Part shown: positions 1 through 64,000 of the stretch, piece after piece
Position numbering within the stretch: the first letter of the stretch is position 1
Layout: every line of letters starts with the position of its first letter
NCBI GenBank assembly: GCA_938083505.1
Contig: CALKCF010000002.1
Span: 26,874-90,873, forward strand
DNA from: an uncultured archaeon
Lineage (GTDB): Archaea; Thermoproteota; Nitrososphaeria_A; Caldarchaeales; Wolframiiraptoraceae
Direction of reading: 5' to 3'
Length of the DNA: 64,000 nucleotides
Translations under genes and position numbers: made by a program
The notes under the pieces: generated by a model
Database searches by the model: none
The model's input: the letters and a program-made list of their open reading frames with translations, nothing else
Told to the model about the DNA's origin: nothing

Positions 1-209
1 ATACGTGATGGGAACGCTATGCCATTTTCATTGACGAGGCTCACTTGGGGGAAGTACGGCGATATAATTTCACCGACCTTCTCAGCTTTTAGCGCATCTA
101 TCAAGAAGGCGCCTGCTATTAAACCAGCGGCACCAGGCGAGGGAGCTATCTCTATTGCATACGCACCCTTGAGCTCTACAGCCTTCTCGAGTGTTATGCT
201 TGTTTCCAT
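1..209 (-). CDS. PAC2-family (COG1938) proteasome assembly chaperone-like protein, N-terminal fragment running off the window start
   Basis: Minus-strand ATG at 209-207. Hand translation is METSITLEKAVELKGAYAIEIAPSPGAAGLIAGAFLIDALKAEKVGEIISPYFPQVSLVNENGIAFPSR. It fits the G-x-PG-x-G-L-x-G...S-x-x-FP N-terminal pattern of archaeal PAC2 proteins. It lies downstream of Nop10 as in other archaea. It is absent from the ORF track because the window edge truncates it. Confidence 0.5.
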   Translation of the reverse strand, partial: METSITLEKAVELKGAYAIEIAPSPGAAGLIAGAFLIDALKAEKVGEIISPYFPQVSLVNENGIAFPSR

Positions 210-367
210 TTTGTCTCCCTCCTTAACTTTACTATGGTATTGATATACTTATCCTGAAAATTAATGTTTGGTGGGTGCGGATTTTTTACAGGCCCACCGC
301 ATGACGGACACTTATCGCTTGAAAGTGTGTACCTGCCGCACACCACGCATTTCCATATCCTTGTCAA
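194..367 (-). CDS. nop10: H/ACA RNP protein Nop10 (57 aa, TTG start)
   Basis: Hand translation is (M)TRIWKCVVCGRYTLSSDKCPSCGGPVKNPHPPNINFQDKYINTIVKLRRETKWKQA. The Nop10 zinc-ribbon signature C-x2-CG-x-YTL...CP-x-CG...P-x-P...F...D-x-Y is present. The TTG start overlaps the aIF2alpha stop and the 3' end overlaps the PAC2 start. It is below the 60-aa ORF cutoff. Confidence 0.75.
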   Translation of the reverse strand: MTRIWKCVVCGRYTLSSDKCPSCGGPVKNPHPPNINFQDKYINTIVKLRRETKWKQA

Positions 368-1146
368 CTCTTCTTGAACTCTCCTTTTCCTCCTTTTTTA
401 ACTACGTATTCTATACACTTCTTTGCTGCTTGGTTTAATAACATCTCGGACGTTTCATCATCTTCTGCCTCTACCCTGAGGAGGTACCTAGGAGGGCCTA
501 TGACGGTTATCGTCACGTTTTGGCCCTTGCCTGAAAGTGACGTGGCCTCCTTGATCGCATCCCTGATGACCGCAACACCATTCTTAGAGTGGCAATAAAG
601 CATAAGGATGCCCTTCTTTATGACACTCTTTCTCTTTATCTCCTGCTTTACGATCTCTTTCAGGGCTTTAAGGACGTTTTCGGGAAGGTTCTTTAAAAAA
701 TCGGAGACTTCTTCATCCTTTGACATCTTTTCGAAAATGTCGTAAAGTTCAATCTCATCCTTCTTTAGAGATTCGAGAATACTTTTATCGAGTTCAGGCT
801 TGGTAAGCTCAGTCTTCTCAGCTAAAAGTTTTATTATCCTTTTGACTTTTTGCTTTTTCTTCCACCAAAGTAATTTCTCTACCTTCTCCCTTTTCGAAAC
901 CCTCCTTAAAGATAGGTCAACTTGCATCGTGGTTGGGTCGGAGCGCAATACTTTAAATACCGCTTTCTGCCCTTCTTTGAGATAATCCCTAATGTTCCTT
1001 ACCCATCTTAAAGAAATCTCAGAGATATGTACAAAGGCATCTGCATTCTCATATTCATCTAGCAAGACATAAGCACCAAACTTATCAATCCTCTTCACGG
1101 TTCCTATAACTATCTCGCCGATTTCCGGCAACTTTTTTTCACTCAT
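364..1146 (-). CDS. eif2a: translation initiation factor aIF-2 alpha subunit
   Basis: N-terminal S1 domain: LPEIGEIVIGTVKRIDKFGAYVLLDEYENADAFVHISEISLRWVRNIRDYLKEGQKAVFKVL. The likely start is MSEKKLPE (ATG 1146), which overlaps the S27e stop. The ORF track extends it to 1167. Confidence 0.9.
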   Translation of the reverse strand: MSEKKLPEIGEIVIGTVKRIDKFGAYVLLDEYENADAFVHISEISLRWVRNIRDYLKEGQKAVFKVLRSDPTTMQVDLSLRRVSKREKVEKLLWWKKKQKVKRIIKLLAEKTELTKPELDKSILESLKKDEIELYDIFEKMSKDEEVSDFLKNLPENVLKALKEIVKQEIKRKSVIKKGILMLYCHSKNGVAVIRDAIKEATSLSGKGQNVTITVIGPPRYLLRVEAEDDETSEMLLNQAAKKCIEYVVKKGGKGEFKKS

Positions 1147-1345
1147 AAACATCGAGCACCTTTCCAATTATCTGGGCCTTTCCGCCTCTCGGCTTCGCCA
1201 AAATCGAGTTACAAATCCTGCACCTTACAGCGGTCTTAGCATGTTCGAACACTATCTGCTTACTATTACACTCATCACAACTTACTAACAAGAACCTTGA
1301 CGTGGGTTTGGGAATGAGCTTGCTCCAATCGGTTTCTCCGACCAA
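1139..1345 (-). CDS. rps27e: 30S ribosomal protein S27e
   Basis: 68 aa with the zinc-ribbon CDECNSKQIVFEHAKTAVRCRICNSILAKPRGGKA. It sits in the L44e-S27e-aIF2alpha operon. Confidence 0.9.
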   Translation of the reverse strand: MVGETDWSKLIPKPTSRFLLVSCDECNSKQIVFEHAKTAVRCRICNSILAKPRGGKAQIIGKVLDVYE

Positions 1346-1351
1346 ATATGA

Positions 1352-1630
1352 TCACCTAACTATTTCTAACTTCTTCAGCCTTATTCCGCCCCTAAAAACC
1401 TGGAAGCCGCAGACTTGACACTTGAGGATGAGGGTCTTACGCTCAGTTGTCTTGGCCTTTTCGCGTTGGATAGGGTATTTTTGTCCACCGTATCCCTTTA
1501 ACTCCCTTTGGTGCCTTCTAGCACCTATTGCTAAACTCCTCTCTTTACCCTTTTTGTAAAGTGATACCGTATGCTGCGTATGCGTGTTGCACTTAGGGCA
1601 GTATGTACGAATCGTTGCAGGGACTTTCAA
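1352..1630 (-). CDS. rpl44e: 50S ribosomal protein L44e (eL42)
   Basis: 92 aa: MKVPATIRTYCPKCNTHTQHTVSLYKKGKERS...GYGGQ...LKCQVCG. This is the typical L44e zinc-binding pattern. Confidence 0.9.
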   Translation of the reverse strand: MKVPATIRTYCPKCNTHTQHTVSLYKKGKERSLAIGARRHQRELKGYGGQKYPIQREKAKTTERKTLILKCQVCGFQVFRGGIRLKKLEIVR

Positions 1631-1722
1631 AAGTCATCACTCTTAAGCGCTCAATACCACTCAGCAAAGGCTAAATTTAAATGTTAGGGCATAGTGTGTC
1701 GAAAATATTAAGGTTCTTTTTC

Positions 1723-2040
1723 CTAACTCTTAGTTAGGAAAATCTCTATGCAGCTCACGAATCTCTTCTGTCCATTAGACGTCTCGTACTCATCGCTACC
1801 TATCTTTACATCAACAACCTTCAGGTTCTTCAAGAAGCCGTTTCGTAAAAGCCTGATGGTCTCCAAGCATTTGTTTATGTTCTTGCCCCTAGCCCTTAGC
1901 ACAACCACCTCGCTTCCTCTGTTGAAGAGTGTTATACAAGCTGTTACGTACCTTATTGCAGGTTTGCTGCCTACGAGTATCAACCCAGGCCTTACGGTTT
2001 GCGACGTATGCACACCTTTTAATGGGTTTGTTGAAGACAT
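1723..2040 (-). CDS. albA: DNA/RNA-binding protein Alba
   Basis: 105 aa: ILVGSKPAIRYVTACITLFNRGSEVVVLRARGKNINKCLETIRLLRNGFL...VVDVKIGSDEY. It matches the Alba fold signature. Confidence 0.85.
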   Translation of the reverse strand: MSSTNPLKGVHTSQTVRPGLILVGSKPAIRYVTACITLFNRGSEVVVLRARGKNINKCLETIRLLRNGFLKNLKVVDVKIGSDEYETSNGQKRFVSCIEIFLTKS

Positions 2041-2066
2041 CGAATAAGAATATAATACTACCTAGG

Positions 2067-3830
2067 TTATATAAATATTAGCAACGTTAACGTCAAAAGT
2101 ATAATACCCAGTAACATACAGGTGATAAAAATCCTGAAAGACCTTATCGTGCTCTTTGCCATGTAGTTGATTACGCTTTCCGAAAATACCCTAACATTCC
2201 TTACCATTAGTCTTTGGAAATGTACCTCGGCTGGTCTCATGGCAGCCCTTGCTTGCCTGTATAAATTCTTCGCATACTCTGCGACAACTTCTGGTGTCAG
2301 CACTTCACCAACTGGATGATAACCCCTTCCGCCTAAGCTTATGGCGCAAACGAGATGTGTATCTGTCGTCAACAACTCGCTACCCGACACGCCATCTTTG
2401 AATAACACATCCTGCACCAAGGACCTTACCTGCGGTAAAGCATTATTGCCGTCTACAACGACGTAGGCAAATTCTTCACCATCAATACCTATTACCCAAC
2501 ATGATATTCCGCCGGGTCCTAAGCCATCGTTCAGCCCATATTCGTTCGGGACGATCTTTGCATAACCTACAGAGAAATCTTCGTAAGTTTCACTTAGAGG
2601 AAGGGCTTCCACCTTCTTTATCAACTCTGCAACATCATGAACGTCAGAGTTGAATTGATAGTCACCGTTATCTGCAAAGGAGTTGTGCGCATCTATGACC
2701 ACCATTCTGTTCGATTCTTGCATTAGTATGTTTGGTAGCAAGTCCTCCATTGGGTTGGGGTGCAGACTCACTATGGCAACCTTTACACCATCAAAAGCGA
2801 AAACGTTTGCCGATGCCTTGCCGGACGTTATTGTCATAGGCTTTAGGGCCATTACGCTGAAGTCCCCCTCCTTTAAGGCTTTGAGCGAGGATTCGACTAA
2901 CTGTTTAGCTAACCTTAGACCGTCCTCACGTGATGCTAGATCCATTTCGTGTCCAGCCAGCCCTTTGAGGACTATCGCCTCTAAACCATAAGCGGCAAAC
3001 GTCCTCTCTATGATGTACGGCGTGATGCTACCTCCTATTGACCTTACGGGTCCAGGGTGGAAGCGCGGAACAATGACGGACAGTATAGGAGTTTTTTCAT
3101 TCTTATCCCTGAAGAGCATCATGTCTACAGGTATATCGACTGCCTTACCGATTTCGTACAGTATCCCCTCAAGATAGGAGGTATCGCCTTCAAGCATGCT
3201 AAGAACAAAACCTCTGAGTAGTCTGATAGGAGATTGTCCCAATATTTTACCGAATGTCTCCATCATGAACACTGTGAGTAATGAGAATGCTATGCCAAGA
3301 CCGTAAGATGTTAAGATGAGTAATACTGCCACGTTGAAGTCAAGCCTCAAAATAAGCGCTATGCCTACTGCCTCTACGAATGTCGGTAAGAAGACGTAAA
3401 ATAGGGAAAGGCGCTTGAACCTAAGCGACAAGAGGGCTGTTGTGCTCAGAAAGGTTGATATATGCAGTCCAACGTATACTGACACGATCATATGCCAGCT
3501 GTCATTCGTAATGAGCGATATTAGAAACCCTACAAGCGTAGCAGAAGATAGGAGTATCATCCGGACAAAAGATAACGTGTTGAGCCTATTGAGTGAAAAT
3601 ATGGACTCATGTTTTAGTAGAGTTTTCTTAAAAATTACGTTTAGGCCTAAAGACGATGACAACAACAGATAGAGGTACAACATCGAACTTGTTGTTCCTA
3701 CACGCAGAGAAATAAGTAGAGCCACCAGCAATGACAACGAAACCATTGACGTTACAACGACCTTCAGGTTCGGCATCCTGAACAACAACCTATACCTTGA
3801 AGCCATAGCTGAGATTCCGCTACTTGTCAA
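2067..3830 (-). CDS. DUF2070-like archaeal integral membrane protein
   Basis: 587 aa. The N-terminal half is multi-TM, the soluble part carries PRFHPGPVRSIGGS (recalled DUF2070 HPGP...GGS motif) and there is a C-terminal TM. Confidence 0.55.
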   Translation of the reverse strand: MTSSGISAMASRYRLLFRMPNLKVVVTSMVSLSLLVALLISLRVGTTSSMLYLYLLLSSSLGLNVIFKKTLLKHESIFSLNRLNTLSFVRMILLSSATLVGFLISLITNDSWHMIVSVYVGLHISTFLSTTALLSLRFKRLSLFYVFLPTFVEAVGIALILRLDFNVAVLLILTSYGLGIAFSLLTVFMMETFGKILGQSPIRLLRGFVLSMLEGDTSYLEGILYEIGKAVDIPVDMMLFRDKNEKTPILSVIVPRFHPGPVRSIGGSITPYIIERTFAAYGLEAIVLKGLAGHEMDLASREDGLRLAKQLVESSLKALKEGDFSVMALKPMTITSGKASANVFAFDGVKVAIVSLHPNPMEDLLPNILMQESNRMVVIDAHNSFADNGDYQFNSDVHDVAELIKKVEALPLSETYEDFSVGYAKIVPNEYGLNDGLGPGGISCWVIGIDGEEFAYVVVDGNNALPQVRSLVQDVLFKDGVSGSELLTTDTHLVCAISLGGRGYHPVGEVLTPEVVAEYAKNLYRQARAAMRPAEVHFQRLMVRNVRVFSESVINYMAKSTIRSFRIFITCMLLGIILLTLTLLIFI

Positions 3831-3989
3831 GACCGCGCCCGCCCTAACCCAGTATCTATTCCGGGAACAAGACGTTAAATTAACCTATCTTTCTTTTTAC
3901 CAAAATCTCTAAAATGAGCTAAACAGCAGAACTAAAGGTTTTATACAGTCCCTTAAGTCTTTTCAAAAGGATGGTGCTGAGCCGTAGGT

Positions 3990-4991
3990 ATGAGGACGTC
4001 CTATGAAAATGGGGTGCTCGTCGCGTGTAAAGGTATGGTGTTGGCATTCGACGCAGCTGGGGATCGTTTAGATGTCTCTTTGAGGTGCATAACCCACGCA
4101 CATATCGACCACGCCATGAAGACGAACGACCCTAACACGCTAATGAGTGCTGAAACCTACGAACTTCTAAAGGTTACGGGACGCTTAAAGCGGAGCGCGG
4201 ATACCCTAGAATTCGAGAAAACTATAGACATAGGATCTGTGAAATTAACCGCGGTGAACGCTGGTCACATATTGGGCTCATGTCAATATGTGATCGAGTG
4301 TGAAGGTACTACGCTGCTCTTCAGCGGAGACATAAATGTCCATGATACGCTTATCACCAAAGCAGCTAAACCTGTAAACGCTGATTTCATGATTCTAGAA
4401 GCGACGTACGGTGACCCTAACTTTCTGTTCCCTGATAGGGAGGCGATCTATTCTAAAATCGTGAAGTGGATTTGTGAATGCCTAAAGAGCGATAAAATTC
4501 CGGCGTTCAAAGCATACCTTTTTGGTAAATCTCAAGAGTTAATAAAATTGGTTAACGAGTATCTAGACATACCTGTCGTTGTGTGCGATACTGTTGCTAA
4601 AGCGTGCGAAGTTTATAAGAAGTTTGGTATAGATCTTTCATATTTCCGTGAGAGTACGGCTGCCGGTAAAGAACTCCTAAAGACTGGCGAGTGTGTATAT
4701 GTGAGCAACCATAGGACCTATATTCCACTCAACAGAAAAATGAAGTGGGCGACGGCTACCGGTTGGGCACTCAGATATAGCTTCGAATCTTACGACGCTG
4801 CGTTTCCGCTGAGCAGTCACGCTGATTTTATGGGACTGATAAGTCATGTTGAAGCATGTATGCCAAGGAGAGTCTACACGATGCACGGTTATAGTAAGCG
4901 CCTCGCCAAGGAGTTAGAGAGAAGGGGTTTAGCGGCTACGGCTCTTGAATCTGCCGGAGCTTTCGTATCTCTCATTCGTAAAGAAAAGTAG
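3990..4991 (+). CDS. metallo-beta-lactamase-fold / beta-CASP-like nuclease (mRNA 3'-end processing factor-like)
   Basis: 333 aa with the HxHxDH motif THAHIDHA. Further GH and SGD/H positions are spaced as in a short beta-CASP enzyme. Confidence 0.6.
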   Translation: MRTSYENGVLVACKGMVLAFDAAGDRLDVSLRCITHAHIDHAMKTNDPNTLMSAETYELLKVTGRLKRSADTLEFEKTIDIGSVKLTAVNAGHILGSCQYVIECEGTTLLFSGDINVHDTLITKAAKPVNADFMILEATYGDPNFLFPDREAIYSKIVKWICECLKSDKIPAFKAYLFGKSQELIKLVNEYLDIPVVVCDTVAKACEVYKKFGIDLSYFRESTAAGKELLKTGECVYVSNHRTYIPLNRKMKWATATGWALRYSFESYDAAFPLSSHADFMGLISHVEACMPRRVYTMHGYSKRLAKELERRGLAATALESAGAFVSLIRKEK

Positions 4992-5033
4992 GTCCAGCAA
5001 AAATTAAAATACGGCCAAGGCATAAAACCTTAC

Positions 5034-5207
5034 GTGAGCTCCAAGAAAAGACGTAGAGAGGCACCAATGCCGGCCACGATGGCGGGATTATTAGCGTTTT
5101 TTGGTGAGGAATCCAAAGGTTTTAAGGTTAGGCCTGAAGTTGTGATCATTTTTGCTGCTGCAATGATTGTCATGGTTCTGGTCGTTGCCAGGATCTGGCC
5201 GTTTTAG
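5034..5207 (+). CDS. preprotein translocase Sec61 beta subunit (57 aa, GTG start)
   Basis: Hand translation is (M)SSKKRRREAPMPATMAGLLAFFGEESKGFKVRPEVVIIFAAAMIVMVLVVARIWPF. A basic N-terminus, an AGL-x-x-F motif and a single C-terminal TM are typical of archaeal Sec61beta. It is below the ORF-track cutoff. Confidence 0.7.
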   Translation: MSSKKRRREAPMPATMAGLLAFFGEESKGFKVRPEVVIIFAAAMIVMVLVVARIWPF

Positions 5208-5482
5208 GTCTCGTCTATAGCCTGCTGACCTAAACCTGTTAGTGTCCAGAGGTTTTTGCCCTTATCTTTCAGTGTTTTGATTATACCTTCTGTGCCCATA
5301 TTCTTGAGGTGTCTCCTTACAGCCGACGGTGTTAGGCCGATCTCCTCCGCGATCTGTATCGTTGACATAACATTACGCTCCTTAAGCATCTCGATTATCG
5401 CGCTTCGCACTTTAATTCCCCTTGACGTGTTCTTTATTCTGCTCAAGAAAGCCCTTGGATTTACTTCCCGATGGGGTGGCAT
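5204..5482 (-). CDS. small winged-helix (ArsR/Lrp-like HTH) transcriptional regulator
   Basis: 92 aa with the HTH segment MSTIQIAEEIGLTPSAVRRHLKNMGTEGIIK. Confidence 0.6.
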   Translation of the reverse strand: MPPHREVNPRAFLSRIKNTSRGIKVRSAIIEMLKERNVMSTIQIAEEIGLTPSAVRRHLKNMGTEGIIKTLKDKGKNLWTLTGLGQQAIDET

Positions 5483-5531
5483 GTCTCAAAAATCATTAAA
5501 TATGGTGCGATTAATTCTTTTAATAAGATTT

Positions 5532-5703
5532 TGTTTAATAAATTTCATCAACTTTAATAGGTTGCTTTAAAACCCATAAATGACCGCAACGTGGGGCACC
5601 ACATGTCCCATACTTTTTCAACATTACAGTCTCTCGGTTTAAAGGGGATTACAAGTTCATAGCCGCATCTCGGACACTTAATATCCTTTTTATTTCCACA
5701 CAT
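5532..5703 (-). CDS. candidate small zinc-ribbon protein, split over two frames at an A5 run
   Basis: Frame A starts at ATG 5703 and overlaps the aroC stop: MCGNKKDIKCPRCGYELVIPFKPRDCNVEK... Frame B covers 5624-5532: MLKKYGTCGAPRCGHLWVLKQPIKVDEIY. Joined at the A5 run (5614-5618) they give CPRCG...C-x4-CG, a complete ribbon. Confidence 0.3.
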
Positions 5704-6811
5704 CTTTTCTGCTAACCCTCAAAACAGGCGGTATTAAGGCGGCCCTTATAGCATGGTCTGCCAGTACGATTGCAACGACTGCCTCCACAACAGGTACGGC
5801 TCTAGGAACGATCGTCGGGTCATGTTTACCCTTTACCTCGATCTCGACCTCTTTCATGCTGCTAAGGTCCACAGTCATCTGTTTCTTAGTTATCGAAGGT
5901 GTTGGCTTGAAAGCAACCCTAACGATCAGCGGCATGCCCGTAGATATTCCGCCGAGTATACCACCTGCGTTGTTCGTGACCGTTACGACTTTTCCGTTTA
6001 CTATCGTGTAAGGATCGTTGTTCTGTGAGCCCAGCAACCTAGCTGCGGCAAACCCTGCGCCGAATTCTACACCCTTAACCGCCGGTATTGCAAAGAGCGC
6101 TCTGCTTAGGTCAGAATCCAGCGATGAGAATATAGGTTCACCAAGACCAACAGGTAGCCCGAGTACCTGGCATTCGACTATGCCGCCGAGGCTGTCGCCC
6201 TTCTCTCTAACCTCATTTATTCTCCTGATCATCTCGTTAGCTACTACCTCGTCTGGACATCTGACCTCGTTACTGTACCTCTTGCTCCTAATATCATGCA
6301 AGGTGAAGTTTTTAGCCCTTATACCGCCTATTTCCAGAGCGTAGGCCATAATCTCGATTCCCAACGTCTTTGAGAGCAATTTCTTGGCGATAGCTCCTGC
6401 CATCACTAGGCTAGCAGTAACCCTACCAGAGAACCTCCCACTACCTCGCCAATCTGCGAACCCACCATATTTCACATGAGCGACGTAATCTGCATGTCCT
6501 GGTCTAGGCCTATTAACAAAAACCCTATAATGCTCTGAGTTTACGTCCTTATTCCACACGAGCATGCAGATGGGCGAGCCTGTCGTCCTACCTTCGAACA
6601 CGCCCGACAGTATCTCAACTTTGTCCTCTTCTGCTCTAGTTGATGTAACGCTGAGCACGCCCGGCTTCCTCAAGTCTAGTTCTCTTTGAATGTCAGCTTC
6701 TGAAAGCTCCAAACCTGCCGGACAACCATCAACAACCGCTCCGACACACTTTCCGTGACTCTCGCCGAAACTTACGACAACAAACCTCTCGCCTAAGATA
6801 TTCCCCGTCAA
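5690..6811 (-). CDS. aroC: chorismate synthase
   Basis: 373 aa with N-terminal GERFVVVSFGESHGKCVGAVVDGCPAGL. Typical AroC blocks run throughout. Confidence 0.95.
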   Translation of the reverse strand: MTGNILGERFVVVSFGESHGKCVGAVVDGCPAGLELSEADIQRELDLRKPGVLSVTSTRAEEDKVEILSGVFEGRTTGSPICMLVWNKDVNSEHYRVFVNRPRPGHADYVAHVKYGGFADWRGSGRFSGRVTASLVMAGAIAKKLLSKTLGIEIMAYALEIGGIRAKNFTLHDIRSKRYSNEVRCPDEVVANEMIRRINEVREKGDSLGGIVECQVLGLPVGLGEPIFSSLDSDLSRALFAIPAVKGVEFGAGFAAARLLGSQNNDPYTIVNGKVVTVTNNAGGILGGISTGMPLIVRVAFKPTPSITKKQMTVDLSSMKEVEIEVKGKHDPTIVPRAVPVVEAVVAIVLADHAIRAALIPPVLRVSRKDVWK

Positions 6812-6866
6812 ACCCAGGTGTTAGTTTACGCTCTGGATTTAAAGCTTATTATGTATGTTTGCGGAC

Positions 6867-7322
6867 TTACCAGACTGGGACTTCGTATCTGAACATTATT
6901 CTTTCTCCGCCTCTTAGCTTATAACTTCCGGCACCGACTGTTGCATACTCCCATTCTGCCTTTTCCTCGTTCCAGATGTACCACATCCAGTACTTGCCCA
7001 TTTCTGGGTCGTTCCTTATTCCATCGATGGATTCTATGAATTCTCCTAAACCACTAAAGTATTTTGTCTCCACAACAGCCATCCTCCTCAAGGCCTCGAG
7101 GGCTGATGCTCCCTTTGTCAACCAGATAACTTCCGTTTTAGTCGCATTTCCATTATCTATGGTAACCTCGATTTTGAGCAACAGCCCCCTAAGCTCGTTT
7201 ATGTTCTCCGCCTGTTCGGCTAACTGCATCTGCAGAGCGTAAACCTGGTAGCCCACGTACACTAACGCAAGGCTCAACATTATGAATGCGATTATGATTG
7301 CTTGAGATTCTTTACTAACCAA
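6867..7322 (-). CDS. DUF4430 (transcobalamin-like) domain protein with N-terminal membrane anchor
   Basis: 151 aa. A TM helix is followed by ALEALRRMAVVETKYFSGLGEFIESIDGIRND...YWMWYIWNE...GAGSYKLRGGERIMFRY, the DUF4430 pattern. Confidence 0.6.
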   Translation of the reverse strand: MVSKESQAIIIAFIMLSLALVYVGYQVYALQMQLAEQAENINELRGLLLKIEVTIDNGNATKTEVIWLTKGASALEALRRMAVVETKYFSGLGEFIESIDGIRNDPEMGKYWMWYIWNEEKAEWEYATVGAGSYKLRGGERIMFRYEVPVW

Positions 7323-7328
7323 AGAGGC

Positions 7329-8000
7329 TCACCTCCAGCTCTCGCCTGAGGCGACCCTTATACTGGATCGGGCTACAACGGCTACTGGAACCTTAACCTT
7401 CACCATAAGCTTGGCGAGCGCGACGAGTGGCGGGATAAACACTAACGACGTAAGGTGATAGAGGGTAAATGGTATTTGGCCGATGAAAGATAACCAGAAG
7501 GATCCAATCCATAGTCCGCAACCTATTACACCAGTCCAAAAATCGAAAAGCAAGATGGCAATCGCTGTCGTGAGGAGCGTGCTACCGAGTAACCTCTTGT
7601 ACCTATCGAACATCGAAAGTTTGCTCCGCATGCCAAGTAACCATGCAAAAACGAAACCGGACCACTTAAAGAGCCATACGTGCCAAAGTCCGGGACCGAA
7701 AAAGATTAAGTCAAAGACTATTACGCTGGCAAGTGCTAAAACGCCAAAATACCTGTTGAACATCCTCCAAAACTTGCTTCCTCCTAATGGAAGCGAGAAA
7801 GATCCGACAGTCACGAGTGTCGGTATGACCCATTCTAGGTTTGGCAACAGCTCTATTCCGGCAATGGCCCTGTATGCCCAGAACAGAGCCGAAAAAAGGG
7901 TCCCTAGCAGGACGAACAGCCCAAATCTTCTCGATAAGATCTCATCGAGTGTTTTTCCATACCATATTTTGTTTGATAACTGGACAAACACACTTAACAT
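7329..8000 (-). CDS. polytopic membrane protein of unknown function (possibly a transporter S-component partner of the DUF4430 gene)
   Basis: 223 aa with about 6 hydrophobic helices. It is tightly linked upstream of the DUF4430 gene. No catalytic motif was recognised. Confidence 0.4.
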   Translation of the reverse strand: MLSVFVQLSNKIWYGKTLDEILSRRFGLFVLLGTLFSALFWAYRAIAGIELLPNLEWVIPTLVTVGSFSLPLGGSKFWRMFNRYFGVLALASVIVFDLIFFGPGLWHVWLFKWSGFVFAWLLGMRSKLSMFDRYKRLLGSTLLTTAIAILLFDFWTGVIGCGLWIGSFWLSFIGQIPFTLYHLTSLVFIPPLVALAKLMVKVKVPVAVVARSSIRVASGESWR

Positions 8001-8078
8001 GGCTGGATGGATATACCATCCAATATTTAAGAGTTATGTGTTAAAAAGGTCATGCATGCATAATACAAGGCACATAGA

Positions 8079-8999
8079 TTAGGCCGGCATGAAAACAGGA
8101 CTGGAATCCGTTATCGGTCTGGCGGCCTCAAGAACCCGAGCTAAATAGGGCGGTATCGTAAAGATTCTCTGGTGAATGTCAGGAGAGTAAAATTCAAGAT
8201 GCTCGACCCCTCTTTCTTTCAACCTACGCTCAACCTCTTCTGGAGTAAGGCTAAGGGGGTCGGCTGCCTTTGAGCCTAGGACAAAACCCCACTCTGATGC
8301 ATACGACGGTACGAAGGCATGGTATGCCCTAGCAACTGGAAACGTACACGCGACGGTCTTGTAAATGGCCGCGAAACAATTCCTGCTGTAGTAAGTGGAC
8401 GTAGCTTGGGTCACGAACACGCCATCATTGTTCAGCTTTCTCGCCAATATCCGGTAAAATTCTGTAGTGTATAGAAGGTAGGAAGGTCCACCTTCCAAGG
8501 GGTCCGTCACGTCGATTATCGCCACGTCAAACGAGTTATCCGGAAGCCGTTCGACGTATCTTCTTCCGTCCTCGATTACTATCTCAGCCCTTGGATCGTC
8601 AAAGGAGTTCATATGGAATTCCGGCAGATACTTCTTACATAGCTGGACCACTTCCTCATCTAAGTCGACCATCACGGCTTTCTCAACCGTCCTGTGTTTC
8701 AAGACTTCCCTAAGCGTCGCTCCCTCGCCGCCACCTATTATCAAGACCCTTGAAGGTTTTAGATGCGTGAGCATAACAGGGTGTACCAAAGATTCGTGGT
8801 AAATCTTTTCATCCGCACTTGACGACTGCACCTTGCCGTCAAGAACCAAGCATAAACCAAAGTCATAGGTTTCTACTATATCGACCTCCTGATACTTCGT
8901 CCTACCGCTATAGATGACACGCTTGATTATGTGGAGTACTGCCGAGGTTGGTGTCTGCCATTCTAGCAAAAGTCTCCAATTTACTCCTCCTTCTGCCAA
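8079..8999 (-). CDS. speE: spermidine synthase / polyamine aminopropyltransferase
   Basis: 306 aa: VLIIGGGEGATLREVLKH, VMVDLDEEVV, FDVAIIDVTDP. Confidence 0.9.
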   Translation of the reverse strand: MAEGGVNWRLLLEWQTPTSAVLHIIKRVIYSGRTKYQEVDIVETYDFGLCLVLDGKVQSSSADEKIYHESLVHPVMLTHLKPSRVLIIGGGEGATLREVLKHRTVEKAVMVDLDEEVVQLCKKYLPEFHMNSFDDPRAEIVIEDGRRYVERLPDNSFDVAIIDVTDPLEGGPSYLLYTTEFYRILARKLNNDGVFVTQATSTYYSRNCFAAIYKTVACTFPVARAYHAFVPSYASEWGFVLGSKAADPLSLTPEEVERRLKERGVEHLEFYSPDIHQRIFTIPPYLARVLEAARPITDSSPVFMPA

Positions 9000-9361
9000 A
9001 CCTCCTCGACCTCTATGAATCCACGCTTAAGCTCCTTGACATATGCACGTTTTGGTCTGATGTTCTTGCAGATGACCTCATATGCCTTCCAAGGGTCTAC
9101 ACGCTCCCCACATGTGAAAAGGTCAACGGCAGCGTAACCATATTCTGGCCATGTGTGTATTGAGAGATGAGACTCCGCAATCGCTAAGATACCGGTAACA
9201 CCACCGCCCTGTGGAAACTTTTTAAAAAATTCTCCGAGAACTTTAGCCCCCGAGGCTTCCGCAGCCTCGAGTAAGGTCGTCCTCAGAGCTTCTAGGTTTC
9301 TGAGGATCGAAACATCACATCCATACAGTTCTGCTATTAGATGCCGTCCCAACCCCTTCAC
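8981..9361 (-). CDS. speH: S-adenosylmethionine decarboxylase proenzyme (pyruvoyl type)
   Basis: LGRHLIAELYGCD...AIAESHLSIHTWPEYGYAAVDLFTCG, with an E-S self-cleavage site. The likely start is GTG 9361, preceded by GGAGGTGAT. The ORF track starts at TTG 9379. Confidence 0.9.
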   Translation of the reverse strand: MKGLGRHLIAELYGCDVSILRNLEALRTTLLEAAEASGAKVLGEFFKKFPQGGGVTGILAIAESHLSIHTWPEYGYAAVDLFTCGERVDPWKAYEVICKNIRPKRAYVKELKRGFIEVEEVWQKEE

Positions 9362-9556
9362 CCAAATCACCTCCCTCAAAGTGAAGGAGTGGTCCGTCCC
9401 ACCCCCTTTTATGATGAATTGTTTTTAGTTTGTTTGAATGTTGAAGTTGGCTACTTTTAAACCCTTCGGCATTTTATTTCTCATCAACTCAATTAAATTT
9501 TAATTTAAGACACAAATTAACGAATGAGTTGAACGGATTCAAAATTCTAATTAGTA

Positions 9557-10709
9557 ATGAGCTCGAAGAGCATTTTTTTGCTTTTACTTGCAACCCTTGT
9601 CGTGTTTCTCATTGGTTTCTGGCTTCACATACCTTATGGCGGTGGCTATGTGTACAGCGACATAGTCTCAGTATACCAAGTCAGGCTGGAGGGGTTTCCA
9701 CCAAAAGCTCCATATGTTGAGGTCTTCTTTGAGTACCCGGTAATAATCGCTACTTTAGCCTACGCTTCCGGCTTGATGGCAAGCTTGTTCACCAAGGAAC
9801 ACTATACCGCCCTTACCATTTACTATACAATCACCTCAATAATCTTGTTCCTTGCAACGTTCTTAACAGTCTTGGAGGTTAGAAAATTATGCAGAAAGAA
9901 GGATTTATGCGTACTTTATAATCACGCCGAGTATGCTTTTCATGAACCTCCTTAACTGGTATATCGTAGGCGTTTACTTCATGGTAAGAGCTATTAGACT
10001 ATTCCTCAAAGACAAGGCCGCATCTTCTGCTATCTTCTTCGGGATTTCGGCCGCATCGAACCTGATAACAGCGATTCCATCGGTTGCTATGTTAATAACG
10101 CATGGTGATTTTAGAAGAAGAATGCAATTCCTCATCCTAGGCCTCGCAACCTATTTCATCGTAAACCTTCCAGCGCTCGTCCTGAATCCTAGCAACTGGT
10201 TAAGGTTTTGGGAATACCATGCTTCGTGGTACGTAGAGTGCAACTGGCAGATACTGTTGTTTAATATGTTTGACCCGAATGCGAGAATATTCTCGGCAAG
10301 ATTAATGCCCATGTTATTCATCCTACTACTGGCTGTAGTTTACAAAACCCAGCTTCCAAAACACAGTAAAATTTTGTTGGCATCTTGGTTAGCTATGGCC
10401 TGGTTCCTGTTTGCCAACTACGTCTACGCACCCCAGATGAACATAACGCTCCTACCCTTCTTTACACTTCTAGCCGTGGCACCGTATCAACTCTTCATAC
10501 TCTTTGATGTTTTGAACTCTGCGATAATCGTGGCAGGGTTTTCGAGATTCTTGCAGAACGTATTGGGTATAAAATACGAGCTCAAGTCGTGGGGCATAGA
10601 TTCACCCATACAATGGATGGCCATCGCTAGGTCTTTTATCCTTCTGGGATTCATCCTTTATTCGCTATATATAATTTTAAGAAGATCACCTAGTAATCTC
10701 ATAGCCTGA
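9557..10709 (+). pseudogene. GT-C-type (DUF2029/GT87-like) polytopic membrane protein split by a +1 frameshift near 9885-9903
   Basis: ORFs 9557-9955 and 9933-10709 overlap. The downstream frame is open from 9867 and reads hydrophobically through the junction (RIYAYFIITPSMLFMNLLNWYIVGVYF). The upstream frame ends in a non-membrane tail (KKDLCVLYNHAEYAFHEPP*). This could be a true frameshift or an assembly error. Confidence 0.5.
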
Positions 10710-11807
10710 GATTGTTTTGAAAAGCTCCTTAGCTTTCTTGTTGCTTTCGAAGTACGTCCTTATCGGCTCAAGTATCTTATCGAGAGCGTCAACAACTGCT
10801 CTTTTTAAGTCCAATGGGTGGATATTACCAAGTTCGTAATCTTTCTTTAAGTCTTCAAAATTCTCGTATAAAACGTCTCCACCATACTTTTGTGGTCTTT
10901 CTATATACAGCTTCCCCATTTTCGGGAAGATTATGTACTTACAGTATTCTATTATAGGGTTTGATTTTGTGTTCTTCGGTGGACAGTAAGCTTTCATCAC
11001 CTTTTCCTCCAAAACTTCCCTGCTGTCATGCACGTATATGCTGGTCTCAGGTACACTCTTGCTCATCTTCGAGCTTATCTGCATATCTATTTCAGAATCG
11101 TCATCAAGTCCTTTCGCTCCCATAGGTCCTGTTAGTCCCATGAGCATATGATGGTGTACTGCTACAGGCTTTGGCCGTCCAAGCTTTGGAGCGATCTCTC
11201 TAGCCAACATATTGGCCCTCCTTTGATCAAGACCGAGCTGACATATATCGACGCCAAGATAGAATATGTCAGCAACCTGCATTGCTGGATAGAAGAGTTG
11301 GGCAGCCTCCTGAAGCTCGCCCTCCTGTCTACCCATTATCGGGAGGCACCTAAGGAACCTCTTGAGCGTAGCCTCTTTCGCCACATTTATAACCAGCTTC
11401 CAGTATTCTCTATCGGCCGCGACGTCGTTAGCCCAAACGATCTCCACCTTGTTAACGTCTATACCAGAGGCCTTCCAAACCTCTATTAGGTATTCGCCGA
11501 CCTTTCTTATCTTCTCCAAGTCACCATCCATCTTCTTGTTTACCATTGCATGCCAGTCTGCAAGCAACAACTTGAACCTGCAACCAGCATCCAGCATGTC
11601 TTTCAGCTTTATTGCCCTGAGTACCGCAAACGGTATATGGGCAAAACCGCTTGGCTCGAATCCATCATAAGCGACTGGTTTATCGTTCGTTTCGAGGAGT
11701 TGTCTCAATTCCTGAAGCGTTATCACCTCTTCGGTCGGCGCTCTAGTTATCAACTCCATCCTTGTCTCGACGTCCAAATTGACCACGTCCCTTCTAAAAC
11801 TACGCAC
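10686..11807 (-). CDS. tyrS: tyrosine--tRNA ligase (archaeal type)
   Basis: 373 aa, class I aaRS. It has YDGFEPSGFAHIP (TyrRS-type HIGH region) and SSKMSKS (KMSKS loop). Confidence 0.8.
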   Translation of the reverse strand: MRSFRRDVVNLDVETRMELITRAPTEEVITLQELRQLLETNDKPVAYDGFEPSGFAHIPFAVLRAIKLKDMLDAGCRFKLLLADWHAMVNKKMDGDLEKIRKVGEYLIEVWKASGIDVNKVEIVWANDVAADREYWKLVINVAKEATLKRFLRCLPIMGRQEGELQEAAQLFYPAMQVADIFYLGVDICQLGLDQRRANMLAREIAPKLGRPKPVAVHHHMLMGLTGPMGAKGLDDDSEIDMQISSKMSKSVPETSIYVHDSREVLEEKVMKAYCPPKNTKSNPIIEYCKYIIFPKMGKLYIERPQKYGGDVLYENFEDLKKDYELGNIHPLDLKRAVVDALDKILEPIRTYFESNKKAKELFKTISGYEITR

Positions 11808-11846
11808 CTACCTACATGAGTATTTAAAAAATACTGTAGCGGGTTT

Positions 11847-11923
11847 TGCCCCACCACGAACACCACACCCCATAGAGCAGGGCGGCAACCCTTTCTCGGT
11901 GCGGCTCAAGGCATGGTGGGGCA
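11847..11923. ncRNA. G+C-rich structured element of unknown class between pheT and tyrS
   Basis: A perfect 10-bp inverted repeat, TGCCCCACCA (11847-11856) and TGGTGGGGCA (11914-11923), encloses 57 nt of G+C-rich sequence. The flanking intergenic sequence is A+T-rich. No tRNA, C/D or H/ACA consensus could be fitted. Confidence 0.3.
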
Positions 11924-11959
11924 GTAGTAAAAATAGTTAGGACGTACTTAAAACTCTTA

Positions 11960-13633
11960 CTATAATTTACTAAACAGGCTACGAAGTTTCTGCAGCTCTA
12001 TCTCGGCTGCGCTCACGGGCATCGTTATGCCGAAATTTTCCAGGACTTCTGGGCTTATCTCACCCATTATCCCTACCTTAACATCGTTAACCTCTACCTC
12101 TGCGACTCTTCCCTCAATGAAACTTGCATGCTCAACCTCTCTTAAACTCCATTCCCTTAAGCCGAGGCTTCTTAATAGTTCTTCCGTAATAGATTTAACT
12201 TCTGAGAACGACGTGTCAACATGGGAGCTTACGAACGCTAATTTAACCTCCCTCCTAACACCTTCATCGGAAGATTCATCAACTATCAGCACATCACCTA
12301 TCTCAAAAAGCTTGTGTGGGTAAGGATTTTGTTTGTTCATTTTCAAGTTATAGAGTAAGCTTGGAATGATCCACGTCCTAAGTATGTCGTACTCGGCCGA
12401 GACCGGATTAAGAATCTTCACAGGATTCTGCGGCTCGAGCTTCATCCAACGATAGTCCCTAGTGCTGTTGGAAAGTGTGAGGTTTACTACTTCTGTAAAA
12501 CCAAGGCCAAACATTATTTCCTTACATACATCCTCAAAATTCGTGTCAAGATGGTATCTGCCGAAGCCCAACGTCTTAGGCATCACTGGTTGTAAGTTCT
12601 TATATCCAAGACCCACAGCTATCTCCTCAACTAGGTCAACCGGATGTAGGACGTCGAGTCGGTACGCAGGCACTTCGGCAAATATCGCGTCGCCCTTAAT
12701 CCTCTTAACACCAATCCTTGACCTTCTTAATGCTCTTACGGCCTCCTTCATCGATATGTTTAGGCCAAGCAAACCGTTGGCGTAGCTTAGCTTAAGCTTC
12801 CATGTCTTCGTCATAAAGTTCGGCGTCTTTATTCTCATTCCATCGTAAATTATCTTTACCTGTCTGATCTTTCCGCCCATGTCCGCAAGCGCCGCCGTCA
12901 GTATGTTTAAAGCGCCGCTTACAGCTTCCAAGTCCGTACCGGTTACGTCTATGAAGAGTGTCTCCGTACCCTCCGTTAGCTCTGTCAACGCCGCGTTTAT
13001 TATGGGCGGGAGCGAAAGCACTTCTCCGCATGAATCCATGATAACCGGAAACAAACCAGTTCCGGCCACTATATGGCCATACTTACGGCCGACCTCATGC
13101 TGCTCGACTATCTCCTGCGGCGTCATCCTCCTAAAGCTTTTGAGTGGTACGAAGCTTATTTCGTCCCCTCTTAAGGCCTTGTAGATTATCGGCGGTTTTA
13201 TGGCGCCGGCGTTGTGCAAGCCTATGGCCACTTTCCTCCTATTTCTTCCCACGACCCAGTGCAGGTCTTCTTGCATAGCTATCAGCTCCTCAATATCTTC
13301 TGCCGATAGGGTGAGGCCCTCAACGTAGGCCGCTACGATCCAAGGTCTAACTGTTTTAACGTTCTTATCGACCTTTAAGAACGTCTTGGGAGGGAGCGTA
13401 CGGAACGTAGGAGCGCCGGTCTCTATATCAAGAATGCCTTTAAGGGCCCTTGCAAGACCTGCAGGGCTTGAAAAGTCCGGTCTGTTGGGATTATATTCCA
13501 CCTTAACGCAGTCTGTCCCTAACTCCTCGATGGCGACACCTATACTTGTTAGGGCATCAATTAACACGTCTTTGTCTAGTCTTTGGCGCAATAATTTGAA
13601 TAGCCTTTCCAGCTTAAGGTTAAGTATCGGCAT
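11960..13633 (-). CDS. pheT: phenylalanine--tRNA ligase beta subunit
   Basis: 557 aa. The N-terminus MPILNLKLERLFKLL, length and B3/4-B5-like organisation are the archaeal PheT type. Confidence 0.85.
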   Translation of the reverse strand: MPILNLKLERLFKLLRQRLDKDVLIDALTSIGVAIEELGTDCVKVEYNPNRPDFSSPAGLARALKGILDIETGAPTFRTLPPKTFLKVDKNVKTVRPWIVAAYVEGLTLSAEDIEELIAMQEDLHWVVGRNRRKVAIGLHNAGAIKPPIIYKALRGDEISFVPLKSFRRMTPQEIVEQHEVGRKYGHIVAGTGLFPVIMDSCGEVLSLPPIINAALTELTEGTETLFIDVTGTDLEAVSGALNILTAALADMGGKIRQVKIIYDGMRIKTPNFMTKTWKLKLSYANGLLGLNISMKEAVRALRRSRIGVKRIKGDAIFAEVPAYRLDVLHPVDLVEEIAVGLGYKNLQPVMPKTLGFGRYHLDTNFEDVCKEIMFGLGFTEVVNLTLSNSTRDYRWMKLEPQNPVKILNPVSAEYDILRTWIIPSLLYNLKMNKQNPYPHKLFEIGDVLIVDESSDEGVRREVKLAFVSSHVDTSFSEVKSITEELLRSLGLREWSLREVEHASFIEGRVAEVEVNDVKVGIMGEISPEVLENFGITMPVSAAEIELQKLRSLFSKL

Positions 13634-13784
13634 CTTATCGGCTCACCTAACTAAATTTACGGTACTACTGAGTTGCTATAGGTCAGTCCTTAAAAAATAT
13701 TTTTAAATATTCTTAAAGAGCAAATGTTATCGCAGAATTAAGTACATATATCAAAAGACTTGAGAACAAACTCAAGGGATAAAG

Positions 13785-14765
13785 ATGGTTGGCGAGGATT
13801 CTGTAACGAAAAGGTATGAGGTGCGTAGACTACTTCAAAAAATGAGAGATGGTATTATCAAGGAACTCTCAGTAACCATCGACCCAAAACTCGGTATAAC
13901 CTACCCAGAGGCTGAGGTCGATTTGAAGAGCAACGTACAGAATACACTCGAAGCGCTACACCAAGAGGGTTACCTTTTAAAAAAGCAGAAAGAAAATGTG
14001 ATGATTTGCAAAAAATGTAGCGGCGCATCGTTCATGATAATGCATCGTTGTCCAAACTGTAATTCTTTAAGCTTAAGAAAAGGAATGATTATCCAGCACC
14101 TGACATGTGGATATACGGAGTTAGAGTCAATATTTGCTGAGCGCAATTATGTATGCCCAAAATGTAAAAAGAAGCTCAGAGCCTTAGGTGTTGATTATGT
14201 GAAGCCTGGCATACAATACGTCTGTAATGAGTGTGGCAATATAACACAAAGCCCAGCAATTTTACTTAAATGCTGGACATGCGGAGAGCTGCAGACGATC
14301 GATGAGGCGAGGTACATAGAGATTAATACTTATCTGTTAGACTATACTAAGCGCGAGCTCTTGGCAAAGGTGACTTTTAACCTGACACCCATCATCCAGA
14401 GAATTTCTGCAGTAGGTTGGATTGCAAAGAAAGATTATAAGATAACAGGCAAATCGGGCGTCGAGCACACCTTTACGTTGGCTTTATGGTCATATGAACA
14501 TGGTTTAAGTAAAACTCCAGATATTGTTGCGGATATCCACATGGATATTGTTGACGAAACACGCGTGCTTGCGCTATATGCGAAAGTTCTCGACGTCGGA
14601 ATAGAGAACGCAATACTTGCTGCGGTTCCAATAGCAAGCGAGAAAGCGAAGACTCTAGCAAAATATTATGAAATAACCATAGTAGAGGCTGAGAATACGG
14701 ATGTTTTGATAGAAAAACTCGCTTTTTCAATAGAGGACGTTATAAAAAAGTTGATACTACGTTAG
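13785..14765 (+). CDS. zinc-ribbon-rich protein, TackOD1-like (uncharacterised TACK-lineage family)
   Basis: 326 aa with CxxC pairs at CKKC/CPNC, CPKC/CNEC and CWTC. The C-terminal module is GKSGVEHTFTLALW...DIVADI...RVLALYAKVLDVG...AILAAVPIASEKAKTLAKYYEITIVEAEN. Confidence 0.45.
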   Translation: MVGEDSVTKRYEVRRLLQKMRDGIIKELSVTIDPKLGITYPEAEVDLKSNVQNTLEALHQEGYLLKKQKENVMICKKCSGASFMIMHRCPNCNSLSLRKGMIIQHLTCGYTELESIFAERNYVCPKCKKKLRALGVDYVKPGIQYVCNECGNITQSPAILLKCWTCGELQTIDEARYIEINTYLLDYTKRELLAKVTFNLTPIIQRISAVGWIAKKDYKITGKSGVEHTFTLALWSYEHGLSKTPDIVADIHMDIVDETRVLALYAKVLDVGIENAILAAVPIASEKAKTLAKYYEITIVEAENTDVLIEKLAFSIEDVIKKLILR

Positions 14766-14766
14766 A

Positions 14767-16056
14767 TCACCACCGCATGCTTGGTTTGAGTAGTTCACAT
14801 ATGTAGGCATAGAACCTAATGATGGAATATATCGGTCTGTAGAACAAGGAAACCAAAGGCAATAGATAAGCACTCTTTAGGTCTGATAAGAATTCGATTA
14901 CGGAAAATGCGCTTAGAACCGTGTGCAACTCTATTATCAGGTAAAACAGAACAAGCAACAATCCAACACCCAAGATATTCTGCGTGTACATAAAATACGC
15001 AAACCATGTCGGCCTAATAATCACGGCCAAAATATCCATCAAAACCATGTCTGGTGCGCCCATTATGGCGGGCGTTCCAAAAATTCTTCTGAAAAATAAG
15101 CTCCTATGCATTATCAGAACCCTAACTTGACCCCTATGCCATCTTTCCCTCTGCTTGAACCATGAGCGCCAAGTTTCGGGAACTTCGGTGAATGCGTAAG
15201 ATTCAGGTACGAAAATAACCCTACCCTTTATCTTGTGCACCTTTAGTGTGAGATCAAAATCTTCACCAAGTACCGGGTCGAATCCTCCAATGGACTCTAA
15301 AATGTGTTTTCTTACGATAGACTTTGCACCAGGTATTATAAGCAACGTTCTGAACAATGCTTGCAACCTTCTGCCTATATCGAAAGCCACTACATATTCA
15401 TAAGACTGCAACCTTGTTAGTAGATTCTTGTTTACATTTAACACTCTCAAATTTCCGCTCGCGGCCAATATCTTTGGATTGGAAAAGTATGCGGCAATCT
15501 TGCTGATAGAATCCCTTGCGATGATCGTATCAGCATCAACCGTTACTATAACCTCACCCTTTGCAAAATCTAAGCCATAGTTCAACGCATACGCCTTAAT
15601 TCCTCCTTTGGGTTTCGACAGAAGTTTTATCTGTCCCTTAAACTTCGATGCAATGATATATGTTCCATCCGTAGAACCATCGTCCACGACTATTATCTCT
15701 TTAAACTTATAATCGTTTTCAAGAACAGAAGATATACAGGCGGTTATGGTTCTCTCCTCGTTGTGGGCAGGTATTATGATACTTATTATGGGAGTGTATG
15801 TAAGTCGCGGGGGCTTCCTGACGATTTCGTAAATCGGCAATACCACGGATTTGCCGATAGCTCTGGTATAGTCTAAGAGAAACGTTGGAAGGGATATCAG
15901 AAGGAAGTCCCGGACACCGATATTAAAATAGCTCATGATAGAAATCATAACGTAAAGCATCAAAGGGATTAACGCGAGGTTTATTCCGAATGCCAATAGA
16001 TTAAATCTGCTAACTTTGACCATGTGGTCTATATCACAACTCTTTAAATTTTCCAA
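14767..16056 (-). CDS. membrane-embedded processive family-2 glycosyltransferase
   Basis: 429 aa: SIIIPAHNEERTI, IIVVDDGSTDGT, TVDADT and QRERWHRGQ (a Q-x-x-RW motif), flanked by TM helices. Confidence 0.8.
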   Translation of the reverse strand: MENLKSCDIDHMVKVSRFNLLAFGINLALIPLMLYVMISIMSYFNIGVRDFLLISLPTFLLDYTRAIGKSVVLPIYEIVRKPPRLTYTPIISIIIPAHNEERTITACISSVLENDYKFKEIIVVDDGSTDGTYIIASKFKGQIKLLSKPKGGIKAYALNYGLDFAKGEVIVTVDADTIIARDSISKIAAYFSNPKILAASGNLRVLNVNKNLLTRLQSYEYVVAFDIGRRLQALFRTLLIIPGAKSIVRKHILESIGGFDPVLGEDFDLTLKVHKIKGRVIFVPESYAFTEVPETWRSWFKQRERWHRGQVRVLIMHRSLFFRRIFGTPAIMGAPDMVLMDILAVIIRPTWFAYFMYTQNILGVGLLLVLFYLIIELHTVLSAFSVIEFLSDLKSAYLLPLVSLFYRPIYSIIRFYAYICELLKPSMRW

Positions 16057-16065
16057 AATATACTT

Positions 16066-17610
16066 TTATAGTCTTCCGCTCTTTATGTCCACGTAAACTC
16101 TGGCCATGCTCCTTATCCAGTTAAGGTCGTTAACGTATAACGTCCTTATGTCGTCGAGCTTGAATAATGCCATTGCTAATCTTTCCAAACCACCACCCCA
16201 TGCCAATACTGGATATCTGACGCCCAACGGAACGGTAACCTCCGGCCTGAATATGCCCATGCCAAACAACTCTAACCACTCACGCTTCTCAGGTATGTAA
16301 ACGATGACTTCTGCCGACGGTTCCGTGTAGGGGAAATAGGACGGCCTGAATATTATCTCCTTGAGGCCTATTCTGCTACAGAACTCCTTTATGAGGCCCA
16401 TCAACTCCCTGAACGTCGCTTTCTTATCCATTATTATGCCTTCTACTTGGTGAAATTCGGCGAGGTGCTTCCAGTCAACCTTTTCATTCCTGTATATCCT
16501 GTCAACTGAGAATACTTTGATGGGTGGTTCGTTGTGGTATGCAAGATGCCTGATGGTCGTCGCGGTCGTATGCGTCCTGAGTACCAGCTTTCTGGCCTCC
16601 TGCTCACTCCACTTATACCTCCATCCCTTAGAGCCCGTGTTGCCACCAAACTCATGTGATTGCCTCACAGGCTCGACGAGCTTTTCTGGAAGTCTGCCAA
16701 CATTAGGGTATGCCAAGTAAAAGGTGTCGTGCATTTCTCGCGCCGGATGGTCCTGGGGTTGGAATAACGCATCGAAGTTCCAGAATGCAAGCTCGACGAG
16801 TGGTCCCTTAATTTCTTCAAAGCCGAGTTCGATGAAGACGTCCTTTATCAGCTTGATGAGAGTTGTAAGAGGATGACGTTTTGCTACGAAAACAGGTTTT
16901 GTGGGTGCGTGTATATCGAAGGGGCTCAGTTCAAAATCGCGCCATTTGCCCGTTATCAGCAGATCGGGCGTTAACCTTGTAATCAAGGGTCGCTCCAATT
17001 CCAACTCCTCTAACGGTATGTTGCGTATCAGCTCGCTCGGAGCCATCGTGTACTTTCTTTCCTCGTACAACTCCACGACTCCTGGCCTACCGGAAAGCTC
17101 AAGGCAAGCATCCAGAAGCTCCGGCGGTAGGGCGTCAACCCTTAACTCACCCCTTCCAAGCCATCCTAACAGTTTCTCCTCGGCCGTGACCTCTGGCACC
17201 TCACCAACGATTTCAATGACCTTGAAACCATCACGATCCTTAATGGTTATCCAGCCCTTCTTTTTAGCCCACATTATCGCGACCGCCAGCTCACCTTGCA
17301 AGATCTGTTCCTTCTCAAGCTCGCTTACGCTCATACAACCTTCGGCGTTTTTCAAAACGTTGACAAGTCTCCTTTCTGGAAGACCGATCTTGAGGTACTC
17401 AATCCCAGTCGGACCCAATTTAGCCATCTTTATGGACGTCTCTTTTACCTCAATCAACCCTTTCTCCTTAAGCCAGAGCGAAGCCTTAGCCACGGCGCCT
17501 TCATCCTTTGATATCGCGATAGCAACCTCGCCGTATTCCATCGGCCTGCTCTTCTCTATAAGTGTCCGAAGGATAAGCCTTTCAAGCCAATGAAGCCTCA
17601 GCTTAGCCAT
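16066..17610 (-). CDS. pheS: phenylalanine--tRNA ligase alpha subunit
   Basis: 514 aa with class II motifs (FQPQDHPAREMHDTFY, VLRTHTT, GGGLERLAM). The N-terminal winged-helix extension is the archaeal type. Confidence 0.9.
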   Translation of the reverse strand: MAKLRLHWLERLILRTLIEKSRPMEYGEVAIAISKDEGAVAKASLWLKEKGLIEVKETSIKMAKLGPTGIEYLKIGLPERRLVNVLKNAEGCMSVSELEKEQILQGELAVAIMWAKKKGWITIKDRDGFKVIEIVGEVPEVTAEEKLLGWLGRGELRVDALPPELLDACLELSGRPGVVELYEERKYTMAPSELIRNIPLEELELERPLITRLTPDLLITGKWRDFELSPFDIHAPTKPVFVAKRHPLTTLIKLIKDVFIELGFEEIKGPLVELAFWNFDALFQPQDHPAREMHDTFYLAYPNVGRLPEKLVEPVRQSHEFGGNTGSKGWRYKWSEQEARKLVLRTHTTATTIRHLAYHNEPPIKVFSVDRIYRNEKVDWKHLAEFHQVEGIIMDKKATFRELMGLIKEFCSRIGLKEIIFRPSYFPYTEPSAEVIVYIPEKREWLELFGMGIFRPEVTVPLGVRYPVLAWGGGLERLAMALFKLDDIRTLYVNDLNWIRSMARVYVDIKSGRL

Positions 17611-17700
17611 ACCACGACCTATCTTTGTCAGTTAGGCTGGTATAAAAAAGGTGTTTTGCGGCGCAATAAATATATGTAACATAAGGTCCAAGCTTTATAC

Positions 17701-17994
17701 ATGATAGATTATGCCGTGCTGATACCTAACATCATTCTGTTTGTAGTAGGTTTTCTGATAGGCTTCGGCCTCATTAAAGTTTTAAAGGGTGCGCTCCTAA
17801 TAATAATGGCCATTGTCATACTCAGTATTGTCGGCATAACGATAGCTGGCTTTGTGCTGCCGGGTTTTCATGAGCTCCCTAGCGTCGTAGCATCCCTAGA
17901 GGACGTTGCTAAAGGCTTTCTTGCGGTCTTGAAAACCTACCCCATGCTGACCGCGGGCCTTCTCATAGGCTTAATAGCAGGCATAGTTAAGTAA
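17701..17994 (+). CDS. small hydrophobic membrane protein (3 predicted TM), unknown function
   Basis: 97 aa, almost entirely hydrophobic helices. No motif was recognised. Confidence 0.45.
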   Translation: MIDYAVLIPNIILFVVGFLIGFGLIKVLKGALLIIMAIVILSIVGITIAGFVLPGFHELPSVVASLEDVAKGFLAVLKTYPMLTAGLLIGLIAGIVK

Positions 17995-18049
17995 CGGTAG
18001 GTGGTTTTGGGATTTATAGTAAGGCTTCCTAAGAGAGGACAGATTAGAC

Positions 18050-18601
18050 ATGTCTCCCGAAGAGACTTATCTCGTTAAGCTCAAGCTGTACTTTGATGGT
18101 GAGAAGGTTTACACAGAAGTATCGGAGCAGTCTTTAGCCCTTTTGTCGAAAGGTTATGGTCAGCTCGATAAAGAGAACGGAATAATTACCTACAGTAATG
18201 TGGAGGCTCTTTATCTACTCGAAAGCAAGATGGCATCCGTCATTTCCGGGAATTCTGAGACGTCGTTTAACGAGCTCCTTAGCGCCCTTGAGAGTAAGAG
18301 CGAAACATTGTGGAGGGACTATGTAATCTACAGAGACCTAAGGAACAGACGCTACACAATCAAAGAAGGGTTCAGTCCAGATCTCATCTTTAGAGTCTTC
18401 GAAAGGGGCGAGTTCCAGAAGGAGGCTGCAAAATACCTGGTAGCTCCCTTAAGCGAGGGGAAAAGTATCAAGCTCAGTAAGCTCAAACAACTGTTATCCA
18501 TCTGTAGGGCCCTTAAGAAAGAGATGATAATTTCCGTCATCGATAGAAGGAACGAGGTCGTGTACTATCTGGCAAATCAGGTCGATTTGAGGAATGTCTA
18601 A
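18050..18601 (+). CDS. endA: tRNA-splicing endonuclease family protein, probable non-catalytic (structural) subunit
   Basis: 183 aa: EALYLLE...YVIYRDLRNRRYTIKEGFSPDLIFRVFERG...AAKYLVAPL...RALKKEMIISVIDRRNEVVYY is collinear with M. jannaschii EndA as recalled. The catalytic Tyr and His positions read F and A. Confidence 0.7.
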   Translation: MSPEETYLVKLKLYFDGEKVYTEVSEQSLALLSKGYGQLDKENGIITYSNVEALYLLESKMASVISGNSETSFNELLSALESKSETLWRDYVIYRDLRNRRYTIKEGFSPDLIFRVFERGEFQKEAAKYLVAPLSEGKSIKLSKLKQLLSICRALKKEMIISVIDRRNEVVYYLANQVDLRNV

Positions 18602-19457
18602 AAAGGGTGGCTTCAGCAAGCTCGTAGCATACATTAAGTTAACGAGACCACAAAACGGAATTATGATGTTTATAGCTGTACTCGTCGGCGTTGTTTTCTC
18701 AGAGAGCAGGTCCATGCACGTCTATCAGGCATCGTTGGCTTTTGTGACAGCATTCTCCCTTAGTGGAAGCTCTATGGCGATAAACGACTATTTCGACAGA
18801 GATGTTGATGCCGTGAACTCGCCGAACAGACCCATACCTTCGGGCAAGGCATCACCGAAAGGTGTCATCATCTTTTCATCCATCTTAGGAACCTTAGGTT
18901 TGATGGCCGCCGCATTTACCTCATACGTTTGCTTAGCATTCGCTATATTTGCGTATACCTCCGCTATTTTGTATAACTCGCTGGTCAAGACGAGTGGGTT
19001 GCCTGGAAATATGTTGGTGAGTTTTAACGTGGTAGCACCGTTTATCTACGGCTCACTCATAAGCGATGGCATGATTGGGGCAAAGGTACTCACCTTTGCT
19101 CTGTTGGCTTTCTTAGCAAACACGGGAAGGGAGGTGATTAAGGGAATTTCCGATGTCGAAGGTGACGCGCTTAGGGGCGTGAAGTCTATAGCTAGGAGCA
19201 TAGGCGAGAAGCGTGCGGCCATACTCGGCGCGGTCCTTTACGTTTCAGCAGTCTGTCTTAGCCCCCTGCCTTACATCCTTGGCTATGTCTCGTTCTTGTA
19301 TGTGCCTATTGTGCTCGTATGCGACGCTGGCTTCATTTACTCCTCGGTATCGATAATAAAATCACCAACAAAAGATAATGCTATAAGGGTAAAGAACCAT
19401 TCTTTGTTGTGGATGCTTATAGCCTTGCTTTCTTTCATAGCCGGAGGCTTTTTATAA
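18594..19457 (+). CDS. UbiA-family prenyltransferase, likely digeranylgeranylglyceryl phosphate synthase
   Basis: 287 aa with NDYFDRDVDAVNSPNRPIPSG (the Asp-rich UbiA motif), a second D-rich loop and about 8 TM. The size is typical of archaeal DGGGP synthase. Confidence 0.75.
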   Translation: MSKKGGFSKLVAYIKLTRPQNGIMMFIAVLVGVVFSESRSMHVYQASLAFVTAFSLSGSSMAINDYFDRDVDAVNSPNRPIPSGKASPKGVIIFSSILGTLGLMAAAFTSYVCLAFAIFAYTSAILYNSLVKTSGLPGNMLVSFNVVAPFIYGSLISDGMIGAKVLTFALLAFLANTGREVIKGISDVEGDALRGVKSIARSIGEKRAAILGAVLYVSAVCLSPLPYILGYVSFLYVPIVLVCDAGFIYSSVSIIKSPTKDNAIRVKNHSLLWMLIALLSFIAGGFL

Positions 19458-19495
19458 AAACCCTTAATTTGAACTCATGTGTCTCCGAAAGAATG

Positions 19496-19580
19496 GCGGG
19501 GGTTGCCAAGCCTGGTCAACGGCGCAGGGCTTAGGACCCTGTCCCGTAGGGGTTCGTGGGTTCAAATCCCACCCCCCGCA
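19496..19580 (+). tRNA. tRNA-Leu (anticodon TAG), class II with long variable arm
   Basis: Acceptor GCGGGGG/CCCCCGC, anticodon stem CAGGG/CCCTG with loop CTTAGGA, variable arm TCCCGTAGGGGTTC, T-arm GTGGG-TTCAAAT-CCCAC and discriminator A. Confidence 0.9.
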
Positions 19581-19664
19581 TTAATTTACTAGTATAATGT
19601 TAAAATATCTTCACACTATAACTTAACATGCTACAGAATACCAGACCCAACCAGCCCGATAAAG

Positions 19665-20327
19665 ATGAGTGAAGAGGTTGAGATAACACCTACAACCCAA
19701 GAAATACCCTCAGACCTATTCGACATAATAGTTGGGCACAATGATGTTAAGGAGATCCTGTAGAGGGCGATAAGGTCTAAAGAAACTGTACACTGCCTAC
19801 TACACGTCTCACCGGCCAGCGCCAAGTCCCTATTCATCGAAGAGCTCTCAAGACTCCCAAACAGCAGATTCATCCTCGGATCATCCCTCTCAAAGGCCGG
19901 ACTAATAGAGACACTATTCGAATACAAGCCGAGATACCTAATACTCGACGAGATAGATAAGATAGACTCCGCCGACAACCTAAGCGCCCTACTAAGCCTA
20001 ATGGAGAGAGGAATAGTGGTCGAGATAAAGTATAAGCGGCATAGTAGGATACAGCTAACAACAACAGTACTCGCAGCCTGCAACAAGGTAGAATTCCTAC
20101 CACCAGAGCTACTGAGCATGTTCCTAAGACTAAGATTTAGAGACTACACCATCGACGAATTCCTGGAAGTAGTGAAGGTAGTGCTGACAGAGCGGGAGAA
20201 CATACCGTTCCCAACAGCAACCTACATAGACGAAAAAGTCCTCACAGAGCTGCTAAGCAGGGATCCGAGAAATGCAATAAAAATAGCCCGGCTTTTAGAA
20301 TACTTTCACACAATGGTTCAGCGCTAA
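19665..20327 (+). pseudogene. AAA+ ATPase pseudogene (in-frame TAG, eroded Walker A)
   Basis: A single frame from ATG 19665 to TAA 20327 is interrupted by TAG at 19761-19763. Walker A reads HCLLHVSPASAKS where GPPGxAKS is expected. Walker B (YLILDEIDK) and sensor regions remain recognisable. Confidence 0.7.
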
Positions 20328-20543
20328 TCTCATCTTATTATTCATTTGCATTATTTCGTCCAGATTAGCTGAGATTTATACAGCCTACTGACTCAATACT
20401 TCAGTCATAAGGGTTGACTTTAGAACTGTAGCCAGAGAATAAAGGGTGTTGTTGCATCTATCCCTGTATTCTCACGCTCCCTTAAAGGTGTTCGGGGTGC
20501 AACCTTGAGGAGAATGAAGAAAGACAGTATCCAGTATGTTGGC

Positions 20544-22034
20544 TTAGTCACCATACAATATTCTGAGTATGGGCCTTAGAAATGGTGAGAGGGCGGCTAG
20601 GGCTTTCTCTGAGATAAGAGCTGTAGACAACTCCTTCAAGTCCTCTCTAGTGATTATTCTGAGTCGAGCATAGAGTATGTAGGAGGGGATGAGGATTAAT
20701 GGTATCCCGAGGATTGGTAAGAGCTTGAGAAGAAGAATGACTAGGTATGCGCAGAGAGGTATCAGCAATGTTATCAGATTATCCTTCAGGCCCAACTGGT
20801 ATCTAGCCTTCTTGGATAGGTGGATGACGAGGAGTAGGCTTGGTATGAAGCCGAGGGCGAAGGAGGCCGCGGCTCCCTCCTCTGCGAGAGTCTGTATCAG
20901 GGTTAGGTAGAGGGCTAGCCTAGCCGCATTTCCGGCCACCCCGATGGCTGTGACTTCACCATACCTCCCGGCGGCGTATGCGTAGATTGTATAGCTATTC
21001 ACGATGGGTGCTAGCAGGAAGCCTGCGCTCAGGATCATTATTGGAGCTGAGGCAGGGATATATGACTGCCCCAGCAATGATGGGATAAGGGCCGGGTATG
21101 CAATCAGTGTGAAAGCAAGCGGAAAGGTCATGGCTGAGGCTAGCCTAGCGGCCCTCACCATAAACCTCTTTCTGCCATCCTCCATCGAGCTCAGAACAGG
21201 GAAAGACAGGGTCAAAACATTCATGGGCAGCGCCAGTATACCCGTAGTTATAGCAAAAGCTATAAAATATGTCCCGGTCTCGTAGCTCCCAACCAAGCCT
21301 CTCAGACCCAAAACCCCTAGCCACTGACCCATAAGCGTAAGGATCGATGGAATCCAAGTGGCAAGCCCTGCCTCAAGCGACTCCCTAACAGCCCGCAGAG
21401 ATGTAGAGAACTCCACCCTAAGCCTTCGGAGCTGCCGGCTCGCCAATAACAACAGCATCGCGTCCGATACTAGGGCGGCCGAGACATAGCCCAGCATTAT
21501 CCCGTAGAACCCCAAACCGAGATAGACCAGCGAAATTCCTATCACTAACCTACCCAGACCCGTTATGAGATTCGCCAGAGCGACGTACTCCGTCCTCAGA
21601 ATCGAGCTGAAGAACGATATTACTACAAACGGCCAACCATTCATCCCAATCAACATCAGCAGAGATGTGAAGAATACGGAGTCAGGGTCCAGCGGAACAA
21701 CACCTACAAACAGCCCTAATACCAAGAATATCAGCGCGGAAGCCACGTCAATCACAAATAGGAATATTAGTGGCGAGTAGAAGTAGCGGCCCAATTCTAT
21801 CGAATCTCGACGGCCAAACTCCCTGCCGAGCAAGCGCATAACACCAGTCGGTATTCCGAAAGAGAGGGTTGAGAGGAGCAGACCCTCGATCGCGAGCACA
21901 GTAGCAACGCGCCCCACAACCTCCGGCGACACAAGAGGTGAGACGAGGAGCCAATAAACGAACCCGAAAAAGCTGGTCAGAATAGACCCAATACTGAGCC
22001 AAACACCCCCCCTCAGAACCCTATCCAGACTCAT
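20544..22034 (-). CDS. MOP-superfamily oligosaccharide/polysaccharide flippase (Wzx/RfbX-like)
   Basis: 496 aa with about 12-14 TM. The N-terminus LRGGVWLSIGSILTSFFGFVYWLLVSPLVSPEVVG is typical of polysaccharide biosynthesis proteins. It is markedly more G+C-rich than its neighbours. Confidence 0.75.
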   Translation of the reverse strand: MSLDRVLRGGVWLSIGSILTSFFGFVYWLLVSPLVSPEVVGRVATVLAIEGLLLSTLSFGIPTGVMRLLGREFGRRDSIELGRYFYSPLIFLFVIDVASALIFLVLGLFVGVVPLDPDSVFFTSLLMLIGMNGWPFVVISFFSSILRTEYVALANLITGLGRLVIGISLVYLGLGFYGIMLGYVSAALVSDAMLLLLASRQLRRLRVEFSTSLRAVRESLEAGLATWIPSILTLMGQWLGVLGLRGLVGSYETGTYFIAFAITTGILALPMNVLTLSFPVLSSMEDGRKRFMVRAARLASAMTFPLAFTLIAYPALIPSLLGQSYIPASAPIMILSAGFLLAPIVNSYTIYAYAAGRYGEVTAIGVAGNAARLALYLTLIQTLAEEGAAASFALGFIPSLLLVIHLSKKARYQLGLKDNLITLLIPLCAYLVILLLKLLPILGIPLILIPSYILYARLRIITREDLKELSTALISEKALAALSPFLRPILRILYGD

Positions 22035-22300
22035 TTCTTAGCACCGATGCGCCTAGCGATCCTTATAATCATAAGACGTTAAGTATCTTCAGTCTTTTGC
22101 CTGTGGATATCTCGCTATTGATGAAGCAGACTCTCGATTCTGGCTTTCCCACGCTATGCCAATCAATTGTTTTCTTTCATTTCCTTGACTATCAGGGCAT
22201 GTCTACCCCAAGCTTAAACCCTCCAATAATAACATGTACACCTCCCTATCTCTCCCAATAAGCCTCTTCAACCAGCCGACCATGTTTTAAAGTAGTTCTC

Positions 22301-25300
22301 TTAACTGACTGTGAGCCTTTTATGGAAAATGATTTTTAGCTTTAACGATTTCTTCCGTTCTAGAATGCTTTTTTCCCTCACCCAATCGTAGACCAAATAT
22401 GTAGTGCAAGCTATTAGGGTGGTGATTGATACTATTAAGCCTATGTAAAACCATTTTTGAGGCTCGTATTCGATGGTAATCTCCAAGAGGCCAGTCTGGT
22501 TTATCCAGAAGCCATTTATCACGCCGTATAATGGCATGGACTGTATTCTTTCTCCATTTACATACGCAACCCATAGAGAGTCGTAAGATTCTGCGAAAGA
22601 GAGCATAAATGGTTTGGTTGCGTTTACCTTTACCACGTATTTTGTTGGATCGATTTTCTGGTAGCTTATCACCTCTGCTGGATTTTCTTTAGGTGCAAAA
22701 ATGTCTTCCAAGGTTTCGTTATTATTTTGGACCGAGTAGAGCCAAATTACGTCCAAGTCTGCTAATGCGTTTATAACCTCTATCATATGTCTTCCTTTTT
22801 CTAGGTTTATCGGCCCGATGTAGATCCACTTCAGTTGCGGTGAGCTGACTTCATATTTCTTTTCGTTTATATTTATTGTTAGGTTTCCTTTGCTTCTGAT
22901 TCCGAGTGTGTAGCTTCCAGGTTTTATTATCTCTATTTCACCCCAGACTTTTGATGTTAGGTTTAATTCTAGGACTTTACCATTGCTGGCTTCTCCGCCA
23001 TACTTATTCGATACTATGCTATTTTGGTAGTAGAGATCTGACTCCGCTTCTAGGACATAGATTATCCTTTTGTCCTGAAGAAGCTGTTCTATTTGATTTT
23101 GGACATTTTGATATTCCTGTTTGGGGATTAATGCGAATAGGTTTATTGCATTGAGTCCTCCAATGTTTATTAGAGTTATTCTATGAGAGCCTTTTTCTAG
23201 ATGTAGAACATCTATTTGTTTCCATACAAATTTGTTAAGTTGATCTTTAGTGTTTATAGTGTAGCTTTTATTGTCTAGTTGGATTTGAATACTTCCACCT
23301 CGCTGGTTTTGGAAGAGGCGGATTAGAAATACGTATTCGTCTGTTTCATGTATTGTAAATGGAATTTCCAGAGCAACTGTCTTGTCTTTCAGGGTTGAAA
23401 CAGCCCAAGTGAAAACTAACCCTTCACTATAGTCAGATTGCCAGTTCTCAATACCGAATTTTTCTAAGTAAGGGTGCCAATCTGCATGTAGTAAATCTGC
23501 TGTTGAGGATTTAGACCAGAGTCTCGCTGGATTGACGAAATATGTAAATTTAAAGGGTGCTAAAATGACGCCCACCTTGCTAGCCTTCGCATAGAGACAT
23601 AGTGATTCGAAATCAAGTATTGCTGCTTGAGCTGCTTTTACCACATCATCCCTACACTCGGTTATCACTGCGATATGAAATGGAAATTGCGGAAATGTTA
23701 TCGTGTAGAAATTTTCCCCATCTAGATCAGATAATATCAAACTCTTTGGGATGTAGAAAAGTGTGAGATTACGCGGATTCTCACATATCGTCAGATAATT
23801 TAGTTTATTACAATTCAAATACTGGTAGTCCACTCTAAAGTTTGATGCGCCTAATATATCGGTTCTCTTAATGATATATTTTATGTTGAGATCGTCTAGA
23901 AGCTGCTGAGGCCCCTCTTTTCGAGTCAACATTTTCACATATTCGAGACCTATATTGTGTGTTGAGCCTATGGATCGTTCCAAGTTTTTAGATATTGATT
24001 TTTGATCGTTCCAAACATATCTCCATGTGCCAAGAATCTTTTGAGCCGAGCTCGGATATATCCATAAAACCTTGTGATCCAAAAGGATTTTATCTTTCAT
24101 GTCGTAATACTCTAGTGGCATGTAGGTTGGTGAATATACATCATTTATATAGACTAGCGATGGGGAAGATACTACATTCATAATGATCAGAGCTAGGAGT
24201 AAGAATGTCAGGCTAGAACTTTTTTTGCCCCTTAACGAGCTAAGACCCAATAGTAGTATCATAATAAGGAATATTGGAAGTAAAATGCTAAGTCTTCCCC
24301 ATTCTCTAAGCGGAGCGAAGAGGTCGATATATCCCAATTGTCCGAAGATGTGAATGATGTTGTAGAGGAGGGGATTATTCGTTCCTTGAATAAAGAAGAT
24401 CAGCCCTATAACGAACACTGCTGAAGGAAGAACGAGTGCTTTATGTTTCTTTTGTGATACCTCTGAGATGAGTATTGCGAATGTAAACATGAATAAAAGT
24501 AGAGAAGTCACACGAAACAGGGGGTTTTTGAGAAGGGTCGCTGGAACTTTTGGCCACCAATTATTGGAAAACGTGAAGATGTTAATCAAATTTCCATTTC
24601 TCGAAAGCATCGATAGCTGATCTATACTCATGGGAATAGGATACTCTAGACCCTTAAACATATGCAATAACAGAAGTGGCATGTTCATAAAGAAATAGAT
24701 AATAATAGGTCCACCAATAAATAAAAGAAGATTCTTTGCTTTCTTATTAAACAAGAATATCGAAGATATAGTTAAGAACGTATGTATGATAAACATGTAG
24801 ATAAAGTTGTGAGGTATTATACCGTAGATCGCAAATAGCAACGAATAAATTATTAAATTCTTCAGTCTTCTATTCGATATATAGGCCAATCCAAAATATA
24901 GATATAATGGAAATATCGCATAAGCAACCCATATCCATATATGTGCCAGCCTTTCAACTGACCATAGATTGAGGTAATAGAATAAAGTTATAACCAGAAC
25001 TAGCATGGCTCGGCGACTTTTTCCTGCTTCAAACAGAGAACTTAGCTTTAATATACCATAACAGCCTAGAATAATTGAGACTAAAATGGCGACACTTGTA
25101 ATCTGACTATCAGTAATGGTAGATATTAAATTTGTTAACGCAGTTATACTTCCTTCCAACAAAAAACTCCGTATAATGTGTAATGTTGGGGCCCCGAGCC
25201 GCTCGTTAAATACATAGTAGATCATTCGATATTTTTCAAGTCCGGAACTGACACCTATATTTGATGAGAAATCTCCATAAGCAAAATTTAAGTAGCCGTC

Positions 25301-25399
25301 AAGCAGCGGAAAAAGCAGAGGTTTAAATAGAGCAATAAAAATAACTAAAGAAAGCAAAAAAGATACTAAAGGTAAATTTTTTGTGAAAAACTTCTTCAT
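22301..25399 (-). CDS. large GT-C-like polytopic membrane protein with extracellular beta-rich region and C-terminal anchor (YfhO-like architecture)
   Basis: 1032 aa. About 430 aa are multi-TM, followed by a long soluble region. The C-terminal module FAESYDSLWVAYVNGERIQSMPLYGVINGFWINQTGLLEITIEYEPQKW plus a TM resembles the YfhO-family C-terminus. The gene is very A+T-rich. Confidence 0.6.
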   Translation of the reverse strand: MKKFFTKNLPLVSFLLSLVIFIALFKPLLFPLLDGYLNFAYGDFSSNIGVSSGLEKYRMIYYVFNERLGAPTLHIIRSFLLEGSITALTNLISTITDSQITSVAILVSIILGCYGILKLSSLFEAGKSRRAMLVLVITLFYYLNLWSVERLAHIWIWVAYAIFPLYLYFGLAYISNRRLKNLIIYSLLFAIYGIIPHNFIYMFIIHTFLTISSIFLFNKKAKNLLLFIGGPIIIYFFMNMPLLLLHMFKGLEYPIPMSIDQLSMLSRNGNLINIFTFSNNWWPKVPATLLKNPLFRVTSLLLFMFTFAILISEVSQKKHKALVLPSAVFVIGLIFFIQGTNNPLLYNIIHIFGQLGYIDLFAPLREWGRLSILLPIFLIMILLLGLSSLRGKKSSSLTFLLLALIIMNVVSSPSLVYINDVYSPTYMPLEYYDMKDKILLDHKVLWIYPSSAQKILGTWRYVWNDQKSISKNLERSIGSTHNIGLEYVKMLTRKEGPQQLLDDLNIKYIIKRTDILGASNFRVDYQYLNCNKLNYLTICENPRNLTLFYIPKSLILSDLDGENFYTITFPQFPFHIAVITECRDDVVKAAQAAILDFESLCLYAKASKVGVILAPFKFTYFVNPARLWSKSSTADLLHADWHPYLEKFGIENWQSDYSEGLVFTWAVSTLKDKTVALEIPFTIHETDEYVFLIRLFQNQRGGSIQIQLDNKSYTINTKDQLNKFVWKQIDVLHLEKGSHRITLINIGGLNAINLFALIPKQEYQNVQNQIEQLLQDKRIIYVLEAESDLYYQNSIVSNKYGGEASNGKVLELNLTSKVWGEIEIIKPGSYTLGIRSKGNLTININEKKYEVSSPQLKWIYIGPINLEKGRHMIEVINALADLDVIWLYSVQNNNETLEDIFAPKENPAEVISYQKIDPTKYVVKVNATKPFMLSFAESYDSLWVAYVNGERIQSMPLYGVINGFWINQTGLLEITIEYEPQKWFYIGLIVSITTLIACTTYLVYDWVREKSILERKKSLKLKIIFHKRLTVS

Positions 25400-25529
25400 A
25401 ATTCACCAATCAACTTCTCTTTTTTGACGGATGTTCTAAAAAAGCATATAAGTCCATTCTGGTGGATATGATAAGAGTTTATTAATATCAACAACTGTGA
25501 TGTCATTGTCATGCGATGCAAGTGGAACA

Positions 25530-26100
25530 TCAATATTTTCTTGGAATGAAATACTCAACTGTATAGCCTAAGCCTCTCAGCATAAATAGCAAGTCAATAT
25601 GTTTATGTTTGCCCAGCAATGTGGGATGCATCTCAATAAAGAGGTCGGGTAGGTGTTTAGAGATTCTTCTATAACACCCTTTGACTAAGTGGTATTCATG
25701 ACCTTCTACATCCATTCTAATCAAATCAATTTTTCGAGTGATTGAAGAAGCTCATCTCCTGTTGTGACTACAATTTCGAATTGGGATACATTATCATGAT
25801 CCTCGTCTTCTAACAAGCGGTGCCAGTTTGAACCATGGCTATATATTATTTTTGACAATACAACTTTATCAGATAAAGCCACATTAATTGCCTTTACATT
25901 ATTGATATTATTTAGCTTGATATTCTTCATTAAATATTAGAAGTTTAGCCGAACGGGTTCAATACTAATAACTACACCATCCATACCAAGAAGCTTCGCT
26001 TTTAAAATTGTGTAATATCCTATATTACTACCAACATCAACTACAACCACTTTGCTTATAGTCTTCTTTAGTTTTTTAATTTTTTGATTAGTATTTTCGT
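25530..26100 (-). pseudogene. FkbM-family methyltransferase pseudogene (nonsense codon plus frameshifts)
   Basis: Three collinear pieces: VVVDVGSNIGYYTILKAKLLGMDGVVISIEPVRLNF, then TAA (25937-25939), then YLMKNIKLNNINNVKAINVALSD..., then a frameshift at about 25721-25724, then IRMDVEGHEYHLVKG. The N-terminus has no in-frame start. Confidence 0.75.
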
Positions 26101-26486
26101 TGATAATGGTTCATGTATTTTAAATATTTTTAATTCTCGTGATATGCCACGGTCGTGGAGGATAATGTACATTTTTTGGCTTGTATTTAGTCATAATAAT
26201 ATCTATTTTATGGGGTGGAGGCCAAATGTGAATTACCAAATTGAAAATGAATGTTTTGGTTGCCTTCCGTAGACCCCATATTCTGGCTACAGTAATATTT
26301 GATGAATTCCCCAAGTTTCTTAATATTCTTGAAAACCATAGTTCTCATCCTTTTTATATACCCTATTTAAGTTCGGGGAAGGGTTTATGGCCTGGTTTGT
26401 CTCAGCTGACTTGCATTGGATAGGTTTGAGGTGGAACGTATAATCTCTGTCATATCTACTACCGTCTCTAGGCATTATCCTAGGTT

Positions 26487-26887
26487 TGTGGTGATGAGCC
26501 TGTACGAGCTGATAGCCTTCGGTGTTATGGCCCATAAGTATTTTGATACCTTGGTTAAGCGTCTATGCCTCGAATAAGGTATAACAAGGTTGTTGAGAGG
26601 CTTAATAGGTATGAGGAGCTTCTACTGAGGTGTTTAAGTATGTTTGAACTAGGCGATCTTGTTATTGTGGATTCTACACCTATAGAGACCAAGGCCTTGG
26701 CTAGGCATGGTAGGCATCGGAGGAGGGGTGAGAGCACCTTGATAGAGGAGGCCGAGTCGATGGAATATAATGCCTCAAAAAGGGGTTCTACGAAGGCTAC
26801 AAAGCCACTGTTGCCTCAGACGGCTTATACGTCCGCCTGATAGGGATAGACCCTGCCAGCGTCCACGACGAAGGCTTTGATGAATAG
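26487..26887 (+). mobile_element. DDE transposase remnant (IS4/IS5-like), frameshifted and truncated
   Basis: The pieces MSLYELIAFGVMAHKYFDTLVKRL, LGDLVIVDSTPIETKALARHG and, in another frame, GFYEGYKATVASDGLYVRLIGIDPASVHDEGFDE match the DDE transposase blocks (DST...GYK...HD). No intact ORF or terminal repeats were found. Confidence 0.6.
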
Positions 26888-26976
26888 GTTCGTAGAGGGG
26901 TTTCAGGGGTTAAGGTCATGGTTTCACACCCACAACTCTTCTTTCACTACTTTAACACCTGGAGGGTTCCTGCTAT

Positions 26977-27700
26977 TTAATCACTTTTCACTTTACTTGC
27001 TAAATATCCTAATCCTGCTGAAAAATATTCTAAGATTTTTAAAATGATTACTCCTAAAGTAAGTGAGGGCTTAGAATAAAATCGCTTATTTTTGAGGAAG
27101 ATTGAAAATCTGTAAAAAATGTCCATTTGCTTATCGGCGTATTCGCCAAATTTTTCTTTGTATTTGGAGGCGTTTTTTCCATAGTAAAACTTCTTTTTCA
27201 ACCACTTCCAAAGAGAGAAGTTTTCCTCGTGATGTAAGATTTCAGCCTTTATTCTTTGCTTAACATTATAGCCTAGTGATTCTATCTTTTGTGGCAAGAT
27301 GGTCTCCTCAAAGAAAATTATGTCTTCGTCAAAACCATTTACCTTCTTAGCTAGATCTTTCTTGAAAAATCTTGCAGACTCTATTTCTGTTCCAGCGTAG
27401 AAACTTCTCTCGAAATCTCTAACCTTAGTCCAAGATGAGTTGCCAATAGATTTTTCCGGAATAATTATGCCACCAATCCCTTTGTCATTTTTCATTAGAC
27501 TGGCACACTCTCAAATTACATTTCTGGTCAATTCCATATCGGGATCTATAAAGTAAACATATTTACCTCCAGCCTTTTTGAGACCAAAAGTTTTTTACTT
27601 CAAAACGTTTGGCATCTAACTCTAAAACTTTTACCCATGATTTTTTGTAATTTCTTTAAGAAACACCCTTAAAGTGTTTAAGCAATCTAGGATACAATAT
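26977..27700 (-). pseudogene. family-2 glycosyltransferase pseudogene (in-frame TGA, frameshifts, N-terminal loss)
   Basis: KTFGLKKAGGKYVYFIDPDMELTRNVI, then TGA (27511-27513), then ECASLMKNDKGIGGIIIPE...GFDEDIIFFEE. The upstream GT2 part (KEITKNHG..VKVLELDAKRFE) is readable only by changing frame. Confidence 0.7.
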
Positions 27701-27738
27701 AATATGTTGTATATATTATAAATCATAATATTTTGGTT

Positions 27739-28614
27739 TTAACTTTGGATGATCTTAATGAGCGTAGTTAATCGTTGAATATATGTATGTTCCTTGTAAG
27801 CTCTTTTTTGTGCTCGCTCAGAAATTCTTTTCCTTTCTTCCTTCATTGCTATGTAATATCTAGCTAGTTTAATGAGCTCATTATTGTCGTTATACACGAT
27901 AACTTCTTCCCCACTTTTAAACATATTATCTATCCCATAAGCATTATCGGTGAGAAGGAATGCTCCACTTCCCGTAGCTTCAAAGGTTCTCATATTAACT
28001 TTATATGGTAAGTCATCCTCCATGTGTACGTTTAGGACTATTTTCGCAGCATTAAAAGCCTTAACCATTTCTGTCCCGTATATCCCATCATCTGCCTCAA
28101 CTCCATGAAAGAAATACTTCCAGTATGGACCCCAAACCTTAACTTTCAGTCCAACTTTTTTAAGCAATTTTATAATTCTGCCCCTTCTCAACGTGTATGT
28201 ACCAACAAAACATATATCTGAGCCGTAAAGCCTAGTCTCCTCATCACTTAGTTTAACCCTTCTATGCACAGTTGGTTCACACGCAAACGGAAGAAAGTGA
28301 ACGTTATTGCATCCTATTCTTTTATACATTTCCATAGCCCTCTCTGAGGCTGTAAAGATGTAATCATAGCTTGGTGCTATATATCTAACGAGGCTATTGA
28401 AAAATCTCGGATCGTCAGGATACCATAAGGCCGTCCTCGCCCCCAAGTTTTCTTTAATCCATTCAATAGTCTCCGGTTTCACCGCTTCGCCCTTAATTGA
28501 CAAAACTAAATCTGGACAGAATGTTTCGGCACTCCTCCTTATCTCCTCATTTACCTTATTCAGCCATAGCAGATTCGCTATATCCCTTAAGGATTTAGAC
28601 CTAGTAATTGCCAT
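27739..28614 (-). CDS. CgeB-family glycosyltransferase-like protein (DUF3880 + Glyco_trans_1_2 pattern), N-terminus frameshifted
   Basis: 291 aa: FCPDLVLSIKGEAVKPETIEWIK...ALWYPDDPRFF...YDYIFTAS...FVGTY...VWGPYW...LNVH...NMRTFEATGSGAFLLTD. A typical family N-terminus, MRILLLGS (ATG 28700), lies upstream in another frame. Confidence 0.6.
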   Translation of the reverse strand: MAITRSKSLRDIANLLWLNKVNEEIRRSAETFCPDLVLSIKGEAVKPETIEWIKENLGARTALWYPDDPRFFNSLVRYIAPSYDYIFTASERAMEMYKRIGCNNVHFLPFACEPTVHRRVKLSDEETRLYGSDICFVGTYTLRRGRIIKLLKKVGLKVKVWGPYWKYFFHGVEADDGIYGTEMVKAFNAAKIVLNVHMEDDLPYKVNMRTFEATGSGAFLLTDNAYGIDNMFKSGEEVIVYNDNNELIKLARYYIAMKEERKRISERAQKRAYKEHTYIQRLTTLIKIIQS

Positions 28615-28749
28615 TCTAACGGTGTTTACAAACCGACCGAGCCTTTCTTTATAACCATAGAATTTGACAGCATATCCGAGCCTAGTAGCAGTATTCTCAT
28701 AGCTAAAATAGTTTAAGGTTATTTTGCAGTCCAGTACATGATGCCCTGT

Positions 28750-30762
28750 TTACGCTTTGTAGAATATAATATTGGTTTTAGTTAATTTCTTCAACCGTTC
28801 TAGCGTGACGTTATTCTTTATCCAACTATAAGCCAAGTACAGGGTACAGGCGATTAGAGTTATACCGGATATTATTGAACCAATATGGAACCATTTTTGG
28901 GGCGGGTACTCTATGATGATCTCCAATAAGCCGGTCTGGTTGATCCAAAAACCATTAATGAAACCATAAAGAGGAATTGATGAATAGCTTTCGTTGGAAA
29001 CATAGGCGCGCCATTCACTGTCATAAGGGGCCGCAAATGCTAGTAAGAAAGGAGATGAGGTGTTTATTGTTACTTTCCATAAGGTAGGACTTTCTTGTTT
29101 ATACTTAATTATTTCTGTCTTCCCCATATTTTGCAGAAAAACTTCTTTCAACTTTTTGTTTTCATCGCTTGTATAAATCCATATATCTCCTAAACGCGTG
29201 TTATCTAACGCTTTAATTTTTAGTTCTTGGCAACCCCTTGTTAAAAATGTGGAACCGACATCGATTATTCCATATTGGTTAGAAGCTACATAGAATGTTT
29301 GGTTGGCGATGGTTATTTCGGCAGTTCCTAAAATTTCAGCCGAAATTCTATAGTTACCTTCTTTGAGGATATGCAAGTTTTTTATTACGATTTTCTGTTT
29401 TGGAATTATCAAGATATCATCGAATTTCTGTTTTGGAATTATTAAGATATCATCGAACCATGTGGTTGCATTTCCTTTTGACGTGTCTAACACCCAGCCG
29501 GCATTTAATGCTATCCGTAGCATAGTTATTTCACTATCTAATTCTAAGTCGGCAATGTGTTTCTTCCAATTATATGATCCATATTGAGCTGCGGGCACTT
29601 GAATGAGTTGAATCCATGTGTTTGTAGTCCTGTTTAATCCTTCTATGACTATATGGCTTGCTTCGGCATTTTCCTGTTTTATATGCGTTACTATTTGATA
29701 TTCGCCTGGAGTTATTGGTATCGCTGAGCTTCTTATCCAGCTCCAATGCCAAGTGGAGGTTACCTGTGTTGTTACTTTAAGGCTAACGTTTCCTCGATAT
29801 TTTACCTGGTCGTCAAGTGTAGCCGTAAACCCTTCTTCTGGTTGAGACCAGTAAAGTGGATAATGGTCTACTGCTTCTTCAAAAGAAGGGTTCTTTACAA
29901 TGTTAGTTTCAAAACTTAGTGGATCTATGAGGTAAATTATTGTTGCGTTTTTTAGTTTTGATGTGAGCATTTGTTCTGTTTGCCCTTTGCTCAATATTAA
30001 TATTTGGTCTATGTAGTTTTCTCCGTCTATGTTGGAGATTGTTAATGTATGAGATTGACTTGAGTTTCCTTGGTATAGTTTCACCCACTCAAGTGAAAAG
30101 GCACTAGATAAAGTTATCACATTTCTTTCATTCTCACCATCTAACATGAATCTTATTTTTCCTCCGTTTGGCCATTTAAGGATCTTCGCCCATATTTCAA
30201 AAAGGCCTTTCATTTCTATTGGTATTTTTAACTCGCTTTCAGCTTTCGTGAACGCTCCGTTGTTTATTGTAGATGCGAAGAGATAATTGTACCAGAACCA
30301 GTTTTTGCTATTTATCCAACCTTTTTGGGCGTCTGTTTGTATTGCATAGTTTCCAGGATCTATTTTTGTCCCTAACAATATTGATATTATGTCAAGCATG
30401 TCGTTTTTTATAACGAATATTGGAGTATTGATTTTCAGTTGAGTAATGTCAGTTAAATAAGCAATGTCTGTTAGGTTTAATAATTTTGCTAGGTGGATCA
30501 ATATTGATAGTTCAGCCGTCCCATATATTACCGTGGAAGGCGTATATATGAATTCTGTTGTTTTTGTATTTTGATACAACTTGAACTCAGGTTTTTCGTC
30601 TTTAAGTTCGAGGTCCCGTTGATGCGTGATGAAGTTAGATGTCACGTCAGGCTCCCACTTTTCGAGGAGGTAGGGATAAAGAGCTAACGGGACGTAAAGT
30701 GGATACTTTGATGTAAAGTCTTTTCTTTGGATTACGTATTTTGTGGCGAATAGGCTTATCAA
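28750..30762 (-). CDS. surface/membrane-anchored paralog of the 22301-25399 extracellular region, lacking the polytopic N-domain
   Basis: 670 aa from a TTG start. The C-terminus FAAPYDSEWRAYVSNESYSSIPLYGFINGFWINQTGLLEIIIEYPPQKWFHIGSIISGITLIACTLYL aligns residue for residue with the 1032-aa protein. Confidence 0.65.
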   Translation of the reverse strand: MISLFATKYVIQRKDFTSKYPLYVPLALYPYLLEKWEPDVTSNFITHQRDLELKDEKPEFKLYQNTKTTEFIYTPSTVIYGTAELSILIHLAKLLNLTDIAYLTDITQLKINTPIFVIKNDMLDIISILLGTKIDPGNYAIQTDAQKGWINSKNWFWYNYLFASTINNGAFTKAESELKIPIEMKGLFEIWAKILKWPNGGKIRFMLDGENERNVITLSSAFSLEWVKLYQGNSSQSHTLTISNIDGENYIDQILILSKGQTEQMLTSKLKNATIIYLIDPLSFETNIVKNPSFEEAVDHYPLYWSQPEEGFTATLDDQVKYRGNVSLKVTTQVTSTWHWSWIRSSAIPITPGEYQIVTHIKQENAEASHIVIEGLNRTTNTWIQLIQVPAAQYGSYNWKKHIADLELDSEITMLRIALNAGWVLDTSKGNATTWFDDILIIPKQKFDDILIIPKQKIVIKNLHILKEGNYRISAEILGTAEITIANQTFYVASNQYGIIDVGSTFLTRGCQELKIKALDNTRLGDIWIYTSDENKKLKEVFLQNMGKTEIIKYKQESPTLWKVTINTSSPFLLAFAAPYDSEWRAYVSNESYSSIPLYGFINGFWINQTGLLEIIIEYPPQKWFHIGSIISGITLIACTLYLAYSWIKNNVTLERLKKLTKTNIIFYKA
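29393..29458. repeat. 33-bp in-frame tandem duplication (2 copies, 2 mismatches) inside the 670-aa gene
   Basis: Copy 1 (29393-29425) is TTCTGTTTTGGAATTATCAAGATATCATCGAAT. Copy 2 (29426-29458) is TTCTGTTTTGGAATTATTAAGATATCATCGAAC. They encode FDDILIIPKQK twice. Confidence 0.9.
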
Positions 30763-30941
30763 ATTACCGAATTGTTGTGTTTAGTTTTCGTCTTTAGATG
30801 TAGTCGCGACATTTCAGGTGCTACAAGAAATACTACGAAGATCCAAAGATGGATGGGTTTAAGCACAACCCCCATGTACAAATAGTTTTTATAATAAGCT
30901 TAAAACTTATTATGAAGTTGATAAATAAAGTATGTTTTTAG

Positions 30942-31706
30942 ATGATCGTGACAGAAAATGTCCGTAAACTTCTTAAAGCCCACGAAGGGCTAAAACGTGA
31001 AGTTTACTTAGATATTGAGAACTCAAGCTTCGTTCTCCCAGAAGTGATTGAAGCTATGCTTCCATACTTTAACAAACGTGCTTATGTCAACCCTACGCTT
31101 ACTCATAAACCGGGATGGGAAGCTTACGACGCTATAATGGAGTCAGCCCAAACAATTGCAAGGTATTTTGGCTGTAAAAGTATCGAAGAGATCAACTTTA
31201 CGCCAGGAGAGGCTGAGGCTAACAACCTTGCCTTGCTTGGTGCAGTCTCTCAAATGTGTGTAAAACGCGGAAAAATCGTGATTTCTGAGATTGAACCGTT
31301 AAGCATCATGCACGTAGCGGAAATACTTTCCAAACAAGGATTTTCAATGATTAAAGTGTCCGTGGATGGTGAGGGTTTTATAGACCTTGAAAAACTTAAA
31401 GAGGCTGTAGACGATGAAATAGTTATCGCGAGCTTCTCCGCTGTTAACTGTGAAGGTGAGGCATTAACCATTGAGTTAAGCTTGAACAGTGTGTACGTTT
31501 CAAGCGGAAGCGCTTGCACAAGACACTTATTGCAACCAAGCCATGTGTTAGTCGCCATAGGTAGAAAATTTGAGGAAGCTCACGGCAGCATCCTCATGAA
31601 AGCTACACGTATACGCACAGAGGCGGATATAGACTATGTATTTGAAGTTTTGTCAAAGGTCGTTGAAAGACTTAGAGGAATAACGGGCTCAATGGTGGCC
31701 GAGTAG
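30942..31706 (+). CDS. NifS/IscS-like protein lacking the PLP-lysine region (degenerate cysteine desulfurase homolog)
   Basis: 254 aa against about 390 expected. Class V aminotransferase blocks are recognisable (VYLDIENSS, INFTPGEAEANNLAL, SSGSACTRHLLQPSHVLVAIG). About 130 central residues, including the HK PLP-lysine block, are absent and key residues are substituted. The frame is intact. Confidence 0.6.
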   Translation: MIVTENVRKLLKAHEGLKREVYLDIENSSFVLPEVIEAMLPYFNKRAYVNPTLTHKPGWEAYDAIMESAQTIARYFGCKSIEEINFTPGEAEANNLALLGAVSQMCVKRGKIVISEIEPLSIMHVAEILSKQGFSMIKVSVDGEGFIDLEKLKEAVDDEIVIASFSAVNCEGEALTIELSLNSVYVSSGSACTRHLLQPSHVLVAIGRKFEEAHGSILMKATRIRTEADIDYVFEVLSKVVERLRGITGSMVAE

Positions 31707-31708
31707 TC

Positions 31709-32170
31709 TTGTCGCGCTTCCCCCTACCCTACACTCAAAAAATCTTGGATCTGTTTAGGAATCCAAAGAATTTAGGGAAAATGAAGGACGCCACTGTTTC
31801 AGCGGTAGCCGGCAACCCTCAATGCGGAGATATGATAACTTTCTATTTGAAGATCAACGAGCAAGACGTGAGTGAAAAGTCGACATTTGAAAGAACTGAA
31901 AAAATTAATCAGATGAAGCTTGAAGATGCTTGGAAAATTTTGTGGAAGAGCATTGTCGAAGAGTTGGGAGGGCTGCCGGCTGTCAAATTTCACTATGGCA
32001 TATTGGCTGTTGGAGCTTTGAGACGGGCTATTCGCGCTTCCTACAAAATGCGGCAACAAATTCCAGAGTGGCTACCGAAAGAATTAACCTTTGAAGAAAA
32101 ACAAGCATTAGAAGAGGAGCTGGCAAAAATCCTTTCGAAGAGAATGAAGATGGTAGAAGAAGGTGCTTGA
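31709..32170 (+). CDS. IscU/NifU-N-like protein with two of three cluster-ligand cysteines lost
   Basis: 153 aa, TTG start: FRNPKNLGKMKDATVSAVAGNPQCGDMITFYLKI (first Cys kept). The GC-x-x-AIASSS block is deleted and K-x-HCS reads KFHYG. There is an extra C-terminal helical tail. Confidence 0.55.
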   Translation: MSRFPLPYTQKILDLFRNPKNLGKMKDATVSAVAGNPQCGDMITFYLKINEQDVSEKSTFERTEKINQMKLEDAWKILWKSIVEELGGLPAVKFHYGILAVGALRRAIRASYKMRQQIPEWLPKELTFEEKQALEEELAKILSKRMKMVEEGA

Positions 32171-32172
32171 AG

Positions 32173-33411
32173 ATGTTCAATCCCTACAAGGTTAGGGAAG
32201 ACTTCCCTATATTGAAACGAAAGATAGACGGTAATCAGATCATATACTTTGACAATGCGGCAACATCCCAAAAGCCAAGGCAGGTCATCGAAGCGATGAA
32301 AAAGTTCTACGAAGAACAAAATGCCAACGTTCACCGCGCAGTGCATACATTATCACTGGAAGCTACGGAACTTTATGAGGAGGCCCACGAGGAGGTTGCT
32401 GAATTCATAGGCGCCAAGAGTATGGAAGAAATAATCTTTGTAAGGGGCACAACGGAGGCCATAAACCTCGTTGCCTATTCGTGGGGGCTTCACAACCTTA
32501 AACGGGGAGACGAGGTTCTCGTAACTCTCATGGAGCATCATAGCAACATAGTTCCATGGGAGATTCTCTCAGAAATAAAAGGATTTAAAGTTAAGTATTT
32601 AGATGTTAACCTGGATGGTACATTAAACTATGAATTGTTAAAGGAAATGTTAACACCTAGAGTAAGGCTTGTCTGCGTAACCCATGTTTCGAACGTGACG
32701 GGCGTCATTAATGATGTGGAAACTGTTGCGAAACTCGCCCATGAAAATGACGCTTTAGTTCTTGTGGATGGTGCCCAATCAGTACCCCACATACCCGTAA
32801 ATGTCCAAAAGTTGGACTGTGACTTCTTGGCTTTCTCCGGTCACAAGATGCTTGGGCCAACGGGGATAGGCGTCTTGTATGGTAAACGGGAAATTCTTGA
32901 AAAAATGAAGCCCTTTCATGGCGGTGGCGGAATGATTAATGAAGTTTCCTTTAACCTAGAGATGCATAGATGCAAAATCTCATGGAACGAACTACCATGG
33001 AGGTTTGAGGCTGGAACCCCGGACATAGGTGGGGCTGTTGGCTTAACGGCCGCCATAAAGTATTTGAGGACTCTTGGAATGGAAAACGTGAAGACCCACG
33101 AATACAAATTAACCGAATACACCATGAAACACTTGAAGGAATGCCCAAAAGTCACGGTTTACGGTCCTAAAGATGCTGCGCTAAAATGTGGGATAATACC
33201 ATTCAATGTTGAAAGATTAGATTCTCATGATGTAGCCTTACTTTTAAACAGTTATGGAATAATGATAAGGAGCGGGTTCCACTGCGCCCAGCCTCTTCAC
33301 GAAAAGCTTAAAATTCCCTCATCCGCAAGAGTCAGCTTTTACGTTTATAATACTCAAGAAGAAGTGGACCGCTTTATCGAAGCCTTAAAGGAGATAGAAG
33401 GGGTTTTATGA
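32173..33411 (+). CDS. sufS: SufS-type (class II) cysteine desulfurase
   Basis: VREDFPIL, FDNAATSQKP, RGTTEAINLVA, MEHHSNIVPW, LVDGAQSVPH, FSGHKMLGPTGIGVLYG, FEAGTPDIGG and RSGFHCAQPL are all canonical SufS/CsdA blocks. Confidence 0.9.
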   Translation: MFNPYKVREDFPILKRKIDGNQIIYFDNAATSQKPRQVIEAMKKFYEEQNANVHRAVHTLSLEATELYEEAHEEVAEFIGAKSMEEIIFVRGTTEAINLVAYSWGLHNLKRGDEVLVTLMEHHSNIVPWEILSEIKGFKVKYLDVNLDGTLNYELLKEMLTPRVRLVCVTHVSNVTGVINDVETVAKLAHENDALVLVDGAQSVPHIPVNVQKLDCDFLAFSGHKMLGPTGIGVLYGKREILEKMKPFHGGGGMINEVSFNLEMHRCKISWNELPWRFEAGTPDIGGAVGLTAAIKYLRTLGMENVKTHEYKLTEYTMKHLKECPKVTVYGPKDAALKCGIIPFNVERLDSHDVALLLNSYGIMIRSGFHCAQPLHEKLKIPSSARVSFYVYNTQEEVDRFIEALKEIEGVL

Positions 33412-33686
33412 CCGCAAACACGAGCCTTAAGGAATATATAGCGAGGATAGAAGAGGCATGTGGTGAAGAAAAGGACATCATAGTTCACTTCAAATATGAG
33501 AAAAAGGATGAGGTAATAAAGAGAATACTCAAAAAAGCAAAGGTGGAGAGGACGGTCGCCGGAATAATCCTCGACCTAACTTACAAGGAGTTTTCCATCC
33601 GCCTTTATAATATGGGGAAGGCCGTATTCAGAAAAGTGAAAGAAAAAAGTCGGGTGCAAGAGGTTTTAGCTGAACTTTTGTTATAG
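33408..33686 (+). CDS. 92-aa protein of unknown function, translationally coupled to sufS
   Basis: Its ATG overlaps the sufS TGA (ATGA). It has a single Cys (EEACGEE). No family was recognised. Confidence 0.5.
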   Translation: MTANTSLKEYIARIEEACGEEKDIIVHFKYEKKDEVIKRILKKAKVERTVAGIILDLTYKEFSIRLYNMGKAVFRKVKEKSRVQEVLAELLL

Positions 33687-33846
33687 CTCATCGCTTAAGC
33701 TAACCTCTCATAAAGTAAAATTTACCGGTAAATTTGTGCGTAACTCCCAGCCTCAACATATTTTTGCTAGTAAATTGTATAGAGTGTTGCGTTTTGCGGC
33801 CAAACTTAGCATCTCTATGATGCCGTGGGTGCCTTAATAACTTCGC

Positions 33847-34500
33847 TCAAGGAATGAACTTCTTATCGCGTCCGGATATCGCGATAATCACAGCATAATA
33901 AATTATACCAATGTAAAAACACAGATGTGCTAGAAAGCGTAAAGGATGCTTAACTCTGAATGGCATGCTAAGCTGCCTCAACCACTCCTTAAGGTTCCGT
34001 TCATTCTTAAGCATATACAGTGCTTTATTGAACCGCATCAGGAAAAGCTTTTTAAAGGTCGGCACCTTCTTTTGGTGCTTTACACCTTTTACCCCCAAGA
34101 ATAGCCCAAGCCTCCTAGCCCTATCGTTAAAATCTATATCCTCCTCGTAAACTCTTATGAATCTCTCGTCAAACCCGCCCACCTTCATGTAAACATCCGG
34201 TCTGAAGAACCAACTCGCAGCGCTATGAACTATCATAGAACTTTCATAAGCCATTTTTACAAGATTCAGAAATACCTCCGATTCAAAGCTCACATCATCA
34301 TCGATAAGCGCTATAACATCAACGCTATTGGCTATTTCTTTAACGCCTATGTTTCGCTGTCTGGAAACATTTTTTCCATATATGACCTTTATAACACTAA
34401 CGTAATTTTGAATACTGTCCAGCGATTTTTTTGTCTCCTCGCTTAAGGATCCACCTAACCTGACAGGAATGACAACCCCTATTTTCACTTTGTGGTCCAT
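33847..34500 (-). CDS. short family-2-like glycosyltransferase with C-terminal TM
   Basis: 217 aa: IGVVIPV, ALIDDDVSF, GGFDERFIRVYEEDIDFNDRARRLG. Confidence 0.6.
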   Translation of the reverse strand: MDHKVKIGVVIPVRLGGSLSEETKKSLDSIQNYVSVIKVIYGKNVSRQRNIGVKEIANSVDVIALIDDDVSFESEVFLNLVKMAYESSMIVHSAASWFFRPDVYMKVGGFDERFIRVYEEDIDFNDRARRLGLFLGVKGVKHQKKVPTFKKLFLMRFNKALYMLKNERNLKEWLRQLSMPFRVKHPLRFLAHLCFYIGIIYYAVIIAISGRDKKFIP

Positions 34501-35292
34501 GATAGAAGCGCTTATAATCTTTATATGGGTTACGCCACTCTATAGGTTGAGGATAATCACTGATGAAACTAAGCACGCTTATCTCACACCTCTATACAAG
34601 TTTCATACGAAGTTTCAGAAGTTGATATTTGATAACTACTCCAATCGTATACGGTTTTGTTAAGAGGTTAAGTAGAATTATTTTATAGTAAAATTTAGGT
34701 TTATGTAGTGCGACGATTTAGGAAAATGCATTTTCACGTATGGATGCATTAGTAACAAAACTATCAAAAAATAAACTGGCAAACAAATCAACCACGGTAC
34801 AGTTCACATGTTTCCGGTAACGTGATGAACCGTTTATGTATATCACATACCACATCTTCTCTCCTTAAAATTTTGCATACTTCGCAAAATTTCAGCATAG
34901 CTTCAACTGATGAAAGGTTATGTGCCACTATGCCTGCTGCAATTTGATCGGCCAGGGAACGGACGGGGTCTATGGACTCTAACTGTTTTAGTATTTTCAC
35001 CCCTCTTTGTAAAGATATTAACTTATTGCCGTTTGGGTTATTCCTATTTTTTTGTTATAGTTACTTGTGAGAAAATGTATTTTTTATTAAATTAATTCTT
35101 GGCTATTAGAGACCTGAACCCGGGAAGTATTAGCTTTACAACGGCCTTGCAAGGTGCTCTCAATATGGATAACTCTAAAATCTTTATCTATATAAAGTGC
35201 AACAGATAAACTCATTTCCTTGTTTTTAGAAGTGTGGGTAACTCAACAAGTTGTGCACTTACACTTATATTCTAAAGTTTATAACGAAAACA

Positions 35293-35523
35293 TTAACACC
35301 TCATAACGAAAACACGCCAGTTTTCGTTATCGTCCGTTTCAACTTTAATAACTTTAACATTCAATTCCCTTGCAGCCTTAATTATATCATCTCTTGATGG
35401 TTTATGTGTTCCCTTCACCACTAATATCTCTCCGTGTTCAAGGTTATCTACACTTCTCCTAAACTTTATCAGAGGTACAGGACAGATATCGCCGGATGTA
35501 TCTAAAATTTTGTACTTCTCCAT
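35293..35523 (-). CDS. tusA: TusA/SirA-family sulfurtransferase
   Basis: 76 aa: LDTSGDICPVPLIKFRRSVDNLEHGEILVV, with the CP-x-P active-site motif. Confidence 0.8.
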   Translation of the reverse strand: MEKYKILDTSGDICPVPLIKFRRSVDNLEHGEILVVKGTHKPSRDDIIKAARELNVKVIKVETDDNENWRVFVMRC

Positions 35524-35525
35524 AA

Positions 35526-36689
35526 TTAATTGCCCTCCTTATGGCTGAAATTCGAGCATTTTACAGCCTTCATTAAAGTTTCGACTAACATTACCTTTCC
35601 TGTTCTTAGGTTCAACACATGCTTTTCTCTTTCCTCCTGCGCTTTTGCTTTAAGCTCTTCAAATTCTTTGTAATGTTCTTTAAATTCCACACCTGTGATA
35701 CCTCTTAAGTGCCTCCGCAAAAACTCTCCATAATTTTCGCATGAGTCAGGGATGATAGTAACAACCACTCCTCTTCTTCCTTCATTGTTTAATCTTTCAG
35801 CAATTTTTAGGGCTCCAAAAAAATTGGTACCGCTCGAAATCCCTGCAGGGATGTCCGCGTTCCAAAGCGCTAACATTGCGTTATATGCATCTTTATCGGT
35901 GACCTCCATTATCTCATCACATACTGTTTTTGCTTCTTTGAAAAAATTTGATGCACCTAGCTCGTCTTTACTCCTAAGTCCAAGCTGATGGTGACCCTCT
36001 TCAGGAATAAGCCCTACAAATCTTATACCTTCTACGTTTTGTCTCAGCCAATTTGCGCACCCAATCATGGTTCCGCACGTTCCAAGAGCAATAACGAAAT
36101 GTGTCATTTCTCCAGCAGTTTGATGATATATTTCTGGTGCTGTTGTTAAAAAGTGAGATAGCGGATTGCCAATGTCGTCATATTGGTCGAAATTGATCAC
36201 CTCGGGGTCTATTTTTTCTACATACCTGGCCGCTGCTATGGCTTCGCCCCTTTTAGCTGCTACTGTAGGGCAGTATTTGTCAGAGAACGTTTCGATTTTT
36301 GTCTTATTCTTAATCAATTTCGTAATTAGCCATTCATTTTCTTTAACAGTATTTTCGGACATGTAAACTGTGAAATCAAACTTCTCCATCAAAAGAAAAG
36401 AACCAGCTAGTCCAAAATTTCCGGAAGTTGCTGTAACAACTTTTCTTTTCCCATCTAATTTCCCTTCATGTAATTTTAGGTAATACATTGTGGCAAAAGG
36501 TCTGGCCTTTACTGATTCCCCAAAATTCGTATACTCCAACTTTGCATATATGGGAACTTCTTTGTCGAATGGGTTTATAGTTCGGGGTATGCGTATAAGT
36601 GGAGTAAATCCTATTCCTAACTCTTTTAACCAGGAATAAAAATGACGGAGGGTGAACTTTTTACTAACTGTTAGGATTTCGTTCAGCAT
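35526..36689 (-). CDS. PLP-dependent cysteine synthase family enzyme, O-phosphoserine sulfhydrylase-like
   Basis: 387 aa: TPLIRIP, AKLEYTNFGESVKARPF (PLP lysine), ATSGNFGLAGSF, GTCGTMIGC. Length and blocks resemble the recalled Aeropyrum OPSS (SLSVKDRPA, ATSSNFG). Confidence 0.7.
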   Translation of the reverse strand: MLNEILTVSKKFTLRHFYSWLKELGIGFTPLIRIPRTINPFDKEVPIYAKLEYTNFGESVKARPFATMYYLKLHEGKLDGKRKVVTATSGNFGLAGSFLLMEKFDFTVYMSENTVKENEWLITKLIKNKTKIETFSDKYCPTVAAKRGEAIAAARYVEKIDPEVINFDQYDDIGNPLSHFLTTAPEIYHQTAGEMTHFVIALGTCGTMIGCANWLRQNVEGIRFVGLIPEEGHHQLGLRSKDELGASNFFKEAKTVCDEIMEVTDKDAYNAMLALWNADIPAGISSGTNFFGALKIAERLNNEGRRGVVVTIIPDSCENYGEFLRRHLRGITGVEFKEHYKEFEELKAKAQEEREKHVLNLRTGKVMLVETLMKAVKCSNFSHKEGN

Positions 36690-36705
36690 GGTATCATCCC
36701 TACTG

Positions 36706-37209
36706 TTAGTCTTTCTGAGGAGGACAAGTTTCGTTTAGATCCGTGTTTAACATATAATCTGTTGGGATTTGTCTGCAGAATCTCAGAATCATGTTAGCTA
36801 CAATCATGGATTTTGAAGCGAACCTTGGCCTGCGATACACCATACTAAGAGGTTCTACTTTGAGCTGGCGGTTCAAAAAAGCGGCGGTTTCACTAAGCTT
36901 TTCTAAAAAGATCTCTTTAATAACAGAGTAACTGCTACTTATAGTAAAGTCGATTTTTTCAGCGGGTGGTTCTGTTAGGATTTTAAAATTTTTCACAACA
37001 CCTTTGTCCAGTTGAATGAAGAGCGTTATTTTTTCGCTGGAGTATAGCTCTCGCAATTTTGGAGGAATGTCTGTAATAACGTATGCAAGATTTAAACTGT
37101 AGCCGGAGGTGAGTCTATTAAATTCCTCGTCTTTGGTTCTGGCACCTTGAACAACTCTGACCGCTTCACGAACCCACTCTGGGGAAAGGAACAACAATTT
37201 TTCAGACAT
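36706..37209 (-). CDS. SCP2 (sterol-carrier-like) domain protein
   Basis: The likely start is MSEKLLFLSPEWVREA. It has DFTISSSYSVIKEIFLEKLSETAAFLNRQLKVEP, the SCP2 C-terminal pattern. Confidence 0.55.
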   Translation of the reverse strand: MSEKLLFLSPEWVREAVRVVQGARTKDEEFNRLTSGYSLNLAYVITDIPPKLRELYSSEKITLFIQLDKGVVKNFKILTEPPAEKIDFTISSSYSVIKEIFLEKLSETAAFLNRQLKVEPLSMVYRRPRFASKSMIVANMILRFCRQIPTDYMLNTDLNETCPPQKD

Positions 37210-37225
37210 TGTTTTATTTCCCTCA

Positions 37226-37651
37226 CTAAACGTAGATAATTGTAGCATCTTTGGCGTCTTCTGTTAAGAACGAAGCTAGCCCGCGCACTCCATCTGTATT
37301 ATCAGTTAACTCATCCATTGTTAAGTTGTGAAATGCCATGGCGGCGGGACAAGCGTATATCTTCCCTCCCAAACTGCGAAGAAGTTTTAGCTGCTCTGAG
37401 ATTTTTGGTAGACCGTTTTTTCTCCTTCTTTTATGAATTTCCTTTCTTATTGACTCATCTGTTTCCTCTCCCACTTCATCCTCAAACCCCTTCCTCAATC
37501 TTAGAATCCCTCCGTAACTGAACAGCACATAGACCGTTTCTCCAAGCGCAGAAGAAACTGTTGCAAGGTTTAAAGCAGATACCACTCGCTCATAGGACGC
37601 GGTGTTTATGATTAAAGCTTTTTTCTGGATTCTTGTCTGATGGTTGGACAT
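37226..37651 (-). CDS. DsrE/DsrF/DrsH-like (DsrE2-type) sulfur-relay family protein
   Basis: 141 aa: KKALIINTASYERVVSALNLATVSSALGETVYVLFSYGG...GGKIYACPAAMAFHNLTMDEL, with the conserved Cys. Confidence 0.6.
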   Translation of the reverse strand: MSNHQTRIQKKALIINTASYERVVSALNLATVSSALGETVYVLFSYGGILRLRKGFEDEVGEETDESIRKEIHKRRRKNGLPKISEQLKLLRSLGGKIYACPAAMAFHNLTMDELTDNTDGVRGLASFLTEDAKDATIIYV

Positions 37652-38178
37652 TAGGCTAAAACCCTTGCTTTTAAGCCTCGCTTTTCTCTTTCAGCATCTT
37701 TTATTCTTTCTGCCCATTCAAGAAGAGGAATGTCTTCTTTGCGTATTCTTTCAAGATTTTCTGCTAACTCGTTAAGCTCTTTTTGAGTTAATTTTTCAGC
37801 AAAAAGGACGATACCCTCACATTCAATGGGATGGGAAAGGATATCGCTCCTGATTATGTCCGGCAATATTTTAGCTTGTTCCTCCGAAATTTTTCCCTTA
37901 CTTAAGATTTCTACAAGCTCCCTTCCTCTTTTTACTATTCGATCATGTACACCAAGCAAGTATTCTAAGTACTGTCTTCCAAAGAACTTCTCAAATGTTA
38001 AATAGAGACTTTCTTCCTCCCATCTAAAGTGTGGGCCTCCTATTTTATCTAGACGAATCATTATTTCCAGCGCTTTTGTCGCGTCTTTCTTGCTTACTGC
38101 GTCTATTAGTTCCAAAAGCATGTCTCTGACCTTTGCGTGATCACTTCTAAATTCAGCTATGGGATCTAATTTTGGCAT
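37651..38178 (-). CDS. hemerythrin-like (HHE cation-binding) domain protein
   Basis: FRSDHAKVRDMLLEL...GGPHFRWEEESLY...GVHDRI are H/E-rich four-helix motifs. ATG 38178 is preceded by GGAGGTGGTG. The stop overlaps the next start by 1 nt. Confidence 0.65.
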   Translation of the reverse strand: MPKLDPIAEFRSDHAKVRDMLLELIDAVSKKDATKALEIMIRLDKIGGPHFRWEEESLYLTFEKFFGRQYLEYLLGVHDRIVKRGRELVEILSKGKISEEQAKILPDIIRSDILSHPIECEGIVLFAEKLTQKELNELAENLERIRKEDIPLLEWAERIKDAEREKRGLKARVLA

Positions 38179-38923
38179 TTTAAACACCACCTCCTTTTCT
38201 TTAGGTGTAATTATAACAGCGTTATAGATAAATTTTTCGGTCATTAGATGTTGCATAAGGGTTGCAACACGTCAAGTAAAAGCACACATATCTCCAGAAG
38301 AAGAATCTCAATACGTTTAGGAAACAGTATAGAGATCATCAAGTTATCTATGGTGTTTTTTATTTCTTTATTTTACAAACTTGATACCTCATTCCTTGCA
38401 AAAGCTTATGCTCCTTTCGAGTTCCTGGTTTTGTTTTTAGTTTTTCTACTGTTTGGTGTATTTCGTTGGTAGGTCAACTATCATAAAACTTAATTTCCTG
38501 ATTATTTCGTCTTTTGCAAAATTGTTTCCAATTTTGGGCATAAAAAATAAATTAAGGCATCATTCAAGAATTTATCGCCCAAGAAACAAGCCATAGTATT
38601 TGCCTCAGGAGCAATTGGCCTTTATGATTTCCTCTTGATTTGCTTAATCTACGCCATAATATATCTGGAAACTTGGATTGGAGCTTTAGTAAGCATAATA
38701 ACAGCCGAAAATATCCTCTTCACACTATTTTTTAGCACAAAACTCGGGGGATCTTCCCAAGGCTAGAAAATCATTGTATGTTTCACATAGTTCCAACACC
38801 TAAAAACTCAAGAAAATACCATCCGAGGTGTTCTTAAAGTTGTATTTTCTTTATCGTCTTATCTTTTGGACGGAAAACGAGTAATGTAACACTTCATGGA
38901 ATGGTTCCGGAACTAGGGGGTAT

Positions 38924-39000
38924 TGGAGCCTCGGGCGGGATTTGAACCCGCGATCGCCGGCTTACCAAGCCGGCGCCCCACCCGGCTAGGCTACCGAGGC
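38924..39000 (-). tRNA. tRNA-Thr (anticodon GGT) with genomically encoded CCA
   Basis: Reverse complement: GCCTCGG-TA-GCCT..GGGC-G-CCGGC-TTGGTAA-GCCGG-CGATC-GCGGG-TTCAAAT-CCCGC-CCGAGGC-T-CCA. Confidence 0.9.
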
Positions 39001-39087
39001 CGAATAATTGATACAAACGAAAATTATTAGCTTTACCGTTAAGTTGCAAAAATAATTTATAAATGCGCTGAAGTAAAAGCTCAACTA
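39001..39087. promoter_or_regulatory. divergent promoter spacer for tRNA-Thr and tRNA-Trp
   Basis: TTTATAAA (39056-39063) is centred about 28 nt upstream of tRNA-Trp +1. An A/T box (minus-strand CTAATAATTTT, 39021-39031) is at a similar distance from tRNA-Thr +1. Confidence 0.5.
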
Positions 39088-39215
39088 GGGGGCGTGGCCC
39101 AGAGGAGGAAGTCTCCGGGGAGCAAGGTCTACGGCGCCGGGCTCCAGATCCACTCATGTAGTGGGTTAAGGGTGTAGAAACCCGGAGACCGCCGGTTCGA
39201 ATCCGGCCGCCCCCA
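39088..39215 (+). tRNA. tRNA-Trp (anticodon CCA) with two introns (D-loop and canonical 37/38)
   Basis: Acceptor GGGGGCG/CGCCCCC with discriminator A. T-arm GCCGG-TTCGAAT-CCGGC. Anticodon stem CCGGG (39137-41) pairs with CCCGG (39181-85), loop CTCCAG. About 32 nt is inserted after position 37. The D-loop is 31 nt where about 10 are expected, implying a 20-22-nt insertion (39101-39124). Confidence 0.8.
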
Positions 39216-39298
39216 CATAACCAGATTAGTTCAGCGTCATTAGAAATTTTTCTGGATGCTGTGCTGAAGTAATTCAAGAGGGGGCGTGGTTGCCACGC

Positions 39299-40135
39299 TT
39301 ATGAAGGTTGTAGAACCAACCTCATAGCGACTATTAGGAGCGTAAGGCCCAGAAGCCTCTTGATCTTCGCGTCGCCTACACGGCTGGAAATGCGCGCACC
39401 CACCTGAGCACCCAGCATGCCACCTAGGCCTAGGAAAATGGCATAATCGAATAGGATGTTGTTCAGCGTGGAATGGGTAATGGAGCCGAACAGCGTTGTG
39501 AATACGAGTATAAAATGAGATGTGGCGGTTGCGATGTGTACGGGCATGCCTAGTATGTGTATCATAATAGGAACATGTAGCACGCCACCGCCGATTCCGA
39601 AGATGCTGGATGCCAAGCCAGCGAAGAAGCTTGTTATAAGCCCTAAGGGTACGTTAACTGAATACTCGTAGACTTTACCGTCGGAATCGACAAACCTCCT
39701 TTCGTATCCTCCAGCCTTCACGTTGCTAGACTGCTTCGTATGTTTGAGCAAAAGATAAAGCGATGTCCAAACCAAAAGGGCCGCAAAGATTGCCTTAAAC
39801 ATGAAGGACCCAAGGTGACCTGCAAGGTATGCACCCGCGATCGCGCCCGGAATCGTAGGAATCACGAGTATGAGTCCAAGCCTGACATCAGCCCTCCTCA
39901 GCCTCAAGTACGAAACGCTTCCGGACAGAGTGTTTAAGAAAACGAAAAACAAGCTAGTTCCAGCCGCCACCTTAGGCTCAAAGCCATATAGCAATATGAG
40001 AGCTGGAACAAGATACGCCCCACCACCTATCCCTATTAACGTCCCCAATCCGCCTATTCCAAAACCGAGGGCTGTTAATGCCAGCTCCTCATACCATAAC
40101 ATTATCAAACACCCAAAATTTCGCTCATGTAACAT
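39299..40135 (-). CDS. TauE/SafE-family sulfite/anion exporter (DUF81)
   Basis: 278 aa with about 8 TM and duplicated G-rich motifs (GIGGGAYLVP, GIGGGVLHVP). Confidence 0.8.
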   Translation of the reverse strand: MLHERNFGCLIMLWYEELALTALGFGIGGLGTLIGIGGGAYLVPALILLYGFEPKVAAGTSLFFVFLNTLSGSVSYLRLRRADVRLGLILVIPTIPGAIAGAYLAGHLGSFMFKAIFAALLVWTSLYLLLKHTKQSSNVKAGGYERRFVDSDGKVYEYSVNVPLGLITSFFAGLASSIFGIGGGVLHVPIMIHILGMPVHIATATSHFILVFTTLFGSITHSTLNNILFDYAIFLGLGGMLGAQVGARISSRVGDAKIKRLLGLTLLIVAMRLVLQPS

Positions 40136-40358
40136 GTGGAAGAAAGAATTCGTCTTTCTTTATTCAATAACGACCGCCTGTCATTTACGGCAAATTTTCT
40201 CGAATGATTTAAATATATCTTTAAACGCGGGGTAAAAAAAATTGATTATTAAGACGAAAAGTAAACGAATGTATGCGACCTTAGATGCCTCTTCAAAGAT
40301 GTCCATAAACTTTAAAAACAAGATGTCGGTGTAGTTTTCAATACGACGGTGGGTTAAT

Positions 40359-40499
40359 ATGATATATCCAGGCATATTATCAGTTGAGGAAGAGGAGGAA
40401 TTCGAAGAAGAATTTGAGGAAGAGTTTGAAGAAGAATTTGAGGAGGAGTTTGAGGAGGAAGAAGAGTTCGAAGAGGAAGAGCTTGAAGAAGAATTTTAA
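40359..40499 (+). CDS. 46-aa hyper-acidic repeat micro-protein, (EEEF)n
   Basis: ATG 40359 is preceded by GGTGGG. Translation is MIYPGILSVEEEEEFEEEFEEEFEEEFEEEFEEEEEFEEEELEEEF. It stops 17 nt before the convergent gene's stop. The DNA has 12-nt periodicity. Confidence 0.45.
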   Translation: MIYPGILSVEEEEEFEEEFEEEFEEEFEEEFEEEEEFEEEELEEEF

Positions 40500-40515
40500 C
40501 GCTTGGGGTAATAAC

Positions 40516-41097
40516 TTAATTTCTTCCACTAACTTTTTTATTTATGTGCTTTTTCCTAAACTCAACAACACTTATTTCCTCGAAAAACAGACTAACGGAT
40601 TTGAGAGTTTTGTGATCGAGTTCTAGTTTTGAGGCTACATCCCATAACCTTTTCAGATCGGAAACGCTTGAAATTACCAGTAAGATTTTGCCAGAACATG
40701 AAAGCATGCGACATGCTTGCTGCAAAAACTTGAGTGAGATATCTACACCATGCTCACCACCAAATATTGAAACGTCCCTTAAACACTCGTCAGGGAGGTA
40801 CGGTGGGTTAAAAACTATCAGGTCAAAGCCTGAGCCTTCCCTGAAGGGCGAGAGGAGATCGCAGCAGACCACATCGGTGTTTGCCCTTTTGTTGTATTTA
40901 TGAAGCCATTCCAGCGTAGCATAGCATGAGTTCAAATCTATGTCTGTAGATACTAAGTATTCGGACTTTTGCGTCAACGCTACGGAAACTAGGCCGCTAC
41001 CAGAACCTACCTCCACCGCCTTTCTGACATAAGGCATATCCTTAACGGTATCGATTAATAAGAAGGTATCCTCTGAAGGCTGGTATACCCCGTTCAT
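40516..41097 (-). CDS. HemK/Mtq2-type N5-glutamine (release-factor) methyltransferase-like protein
   Basis: VYQPSEDTFLLIDT, EVGSGSGLVS (SAM motif I) and DLIVFNPPYLP (NPPY). ATG 41097 overlaps the asnS stop (ATGA). Confidence 0.7.
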   Translation of the reverse strand: MNGVYQPSEDTFLLIDTVKDMPYVRKAVEVGSGSGLVSVALTQKSEYLVSTDIDLNSCYATLEWLHKYNKRANTDVVCCDLLSPFREGSGFDLIVFNPPYLPDECLRDVSIFGGEHGVDISLKFLQQACRMLSCSGKILLVISSVSDLKRLWDVASKLELDHKTLKSVSLFFEEISVVEFRKKHINKKVSGRN

Positions 41098-42398
41098 GGA
41101 TAAACCCTTGCGGGCGTCCTCGGAAATAGCGTGACGCTCCTGATATGTGTCATGCCAAGCAGCCACCAAAGCATCCTTTCCAAGCCGAGACCGAAGCCGC
41201 TATGTGGTACCGATCCATACTTCCTTAAATCTAGGTACCACTCATAGTCTGAAGGGTTAAGGCCAGCCTCCTTGATTCGCTGGACGAGTAGCTCGTAATC
41301 GTGAATCCTTTGACCTCCGCCAACTATCTCACCATAACCTCCAGGTGCCAGAAGGTCAGCACTGAGCGTAACCCTTGGGTCCGATGGGTCGGGCATGTGG
41401 TAGAAAGCCTTTGTCTCTTTGGGGTAATGAGTGACGAAAAATGGCTTATCGAATTCCTTGGAAAGCTCCCTCTCCTCGTCGGCTCCAAGATCTTGCCCCC
41501 ATTCTATGTTGAAACCTTTGTTTTTCAGAATCTCTAACACCTCGGCATACTTTATTCTAGGGTAGGGAGGTTCTGCGATCGAAGGGTCTATACTCTTCCC
41601 CAAAATCTTGAGGCATGGTTCAGCAGACTCCGCCAATGCCTTGATGGTTTCGCCGACGAGCTTTTCAACAATCACCATCATGTCCTCCAGCGTAGCGTTG
41701 GCCATCTCAGCCTCAACGTGCCAAAACTCGGTTAGATGTCTCCTAGTTCTGCTGAGTTCAGCCCTGAAGCTAGGCTGTATCGTGTAAACCTTCTCTAACC
41801 CGAATATCGCTGCCTCTTGATAGAATTGAACACTCTGGGTCAAGTAAACGTTCTTGCCGAAGTAGTCTACCTTAAACAGCGTAGCACCACCCTCGACGGC
41901 GGCCGTTATGAACGTAGGACAATGGACCTCAGTAAACCCATTCTTCCTAAACCATTCGTGAAGAAGACCGGTCAGTAATGCACGTATCTTCATTATAGCG
42001 GCGACCTTAGGGCTCCTAATGTGCAGGTGTCTGTTGTCCAGCAGGAACTTAATGCTGGCGCCGGGCTTTATGGGGAATTCAGCTAATGATTTACCTATGA
42101 CCTTAAACGACCTACATTGGATTTCCGTTCCACCTGGCGCCCTCGGGTCCTTTTTTACGAGGCCCGTTACTATAACTGAGGATTCCCTTGTAACGTCTAA
42201 GGCTTCCGTAAAGTCTGTTTCATCAGTAAGCCCCCGCTTCACCGTAACCTGGATTGTTCCTGTGGAGTCTCTAAGCTCCAGAAAAACCAATCCTCCATGC
42301 ATTCTTTTGTTCCTGACCCAGCCAAATACTTCGACTTCCTCGTTCTCCGGCACCCTAAATGCTTCAGTAATGTGCAACCTTCTGGCCAATTTGGGCAC
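41094..42398 (-). CDS. asnS: asparagine--tRNA ligase
   Basis: 434 aa, class IIb: YLTQSVQFYQE, FRAELSRTRRHLTEFWHVEAEMA and GFGLGLERM, with an N-terminal OB fold. Asn is favoured over Asp from the EFW-x-x-E-x-E pattern. Confidence 0.7.
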   Translation of the reverse strand: MPKLARRLHITEAFRVPENEEVEVFGWVRNKRMHGGLVFLELRDSTGTIQVTVKRGLTDETDFTEALDVTRESSVIVTGLVKKDPRAPGGTEIQCRSFKVIGKSLAEFPIKPGASIKFLLDNRHLHIRSPKVAAIMKIRALLTGLLHEWFRKNGFTEVHCPTFITAAVEGGATLFKVDYFGKNVYLTQSVQFYQEAAIFGLEKVYTIQPSFRAELSRTRRHLTEFWHVEAEMANATLEDMMVIVEKLVGETIKALAESAEPCLKILGKSIDPSIAEPPYPRIKYAEVLEILKNKGFNIEWGQDLGADEERELSKEFDKPFFVTHYPKETKAFYHMPDPSDPRVTLSADLLAPGGYGEIVGGGQRIHDYELLVQRIKEAGLNPSDYEWYLDLRKYGSVPHSGFGLGLERMLWWLLGMTHIRSVTLFPRTPARVYP

Positions 42399-42444
42399 CC
42401 ACCCCTAAAAGTTTAGGGCACGTTTTGAATGTTTCCAATAAAGC

Positions 42445-42759
42445 TTATAATACTTGGGACCCTTCCCTTACATCCCTTTCAGGGATTATCGGCGCTATGA
42501 CATTTTCTGACTCAGCAGCCGCCAATATCATACATTCGGATATCTCACCTCTAACAGTCTTCGGCTTGAGGTTCACCAAGAACACGAATTTCTTACCGAT
42601 AAAGTGCTCTGGTTCATATATGTGGCCAAGGCCAGTTATCGCCTTTTTCTTGAAGAAGCCAAAGTTGACAAGCATCTTTATGAGTCTGTCAGTTCCGGTA
42701 ACCCTTTCTGCATACTCGACTAGACCCACCCTAATGTCGAACCTCTTAAACTCCGACAT
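42445..42759 (-). CDS. stand-alone tRNA-binding domain protein (Trbp111/CsaA/EMAP-like)
   Basis: FKRFDIRVGLVEYAERVTGTDRLIKMLVNFG...FIGKKFVFLVNLKPKTVRGEISECMILAA. The likely start is MSEFKRF. Confidence 0.75.
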   Translation of the reverse strand: MSEFKRFDIRVGLVEYAERVTGTDRLIKMLVNFGFFKKKAITGLGHIYEPEHFIGKKFVFLVNLKPKTVRGEISECMILAAAESENVIAPIIPERDVREGSQVL

Positions 42760-42858
42760 TTCAACCTGCGACAATTGACTTCGAACTTGTAGATTCCTAA
42801 ATCGTTTAAAAAGATTACTTAGCAATGCCAACTTCAGCACTCCACTTCATTAATTTCA

Positions 42859-42893
42859 ATTGTTATAAAAATTCGAAAAATTTTTATAACAAT
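42859..42893. promoter_or_regulatory. perfect 15-bp inverted repeat carrying mirrored TATA-like boxes (candidate bidirectional promoter/operator)
   Basis: ATTGTTATAAAAATT (42859-42873), spacer CGAAA, then AATTTTTATAACAAT (42879-42893). It lies between a minus-strand gene start (42759) and a plus-strand micro-ORF (42922). Confidence 0.5.
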
Positions 42894-42921
42894 AAATTTG
42901 TATAAAATATAGTGAATAAAC

Positions 42922-43026
42922 ATGCCAAAGAAAAAGGCAAAGAAGACAAGTGCAAAAAAGAAGAAACGTACAAAAAAGGCCAAGGAGGAAGAAAAAGCAC
43001 CAGAAACCCCTGCTGAAGCGGGATAA
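42922..43026 (+). CDS. 34-aa lysine-rich basic micro-protein (candidate)
   Basis: MPKKKAKKTSAKKKKRTKKAKEEEKAPETPAEAG. TATAAAAT lies about 20 nt upstream, so the transcript may be leaderless. The listed minus-strand ORFs here are its antisense shadows. Confidence 0.35.
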   Translation: MPKKKAKKTSAKKKKRTKKAKEEEKAPETPAEAG

Positions 43027-43110
43027 CCTACTACAAAGCATTCCAAGTACTAAACCGTTGAAGCCATCTCCTGATAATTTTACCTTCTTTTATTTTTTGT
43101 AAACTGACCT

Positions 43111-43623
43111 TCAAACGACTATCGTCTCTTTGCGTGTTAAGAATATTGATGATAAAAAACCAAAAACGCCCGAGAATGCTAAGACAATTAGATATGGTAT
43201 CACAAGGTTAAGCGGATGGGGCAGTATAAAGTTTTCTATGAATGCATTCACCTTAACTAACCAGAATTGATGACCGTATACCTCTGCAAAAACTAAGCCC
43301 GTCAAACTAAGCCATGAGAGGATAACAGACGAAGGTATGAGTAACGATAGTTTTAAGGAGGCAGAGAACTTTCCGGCTACCAATCCAGCGAGTGCGGATG
43401 CGGCTGCCCACACTATGACGCACGTTAGACCCTCACTACTGCCCATAAAACCCGTGAATAGGGGTGCCAAAAGCGCCGTATATGCCTGAAGCAACACTGA
43501 GAGCACTAAAAGTTGGAAATTCACAGGTTCTGGCCATGAGGGGCTATGACCAGTAAATAAGGCGACGGAAGTTAAGGTAAGCATCGCCATACCGATTATG
43601 AAACTGGCAATCAGCCTAACCAT
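43111..43623 (-). CDS. polytopic membrane protein, unknown function
   Basis: 170 aa with about 5 TM. No motif was recognised. Confidence 0.45.
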   Translation of the reverse strand: MVRLIASFIIGMAMLTLTSVALFTGHSPSWPEPVNFQLLVLSVLLQAYTALLAPLFTGFMGSSEGLTCVIVWAAASALAGLVAGKFSASLKLSLLIPSSVILSWLSLTGLVFAEVYGHQFWLVKVNAFIENFILPHPLNLVIPYLIVLAFSGVFGFLSSIFLTRKETIVV

Positions 43624-43762
43624 ACTGTTTAACTTATGAGCTAGCTTATCATAAACCTTCCCTTAAAAGCGTATACAGTAAATTGTACGCCGGTAGTCGT
43701 CCGTATTATTTGGGCAATATTGAGCAATATTTTTATAGCGAGCGTTTTGTGCTAAACATAGT

Positions 43763-43990
43763 ATGCAGACAGCTTACATATTGCTGACAATAGAGCCTGG
43801 ACATGAGGAGGAGACGTTAGCCGAGCTAAAACAGATAACCAATGTAAAAGAGGCTTACAGGGTGTACGGAGTTTACGATATAGTAGTTAGAGTAGAGGCC
43901 GAGGACCATGAGAAGCTTAGGATGATGATATCCAAGATAAGGCACATTCAAAGGATCAGGTCGACTACTACGCTTATAGTGTGGGAGTAG
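43763..43990 (+). CDS. stand-alone Lrp/AsnC ligand-binding (RAM) domain protein
   Basis: 75 aa: AYILLTIEPGHEEETLAELKQITNVKEAYRVYGVYDIVVRVEAEDHEKL. Confidence 0.7.
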   Translation: MQTAYILLTIEPGHEEETLAELKQITNVKEAYRVYGVYDIVVRVEAEDHEKLRMMISKIRHIQRIRSTTTLIVWE

Positions 43991-44179
43991 TCTGCTAACC
44001 TCTCCTCAATCATAACATACTCAATATCCGGAAGTCACATCTCTTGTCCCTTAAACCCGTGATGCTGGGAGCCCTCCATACCTCGGTTTCACCCGATAGT
44101 CCGAGGAGGAATGCGACCGTTGTACTGTATCGAGGGGTCTGATTAAAAGTTATTAAAGCACTATTAGCTGATTAAATTG

Positions 44180-45703
44180 ATGAAATTTGAAGTAATTTCG
44201 ACGAATTTAGAAGGTGTAAGGGTTGATTCTCTCATTATTCAATTCTTTGAGGGTGCTGAGGTTCCAGAAGCTGTGGTTACGCTACCCGAGAGTATCAAAG
44301 AGGAGATAGAGCCCTCGATTGGGACAGGCGGCTTCAAGGCCAAGCTCGGTCAGGTGCTTCCAGTGTATCCAAAATCTGCGGACGCCATCCGCTGCTTTCT
44401 GCTATTAGGCCTGGGAAGTAGGAAAGATTTCAGCCTAGAGGCTGTAAGGCAGGCTCACGGTTATGCGGCCATAAGAGCCAAGGAGATAGGCAGTAAGAGC
44501 ATAACGGTGCCCATATTCAGCATACCTCCCTACACCGCTCCCGAGATAACTGCCAGCGTTGTCGAGGCAATAAACCTGGCTTTTTACAGGTTTGACAGGT
44601 ACAAGTCAAAGGTCGAGGATGGTAAATATCCGGAGCTTGTCAGACTCGTGGCAGATCCGGACGTAAGGAATATGTGTGATGCAGCGGCCAATGAGGCCGC
44701 CATAGTCTCGGAGGCCGTAAAGCTTGCGAGGGACTTAACCAACATGCCAAGTAGTGATATACCGCCAAAAAAGATGGCGGAGATAGCGACCGAGGTCGGA
44801 ATGGTAAGCGGTTTCTCTACAAAGGTCTTAGAGGCAGAGGTGCTTGAAAGAATGGGAATGGGAGGCATAGTGAACGTCGGGAAAGGTAGCTCCAACCCGC
44901 CGGTCTTGATAATCATGAAGTACGACGGTGGCGGCGATACTTATGTGGTCGTAGGGAAAGGTGTGGTGTTCGATAGCGGAGGTATATCCCTAAAGCCGTC
45001 GGAGAAGATGGAGGAGATGAAGTATGACAAAGCGGGCGCAGCCGCAGTCATCGCACTCATGAAGGCGGTAGCGGAACTTAAGCTTCCCGTAAGGCTAATA
45101 GGTATAGTGCCCGCCGTCGAAAACCTGCCAAGTAGCAACGCACTTAAGCCCGGCGATATAATAAGATTCAGAAACGGAAAGACTGCGGAGATTATAAGCA
45201 CGGATGCGGAGGGTAGGTTGATACTTGCGGACGCTCTTGCCTACGCATCCGAGATGCGACCAAAGGTCATAGTAGACTTGGCAACACTGACCGGTGCCTG
45301 CGTTATAGCCCTCGGAACGCATGCAAGTGGCTTATTCAGCAACAACGACGAGCTAGCTGAGGCGCTTATAAAGGCAGGAGAAAAGACTGGAGAGAGACTT
45401 TGGAGACTTCCGCTCTGGAAGGATTACTTCGAGCAGATAAAGAGCGATGTGGCTGATATGAAGAACGTCGGCGGTAGAGCCGCAGGCGCGATAACCGCGG
45501 CAGCCTTCCTGATGAACTTTGTAGAGGGGAACATACCTTGGGCCCATATAGACATAGCTGGGACTGCATGGACCCAAGAATCGTCGCCAGAGAAGAGCTA
45601 CATACCGAAAGGTGCTACAGGCGTTGGTGTTAGATTACTCGTCGAATTCCTGAAGTCGGAGATTAAACGAGTTAAGCCTTACCCATCGGATGCCAACACT
45701 TAA
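44180..45703 (+). CDS. pepA: leucyl aminopeptidase (M17)
   Basis: VVGKGVVFDSGGISLKP and NTDAEGRL-type STDAEGRLILADAL are the M17 metal-site blocks. Confidence 0.9.
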   Translation: MKFEVISTNLEGVRVDSLIIQFFEGAEVPEAVVTLPESIKEEIEPSIGTGGFKAKLGQVLPVYPKSADAIRCFLLLGLGSRKDFSLEAVRQAHGYAAIRAKEIGSKSITVPIFSIPPYTAPEITASVVEAINLAFYRFDRYKSKVEDGKYPELVRLVADPDVRNMCDAAANEAAIVSEAVKLARDLTNMPSSDIPPKKMAEIATEVGMVSGFSTKVLEAEVLERMGMGGIVNVGKGSSNPPVLIIMKYDGGGDTYVVVGKGVVFDSGGISLKPSEKMEEMKYDKAGAAAVIALMKAVAELKLPVRLIGIVPAVENLPSSNALKPGDIIRFRNGKTAEIISTDAEGRLILADALAYASEMRPKVIVDLATLTGACVIALGTHASGLFSNNDELAEALIKAGEKTGERLWRLPLWKDYFEQIKSDVADMKNVGGRAAGAITAAAFLMNFVEGNIPWAHIDIAGTAWTQESSPEKSYIPKGATGVGVRLLVEFLKSEIKRVKPYPSDANT

Positions 45704-45763
45704 ATTATGCTGGAGACCTGAGAATTTTTGCCTAATAAAAGGCGTGTTTAGTCGTCTGGACCT

Positions 45764-48529
45764 GTGTTTGTAGGTGGACTGAGGTTGCATAGGGTCGCGG
45801 TCATAGATTACGATTTCTGTCAGCCAACCAAGTGCGGCCAGCCCTGCATATCATTCTGCCCGCCCGTGAGGAATAAGATAGAGGCCATCAAGCTCGGTGA
45901 GAAGGGATTTCCAGTAATTAACGAAGTGCTGTGTATTGGGTGCGGTATATGCCTCGACCCGAACACACCAGTGGTAACAGAGGCTGGTTTGAAGCCCATT
46001 AGAGAGGTTAAGGTAGGCGACAAAGTACTCACACATAAAGGAAGGTTTAGGACTGTTCTCTCAAAAAGCGTCAGGCTGTATACCGGCCCCCTCTACAGAA
46101 TAGAGGTACATGGTATACCGGACCCGATACTGCTAACCGAGGATCATCCTTTACTCGTCGCTTCAAAGAACCAAGAAGCGGATGATTTTACGTTTGCCTG
46201 GAAAACCCCGCCCGAACTGAAAGAAGGCGATTACCTTTGTGCTCCAATAGTTACAAACGAAGGTTGTTTAGGGCAGCAAGAACAGCTCACTATCACTACC
46301 TCAGGAGTGCTAGCCCAATCGTTATCCTTTGAATTGACGTTCAAGCTCGGTATAATATTCGGTTATTACCTTGCCAGGGGGTCTGTAGAGCGTGAAAAAG
46401 TCGTATTTAGATTCGAAAGGGAGGGTATGGTTAAAAAGGCAGAGGAGCTTCTAGAGAAATGCTTCGGTGTGAAAGTCATCCAGAAAGGCCCCAGATCGTT
46501 CTTTGTAAACTCGGAGCCTTTAGCCAATCTGTTCCGCAACATTCTCGGAGGCTCGGAAGATTCTAAGAGGATACCAATGAGCTTCCTATCCGCATCCTTA
46601 GACTTCTTAAAAGGTTTCATCTTAGGATTCATAGAGGCTGGGGATAATCGTACGAGTCCTTACATTTCCATGAATAATGCATACATCTTAAAGTTGATGG
46701 GAGCAAGGCTTAGCTTACCGTTATCAATAAAAAAGGTCGCAAATGCTTATGCAATCTCACTCAGCGATAGGGGGAATGTATCATCAGGAGGTTACCAACT
46801 AAACATAATAAACTCAGTGAAGGTTGAGTTTGTGAAAGATTACCTAGTAATAAACTTAGAAGTCGAAGATGACGAGACATACAACGCCGTAGGGCTTATA
46901 GTTCATAACTGTGTTAAGAAGTGCCCGTTTGAAGCGATCACGATAGTTAACCTGAGCGAAGAGCTTGGTAGGGACATGGTGCACCAATACGGTGTGAATT
47001 CGTTCAGGCTTTACAGGCTTCCATACTTGGAGAAGGAAAAAGTCATCGGTATAATCGGAAAGAACGGCATAGGTAAGACCACAGCGTTGCAGATACTTGC
47101 GGGCCGTATTGTCCCGAACTTAGGCAAGTTATGCGAGGAGAAATCCCTACATGATGTTGCCAGAATGTTCAGGGGCTCACTTATACAAGATTATTTGACG
47201 AAGCTCGCCAGCGGTGATGTAAAAATTTCATACAAGCCGCAATACATCGACACGATACCAAAAGTCGTTAAAGGTAAAGTTGGCGCAATTTTGTTAAAGA
47301 TTGGTCCCGAAGAGCGTGTTAACAAGCTAATAGACATGCTGGAGCTCCGCAACCTATTGGATAGGGATGTTTCTGTACTTAGCGGCGGTGAGCTCCAACG
47401 CCTTGCGATAGCGGCTTGCCTTGCAAGGGATGCTAATGCGTTCATACTAGACGAGCCGACCAGCTTCCTTGATATAAAGCAAAGGTTTAGGATAGCTTCA
47501 GTAATCAGGGAGCGCGCGCGGGAGGGCATGGCCCTCGTATCTGACCATGACCTCGCGGTTCTTGACTATATATCGGATAAGGTTTTCGTGTTTTACGGCG
47601 AGCCAGGGGTATACGGCATCGTCGCAGGCCCTTATGGTGTTAGGGAGGGCATAAATATATTCATAGAAGGATACATACCTGACGAGAATGTAAGGTTTAG
47701 GAGTGAAAGGATATTGTTCCAGCTGAGGCCTCCAACGGAGGCTTATGAAGAGGGTTACTTAAGGCTCTACTGGCCGAGCATGACAAAAACCTATGATGTC
47801 TTTAGGCTGGAGGTCGAAGAGGGCTATGCATATCCTGGCGAGGTGATCGGTATAGTGGGTCCAAACGGTATAGGTAAAACAACCTTCATAAAAATATTGG
47901 CGGGCATCGAGAAGGCTGATGCGGAGTTTCAGTTACCTTATAGGACGATAAGTTACAAGCCACAGTATCCAGAGATAAAGGACGAGAAAGTTGAAGTCGT
48001 TCTTAAAGAAGCTGCTGGAAGCAAGTTCAATACCGACCTTTACCAATCAGAGCTGATTAGAGCATTGGGTCTACATAAGATACTTGAAAGGAATGTTAGA
48101 GAGCTGAGTGGTGGCGAGCTCCAGAAGGTTGCAATAGCTGAGGCCCTTTCAAAGGATGCTGAAATTTACCTGATAGACGAACCGAGCGCGTACCTGGACG
48201 TCGAAGAAAGGTATACAGTCGCAAAGTTGCTGAAGAGGATAACACGCGAAAGGCAGGCCCATACATTCCTCGTTGAGCATGACCTTATGGTATTAGACTT
48301 TGCATCAAGCAGATTGATGGTTTTCTCGGGCGAGCCGGGTATCAGCGGACATGCCAGCAAACCCATGGACCTTAGGTCAGGGTTCAACGCTTTTCTAAAA
48401 GATATGGGTGTCACATTCAGGAGGGACCAACAGACGTTCAGGCCGAGAGCGAACAAGCCCGATTCTAGATTGGACAAACAACAAAAAGCGATCGGTGAGT
48501 ATTACTATCCAGTACCGACCTCGGAGTAA
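45764..48529 (+). CDS. abce1: ABCE1 (RNase L inhibitor / ribosome recycling ATPase) interrupted by an intein
   Basis: The extein is 601 aa. It has the N-terminal FeS motifs CQPTKCGQPCISFCP and CIGCGI|CVKKCP, plus two ABC domains (GKNGIGKTT, LSGGELQR; GPNGIGKTT, LSGGELQK). The true start may be TTG 45785 (MHRVAVIDYD). Confidence 0.9.
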   Translation: MFVGGLRLHRVAVIDYDFCQPTKCGQPCISFCPPVRNKIEAIKLGEKGFPVINEVLCIGCGICLDPNTPVVTEAGLKPIREVKVGDKVLTHKGRFRTVLSKSVRLYTGPLYRIEVHGIPDPILLTEDHPLLVASKNQEADDFTFAWKTPPELKEGDYLCAPIVTNEGCLGQQEQLTITTSGVLAQSLSFELTFKLGIIFGYYLARGSVEREKVVFRFEREGMVKKAEELLEKCFGVKVIQKGPRSFFVNSEPLANLFRNILGGSEDSKRIPMSFLSASLDFLKGFILGFIEAGDNRTSPYISMNNAYILKLMGARLSLPLSIKKVANAYAISLSDRGNVSSGGYQLNIINSVKVEFVKDYLVINLEVEDDETYNAVGLIVHNCVKKCPFEAITIVNLSEELGRDMVHQYGVNSFRLYRLPYLEKEKVIGIIGKNGIGKTTALQILAGRIVPNLGKLCEEKSLHDVARMFRGSLIQDYLTKLASGDVKISYKPQYIDTIPKVVKGKVGAILLKIGPEERVNKLIDMLELRNLLDRDVSVLSGGELQRLAIAACLARDANAFILDEPTSFLDIKQRFRIASVIRERAREGMALVSDHDLAVLDYISDKVFVFYGEPGVYGIVAGPYGVREGINIFIEGYIPDENVRFRSERILFQLRPPTEAYEEGYLRLYWPSMTKTYDVFRLEVEEGYAYPGEVIGIVGPNGIGKTTFIKILAGIEKADAEFQLPYRTISYKPQYPEIKDEKVEVVLKEAAGSKFNTDLYQSELIRALGLHKILERNVRELSGGELQKVAIAEALSKDAEIYLIDEPSAYLDVEERYTVAKLLKRITRERQAHTFLVEHDLMVLDFASSRLMVFSGEPGISGHASKPMDLRSGFNAFLKDMGVTFRRDQQTFRPRANKPDSRLDKQQKAIGEYYYPVPTSE
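45950..46909 (+). mobile_element. 320-aa intein with LAGLIDADG-type homing endonuclease domain
   Basis: It starts with Cys (CLDPNTPVVTEAG) and has block B TEDHPLLV. The LAGLIDADG-like motifs are LGIIFGYYLARGS and FLKGFILGFIEAGD. It ends GLIVHN and is followed by the +1 Cys (CVKKCPFEA). Confidence 0.85.
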
Positions 48530-48578
48530 TTATTTTAGGATAGGAAAAATTAAATATTTTTAAGTTTAGAGCCAGAGC

Positions 48579-50871
<2,293 letters not shown>

Positions 50872-50919
50872 ACACTAGAGTTTTATAACCAGCCCCAATC
50901 TTTTTATGCGTGATAAGGT

Positions 50920-51387
50920 TTGGTAAGGCTTAGCTATGAGAATAGGTTGAAGGAACTCGGCTATTCGTTACCAGAGCCTCCCAAACCGGTCGCATCATAT
51001 GTTCCGAGCATAAAAGTGGGCAAACTGCTTTTCGTGAGCGGGGTTCTACCCATAGTAAATGACAGATTGCTGTATACCGGTAAGCTCGGTAGAGAAGTCA
51101 CGTTGGAGCAAGGATATGAGGCGGCTAAAGTTGCTGTATTGAACGCTCTTTCTATCGTAAAGTCTTCACTCGGCACTCTTGAAAAGGTGAATAGGGTTGT
51201 TAGGCTGGTCGGTTACGTGGCATCGGCAGAAGGTTTTAACGAGCAGCCGAAAGTCGTCAATGGTGCTTCGGACCTTCTCGTAAAAGTATTCGGTGAAAAG
51301 GGGAAGCACTCGAGGGTTGCGGTTGGTGTCATGGAACTACCAAAGGGCGCTCCGGTAGAGATCGAGATTATACTTCGGACAAAGTAG
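50920..51387 (+). CDS. RidA/YjgF/UK114-family protein
   Basis: 155 aa: LPEPPKPVASYVPSIKVGKLLFVSGVLP...RVAVGVMELPKGAPVEIE. Confidence 0.75.
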   Translation: MVRLSYENRLKELGYSLPEPPKPVASYVPSIKVGKLLFVSGVLPIVNDRLLYTGKLGREVTLEQGYEAAKVAVLNALSIVKSSLGTLEKVNRVVRLVGYVASAEGFNEQPKVVNGASDLLVKVFGEKGKHSRVAVGVMELPKGAPVEIEIILRTK

Positions 51388-51398
51388 GGTAGGGATAT

Positions 51399-52046
51399 AT
51401 GCCCAAACAAAAGCTAATAATTTTTGATATAGACGGTACGTTGTATAGGAATGACGAGTACGAGAAAAACTTGCATAAGGAAATCGTAGAGTTGCTCGCA
51501 GAGAAGCTCAGCTGCAGTCCTGAAGAGGTTAGAGTTAAACTCAGAGCTTTAAGGAAAGAAACTGCAAGTATAAGCTGGTGCTTAATAAAGCTCGGGATAA
51601 ACCTGAAGAAGTTTTACGAAGAGCTCGCAAAAAGAGTAAATCCATCAAAGTACATAAGAGAGACAAAGGACGTCAAAGTTTTGCTAAGAAAGCTTAAGGA
51701 GGCTGGATTCAGGCTAGCGGTACACACGAATTCCGGCAGGGCGCTTGCTCTTAAAGTGCTCGAGGCCCTTGGGATAGATCCATTGACGTTTGACGTAATG
51801 GTCACGAGCGACGATACAGAACCGAAGCCCTCCCGTGACGGATACTTAAAGGTCCTTGAACTCGCAGACGTAACCGCTGAAGAGGCCGTGTACGTCGGCG
51901 ACCGCTACGATGTTGATTTGAAGACTGCAAAGGAGCTTGGTATTAAGACGGTTATCGTGGGAAAAGGTACGATCCCAAATGACGTAGACTTTAAAGTCGA
52001 AAACATACTTGAAATCGAAAAGCTTTTCCTGAAGATGGAAGGATAA
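51399..52046 (+). CDS. HAD-superfamily hydrolase
   Basis: LIIFDIDGTLY (motif I), HTNS (motif II) and YVGDRYDVDL (motif IV). Confidence 0.8.
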   Translation: MPKQKLIIFDIDGTLYRNDEYEKNLHKEIVELLAEKLSCSPEEVRVKLRALRKETASISWCLIKLGINLKKFYEELAKRVNPSKYIRETKDVKVLLRKLKEAGFRLAVHTNSGRALALKVLEALGIDPLTFDVMVTSDDTEPKPSRDGYLKVLELADVTAEEAVYVGDRYDVDLKTAKELGIKTVIVGKGTIPNDVDFKVENILEIEKLFLKMEG

Positions 52047-52132
52047 TGTTTACGTCATGCATCTTATTTAAGTATAAAAGGAAACAGACGTAGAGTAATT
52101 ATTTTGGGTAAAAAAGCTTGGGATGTAAACTT

Positions 52133-52717
52133 ATGGGTGCAAATTCTGACACAATACAAAGATTCGTATCAGAATTGGAAAAGGTAGGTGCAACCGCTAA
52201 GTTTCTTAGAACGCGTACAGAGGTCGTTAGATATCTCTCAGATTTCGTAATGAAGAAAGGAGCTAATCTTGTGCTCACGTGTGGTTTGGAGCACGAGTTG
52301 TCCTTCGAACTCTCTAAGGTTATAAACTCGATGGGCATATCCTGCTTTGACATAGACGTTGTCGATAAACGTAACCTTCGCAAGCTCCTTGAGGCGGCAT
52401 ATATAGGTATAACGGATGCAGACTTGGCAGTTGCCGAGACAGGTTCGCTTATCATAATAAGCGAGAATGACGCAAAGAGGCTTATATCTTGTTTACCACC
52501 AATCCATGTAGCAATACTTTCAAAGGAAAACATACTCGATAACTTTTTAGAAGTTTCTGAATGGCTTAGAAAAGCGCAGAGCACTGGCAGGTATACGGTA
52601 TCCATAATCACCGGACCGAGCAGGACCGCTGATATAGAGCTTGAGATCGTGATAGGCGTTCACGGACCCCACGAACTGCATGTCATAATATTGGAGGGGA
52701 TGTCAGATGAAAAGTAG
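52133..52717 (+). CDS. LUD-domain protein (LutC-like)
   Basis: About 194 aa: ITDADLAVAETGSLIII...LPPIHVAIL...ITGPSRTADIE is the LutC/DUF162 pattern. Confidence 0.7.
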   Translation: MGANSDTIQRFVSELEKVGATAKFLRTRTEVVRYLSDFVMKKGANLVLTCGLEHELSFELSKVINSMGISCFDIDVVDKRNLRKLLEAAYIGITDADLAVAETGSLIIISENDAKRLISCLPPIHVAILSKENILDNFLEVSEWLRKAQSTGRYTVSIITGPSRTADIELEIVIGVHGPHELHVIILEGMSDEK

Positions 52718-54833
52718 GAATATAATCGCTGAGGTTTCCGAAGCGCTGAAGAACAAGAACCAGATTGAGAATCTGAAGATCGCCATGTTATATATGAGAG
52801 ACAAAAAAAATGCTGCTATGGCAGAGTATAATGAGAAGGAATTGCTTGAGTTAAAGAGCATAAGGCAAGCATCGTTAAACTCGCTCGACGAAAACATTAA
52901 GCTACTTAAGGACAGGCTTGAGAGGAATGGCTGTAGTTTTTACTTCGCTAAAACTGCCAAAGATGCGTGTGAGTATGTTGTAAGCTTAGCAAGGGTCAAG
53001 GGTGTTAAAAGAATCGTTAAGGCGAAGTCCATAACTACGGAAGAGATAGAACTGAACAAGCGGCTTGCGTCTGAAGGTTTTGAGGTTATAGAGACAGACT
53101 TAGGTGAATGGTTGGTTCAGTTAGCTGACCATAAACCGTCACACCTGACTGCTCCGGCCATACATTTCTCAAGGTACGAAATAGTTAAGCTCATAGAGGA
53201 CAGGTTAGGGGTCAGGCTACCGGCAGACCCTAAAGAGATCACAAAATTTGTGCGCGCATTCCTTAGAGAGAAGTTTATCACGGCAGACATGGGAATAACG
53301 GGAGGGAACATCGTTGTCGCGGAGACTGGGAGCTTAGTGCTTGTGACGAATGAAGGAAACGGGAGACTGGTCACAGCACTTCCTCGCATTCATGTTGCTA
53401 TCGTAGGGGTTGAGAAAATTGTCAGAACCTGGGAAGATGCCGTAAAGATACTAGACGTTTTACCGAAAAGTGCCACCGGACAGAAGATGGCAACGTACAT
53501 TACGATACTGAATTCAGGCTCTGAAACACCATTGCCGAATAATGAATTCGTTAAACGGGAGTTCCATCTAGTTTTGTTGGATAACGGAAGGCTTAACGCG
53601 CTTCAGGACAAGATTCTGTCTGATGCGTTGAAATGCATAAGGTGCTCGGCATGTTTCAATGTCTGCCCAACATATAGGGTTTTAGGAGGCCACGTCTTCG
53701 GTTACATCTACAACGGCCCAATTGGCATACCTTGGACGTACATATCGCATGGTCTTGAAAATGCGGCAGGTTATGCATCCCTTTGCATATCTTGTGGGCT
53801 ATGCCGAGAAACATGTCCACTCAGCATAGACATACCAACAATAGCCTCCGAGATAAAGCGAAGGTACGGGGAAAGCAACGGTTATCGTTGGGTTGACAAA
53901 AGGCTCGCCGGTTATGAAAGTCTCGTGAAGCTTGCAAGCAGTGTGGCGCCCGCGTTAAACTTCTTAGCCAGCACGAGCGTGATGAGGTGGGCTTTGGAAA
54001 AATTCTTAGGCATAGATAGAAGGGTAAACCTTCCAAAGTTCTCAAAGAAGACTTTACCTGAGTTGTTGGATAGTGTGCTCGTTCAACATATAGAAAGTGA
54101 TAGAAAGGTTGCATACTTCGCTGACAGCATGGCCTACTACGTAGACGTAGATGTTGGGTTAGCAACAATTAATGTACTTCTGAAGAATCGTTTCGAGATC
54201 GTTATGCCACCTCAGAAAGGTAGCGGTATGCCTTCGTTCCTCTATGGTCTTTTAGACGGCACAAAGAAGGTTGCGGAGTACAACGTTAAGTACATGCACG
54301 AATACGTATCTAAAGGTTACGATGTAGTTTCTGCAGAACCGACAGCAATCTACTGCTTCAGATTCGTATATCCTAAGTTGCTCGAAACAAAAGAAGCACA
54401 GGAAGTGGCAGAGAGAAGTTACGAGTTGTTTGGCTACCTTTTGAGAATGCTAGAGAGCGGTATGTTAGACCTAAGCTTTAAGCGATACAATGGTGTCAAA
54501 GCGGTCTATCATCTTCCGTGCCATTCCAAGCATTTAAGCAAGGAGAAACCCGTCTTAAAGTTTTTGGAAATTCTTGGAATGGAAATAGAGTTCGTTGATT
54601 ATGGTTGCTGCGGTATGGGCGGCACATGGGGCATGAAAAGGGGCTATGAGGGTTACGAGATAAGCAAGGTGATAGCCGAGCCGCTTGTTACAGCAATCTC
54701 TAACTCAGGCGCGGATCTCATCGTTACAGAGTGCAGCCTCTGTAGGATGCAAATAGAACGTTTTAGTGGCAAAAAGATAGTTCACCCGGTAATATTGTTG
54801 GACAAGGCATATAAAGGTCTACCAATACCCTGA
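52707..54833 (+). CDS. LutB-like LUD + 2x[4Fe-4S] protein fused to a LutA/GlcF-like CCG (cysteine-rich) domain
   Basis: 708 aa with LUD blocks (GITGGNIVVAETGSLVLVTNEGN, LPRIHVAIVG) and ferredoxin motifs CIRCSACFNVCP and CISCGLCRETCP. The C-terminal CCG-type motifs are LPCHSKH and GCCGMGG. Confidence 0.7.
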   Translation: MKSRNIIAEVSEALKNKNQIENLKIAMLYMRDKKNAAMAEYNEKELLELKSIRQASLNSLDENIKLLKDRLERNGCSFYFAKTAKDACEYVVSLARVKGVKRIVKAKSITTEEIELNKRLASEGFEVIETDLGEWLVQLADHKPSHLTAPAIHFSRYEIVKLIEDRLGVRLPADPKEITKFVRAFLREKFITADMGITGGNIVVAETGSLVLVTNEGNGRLVTALPRIHVAIVGVEKIVRTWEDAVKILDVLPKSATGQKMATYITILNSGSETPLPNNEFVKREFHLVLLDNGRLNALQDKILSDALKCIRCSACFNVCPTYRVLGGHVFGYIYNGPIGIPWTYISHGLENAAGYASLCISCGLCRETCPLSIDIPTIASEIKRRYGESNGYRWVDKRLAGYESLVKLASSVAPALNFLASTSVMRWALEKFLGIDRRVNLPKFSKKTLPELLDSVLVQHIESDRKVAYFADSMAYYVDVDVGLATINVLLKNRFEIVMPPQKGSGMPSFLYGLLDGTKKVAEYNVKYMHEYVSKGYDVVSAEPTAIYCFRFVYPKLLETKEAQEVAERSYELFGYLLRMLESGMLDLSFKRYNGVKAVYHLPCHSKHLSKEKPVLKFLEILGMEIEFVDYGCCGMGGTWGMKRGYEGYEISKVIAEPLVTAISNSGADLIVTECSLCRMQIERFSGKKIVHPVILLDKAYKGLPIP

Positions 54834-54853
54834 AACCATACCTGCAAAAAGGG

Positions 54854-55411
54854 TTGAGGCCAGAGTTGAGGTACGGTAGCGGCGATGATGGAACTACTGA
54901 GCTTTTAGGAGGGGTCAGAGTCCCAAAGGACGATCCAAGGGTCGAAGTTTTAGGAACACTCGACGAGCTGAATGCTATCCTAGGCCTTGCCAGAACTTTG
55001 ACCGGATACCACGACGTAAAAGACGTTTTATCGCGCATACAAAGGTCGTTGTATGTTGTTGGTGTTGAGATAGCATCAGTCAACACACCAGCGTACAAAA
55101 CGACCGTTAATGAAGGGATGTTAAAAGAGCTTGAAGACTTAATCGGACGTTACGAGTCCGAAGTGTACGCGACGACGGGGTTCGTAATACCTTATGGCGC
55201 TACGAGTAGCGTAGTATTGCACATAGCAAGATGTGTTGCCCGAAGACTGGAGAGGAGAGTTGTATCGCTAAAAGCGAGTTTCTACGTAAGCAAAACGCTT
55301 CTTGCATACCTGAATAGGCTTTCTACGTTCCTCTTCATCTTGGCAAGGGCAATAAACGCCAGAGGGTACGTTGAAGAAGAGGTTCTGGAGGTTAAAAACC
55401 TAATTGAATGA
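54854..55411 (+). CDS. PduO-type ATP:cob(I)alamin adenosyltransferase
   Basis: GSGDDGTTELLGGVRVPKDDPRVEVLGTLDELNAILGLAR. TTG start. Confidence 0.85.
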   Translation: MRPELRYGSGDDGTTELLGGVRVPKDDPRVEVLGTLDELNAILGLARTLTGYHDVKDVLSRIQRSLYVVGVEIASVNTPAYKTTVNEGMLKELEDLIGRYESEVYATTGFVIPYGATSSVVLHIARCVARRLERRVVSLKASFYVSKTLLAYLNRLSTFLFILARAINARGYVEEEVLEVKNLIE

Positions 55412-55417
55412 CGAAAC

Positions 55418-56098
55418 CTAACGACGCTCAGAATGTATGTATTTATCCGCTTCCTTCTCCAGCATATCCACCAACAGCACCGATGCCATTCCAAGCTCAC
55501 GCGCCGGTAGGAATCTGTCGGAATTTGCGCTGAACGAAATATTAGCCACCGCTGGTACGTATTCCCGTTTCTCTGCCGCCCAAAGTTGACAAAGGACTCG
55601 AACCCTCGGAAGTATCTGGAAGGAGAAACCCATGCCTCCCAATTTTTCACGTTTTCCACCCAATGCCTTACAAGCATATTCGTACGCATCCACCATATTG
55701 CCGAACTTCTTAACCAACCGTTTTAAGACAAAATCCTCAAACTCTCTAATGTAATGGACTGCGCCAGCAACGTCTTTATAGTTTACCCATGTGGCACCTA
55801 GCGGTGTACCGTCGCCAGTTATAAGATATTTGAGGATTATGTATTGGATGTTTATGGGTGCAGGTTTATCGGTTAACAGGTCGACGACGCGTCCTTCTGA
55901 GACCTCAACTGAATACGTTCTATTAAGGAAAGTTATTATAAACCTACCTTTGAGGCCCGATCCACGGGGCGATATGTATGCAACAGCGCATTTTCTGGCG
56001 ACCTCGCCAAGATTTCTTTGAGATAGTTCAGCAAATGCCTTTTTGGTTTCAATAGTTATTAAGTCGTCAGACATCCTAATCGTATGGTATCCTGACAT
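55418..56098 (-). CDS. DUF3786-domain protein
   Basis: 226 aa: IITFLNRTYSV...YIILKYLITGDGTPLGATWVNYKDV...FSFQILPRVRVLCQLWAAEKREYVPAVANISF is the recalled DUF3786 pattern. It is convergent with the corrinoid adenosyltransferase gene. Confidence 0.5.
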   Translation of the reverse strand: MSGYHTIRMSDDLITIETKKAFAELSQRNLGEVARKCAVAYISPRGSGLKGRFIITFLNRTYSVEVSEGRVVDLLTDKPAPINIQYIILKYLITGDGTPLGATWVNYKDVAGAVHYIREFEDFVLKRLVKKFGNMVDAYEYACKALGGKREKLGGMGFSFQILPRVRVLCQLWAAEKREYVPAVANISFSANSDRFLPARELGMASVLLVDMLEKEADKYIHSERR

Positions 56099-56209
56099 CC
56101 CGGCCGTAATCCAAAGTAATCCATGTTTCTATATGAATTTTGTCGTGGAAGAGTTTTTTAAGAAAAGTTTTAAGACATGCACCTACAGCTCATATTGTGG
56201 TGCTAACAG

Positions 56210-57043
56210 TTGGTACGCAAAAGTCAACATAAGCAGACCACTTTTGAGATAATAAGCGTCGGAAATGAGTTGCTAATAGGCAAGGTTGTCAACACGAACG
56301 CTAGTTGGTTGGCTAAAAGGATTACAGAGATCGGCGGATTTGTTAGGAGGATTACGGACGTCAGGGATGATCTGTCTGAGATTTCTTCGGCTGTGAAGGA
56401 GGCACTAAAGAGGGGTACGAAATGGATAATAACGAGCGGTGGCCTCGGGCCAACCTTTGACGATATGACGCTAAGCGGTGTTGCTAAGGCTGTAAAGAGG
56501 CCGTTAAAGCTAAACAAGCGAGCCTATCAGATGATATTTGAGAAGTACAAGGAGATGTTCGAGCGCGGCATCCTCAAGAGCTTAGACATAACACCAGAGC
56601 GAAGGAAGATGGCCGAGCTCCCTACAGGCGCCATTCCGTTACAGAATCGGGTGGGTACAGCACCGGGTGTGCTTATAAAATTCGGCCGTCAAAGGATAGC
56701 TTGCTTACCTGGTGTTCCGGCAGAGTTAATAGACATTTTTGAAAACGAGTTGCTGCCGATAATTCAAAAATCGATAAAACGCACATACATGGTTGAGAGG
56801 GTGTTAATCGTAAAGGACGTTATAGAGTCTGCGTTAGCGCCAGTGATAAAGGAAGTGATGTCGAGGCATCCTACAATATACATAAAATCGCATCCAAAAG
56901 GTAGAGAGTCTGGCGCATCCATAATAGAGTTGCATCTGACAACAACCACTTCATCACCTGAGAAGATTGAGAAAGAGATGGAACAGGCCGTGCAGGAGCT
57001 AAGGGAAAAAGTAGCAGCATTGGGTGGAATGGCAGAGCAATGA
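56210..57043 (+). CDS. CinA-like / MoCF-biosynthesis (molybdopterin-binding) domain protein
   Basis: FEIISVGNELLIGKVVNTNASWLAKRI...ITSGGLGPTFDDMT. TTG start. Confidence 0.75.
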   Translation: MVRKSQHKQTTFEIISVGNELLIGKVVNTNASWLAKRITEIGGFVRRITDVRDDLSEISSAVKEALKRGTKWIITSGGLGPTFDDMTLSGVAKAVKRPLKLNKRAYQMIFEKYKEMFERGILKSLDITPERRKMAELPTGAIPLQNRVGTAPGVLIKFGRQRIACLPGVPAELIDIFENELLPIIQKSIKRTYMVERVLIVKDVIESALAPVIKEVMSRHPTIYIKSHPKGRESGASIIELHLTTTTSSPEKIEKEMEQAVQELREKVAALGGMAEQ

Positions 57044-58134
57044 ATCTAGATGAACCTACTATTTACGAAAAGTCTGAGGTAAGGGAGTTCTTGGTGCAAC
57101 TCAGGACAGGGCTGGATGGTTTCTTAGAATGCATGAGTTCTGCCGAACATATTTCGCTCAACTTGCACCCTAATATAAGCTCTGTGGTGTTCTTAGGGGT
57201 CGGTGGCTCAGGAATAGTTGGCGACCTTTTATCCGATATTACGGCAAAATACAGGGATTTGCCAATCATCTGCCACAAGGACTACTCCTTCCCTTCCTAT
57301 CTAACGAGGGGCACGCTGGTCGTTGCTGTCAGCTACTCGGGTAATACTGCTGAGACTCTCTCTGCGATGGTTAAGGCTTACGATGTAGGCTCGCCTATGT
57401 TTGCTATTACATCGGGCGGCTTGATGGAAAAAATTTGTAAGAAGTTAGGGATACCAATAGTCAAGATCAGAACGGGCCTGTTGCCGCGGATGGCCGTCCC
57501 TCATATGCTAGGTGCCGCAGTTTCGGTCTTAGCGAATGTCGGAATCATAAACACATCTTTCAATGAGCTTAGGAATGCCGTTGAGAGGGCGAAACGTACG
57601 CAGGAATCTGTGGAGGTTCATGTAGAAACTGAATCGAATATAGCAAAGCAGGTTGCAAACAACATATGCAACAAAACGGCGTTCATATACTCTTACGGAC
57701 CCCTCTCCTCCGTCGGTTATCGTCTAAAGTGCCAGCTAAATGAGAACGCTAAGATGCTTGCAGTGAACCAATGTTTACCTGAAATTTTACATAACGATAT
57801 AGAGGGGTGGGATCCGGCGGCAGCTAATTGCTTGGCGGCTGTCATGCTAAGGTGTAAAGATGAGCACCCAGCTATAAAAGAAGCGCTGGATAACATGGAG
57901 ACAATTCTAGGTGAACGTTTCGGTATCGCTATCTCAAAAATAGTAAGCGAAGGTGACGATGCTACCAAAATCCTCTCCACCATGGTTATATGCGATTACG
58001 TAAGCCTCTACGCAGCAATTATGAAAGGGGTAGACCCTGCGAGGGTCGATAGAATAAAGCTTATGAGGGAGGGCATTGTAAGCAACGCGAAGTTGCTCGA
58101 ACAAGTTGCGAGGAGGTTTGGAGTCGAACATTGA
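57040..58134 (+). CDS. bifunctional phosphoglucose/phosphomannose isomerase (SIS domain, archaeal PGI/PMI type)
   Basis: VFLGVGGSGIVGDLLSD and VAVSYSGNTAETL, with a C-terminal PGI/PMI-like region. Confidence 0.7.
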   Translation: MNLDEPTIYEKSEVREFLVQLRTGLDGFLECMSSAEHISLNLHPNISSVVFLGVGGSGIVGDLLSDITAKYRDLPIICHKDYSFPSYLTRGTLVVAVSYSGNTAETLSAMVKAYDVGSPMFAITSGGLMEKICKKLGIPIVKIRTGLLPRMAVPHMLGAAVSVLANVGIINTSFNELRNAVERAKRTQESVEVHVETESNIAKQVANNICNKTAFIYSYGPLSSVGYRLKCQLNENAKMLAVNQCLPEILHNDIEGWDPAAANCLAAVMLRCKDEHPAIKEALDNMETILGERFGIAISKIVSEGDDATKILSTMVICDYVSLYAAIMKGVDPARVDRIKLMREGIVSNAKLLEQVARRFGVEH

Positions 58135-58652
58135 GTATTGGGTGCATCACACTCAATAGGAGAATGCTTCTGGTCACTGTTTCTACGATATTATTGGTGA
58201 TCGTTCTTCTGTCGGGCTCTTTAGTAACTTTAAGTCAGGAGGAGAGTGAAGAAAGGATTCAACAAATTAGTGAGCTTCTTCGTGACATAAACGTTTGGAA
58301 GATATTCTTTAACAACTTCCAGATAGCTTTACTGATGCTCATTCCAGCACTCGGCATACTTGCCGGTGGGTACATCATTTACTCTACAGGGACAGTCTTC
58401 GCGGCTTACTCAGCTCAGTCAGGCATACCATCCGTGTACCTCGCCGGGCTTGCGGTATTGTCACCATACGGTATTCTAGAATTCTTGGGTTATGGGCTGG
58501 CGATGTCCGAAGGGTTGCTGATAATTTATGCAAGCTTTAAGAAGAGGCTAAGGTCTGAGGTTAAAGTGCTTCCTTTAATAATTTTGGCGATGGCTGGTTT
58601 ACTGCTTACGGCAGCAGCTTTGGAGATGCTGATGATAGAACTGTATTCTTAA
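58131..58652 (+). CDS. SpoIIM/DUF95-family membrane protein
   Basis: FFNNFQIALLMLIPALGILAGGYIIYSTG...SPYGILEFLGYGLAMSEG. Confidence 0.6.
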   Translation: MSIGCITLNRRMLLVTVSTILLVIVLLSGSLVTLSQEESEERIQQISELLRDINVWKIFFNNFQIALLMLIPALGILAGGYIIYSTGTVFAAYSAQSGIPSVYLAGLAVLSPYGILEFLGYGLAMSEGLLIIYASFKKRLRSEVKVLPLIILAMAGLLLTAAALEMLMIELYS

Positions 58653-59368
58653 AAACTCAACAAATTTTTGAATATCACTCCTAGTAGATCTCCATAAAAT
58701 ACGGAGACAACGAAACCGCCGGTTATGAAGACCAGCAACGGTATGCCGGGGGTGAGCCATGCTTTGTCGCCTTCGACCTGAGGTTCGACATCGATAAAAA
58801 TGTTGAATGAAAATCTGCGCTTACCATCCAAGACACTTTCCATTGGTATCCAGAACTTTTTAGTCTTCACATCCTTACATAACGTTCCAAGGAAGCACGC
58901 TAAAGCTTTTCTTGAAATAGGTTCATGTTCCAAACCATCAAATATTTTATCACCTTTAATCATACGTATGATGTTGTATATCGCAAAACCCATCGGTAAA
59001 GCCGCTGATATCAACAAACCGTTCATGAAAGCGAATATCGCTGTAAAAGGATGTATAGCAGCGGCTGGCCAGTATATGGGCATTATCAAAGAGATAGTGG
59101 TCAAGGCTTTTGCATCGGCTCCGCCGTAGAGCCTGGCATAGTACAGGCCGAAGAACGTAGCGGCACCTAAACCTATCGAAATTAGACCTAAAAAAGTATA
59201 GTTAGATAACCCTGCCACCGCAAAGTCATACGTTGTTATGATCGCACCAATAAAGCCAAAAACTATCCATAGTTTGTCGCTAACTTCCCTGAACCTTAAG
59301 TCGCTATAGGACGCGTAACACATCATCACCAGTATCAGAGCTATCCTGATTACCTCTAAATTTAACAT
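58649..59368 (-). CDS. A24-family archaeal prepilin/preflagellin peptidase (PibD/FlaK-like)
   Basis: YASYSDLRFREVSD (first catalytic Asp) and YGGADAKAL (GxGD-like second Asp). Polytopic. Confidence 0.75.
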   Translation of the reverse strand: MLNLEVIRIALILVMMCYASYSDLRFREVSDKLWIVFGFIGAIITTYDFAVAGLSNYTFLGLISIGLGAATFFGLYYARLYGGADAKALTTISLIMPIYWPAAAIHPFTAIFAFMNGLLISAALPMGFAIYNIIRMIKGDKIFDGLEHEPISRKALACFLGTLCKDVKTKKFWIPMESVLDGKRRFSFNIFIDVEPQVEGDKAWLTPGIPLLVFITGGFVVSVFYGDLLGVIFKNLLSF

Positions 59369-59386
59369 GATCTTAACTTTCTTTGA

Positions 59387-60637
59387 TTAAGGCCAGTTCC
59401 CTAAAGCCTTTACTGCCTCCGCAACCCTTTTTATTGCAACAGTTATTGCCGCCTGTCGTGCACTCACCTCATACTCTTTGGCAGACCTGAGGACCTCATC
59501 GAATGCTTTTATCATCTTCCTCTCCAAGTTCGCCATGACTTCTTCTACAGACCATTTAGTGCGTGTAAGGTTTTGAACCCACTCGAAGTAACTAACGGTT
59601 ACACCGCCCGCGCTGGCTAGGATGTCTGGTACAACGAGGATGCCCTTTTCGAATAAAATCCTATCCGCCTCTGGGGTTATCGGTCCATTGGCCGCTTCTA
59701 TTATTGCCGAGGCTTTGATGTTATCCGCATTCTTTGCCGTTATCACATTCTCTATGGCGGCAGGGATTAGAAAGTCGCACTCCAACTCTAGAAGTTCTTC
59801 GTTCGTTATATTCTTAGCTTTTCCGTAGTTTACAACAGAGCCTGTCATTTTTTTGTTCTCTAAAACTTTCTCGACATGTAGTTGTTCGTTAGAGTATATA
59901 CCACCTTTTGAGTCGCTTACGGCTATGATCCTACAACCCATATCTTGAAGCAACTTAGCCGACATGTATCCCACATTACCGAATCCCTGTATGACGACCT
60001 TAGCACCTTTTAACGGTTTCCCTAAATATTTACTGACCTCTCTTGTGATAATGGCCACACCCATGCCGGTAGCCTCATTCCTACCTTCACTCCCACCTAA
60101 AGCGATGGGCTTACCGGTTACAACCGCAGGTGCTAGTTCACCTTTTATCTTGCTGTAAGTGTCCATTATCCAGGCCATTATCTGGGCATCTGTGTAAATA
60201 TCAGGTGCAGGTATGTCCAAGTAGGGACCTATGATGTTCGCTATTGCCATTGTATATCTCCTGGTGAGCCTTTCGAGCTCTGCCTGGCTCATACCTTTTG
60301 GATCACACCTTATACCTCCCTTTGCTCCACCGAACGGTATGTCCACTACAGCACACTTCCAAGTCATCAGCATGGCCAATGCCGTAACTTCCTCAAGGGT
60401 TACGTCCGGATGATACCTTATGCCACCTTTATACGGCCCCCTTGCAGAATTGTGTTGAACTCTATACCCAGTGAAAACCCTGAGTTCACCGTTGTCCATT
60501 CTACAGGGCAGAGATACCGTAACGGTGCGCTCAGGCTTCCTTAGAACGTCGCACAAGTCATGGCTTAAACCTATTGCTTGCGCCGCTTCATCAAACTGCC
60601 TTATCATGTATGACAAGAAGGACATGTTTGACATCAT
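59387..60637 (-). CDS. gdhA: glutamate dehydrogenase
   Basis: 416 aa: GPYKGGIRYHP, WKCAVVDIPFGGAKGGI, QGFGNVG. Confidence 0.9.
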   Translation of the reverse strand: MMSNMSFLSYMIRQFDEAAQAIGLSHDLCDVLRKPERTVTVSLPCRMDNGELRVFTGYRVQHNSARGPYKGGIRYHPDVTLEEVTALAMLMTWKCAVVDIPFGGAKGGIRCDPKGMSQAELERLTRRYTMAIANIIGPYLDIPAPDIYTDAQIMAWIMDTYSKIKGELAPAVVTGKPIALGGSEGRNEATGMGVAIITREVSKYLGKPLKGAKVVIQGFGNVGYMSAKLLQDMGCRIIAVSDSKGGIYSNEQLHVEKVLENKKMTGSVVNYGKAKNITNEELLELECDFLIPAAIENVITAKNADNIKASAIIEAANGPITPEADRILFEKGILVVPDILASAGGVTVSYFEWVQNLTRTKWSVEEVMANLERKMIKAFDEVLRSAKEYEVSARQAAITVAIKRVAEAVKALGNWP

Positions 60638-60715
60638 GTTTAGAAAATTTTTGGTAAATTGTTGATATAAATACTTTTCGTAAATTTTCTCATCAGTAAA
60701 AGAATTCTAAAACGT

Positions 60716-61975
60716 TCATAAATCCTCGATCCTCCACATATATTCTTCGAACTCTTCACGAGCGTATGCTTCTGTAGCGACGTCTATGTTGCCCTCTCTT
60801 AACAGCATTGCTTTTTTGACCCTTCTTTTTGCTACCTTTTCAGCAACACTTCTAGGCGAACTGTTTGAGTGGGCTGACTCTATTAGAACCCTCTTTACGT
60901 TGGTAGTTATTTTATACTTGATCAACTCAAACGCTTGCACCTCAGTTCCGCCTATATACTCGACATAAGAACCGATGACTCCGCCTGCGTTAACGAGAAA
61001 GTCTGGTATTATCCATACACCTTTTTCCCGCAATATCTCTTCTGCACCTTTCGTCGTTGGTATGTTTGCTGCCTCAACAACTATCCTCACTTTAGATGAG
61101 GCAAGGATGCTTACGTTTTGCTCGTTTATCGTGTACGAAGAAGCAGCAGGTATGAATATGTCCGCTTCTTTCTCAAATATCTTATCTCTAGGCTCTTTTA
61201 TTCCAATCTTTAAATCGCTAAGCATGGGGGCTTTCGTTTTTGTTCTTAAGAACTTCAGCTCCTCCATTATTTCTGGTATGTCCAAACCATTTGGGTCACA
61301 TATGCAAGCTGAGGCATCATTTATAGCGATAACTTTGTACCCCATCTCGTCAAGGAACTTTGCTGTGAACGAGCCCACGTTGCCGAAACCTTGTATTGCG
61401 ACCCTGGCCTCCTTTGGTTCTATGTTCAATATGTTTAACTTGTTCAGAATCTTGACCGACAGGTCTGTTGCAATTGCCACACCGTAGCCTGTGGTACCGA
61501 GCTCATGCGGTATGCCTCCCAACTCTGTAGGCTTGCCAGTGCACGCCCTCATGTCACCTATCTCATGCGCGAATACGGCCATATCCATCTCCGTCGTTCC
61601 CATATCTGTAGCCGCTATGTATTGCAACGGCACGTATGGTTTAATGGCCTTTGCAAATGCCCTAACCCATGCTACCCTATCAACTTCTAAAGGGTTGCCC
61701 CTGATGCCTCCCTTTGCTCCGCCGAATGGCAGCCCGGCCATGGCACACTTCCAGGTCATGACCCTTGCAAGTAAGAAAATCTCCTTAGGCGTTACCGTTG
61801 GTTGGAACCTTATCCCACCTTTTCCTGGACCCATGGCCGTGTTATCTATTACCAAGACACCTTGCATCTTTGTATGGGGGTCGTAAACTTGTATGACCTT
61901 TTCTGGCCCCCATTCGTCAGCTAAGTCCCAAGCATCAAAATCCTTTCTAAAAGACTGAGCTGACATTATTCTCAC
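60716..61975 (-). CDS. divergent Glu/Leu/Phe/Val dehydrogenase-family paralog
   Basis: 419 aa: GPGKGGIRFQP, WKCAMAGLPFGGAKGGIRGNP, QGFGNVG. It differs from the adjacent gdhA throughout the substrate-pocket regions. Confidence 0.75.
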   Translation of the reverse strand: MRIMSAQSFRKDFDAWDLADEWGPEKVIQVYDPHTKMQGVLVIDNTAMGPGKGGIRFQPTVTPKEIFLLARVMTWKCAMAGLPFGGAKGGIRGNPLEVDRVAWVRAFAKAIKPYVPLQYIAATDMGTTEMDMAVFAHEIGDMRACTGKPTELGGIPHELGTTGYGVAIATDLSVKILNKLNILNIEPKEARVAIQGFGNVGSFTAKFLDEMGYKVIAINDASACICDPNGLDIPEIMEELKFLRTKTKAPMLSDLKIGIKEPRDKIFEKEADIFIPAASSYTINEQNVSILASSKVRIVVEAANIPTTKGAEEILREKGVWIIPDFLVNAGGVIGSYVEYIGGTEVQAFELIKYKITTNVKRVLIESAHSNSSPRSVAEKVAKRRVKKAMLLREGNIDVATEAYAREEFEEYMWRIEDL

Positions 61976-62322
61976 CTCCTCACAATCTCAGAAGGTTTTC
62001 TCAGAAATTTTCATATTCTGTATTCCCCTCTTCTTGTTAAGAGAGGATCTTAAAATTTTCAATGGAGTGTACAAATTGCTAATCCCATCTATTATTTTCT
62101 TCAGCATAAACTTATTAATATTTTCTGTACAACCCTACTGCTGCACGTATAATATTGGAGCAAATCTCTTCGTCACTCCTTTAACGTTATGCTACATAAT
62201 ACGCTATATAAATAACATAATTCTTCTCCATGTTATGTTAGCGTGAACGTTTCACGAACATCTTGCGGGTTTTTAATACTATAGCGAAATTTTATATAGG
62301 GATGCCTGAGTTTGGTTAAAGG

Positions 62323-64000
62323 ATGTCTACATTTGCTCATAGATTCAGGGGCAGGGATTTTGTACCAACAATCTCCCAAAGATCGCTCTTAGAAAAGCTC
62401 GATAAGGGTTACGCCAAATTGGCTAGGCTCGATCAGAGACTGCTACCTTTATCACATGAATCCGTGCCAGAGCCCACAATATACGTTAACGGTAAACCAG
62501 CGTCCGTGCTCAGTATAAGTTCCGAGCTGAAGCTTGGAGAGGATGCTCAATCTGAGAAATTTTCTGTCATCCGATGGATGACAGAGTTCGTCTCAGGACT
62601 TTATGGACCGTTCAGGATGAGCAAGCTAATAACAGATAAAGATGGTTTAAAGTATTTGGCAAGCGATGTCAGGACGATTCTAAAGAAAGTAGGATTAGCG
62701 CATCCAATAGCCCAGCTCATGGCTGGTGCTGGTTTAACCATGTCGAAGACTGTGGGTGATGGAGCCGTGTATACTATAATCCTAGGTGGCAAGATTTTAG
62801 AAAGATGTCTAGAGCTCATGCTGAAAGGTCTTAACGTATCGACAATACTCGACGGGCTTTTGGATGTGCTTAACCAAAGCCTACGTATAGTGGAGCACCT
62901 TTCAATTGATATTTCATCTCAACGCGAAAGGATGCTAACTCTAGTTATGAAGACTAGTGTGATGAACAGATTGCCTGAACATGTTCAGCACAAATTTGTA
63001 AACATCCTACAAAAAGTGATGGAAATTGTAGGGATGGAGGAATTAACGTCTGTTGATGTAAATAAGGTACTCGACGTTAAAGCCATTGAGAGCGGAACGT
63101 TAGAGGATTCATTCGTCTTGGACGGTGTTGCCGTTTTCAAAGAAATGGCTCATCCAGATATGCCGAAAAGGATAGAGAACACAAAAGTCGCTGTGCTTAA
63201 AGATGAACTGAGAGTGCATGAAAGGATTGGACGTCACCTAAACTATTCATTAGAACTCGGTGATGTGGGCTTAAAGGATTTGCTAGAAGATAAAAATGCA
63301 TATATCTCTGATCTGGTTAAAAAAATCACGGACCTGAATGTTGGCTTCCTCGTCGTCGAAAAAGGGGCGGACCCAATTGCCATTGAAAAGCTCGCAAATG
63401 CAGGAATAGCCACCATATATGGGCTCCCGCACCCGGAAGTGGAGTTGATAGCCAGGGCAGTTAACGCAATACCAACAAAAATGACGCTGCTGGAAGCATC
63501 AGACCTTGGGTGGGCAGGAATCGTAGAGCAGGTTGAATTTGACGAGAAAAAGGTAATACTTATCCATAAATGCAAAAGACCCAGAAGCGTTACCGTCCTG
63601 CTTAGAGGTGTAACAAATATGCTACAAAGTGATGTGGAGAGGTGCATCAAGCATTCTCTTCCAGTTTTCTCCATCATTAAAGAATGTTGTAAGGTTGTCT
63701 ATGGCGGCGGTGCCTCTGATTTAGAGTTATCATTGCGCCTTAAGGAATATGCCGAGAGCATTTCAGATAAGAGGCAGCTGGTCGTTAAAGCTGTAGCGGA
63801 TGCATTTGAGGATGTAGTATCGGTCTTGTCCAGGAACTTAGGTCAAGATTCTGTAGAGGTATTAAGCAAGCTGAAGTCAGAACATGTGTCTGGAAAAGTT
63901 GATGCATGTGTTAACTTTGAAGGTAGTATTGGAAACGCTAAAGAGTTAGGCTTATACGAGTTATCTGCTGTTAAGCAGCAGGCTATTAAGACTGCCTTCG
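62323..64000 (+). CDS. group II chaperonin (thermosome)-like protein with eroded nucleotide-binding motifs, 3' end beyond window
   Basis: Hand translation from ATG 62323; TTTTATATA lies about 30 nt upstream. It is collinear with the recalled thermosome (HPDMPKRIENTKVAVL, VTVLLRGV, VYGGGASDLELS, KRQLVVKAVADAFE). GP-K/R-GMDKM reads GPFRMSKLI, TNDGATIL reads ASDVRTIL and GDGTT reads GDGAV. It is not in the ORF track because there is no stop within the window. Confidence 0.75.
   Translation, partial: MSTFAHRFRGRDFVPTISQRSLLEKLDKGYAKLARLDQRLLPLSHESVPEPTIYVNGKPASVLSISSELKLGEDAQSEKFSVIRWMTEFVSGLYGPFRMSKLITDKDGLKYLASDVRTILKKVGLAHPIAQLMAGAGLTMSKTVGDGAVYTIILGGKILERCLELMLKGLNVSTILDGLLDVLNQSLRIVEHLSIDISSQRERMLTLVMKTSVMNRLPEHVQHKFVNILQKVMEIVGMEELTSVDVNKVLDVKAIESGTLEDSFVLDGVAVFKEMAHPDMPKRIENTKVAVLKDELRVHERIGRHLNYSLELGDVGLKDLLEDKNAYISDLVKKITDLNVGFLVVEKGADPIAIEKLANAGIATIYGLPHPEVELIARAVNAIPTKMTLLEASDLGWAGIVEQVEFDEKKVILIHKCKRPRSVTVLLRGVTNMLQSDVERCIKHSLPVFSIIKECCKVVYGGGASDLELSLRLKEYAESISDKRQLVVKAVADAFEDVVSVLSRNLGQDSVEVLSKLKSEHVSGKVDACVNFEGSIGNAKELGLYELSAVKQQAIKTAF

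Follow-up and report, generated by a model that had tools for sequence, protein, structure and literature searches.

A five-gene archaeal cassette encodes a CysM-like PLP enzyme together with TusA- and DsrE-family sulfur-carrier-like proteins

The CysK/CysM family of cysteine synthases binds the substrate carboxylate through an Asn loop, T-S-G-N-T-G, and in the CysM subtype an arginine of the lid loop (R210 in E. coli, R220 in M. tuberculosis) binds anionic substrates. In the archaeal Sep-tRNA:Cys-tRNA synthase SepCysS, phosphoserine gives rise to a PLP-bound aminoacrylate, which is attacked by a persulfide on an enzyme cysteine. Iyer, Burroughs and Aravind (2006) described type 4e gene neighbourhoods that contain a ThiS-like protein, an E1 enzyme without rhodanese, JAB and always SirA, and the TusA of these neighbourhoods was predicted to pass sulfur toward amino-acid synthesis (PMC1779556). 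The TusA-family protein YeeD carries persulfide and thiosulfonate adducts (PMC11073785). In the sHdr relay, DsrE has been shown in vitro to hand sulfur to TusA (PMC11094781, PMC4175335); proteins of the DsrE3 type accept it from polysulfide and pass it on to TusA (PMC11094781), and the DsrE2B protein of M. cuprina reacted with no sulfur compound tested (PMC4175335).

Here we describe a cassette of five genes within a 64-kb window, the whole stretch of DNA that was analysed. An earlier note had read five minus-strand genes at spacings of 1 to 17 nt, coupling a PLP enzyme to sulfur-relay proteins in a combination for which it knew of no described pathway. A literature search found no published description of this composition, although close precedents exist in CysM–CysO, the SirA/TusA neighbourhoods (PMC1779556) and YeeD (PMC11073785). 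All five ORFs were present and intact at 35293–38178 on the minus strand, in the order hemerythrin, DsrE, SCP2, PALP and TusA from 5′ to 3′, with measured gaps of −1, 16, 16 and 2 nt, in agreement with the earlier reading, and a Shine-Dalgarno-like motif ahead of each gene. Profile searches upheld the domain assignments (PF01814, PF02635, PF02036, PF00291 and PF01206). Judged by the single strand, the short gaps and an order kept in the relatives L089–L092, the cassette is predicted to form a single operon.

These relatives are four further metagenomic contigs from different samples, and since all carry the five genes in identical order, the arrangement cannot be put down to chance; a sixth contig (L102) is a fragment. 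The neighbourhood survey confirmed the conservation of the set, within a single shallow clade only: the full set was found at five loci of close relatives, with PALP proteins 78–90% identical. The five-gene set is not an ancient unit and joins two separately conserved modules, and the cassette is best explained as a sulfur-assimilation operon built of these modules, PALP–TusA and hemerythrin–DsrE–SCP2. The window clade is without the sulfate-reduction genes seen in sister PALP loci, and its hemerythrin–DsrE–SCP2 module occupies the place of the sister clades' sulfite reductase.

The five cassette genes are all intact, in contrast to four decayed genes that lie no more than 5 kb away: two flank the cassette directly, and two are the linked NifS-like/IscU-like pair. 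Tblastn and frame analysis identified a decayed copy of a protein with an HTH and four cysteines at 34788..35165 (minus strand), of which only the last 70 aa at the C-terminus survive intact, the HTH part being broken by stops and frameshifts. Intact copies of this protein measure 125–126 aa with a weak HTH_3 match, and one follows TusA in L092; the decayed gene may once have encoded a regulator of the cassette.

PALP (35526..36689, minus strand) is a CysM-like fold-type II PLP enzyme of 387 aa that matched PF00291 with 126 bits in a profile search. Its scores against the NCBIfam models all fell below the cut-offs (cysKM 150.2 against 344, cysM 148.5 against 394, cysK 121 against 351), and weak matches were obtained to the models of cysteate synthase, SbnA and Cds1. 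CysM was the top PDB match by sequence and profile, and a Foldseek comparison of the AF2 model (pLDDT 91.7) gave TMt values of 0.86–0.90 to CysM, CysK and OCBS. The Schiff-base lysine is Lys61, in an ESVKAR motif that corresponds to SVKDR of CysM, with Lys-Ala-Arg standing for the usual Lys-Asp-Arg; all 24 of 24 family members have this lysine. The Asn loop reads TSGNFG versus TSGNTG, its Ser and Asn invariant and its Thr replaced by Phe family-wide. Further features include the PLP-phosphate loop GTCGT (203–207), the Ser of GISSG (283–287), a lid loop with His233, Gln235 and Arg239, and a helical C-terminal extension of ~65 aa (residues 322 to 387). Arg239 (GLRS) aligns with Arg210 of E. coli CysM (GIRR) and is invariant in the PALP family. 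On these alignments PALP appears to have a complete set of catalytic residues for beta-replacement, and like CysM it probably keeps all the features needed for the use of free sulfide or thiosulfate. The invariant pair Cys140-Pro141 lies within a seven-residue family-specific insertion, and Cys140 is the sole family-specific residue kept even in remote relatives (31–46% identity). The inserted loop is probably flexible, given its low pLDDT of ~64 in the AF2 model.

The PALP clade is archaeal and rare: of 1.84 billion representatives, those assigned to it form about eight full-length clusters at 50% identity, and it occurs in 6 of 185,579 species genomes. The inserted loop with its invariant Cys-Pro, the GNF form of the Asn loop, the CysM-type Arg and the C-terminal extension of ~65 aa are the hallmarks of this clade. 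It is monophyletic in our tree and separated from canonical CysK/M by a sharp break, with scores falling from 235 to 118 bits; we regard it as an unstudied relative of CysM. Some genomes (L012, L013) carry a canonical CysK or CysM 1–3 kb from PALP.

TusA (35293..35523, minus strand, 76 aa) starts 2 nt past the PALP stop. It matched PF01206 with 60.3 bits (cut-off 28.6), bears Cys14 in a CPVP motif and stayed below the cut-offs of the equivalog models for TusA (28 bits, cut-off 78), YeeD (19.5, cut-off 147.5) and YedF (25, cut-off 110). The CPxP cysteine is kept in every PALP-linked TusA but the frameshifted copy of L015. Across 21 distinct PALP loci searched with a TusA HMM, TusA directly adjoins PALP in 17 and lies within 2.5 kb in 19; it is absent from the flanks of two MSBL1 loci. 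The adjacency is seen in Bathyarchaeia, Thorarchaeota and MSBL1-like lineages, whether the two genes run in the same direction or diverge; in L006, L092 and the window they overlap or are separated by 0–2 nt, and the TusA subtypes follow the PALP tree. The functional tie between the PLP enzyme and sulfur-relay proteins proposed by the earlier note is thereby strengthened, as it is by an unrelated lineage in which a homologous DsrE and a TusA precede a bona fide CysK and MetY. The order there is hemerythrin remnant, DsrE, TusA, Rrf2, true CysK (478 bits), MetY, MetX and MetW, and the DsrE upstream of CysK–MetY is 53% identical to that of the window.

A sulfite reductase (Sir) adjoins the PALP–TusA pair in 9 of the 21 loci. 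L010/L097 carry a single-strand operon of PAPS reductase, Sat, TauE, Sir, TusA and PALP, L012 and L096 a Sir–TusA–PALP operon, and in MSBL1-like loci CysRS adjoins PALP. No desulfurase able to load TusA from cysteine was found in any of these operons. Gene adjacency by itself is silent on the direction of sulfur flow; the operon context of PALP–TusA, for its part, points to cysteine. Supported by the sulfate-reduction operons and the CysRS neighbour, the predicted product of PALP is cysteine, made by beta-replacement of O-acetylserine or O-phosphoserine.

The second module begins with an HHE hemerythrin-like protein of 175 aa (37651..38178, minus strand; PF01814, 34.4 bits, cut-off 25.3). Its start at 38178, as read earlier, agrees with the 175-aa homologues and with a Shine-Dalgarno motif, GGAGGTGGTG, 6 nt upstream. 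The putative His/Glu ligands H15, H50/E54, H77 and H115/E120 are kept in six homologues, including those of L089–L092 and L172, and the protein is 79% identical to the hemerythrin of a stand-alone module in L172. A RIC-like role, which had been suggested for it, was not borne out: only the HHE domain was detected, with neither an ScdA_N domain nor a RIC model match at E ≤ 0.01. The DsrE-family sulfur-carrier-like protein (37226..37651, minus strand, 141 aa) matched PF02635 with 36 bits (cut-off 22.7) and PF13686 with 28.5 bits. Its single cysteine, Cys101 in YACPAAM, aligns with the family cysteine of PDB 2QS7, a DsrE2B homologue that was its best, albeit weak, PDB match (E = 6e-4); 2QS7 is SSO1126, named DsrE2B (PMC4175335). 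Support for the DsrE2 subgroup, to which the earlier note had likened the protein, comes only from this weak match: the DsrE2 model NF047629 gave 16.5 bits against a cut-off of 210, and the protein fits no named subgroup. We found 48 DsrE homologues.

The SCP2-fold protein (36706..37209, minus strand, 167 aa), whose start was placed by alignment at 37209, Met14 of the ORF, has no conserved cysteine. Its PF02036 score was marginal (25 bits, cut-off 21.3); the AF2 model (pLDDT 83.5) matched 1wfr and 2cx7 with a Foldseek probability of 1.0 and TMt of 0.71–0.79, which confirms the SCP2 fold. The structural match is SCP2 of T. thermophilus. At least 13 contigs, paired by their equal lengths, are common to the SCP2 and DsrE homologues. 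The hemerythrin–DsrE–SCP2 trio also occurs alone, without PALP or TusA, and therefore has a function of its own.

We tentatively propose, as a reading that is possible rather than probable, that PALP is a cysteine synthase dependent on a carrier, TusA, which supplies it with bound sulfane sulfur and is itself loaded here by DsrE. PALP and TusA would together form a two-protein cysteine synthase, in which PALP would turn O-phosphoserine (or O-acetylserine) into a PLP-bound aminoacrylate and sulfur would arrive as sulfane sulfur on Cys14 of TusA, instead of or in preference to free sulfide. From TusA the sulfur would probably move to the invariant Cys140 on the flexible loop of PALP, which would then attack the aminoacrylate. 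This would leave the enzyme (or TusA) joined to cysteine through an S-S bond, from which a thiol, a reductant or HS− would free L-cysteine. The hemerythrin–DsrE–SCP2 module could act as an accessory loading or protection unit, DsrE taking up sulfane sulfur (polysulfide or S0) on Cys101 and handing it on to TusA; any role assigned to SCP2 and hemerythrin is guesswork. The published passage of sulfur from DsrE3-type proteins to TusA (PMC11094781) and the intactness of the cassette amid decayed neighbours favour this reading. Against it stand the likely fitness of PALP for free sulfide or thiosulfate, the failure of DsrE2B, the closest solved relative of the window DsrE, to react with the sulfur compounds tried in M. 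cuprina (PMC4175335), the ThiF and/or ThiS genes near PALP in 10 of the 21 loci, and the two MSBL1 loci with no TusA in their flanks. As to the source, the earlier chain from SufS through TusA and PALP to cysteine was abandoned, since SufS consumes cysteine and such a route would be futile; the sister clades point to sulfite reductase or sulfane sulfur. If true, this would be a route in which cysteine is built from protein-carried sulfur.

Among the alternatives, an ordinary CysM-type synthase working on free sulfide or thiosulfate, with TusA, DsrE, hemerythrin and SCP2 handling sulfur in parallel or downstream, seems to us somewhat unlikely. The carriers could then traffic SufS persulfide to Fe-S clusters, tRNA or Moco, convert thiosulfate to sulfide and sulfite in a YeeD-like manner, or detoxify reactive sulfur. 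E. coli/Salmonella CysM is indeed the closest characterised homologue of PALP, and its Arg is kept; the independent occurrence of the hemerythrin trio also fits this explanation, as do the flanking genes. A plus-strand cluster of NifS-like, IscU-like, SufS and orf92 genes (30942..33686) is linked to the cassette, its NifS-like and IscU-like members degenerate and its SufS (32167–33411; TIGR01979, 586 bits) intact, and the same four genes flank PALP–TusA in Thorarchaeota and Bathyarchaeia loci and in L015. This conserved SufS/IscU/NifS linkage more likely marks a cysteine consumer. Both SufS and TauE (39299–40135) were confirmed as neighbours, the latter being only ~23–26% identical to the operon-linked TauE genes. 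TusA-family YeeD decomposes thiosulfate upstream of cysteine synthesis (PMC11073785), and sulfite release of this kind would explain the adjacent sulfite reductase. An ordinary synthase nevertheless leaves unexplained the TusA-specific tie to PALP across lineages and orientations and the family-wide invariant loop cysteine, and sits poorly with Sir–TusA–PALP operons that contain no desulfurase; the canonical CysK or CysM close to PALP in L012 and L013 counts against simple redundancy.

It is decidedly unlikely that the donor is a ThiS/CysO-like thiocarboxylate, with TusA replacing the rhodanese that loads an E1-activated carrier and DsrE feeding TusA. SirA has been predicted to substitute for rhodanese in sulfate-assimilation neighbourhoods (PMC1779556), and the basal MSBL1-like PALP clade carries a full Ubl–E1–JAB set, L008/L103 encoding PALP, a 64-aa ORF, TusA, a ThiS-domain–ThiF fusion (ending ...VSGG) and a JAB peptidase. 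In 10 of the 21 loci PALP has ThiF and/or ThiS genes at a distance of up to ~6 kb; ThiF and/or ThiS-GG ORFs occur at this range in L001, L003, L009, L013, L015, L089, L090, L092 and L100. The 64-kb window, however, holds no ThiS-like GG-ending ORF of 55–130 aa and no match to the ThiF or JAB query, an absence of limited weight as carrier genes may lie elsewhere in the genome. Moreover, JAB occurs in the basal clade only, L089 has an intact cassette but a fragmented ThiF, and the Sir–TusA–PALP operons are mostly without ThiS, ThiF and JAB.

Very unlikely, finally, is a PALP whose product is a different beta-substituted alanine (S-sulfocysteine, cysteate, cysteine persulfide or a cofactor precursor) or which acts as a cysteine desulfhydrase, with the carriers and hemerythrin managing released sulfur or sensing redox state: the scores far under every equivalog cut-off, the weak cysteate synthase, SbnA and Cds1 matches, the altered GNFG and Lys-Ala-Arg motifs and the canonical CysK of L012 and L013 would suit it, but the linkage of PALP to complete sulfate-to-sulfide sets and CysRS points to cysteine, and fold-type II PLP enzymes, by established enzymology, release sulfide, not persulfide, so that a desulfhydrase could not load TusA directly.

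Compared with known systems, a carrier-fed PALP stands nearest to E. coli/Salmonella CysM, its best PDB match (104–140 bits), with the same fold (TMt up to 0.90) and in common the PLP Lys, the phosphate loop, the Ser contacting N1 and the Arg of the GxR loop. Identity is only ~30%, however, and PALP reaches ~150 bits against cut-offs of 394–413 bits; unlike CysM, it has the inserted Cys-Pro loop, GNF instead of GNT, KAR instead of KDR, a His-His-Gln lid loop, a 65-aa C-terminal helical extension and a near-constant TusA neighbour. The M. tuberculosis CysM–CysO–MoeZ–Mec system likewise has a CysM-type enzyme fed by a small carrier protein encoded alongside, as is proposed for PALP, and the basal PALP clade resembles it in its E1–Ubl fusion and JAB peptidase. 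There, the carrier is a ThiS-fold GG-thiocarboxylate protein, whereas beside PALP it is TusA, a Cys-persulfide carrier; the ThiS-fold GG carrier, E1 (MoeZ) and JAB (Mec) set is not in the window and appears only in L008/L103, and M. tuberculosis CysM (3dwg/3dki) scores below E. coli CysM against PALP.

Type 4e neighbourhoods share with PALP loci a TusA/SirA among Sat, PAPS reductase, sulfite reductase and a sulfhydrylase (PMC1779556), but they use the fold-type I O-acetylhomoserine sulfhydrylase and always contain Ubl, E1 and JAB, while most PALP loci have TusA only. YeeE/YeeD (TsuA/TsuB), a thiosulfate-uptake system that feeds CysM, similarly place a TusA-family protein with a single catalytic Cys upstream of cysteine synthase in assimilation (PMC11073785); YeeD, however, partners with the membrane transporter YeeE, whose gene was not seen at the PALP loci. 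SepCysS, a fold-type I enzyme whose substrate is tRNA-bound phosphoserine and which is not homologous to PALP, would offer a mechanistic analogy only. The DsrE3/TusA relay of sHdr oxidisers resembles the cassette in encoding a single-Cys DsrE-family protein with TusA, yet it serves a dissimilatory process and delivers to an Hdr-like complex, whereas the partner in the window is a predicted biosynthetic PLP enzyme.

The cassette occupies 35293–38178 on the minus strand, and ORF listing together with Pfam and NCBIfam scans confirmed the five genes proposed in the earlier note. From upstream to downstream, they encode an HHE hemerythrin (175 aa; 37651–38178), a DsrE-family protein with a single cysteine, Cys101, in a YACPAAM motif (141 aa; 37226–37651), an SCP2-like protein (167 aa; 36706–37209; a weak SCP2 match of 25 bits), a CysM-like fold-type II PLP enzyme, here called PALP (387 aa; 35526–36689; PF00291, 126 bits), and TusA with Cys14 in a CPVP motif (76 aa; 35293–35523; PF01206, 60 bits). 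Homologue alignment placed the hemerythrin start at 38178, with GGAGGTGGTG immediately upstream, and the SCP2 start at 37209. The intergenic gaps measure −1, 16, 16 and 2 nt, and a purine-rich Shine-Dalgarno-like motif precedes every start. Evidence for a single transcript was sought in sequencing runs, where the region was matched by DNA runs alone, all of them from a single study of a marine metagenome.

The DsrE cysteine aligned with the family cysteine of PDB 2QS7, the DsrE2B homologue of S. solfataricus. An AF2 model of the SCP2 protein (pLDDT 83.5) retrieved bacterial, archaeal and eukaryotic SCP2 structures in Foldseek; the alignment contained no conserved cysteine, and this protein is therefore not a covalent sulfur carrier. 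Among the PALP-linked TusA proteins compared, the C-terminal Cys76 was found in the window copy alone. A RIC-like role for the hemerythrin, suggested earlier, found no support in the Pfam and NCBIfam scans.

SufS (32167–33411) and a TauE permease (39299–40135) flank the cassette as first described, with housekeeping genes beyond them; the source contig is 207 kb long. No gene for Sat, PAPS reductase, Sir, ThiF, CysRS, canonical CysK, Hdr, ThiS or JAB was found within the 64-kb window. Rfam and ARAGORN detected a tRNA-Thr (38924–39000) and one tRNA-Leu as the sole RNAs; neither a riboswitch nor any further RNA element was found close to the cassette. TauE was rejected as a member of the system: it shares just 23–26% identity with operon-linked TauE genes, and the tRNA gene and a decayed gene separate it from the cassette. 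Further away, the GC content dips to 0.35–0.39 at 22001–30000, compared with 0.43–0.50 elsewhere; this stretch, possibly an island of foreign or cell-surface genes, contains a 670-aa ORF (28750–30762) without a Pfam match.

Four genes within 5 kb of the cassette have decayed. Downstream of TusA lies a minus-strand pseudogene (34788–35165) of an HTH_3 protein with a C-terminal four-cysteine region, whose HTH part carries in-frame stops and frameshifts, leaving the last 70 aa as an intact ORF. Its intact 125–126 aa counterpart comes immediately after TusA in L092 and at a greater distance downstream in L089 and L091 (L-numbers denote other contigs or loci with homologues of the cassette genes); the pseudogene could represent a regulator that the cassette has lost. 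On the plus strand at 38351–38797, two tblastn segments in different frames mark a frameshifted remnant of an M50-like membrane protein gene, which in L089–L092 stands divergently upstream of the hemerythrin gene; the interval of 700 bp that separates the cassette from tRNA-Thr, although it looks empty, is thus a decayed gene. The NifS-like gene (30942–31706, plus strand; 254 aa only) has lost about 150 central residues (~170–318 of the 408-aa L001 homologue) and with them the SSYK PLP-lysine motif, while the SSGSAC catalytic-cysteine region is kept. The adjoining IscU-like (NifU_N) gene (31709–32170, plus strand), next to intact SufS, lacks the 13-residue SYGCAANIATASI segment and reads HYG for HCG, so that two of the three cluster-ligand cysteines present in L001 and L015 are missing. 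On the other side of SufS, overlapping its stop codon, is orf92 (33408–33686, plus strand), which has no Pfam or NCBIfam match; homologues with 44–46% identity adjoin IscU in Thorarchaeota (L001/L002) and Bathyarchaeia (L015), and it may act as an accessory protein of SufS or IscU that has so far escaped recognition. Since the cassette itself is intact amid these four decayed genes, our data suggest that selection has kept it as its surroundings eroded.

PALP was most similar, among characterised enzymes, to E. coli/Salmonella CysM (104 bits with a single sequence, 140 bits with the family profile), and all curated cysteine-synthase models scored about 150 bits against cut-offs of 344–413. Its AF2 model (pLDDT 91.7) superposed on CysM, CysK and CBS with a TMt of up to 0.90. 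A database search recovered ~42 full-length relatives at 40% identity or above; below these comes a sharp step in score, from 235 bits to the 118 bits at which canonical enzymes set in. When 1.84 billion cluster representatives were scanned exhaustively with HMMER, only ~8 full-length clusters emerged, and 185,579 species genomes contained six qualifying loci, all from Bathyarchaeia/Thermoproteota; named sources comprised Bathyarchaeia, Thorarchaeota, MSBL1 and one "Aenigmatarchaeota" MAG. PALP thus represents a distinct, rare and sharply delimited CysM-like clade.

The catalytic residues are kept, including Lys61, the Asn loop, the phosphate loop, the Ser of GISSG and Arg239, equivalent to CysM Arg210. 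Compared with canonical CysK and CysM, PALP has KAR for KDR and GNFG for GNTG, a specific His-His-Gln lid loop, a helical C-terminal extension of ~65 aa with invariant Arg354 and His357, and a seven-residue insertion with invariant Cys140-Pro141. The Cys-Pro is retained even in remote relatives (31–46% identity); Cys205 is not. The insertion probably sits near the active site, because in the alignment it falls in the loop just ahead of the GMxGA helix of CysK/CysM; it was modelled with low confidence (~64), and the model suggests a mobile loop. Cys205, in GTCGT, was considered as a second family-specific catalytic cysteine and rejected, as some canonical CysK proteins also read GTCGT and remote relatives carry Gly, Arg or Ala there.

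Genomic context was surveyed using the gene tables of contigs, two collection scans, tblastn with a marker-protein panel and a TusA HMM, giving 21 distinct loci with assessable flanks after duplicates were merged. TusA directly adjoins PALP in 17 of the 21 and lies within 2.5 kb in two further loci (L013 and L008/L103); it is missing from the PALP flanks only in two MSBL1 single-cell contigs. Both co-directional and divergent pairs were seen, often with translational coupling: the two genes overlap by 1 nt in L006, abut in L092 and are 2 nt apart in the window. The TusA proteins fall into two subtypes that track the PALP tree, which indicates long co-inheritance. In 9 of the 21 loci the pair directly borders a sulfite reductase gene.

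Architecture A, hemerythrin–DsrE–SCP2–PALP–TusA, is found in the window, L089–L092 and the fragment L102. Thorarchaeota and relatives carry architecture B, with a small ferredoxin-type Sir–PAPS reductase–Sat(–TauE) set divergent from PALP–TusA; in L001/L002, PALP–TusA is followed by SufS, with orf92–IscU–NifS on the opposite strand, and L015 shows the same PALP–TusA–SufS and opposite-strand orf92–IscU–NifS. Architecture C (L010/L097, L096) is a Pfam-verified single-strand operon PAPS reductase–Sat–TauE–Sir–TusA–PALP, and architecture D (L007/L014, L099/L100) consists of Sir, then divergent TusA, then PALP. Architecture E (L003/L004/L011) has a divergent TusA adjoining PALP, and ThiF–ThiS–ThrC-like PALP and PAPS reductase–Sat–TauE within ~8 kb. 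L012 reads Sir–TusA–PALP–x–canonical CysK, L013 reads CysK ... ThiF–x–PALP–DrsE_2–ThiI, and in the MSBL1-like architecture F, CysRS is divergent from PALP. An NJ tree placed clades A and B as sisters and clade F at the base, so the window arrangement is derived: its clade has lost or left behind the sulfate-reduction module and has the hemerythrin–DsrE–SCP2 block upstream of PALP. The five-gene set from which the earlier note argued is not conserved beyond close relatives; outside them, PALP–TusA alone persists.

Several features of individual loci were also recorded. The Thorarchaeota TusA of L001 (9168–9419) has a C-terminal Gly-Gly (…IRKPGG) that sets it apart from the other PALP-linked TusA proteins, probably by coincidence, though it is notable with ThiS-like chemistry nearby. 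In the nearest relatives of the window, L089 (12753–17712), L090 and L091, the cassette is followed by an opposite-strand MFS transporter and an HdrA/FlpD–HdrC–HdrB–FrhB cluster, which is not in the window and could be a disulfide-reducing partner. ThiS-like genes lie directly beside threonine-synthase-class PALP genes scoring above ThrC cut-offs in L003 (12421–15011, with ThiF alongside) and L092 (8329–9773, where ThiS extends 8 residues past GG), and may represent another pairing of carrier protein and PLP enzyme within these sulfur islands.

Homologues of the window DsrE and SCP2 proteins numbered 48 and 28, respectively, and, when contigs are matched by their lengths, share at least 13 of them, including one that belongs to a Chloroflexi MAG. 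Within a single archaeal lineage (L172–L174; 6378–7879), hemerythrin–DsrE–SCP2 forms a stand-alone three-gene unit, 79%, 67% and 63% identical to the window proteins, among unrelated genes such as intein-containing RadA and NFACT; its DsrE gene occurs on 23 contigs. A different lineage (L175–L177; GC 0.50; e.g., L176 1400–7318) has the order hemerythrin C-terminal remnant, DsrE (53% identical to the window's), TusA, Rrf2, CysK, MetY, MetX and MetW. Here CysK is bona fide (478 bits; cut-off 351) and MetY belongs to the homocysteine synthase family, tying sulfur-carrier genes to both sulfhydrylases of cysteine and methionine synthesis. As the DsrE–TusA pair is found in the cassette and again with this canonical CysK, it has come to be associated with sulfhydrylases on two or more occasions, involving two kinds of cysteine synthase. 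The hemerythrin may serve as an O2, redox or iron sensor or as a protector, and SCP2 may bind a hydrophobic ligand, possibly S8 or an organic polysulfane.

These results establish a compact conserved cassette whose core is a divergent CysM-type enzyme with a dedicated TusA. The core is well supported by context as part of assimilatory sulfur metabolism, most likely yielding cysteine because it ends sulfate-to-sulfide gene sets and adjoins CysRS. A mobile insertion close to the active site with an invariant cysteine typically marks a persulfide acceptor. We infer that TusA delivers sulfur to PALP, because the TusA linkage persists while all other sulfur genes vary, Sir–TusA–PALP operons contain no desulfurase, the PALP family has just such an insertion cysteine, the DsrE–TusA–CysK–MetY cluster provides an independent case, and sulfur transfer from DsrE3 to TusA has been shown (PMC11094781). 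TusA-SSH would hand its sulfur to Cys140, the resulting Cys140-SSH would attack the aminoacrylate to give a protein-S-S-cysteine disulfide, and a thiol, reductant or HS− would resolve it to free cysteine; release by HS− would regenerate a persulfide and make the net reaction redox-neutral. The whole cycle is chemically plausible, with every step inferred, and a cysteine synthase fed by TusA-bound sulfane sulfur is the reading we favour, tentatively and at somewhat less than an even chance. SufS, previously put forward as the sulfur source, would be futile for cysteine synthesis since cysteine is what it uses up; the conserved linkage to SufS/IscU/NifS/orf92 makes better sense as a cysteine-consuming function.

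PALP could instead be an ordinary CysM that uses sulfide or thiosulfate amid sulfur traffickers. Its similarity to CysM, the precedent of YeeD (PMC11073785) and the independent existence of the hemerythrin–DsrE–SCP2 trio support this reading; we consider it rather unlikely, and the cassette would then be an ordinary sulfur gene island. A ThiS/CysO-type thiocarboxylate donor, with TusA as a rhodanese substitute, is supported by clade F, where L008 (9383–11626; the same as L103) encodes a ThiF with an N-terminal ThiS-like domain ending in VSGG and an adjoining JAB peptidase, with PALP and then TusA upstream, resembling the CysO/MoeZ/Mec set; ThiF and/or ThiS lie within ~6 kb in 10 of the 21 PALP loci, and further support comes from the neighbourhoods that Iyer et al. 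classed as type 4e in 2006 (PMC1779556). However, the window has no ThiS, ThiF or JAB, and in L089 the ThiF is broken and the cassette intact, and we regard such a donor as improbable. A different product or a degradative role for PALP seems very improbable.

For many archaea, the routes to cysteine and the movement of sulfur without free sulfide are as yet only partly understood. Carrier-protein-fed cysteine synthesis is already known as a concept from CysO–CysM, and the presence of SirA/TusA in sulfate-assimilation neighbourhoods has been on record since 2006 (PMC1779556), so the cassette is not categorically new; a full-text literature search found the PALP clade, the PALP–TusA pair and the five-gene cassette nowhere described. 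What emerges is a PALP clade with an almost obligatory TusA partner that ends sulfate-assimilation operons in Bathyarchaeia and Asgard-group Thorarchaeota, together with a separately conserved hemerythrin–DsrE–SCP2 module. PALP Cys140, TusA Cys14 and DsrE Cys101 offer directly testable residues. If TusA is the donor, it would be a third kind of protein-bound sulfur donor for cysteine synthesis, beside the CysO thiocarboxylate and the SepCysS persulfide, and widespread assimilatory SirA/TusA genes would gain a concrete biochemical job. On a wider joint reading, which we hold to be doubtful as a whole, uncultured Bathyarchaeia, Thorarchaeota and MSBL1-like archaea would make cysteine by passing sulfur from TusA through the invariant loop cysteine to aminoacrylate, with no free-sulfide pool; the sulfur would come from sulfite reductase, polysulfide or S0, and the trio would be a portable sulfane-sulfur acquisition module. 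This would be the same type of persulfide chemistry as in SepCysS, on a fold-type II scaffold.

Follow-up and report, generated by a model that had tools for sequence, protein, structure and literature searches.

The window analyzed here, a stretch of 64,000 nucleotides from an uncultured hot-spring archaeon, encodes on its forward strand an ABCE1/RLI protein interrupted by a 320-aa insert. The following features were recognized at the locus, where residue numbers of the insert are counted from its first Cys.

45764..48529, forward strand: ABCE1/RLI precursor gene, the longest ORF (GTG start at 45764, 921 aa, stop codon included)
45785, forward strand: likely true start of ABCE1 (TTG)
45785..45949, forward strand: N-extein, the start of the Fe-S domain, with conserved Cys 1-6 and CIGCGI as its final residues
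45950..46909, forward strand: probable class 1 intein of 320 aa, from Cys1 to His319-Asn320 (sequence blocks, predicted fold, and profile matches)
45950..46261, forward strand: HINT N-terminal lobe, residues 1-104 (invariant columns in an alignment of 18 inteins, and pLDDT)
45950-45991, forward strand: block A of the HINT N-terminal lobe, CLDPNTPVVTEAGL
46124-46156, forward strand: block B, PILLTEDHPLL, with invariant T63 and H66
46262..46321, forward strand: low-confidence linker, residues 105-124 (pLDDT below 50), joining the HINT lobe to the nuclease-like domain
46322..46774, forward strand: degenerate LAGLIDADG homing-endonuclease-like domain, residues 125-275 (phmmer, profile, and relatives)
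46340-46381, forward strand: block C, FKLGIIFGYYLARG, with Arg143 (46376-46378) at the acidic position
46598-46648, forward strand: block E, LDFLKGFILGFIEAGDN, with Gly231 (46640-46642) at the acidic position
46775..46909, forward strand: HINT C-terminal lobe, residues 276-320 (alignment and pLDDT)
46841-46885, forward strand: block F, YLVINLEVEDDETYN, with Asn302 at the usual Asp position
46892-46909, forward strand: block G, GLIVHN, the C-terminal end of the intein
46910..48529, forward strand: C-extein, starting with CVKKCP and followed by both ABC nucleotide-binding domains (stop codon included)

ABCE1, a ribosome-recycling ATPase, occurs in all archaea and eukaryotes and is essential there; both of its [4Fe-4S] clusters are needed for function. 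The identity of the host was indicated by the NCBIfam RLI equivalog NF009945 (793.7 bits, with a cut-off of 469), by two ABC_tran matches representing the two nucleotide-binding domains, and by all eight conserved Fe-S cysteines (Cys19, 24, 28, 32, 57, and 60, plus those at +1 and +5). The codons of the first six are located at 45818, 45833, 45845, 45857, 45932, and 45941, and the Fer4_RLI domain (PF04068) was matched by ORF residues 10-37. Residues 382-915 of the ORF corresponded to positions 56-589 of the NF009945 profile, where the ABCE1 match picks up at position 56 directly after the insert. An initial annotation of this DNA had described a 921-aa ORF that becomes a 601-aa ABCE1 upon removal of 320 residues. 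Both the ORF and its identity after removal were confirmed, but its start is probably the TTG at 45785 rather than the GTG at 45764, as orthologues begin with MHRVAV; the precursor is then 914 aa and the spliced protein 594 aa.

The insert comprises 320 codons between CIGCGI and CVKKCP, within the second CxxCxxCxxxCP motif and just before its third Cys. It begins with TGC (Cys1) from 45950 and ends with CAT AAC (His-Asn) to 46909, followed by the TGT of the +1 Cys from 46910; the boundaries 45950-46909 given initially are exact at the codon level. The hallmarks named along with them were also all present, including Cys1, TEDH (intein T63 and H66), IFGYYLARG, a second LAGLIDADG-like helix (LKGFILGFIEAGDN), and HN followed by Cys. 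Across the alignment of 18 related inteins, which includes that of the window, Cys1, T63, H66, H319, and N320 were invariant. At position F:4 of block F, Asn302 was found in place of Asp and aligned with the Asp of PI-PkoII. An Asp at this position is common but not universal among inteins, and the Asn was invariant in 18 of 18 family members, suggesting a family trait rather than decay, with splicing kinetics that may be unusual throughout the family. Assignment to the class 3 inteins was rejected, as the Trp-Cys-Thr triplet is absent, block F having Asn302 without a Cys and block G reading GLIVHN.

When the insert was removed in silico, the spliced N-terminus aligned without gaps to the solved ABCE1 structures 6tmf_d and 3bk7, and the spliced 12-mer CIGCGICVKKCP was identical to that of 6tmf_d. 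Similarly, intein-less ABCE1 orthologues read CIGCGI-CAAKCP, gapless across the site. The extein is seamless, and the junction proposed initially, between CIGCGI and CVKKCP with the +1 Cys as a cluster ligand, was borne out. A scan of seven of the eight other ORFs that reach 450 aa in the window (all but the upstream neighbour 44177..45703) found no further intein.

Curated intein models matched the insert below their cut-offs. In Pfam, Intein_splicing scored 25.8 bits (cut-off 35.8) and Hint_2 scored 22.5 bits (cut-off 28.4), and in NCBIfam, intein_Nterm scored 19.1 bits (cut-off 24.5) and intein_Cterm 12.9 bits (cut-off 15.6). The initial annotation had pointed to Hint-domain models as a check; matches are present, but all are sub-threshold and equivocal when taken alone, so that profile searches, structure prediction, and comparison with relatives were needed for confirmation. 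Other members of the alignment family score above the intein cut-off (e.g., 71.8 bits for P0132), and the low scores of the window intein are a limit of model sensitivity rather than a defining feature. A profile of the intein alignment matched the TliVMA intein (E-value 2.6e-19) and PI-PkoII (E-value 3e-17) in the PDB. An AlphaFold (AF2) model of the intein had a pLDDT of 87.5 and a pTM of 0.86. A Foldseek comparison of this model to the PDB ranked the PhoVMA intein first (E-value 1.1e-17, TMq 0.73), where the best matches were the nuclease-bearing inteins PhoVMA, TliVMA, PI-PkoII, PI-SceI, and PI-PfuI, and the predicted HINT lobes were additionally matched by the mini-inteins gp41-1, DnaB, and Prp8. 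Matches of this strength lie far beyond chance, and the insert is predicted to adopt the HINT fold. The pLDDT of the N-terminal lobe was mostly 94-98, falling to 75 at residues 71-80, while the C-terminal lobe reached 93-98 from residue 281, with 71 in the 271-280 block that spans the domain boundary.

The scores below the curated cut-offs could also be expected from an insert that does not splice, such as a lineage-specific ABCE1 domain, a pseudogene-disabling insertion, or an assembly artefact. This is extremely improbable given that all catalytic splicing residues are invariant, that the HINT lobes are the best-conserved part of the insert, and that the predicted fold matches solved inteins. 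The extein appeared to be under strong purifying selection (omega ~0.05, usable only as an upper bound and as a rough ratio, with dS saturated among all available Terraquivivens sequences), and the same insertion with conserved synteny was observed in independent MAGs from Yellowstone, Tengchong, New Zealand, and elsewhere. Moreover, 320 unspliced residues between the cluster ligands of an essential protein would be unlikely to be tolerated.

Between the two lobes of the predicted splicing intein lies the degenerate nuclease-like domain. It was related to PhoVMA (7qst) by phmmer (E-value 5.5e-9) and, by Foldseek, to I-DmoI, I-Tsp061I, and the nuclease domains of VMA inteins, and the predicted model showed a pseudo-dimeric alpha/beta fold with two LAGLIDADG helices, at residues 131-143 and 217-230. 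The catalytic acidic residues are absent, with Arg143 and Gly231 at positions where relatives have Glu and Asp, respectively; intact-looking relatives carry GYYLAEG at block C and WRGDG at block E. The block C Glu was replaced by Arg, Lys, or Asn in all six members of the clade, and the acidic position of block E was variable. In addition, the domain is ~33 aa shorter than in intact-looking relatives (151 versus 184 aa), and its pI is erratic. Other relatives have partial nuclease deletions (P0017/18) or only a 180-aa mini-intein (L005/P0015). The initial suspicion that the endonuclease may be inactive thus gained comparative support from the missing acidic residues and from sister lineages that delete part or all of the domain, and the same losses suggest that the intein is no longer mobile in the lineage of the window and is vertically inherited.

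Rates of change differed among segments. Within the clade, the HINT lobes were 68-82% identical (70-82% for the N-terminal lobe alone) and the nuclease domain 50-64%, and dN rose from 0.064 in the extein to 0.15-0.17 in HINT, 0.31 in the nuclease domain, and 0.51 in the linker, the highest of all segments. These contrasts indicate purifying selection on splicing. The nuclease-like domain itself, with a dN of 0.31 against a dS of over 1.3, has an omega of at most ~0.2, well under neutrality, and may therefore retain a role, e.g., in folding or splicing support or in DNA binding.

A nuclease still active through non-canonical residues (e.g., Asp232 shifted by one position, or Glu229), in an intein that remains mobile, was considered as an alternative. 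The retained fold (pLDDT ~90 across residues 131-270 of the predicted model), the dN/dS well under 1, and an Asp adjoining the expected position in the window (AGDN) are in line with it. However, block E reads differently in each clade member (AGDN, AGGD, AKGC, AGNG, VGKN, and AGRN), leaving no conserved catalytic residue, and block C is Arg, Lys, or Asn in all six. About 30 aa of the intact-looking relatives are missing, the domain has been deleted in sister lineages, and among the matches listed, no intein-free allele was found in the clade to home into. PhoVMA has undergone the same kind of loss: blocks C and E have lost their acidic residues, the fold is kept, and the nuclease is experimentally inactive, with no cleavage (PMC8966425). 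Continued homing is therefore judged very unlikely.

The same insertion at the same site was found in ~19 of the best 120 ABCE1 protein clusters listed, and the site was identical in 18 of 18 aligned intein-bearing ABCE1 proteins, including that of the window. Most of the 3334 ABCE1 matches were ~595 aa, i.e., without an intein, which argues for a sporadic element rather than an ABCE1 domain; the initial annotation had named a domain conserved among orthologues as the reading that would overturn it. The intein-bearing proteins included those of Ca. Terraquivivens (the genus of the window by synteny), a Bathyarchaeota MAG, and Thermoplasmata-type MAGs. In related loci, retrieved by means of a five-sequence clade alignment, nucleotide synteny was ~80% with four Terraquivivens species, all four of which carry the intein, and the relatives ranked alike by intein identity and by extein identity; both observations speak for vertical inheritance. 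Within the genus the intein is fixed, and it occurs in other archaeal lineages as well. The presence of the intein nonetheless cuts across extein similarity: the extein of the BA1 Bathyarchaeota ABCE1, which carries the intein, was 77% identical to an intein-less Bathyarchaeota ABCE1 and only 51-56% identical to other intein-bearing ones.

Base composition was uninformative as a signature of foreign DNA. The GC content was 0.443 in the intein, 0.476 in the extein, and 0.435 in the window, where GC and GC3 of the intein were slightly under the extein and equal to the window mean, and no compositional anomaly was observed. An intein unique to the window was considered and rejected. A search with the intein only retrieved NuoI inteins of 26-30% identity, missing the ABCE1 inteins because of a word-index limitation, while the whole-protein search recovered ABCE1 inteins 58-67% identical to that of the window.

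Taken together, the locus very probably encodes a class 1 intein with a decayed nuclease, immobile and vertically inherited, in the ABCE1 of a Terraquivivens-like archaeon (Wolframiiraptoraceae, Nitrososphaerota), and splicing is predicted. Translation would yield a precursor of ~914 aa, in which Cys1, assisted by Thr63 and His66 of block B, would perform an N-S acyl shift at the Ile-Cys1 bond. The +1 Cys would then attack the thioester (trans-thioesterification), Asn320 would cyclize with the assistance of His319 to release the intein, and an S-N shift would produce the mature ABCE1 of ~594 aa with the native CIGCGICVKKCP.

According to the passage of PMC4247197 that cites Barthelme 2007, Cys 4-7 of ABCE1 form the ferredoxin-like cluster. 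On that assignment, the +1 Cys (codon 46910-46912, TGT), the seventh of the eight conserved cysteines, belongs to this cluster, and Cys+5 (codon 46922-46924, within CVKKCP), the eighth, belongs to the other. Since Cys+5 is also in the C-extein, both clusters, not one, would each be short of a ligand in the precursor, and the initial statement that the cluster cannot be bound before splicing has the standing of a prediction. Native assembly of the two clusters, and hence ABCE1 function, would be expected to follow splicing. The precursor keeps a CxxCxxC string, where the third Cys is supplied by Cys1 of the intein. Persistence of the intein in the lineage may be explained by the essential motif, which only a precise deletion would restore.

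A further proposal, compatible with this explanation and additional to it, is that the intein has been recruited to serve as a conditional switch, by which redox or iron status gates the formation of active, oxygen-sensitive ABCE1. Cys-3 of the N-extein and Cys1 form a natural CxxC (C-G-I-C1), and a CIGCGIC pseudo-motif in the precursor likewise has Cys1 as its last residue. The first splicing step would be stopped if Cys-3 and Cys1 formed a disulfide, or if a metal or a cluster were bound by these thiols. The C(-3)-x-x-C1 arrangement was found in every intein-bearing ABCE1 aligned. Two inteins with the same geometry have been shown to act as redox traps, an engineered DnaE intein and the native Pyrococcus abyssi MoaA intein, where N-extein Cys-3 pairs with the catalytic Cys1 (PMC3922620; PMC10663303), and several inteins are inhibited by zinc and copper through active-site residues (PMC10663303). 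Both MoaA and ABCE1 are oxygen-sensitive hosts with the same C(-3)xxC1 spacing, although MoaA differs as a protein and in its pathway, and disulfide control, demonstrated for MoaA, is hypothetical for the window intein. The intein also appears to have been fixed in the genus long after the apparent death of its nuclease, with synonymous sites saturated. However, the CxxC arises automatically from the ferredoxin motif of the host and is thus no evidence of selection for regulation, and the need for a perfectly precise deletion in an essential motif would account for the long retention just as well. One lineage has shed the nuclease domain and many ABCE1 proteins lack the intein, so that nothing shows a benefit. 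Such a switch is accordingly regarded as unlikely.

Leaving the switch aside, the predicted splicing intein belongs to a familiar type of element, and its host is not described as an intein host in the searchable literature. No description of a natural ABCE1/RLI intein was found there, where inteins mentioned with ABCE1 were purification tags, nor was any of inteins in 4Fe-4S motifs, and the main text of Novikova 2016 makes no mention of ABC or Fe-S intein hosts. The initial statement that ABCE1 is not known among the classical hosts agrees with this literature, although such an absence does not prove novelty. With the +1 nucleophile predicted to be a cluster ligand and a further ligand four residues downstream, a core translation factor would depend on protein splicing for its maturation. 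ABCE1 is added to the known intein hosts, as are the complex I subunit NuoI and small ferredoxins, and inteins appear to favour Fe-S binding motifs much as they do P-loops. At the single ABCE1 site, a decay series was observed from intact-looking nucleases (Thermoplasmata and Bathyarchaeota types) through the apparently dead one of the window and partly deleted ones to the 180-aa mini-intein; it is useful for study of the homing cycle and may supply thermostable mini-inteins. The native C(-3)xxC1 of ABCE1 also offers a ready test case for redox- or metal-conditional splicing of a translation factor. A broader conjecture, speculative and improbable as a whole, holds that the intein is a natural redox- or iron-sensing gate on translation and that the ferredoxin CxxCxxCxxxCP motifs of ABCE1, NuoI, and small ferredoxins are a recurrent landing site for one intein lineage moving between unrelated genes. 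If true, a thiol disulfide or bound metal would, under oxidizing or metal-imbalanced conditions, stop splicing and withhold new oxygen-labile ABCE1 until Fe-S loading is possible.

Among known inteins, the best sequence and fold matches were PhoVMA of Pyrococcus horikoshii (PDB 7qst) and TliVMA (7qss), which are likewise archaeal class 1 inteins that have a LAGLIDADG nuclease nested within a HINT domain, yet they share only 16-19% identity with the window intein. In both PhoVMA and the window intein as modelled, the fold is kept and blocks C and E are without their acidic residues. In contrast, the VMA inteins reside in the V-ATPase subunit A at another insertion site, their +1 residue is not a metal-cluster ligand, and their accessory domain is absent or shorter in the window intein. 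The SufB inteins (P0134, P0173, and P0206), a group exemplified by the mycobacterial SufB intein, belong to the same broad family and share an essential, Fe-S-related host and a +1 Cys. However, SufB is a cluster-assembly scaffold rather than a client with a ferredoxin motif, and its site (HY[VI]EG|C...|C[ST]AP) is unrelated to that of ABCE1.

The inteins of complex I NuoI, which are apparently undescribed, belong to the same broad family at 26-40% identity and are located in the second CxxCxxCxxxCP ferredoxin motif, with a +1 Cys that is a cluster ligand, although their host is a membrane respiratory complex unlike ABCE1. NuoI has a second site (site a) six residues farther upstream, and some NuoI proteins carry an intein at each of the two. 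The aligned site-a inteins keep GYYLSEG and WGDG. Four of the five site-b inteins examined end in Ser-Asn. An intein jump between ferredoxin motifs was considered: pairwise identities of the ABCE1 intein to those of site b were 33-41%, no higher than to SufB inteins, and a neighbor-joining tree gave 35% bootstrap to a common origin of the two, among deep nodes of 35-59%. Site b of NuoI (CVFCG[LF]|C...|CVDACP) nevertheless occupies the same motif position as the ABCE1 intein.

The insert was found within a forward-strand gene for ABCE1, also called RLI, a ribosome biogenesis/translation ATPase whose NCBIfam equivalog was matched with 793.7 bits (cut-off 469 bits). The RLI match restarts at profile position 56 directly after the insert, with profile positions 56-589 corresponding to ORF residues 382-915. 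At the codon level, the insert coordinates and residue numbers of the initial annotation were exact:

45764..48529, forward strand: ABCE1/RLI ORF, 921 aa when read from the earliest possible start codon, NCBIfam RLI equivalog
45950..46909, forward strand: insert of 320 residues, from TGC (Cys) at 45950 to CAT AAC (His-Asn) at 46904-46909

A TGT codon at 46910, directly 3' of the His-Asn codons, encodes the +1 Cys. The annotated 921-aa ORF is present, while its true length is probably seven residues shorter: the N-termini of orthologues (MHRVAV...) correspond to TTG at 45785, unlike GTG at 45764, where the longest ORF starts. With TTG as the probable start codon, the precursor would be 914 aa long and splicing would leave 594 aa, the usual length of archaeal ABCE1.

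In-silico excision of the insert resulted in an N-terminus that aligned gap-free with solved ABCE1 structures, and the spliced 12-mer CIGCGICVKKCP was the same as in 6tmf_d, confirming that the extein is seamless. Profile matches to Intein_splicing (25.8 bits, cut-off 35.8), Hint_2 (22.5 bits, cut-off 28.4), and intein_Nterm (19.1 bits, cut-off 24.5) were present, yet all were below the curated cut-offs, so that the HMM comparison proposed in the initial annotation was equivocal alone. By phmmer against PDB, the middle of the insert resembled the nuclease part of the VMA intein from P. horikoshii (7qst, E 5.5e-9). A profile of 18 aligned inteins, including that of the window, matched the TliVMA intein (E 2.6e-19) and PI-PkoII (E 3e-17) in PDB, as well as the mini-inteins gp41-1 and MJ0781/KlbA over the N-terminal lobe. 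In an AlphaFold2 model built on the same alignment (pLDDT 87.5, pTM 0.86), a 20-residue linker alone was poorly predicted. The top PDB fold matches of the model were all nuclease-bearing inteins, which included PhoVMA (E 1.1e-17, TMq 0.73), TliVMA, PI-PkoII, PI-SceI, and PI-PfuI, and its separate domains matched free-standing LAGLIDADG enzymes and mini-inteins by fold. The class 1 splicing residues Cys1, Thr63 and His66 of block B, and His319-Asn320 were invariant in all 18 aligned inteins, and the +1 residue was Cys in every host aligned. The usual Asp position of block F is non-canonical, being Asn302 in the window and Asn in all family members. The insert is thus predicted to be an intein, since all the defining features that sequence or a predicted structure can show are present. 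Invariant splicing residues, a predicted intein fold, gap-free excision, and a sporadic distribution among hosts jointly uphold the original claim.

The distribution was examined by a whole-protein search, which returned 3334 ABCE1 clusters, nearly all of them close to 595 aa in length; of the 120 best clusters, about 19 were longer, at 874-977 aa. Once aligned, the carriers shared one exact insertion point, C[ITV][GSA]CGI/C...VHN/C[VI][KR]KCP (slashes mark the intein ends), while intein-less ABCE1 reads CIGCGI-CAAKCP with no interruption.

Groups of ABCE1 proteins carrying the insert
Close clade: extein 86-91% and intein 58-72% identical to the window
Protein clusters P0017 and P0018, more distant relatives of the close clade: extein 77% identical
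Bathyarchaeota BA1 protein (P0071): 969 aa
A set in Thermoplasmata-type MAGs

The BA1 extein shares 77% identity with one intein-less Bathyarchaeota ABCE1 and only 51-56% with other intein-bearing ABCE1. Judged from such identities, the presence of the putative intein cuts across host similarity, a sporadic pattern of the kind that mobile elements produce. A conserved ABCE1 domain, the alternative reading of the insert, was ruled out by this pattern. The source name of P0071 (Candidatus Bathyarchaeota archaeon BA1) is 'Trehalose/maltose import ATP-binding protein MalK'; this name is probably an error that arose because the intein interrupts the match to the Fe-S domain. A word-indexed search with the intein alone found NuoI inteins of 26-30% identity but overlooked ABCE1 inteins of 58-67% identity; its blanks are therefore no proof of absence from the database.

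With each GTDB species represented by a single genome, a scan assigned the close clade to Candidatus Terraquivivens yellowstonensis, tengchongensis, tikiterensis, and ruidianensis (Wolframiiraptoraceae, Nitrososphaerota). The window is collinear with Terraquivivens genomes at about 80% nucleotide identity across 9 kb, and it therefore derives from a species related to these. Other large ORFs scanned in the window were mostly ordinary, such as PheRS alpha and beta, a polysaccharide-synthesis protein, and a LUD/Fer4/CCG protein; a DUF2070 membrane protein, of a family with unassigned function, was also among them. No Pfam family was matched at E <=1e-5 by the reverse-strand ORFs 22301-25399 (1032 aa) and 28750-30762 (670 aa).

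The nuclease domain showed signs of decay throughout the clade of six Terraquivivens-type members that includes the window. The Thermoplasmata and Bathyarchaeota relatives and the aligned NuoI inteins kept the motifs GYYL[AS]EG and W[RW]GDG, which contain the acidic residue ending each LAGLIDADG helix. In place of these residues, the window intein has Arg143 (GYYLARG) and Gly231 (GFIEAGDN). Among the clade's six members, the first acidic position is Arg, Lys, or Asn, and the second motif is different in each. The domain spans 151 aa in the window versus 184 aa in the relatives (about 33 residues fewer), and its pI is 5.2 to 9.6 in the clade and near 10 in intact-looking relatives. Additionally, the first half of the domain is missing in P0017 and P0018. 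The extein of P0015 (774 aa, locus L005) shares 95% identity with that of ABCE1 from Ca. T. yellowstonensis; here, about 140 codons have been deleted in frame, so that the nuclease-like domain is gone altogether and a natural mini-intein of 180 aa occupies the same site (L005 4001-4540). An active LAGLIDADG endonuclease was rejected for the window, where neither catalytic acidic residue is found. The initial annotation had suspected an inactive endonuclease, and both replacements, together with the deletion of domain parts in sister lineages, bear this out.

Within the clade, identity was 68-82% in the HINT (splicing) lobes and 50-64% in the nuclease domain. Non-synonymous divergence was lowest in the extein (0.064), higher in the HINT lobes (0.15-0.17) and the nuclease domain (0.31), and highest in the linker (0.51). 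Despite saturation of synonymous sites (dS >1), omega of the nuclease-like domain was at most about 0.2, well below neutrality. The fold of the domain is constrained, and its catalytic centre is lost. An antisense ORF of 88 aa (46366-46632, reverse strand) also lies inside this domain; its status as a gene is without support.

By the established class 1 mechanism, splicing would begin with an N-S acyl shift at Ile(-1)-Cys1, followed by trans-thioesterification by the +1 Cys, cyclisation of Asn320, and an S-N shift; the products would be mature ABCE1 and the excised intein, about 36 kDa in size. In the account of Barthelme 2007 cited in PMC4247197, the eight conserved Cys of ABCE1 form two clusters, a ferredoxin-like one from Cys 4-7 and an ABCE1-type one from Cys 1, 2, 3, and 8; both are essential (PMC8153317). 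In the window, the N-extein holds conserved Cys 1-6, and the seventh and eighth are residues +1 and +5. Each cluster would therefore be one ligand short before splicing. The +1 Cys is a cluster ligand, as had been claimed, while the view that a single cluster is affected did not hold. It is a reasonable inference that the precursor is unable to load its clusters. The string CIGCGIC persists in the precursor through the intein's own Cys1, and the ends of an intein are close together in space.

No intein-free ABCE1 allele above 70% extein identity was present among the matches listed in the whole-protein search, and relatives were ranked alike by intein and by extein identity. From these two observations, the intein looks fixed and vertically inherited in the lineage of the window. 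Base composition gave no sign of a recent import of the intein. A genuine regulatory layer, in which splicing acts as a conditional redox or metal switch, is an unlikely rival or addition to this reading. Host Cys(-3) and intein Cys1 form C-G-I-C, a spacing also found in the native MoaA intein of P. abyssi, the closest functional analogy, where it was shown to act as a disulfide 'redox trap', and in a trap of this type engineered in DnaE (PMC3922620, PMC10663303), and several inteins are inhibited by metals via active-site residues. However, this spacing follows automatically from the ferredoxin motif, and the need for a perfectly precise deletion accounts equally for long retention of the intein.

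In full-text literature searches, neither a natural intein in ABCE1/RLI nor inteins within 4Fe-4S motifs were found described, although an earlier database listing is possible. ABCE1 is thus apparently undescribed as an intein host, though unsurprising as an essential protein with a highly conserved motif, and the +1 nucleophile of this core translation factor would also serve as a ligand of an Fe-S cluster.

The intein profile matched 30,764 cluster representatives at E <=1e-3 in many hosts, including SufB proteins. Among the best matches were NuoI subunits of complex I, one of which is encoded in a nuoH-I-J-K-L-M-N operon adjoining an archaeal SUI1 gene. Intein-bearing NuoI comprise P0001-P0006, P0129, P0130, P0132, P0133, P0138, P0157, P0180, and P0186 (loci L025/L026 5001-6623).

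Intein sites in the second CxxCxxCxxxCP motif of NuoI
Site a, before the first Cys: VDYGR/C...HN/CVFCGxC
Site b, before the third Cys: CVFCG[LF]/C...[HS]N/CVDACP

P0129, P0130, and P0132 contain both inteins in one protein, six residues apart (CVFCG[LF]). Four of the five site-b inteins examined end in Ser-Asn (P0129 at 985, P0130 at 825, P0157 at 619, and P0180 at 485), and that of P0132 ends in the usual His-Asn. The small ferredoxin-like P0260 (488 aa), a third kind of Fe-S host, carries a predicted intein at 45-418, directly before the first Cys of the motif CIADGICLQVCP, where Asp replaces the second Cys as in 3Fe-4S-type motifs. In a neighbor-joining tree with 200 bootstraps, site-specific groups were supported at 97-100% and deep branches at 35-59%, values too low to claim that the ABCE1 inteins arose once or that an intein moved from one ferredoxin motif to another.

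Among known systems, the closest solved analogue is the PhoVMA intein. It has neither catalytic aspartate and cuts no DNA, and grafting the aspartates back restored activity (PMC8966425); the window intein is likewise without both acidic residues. Within the motif, the ABCE1 intein takes the position of NuoI site b.
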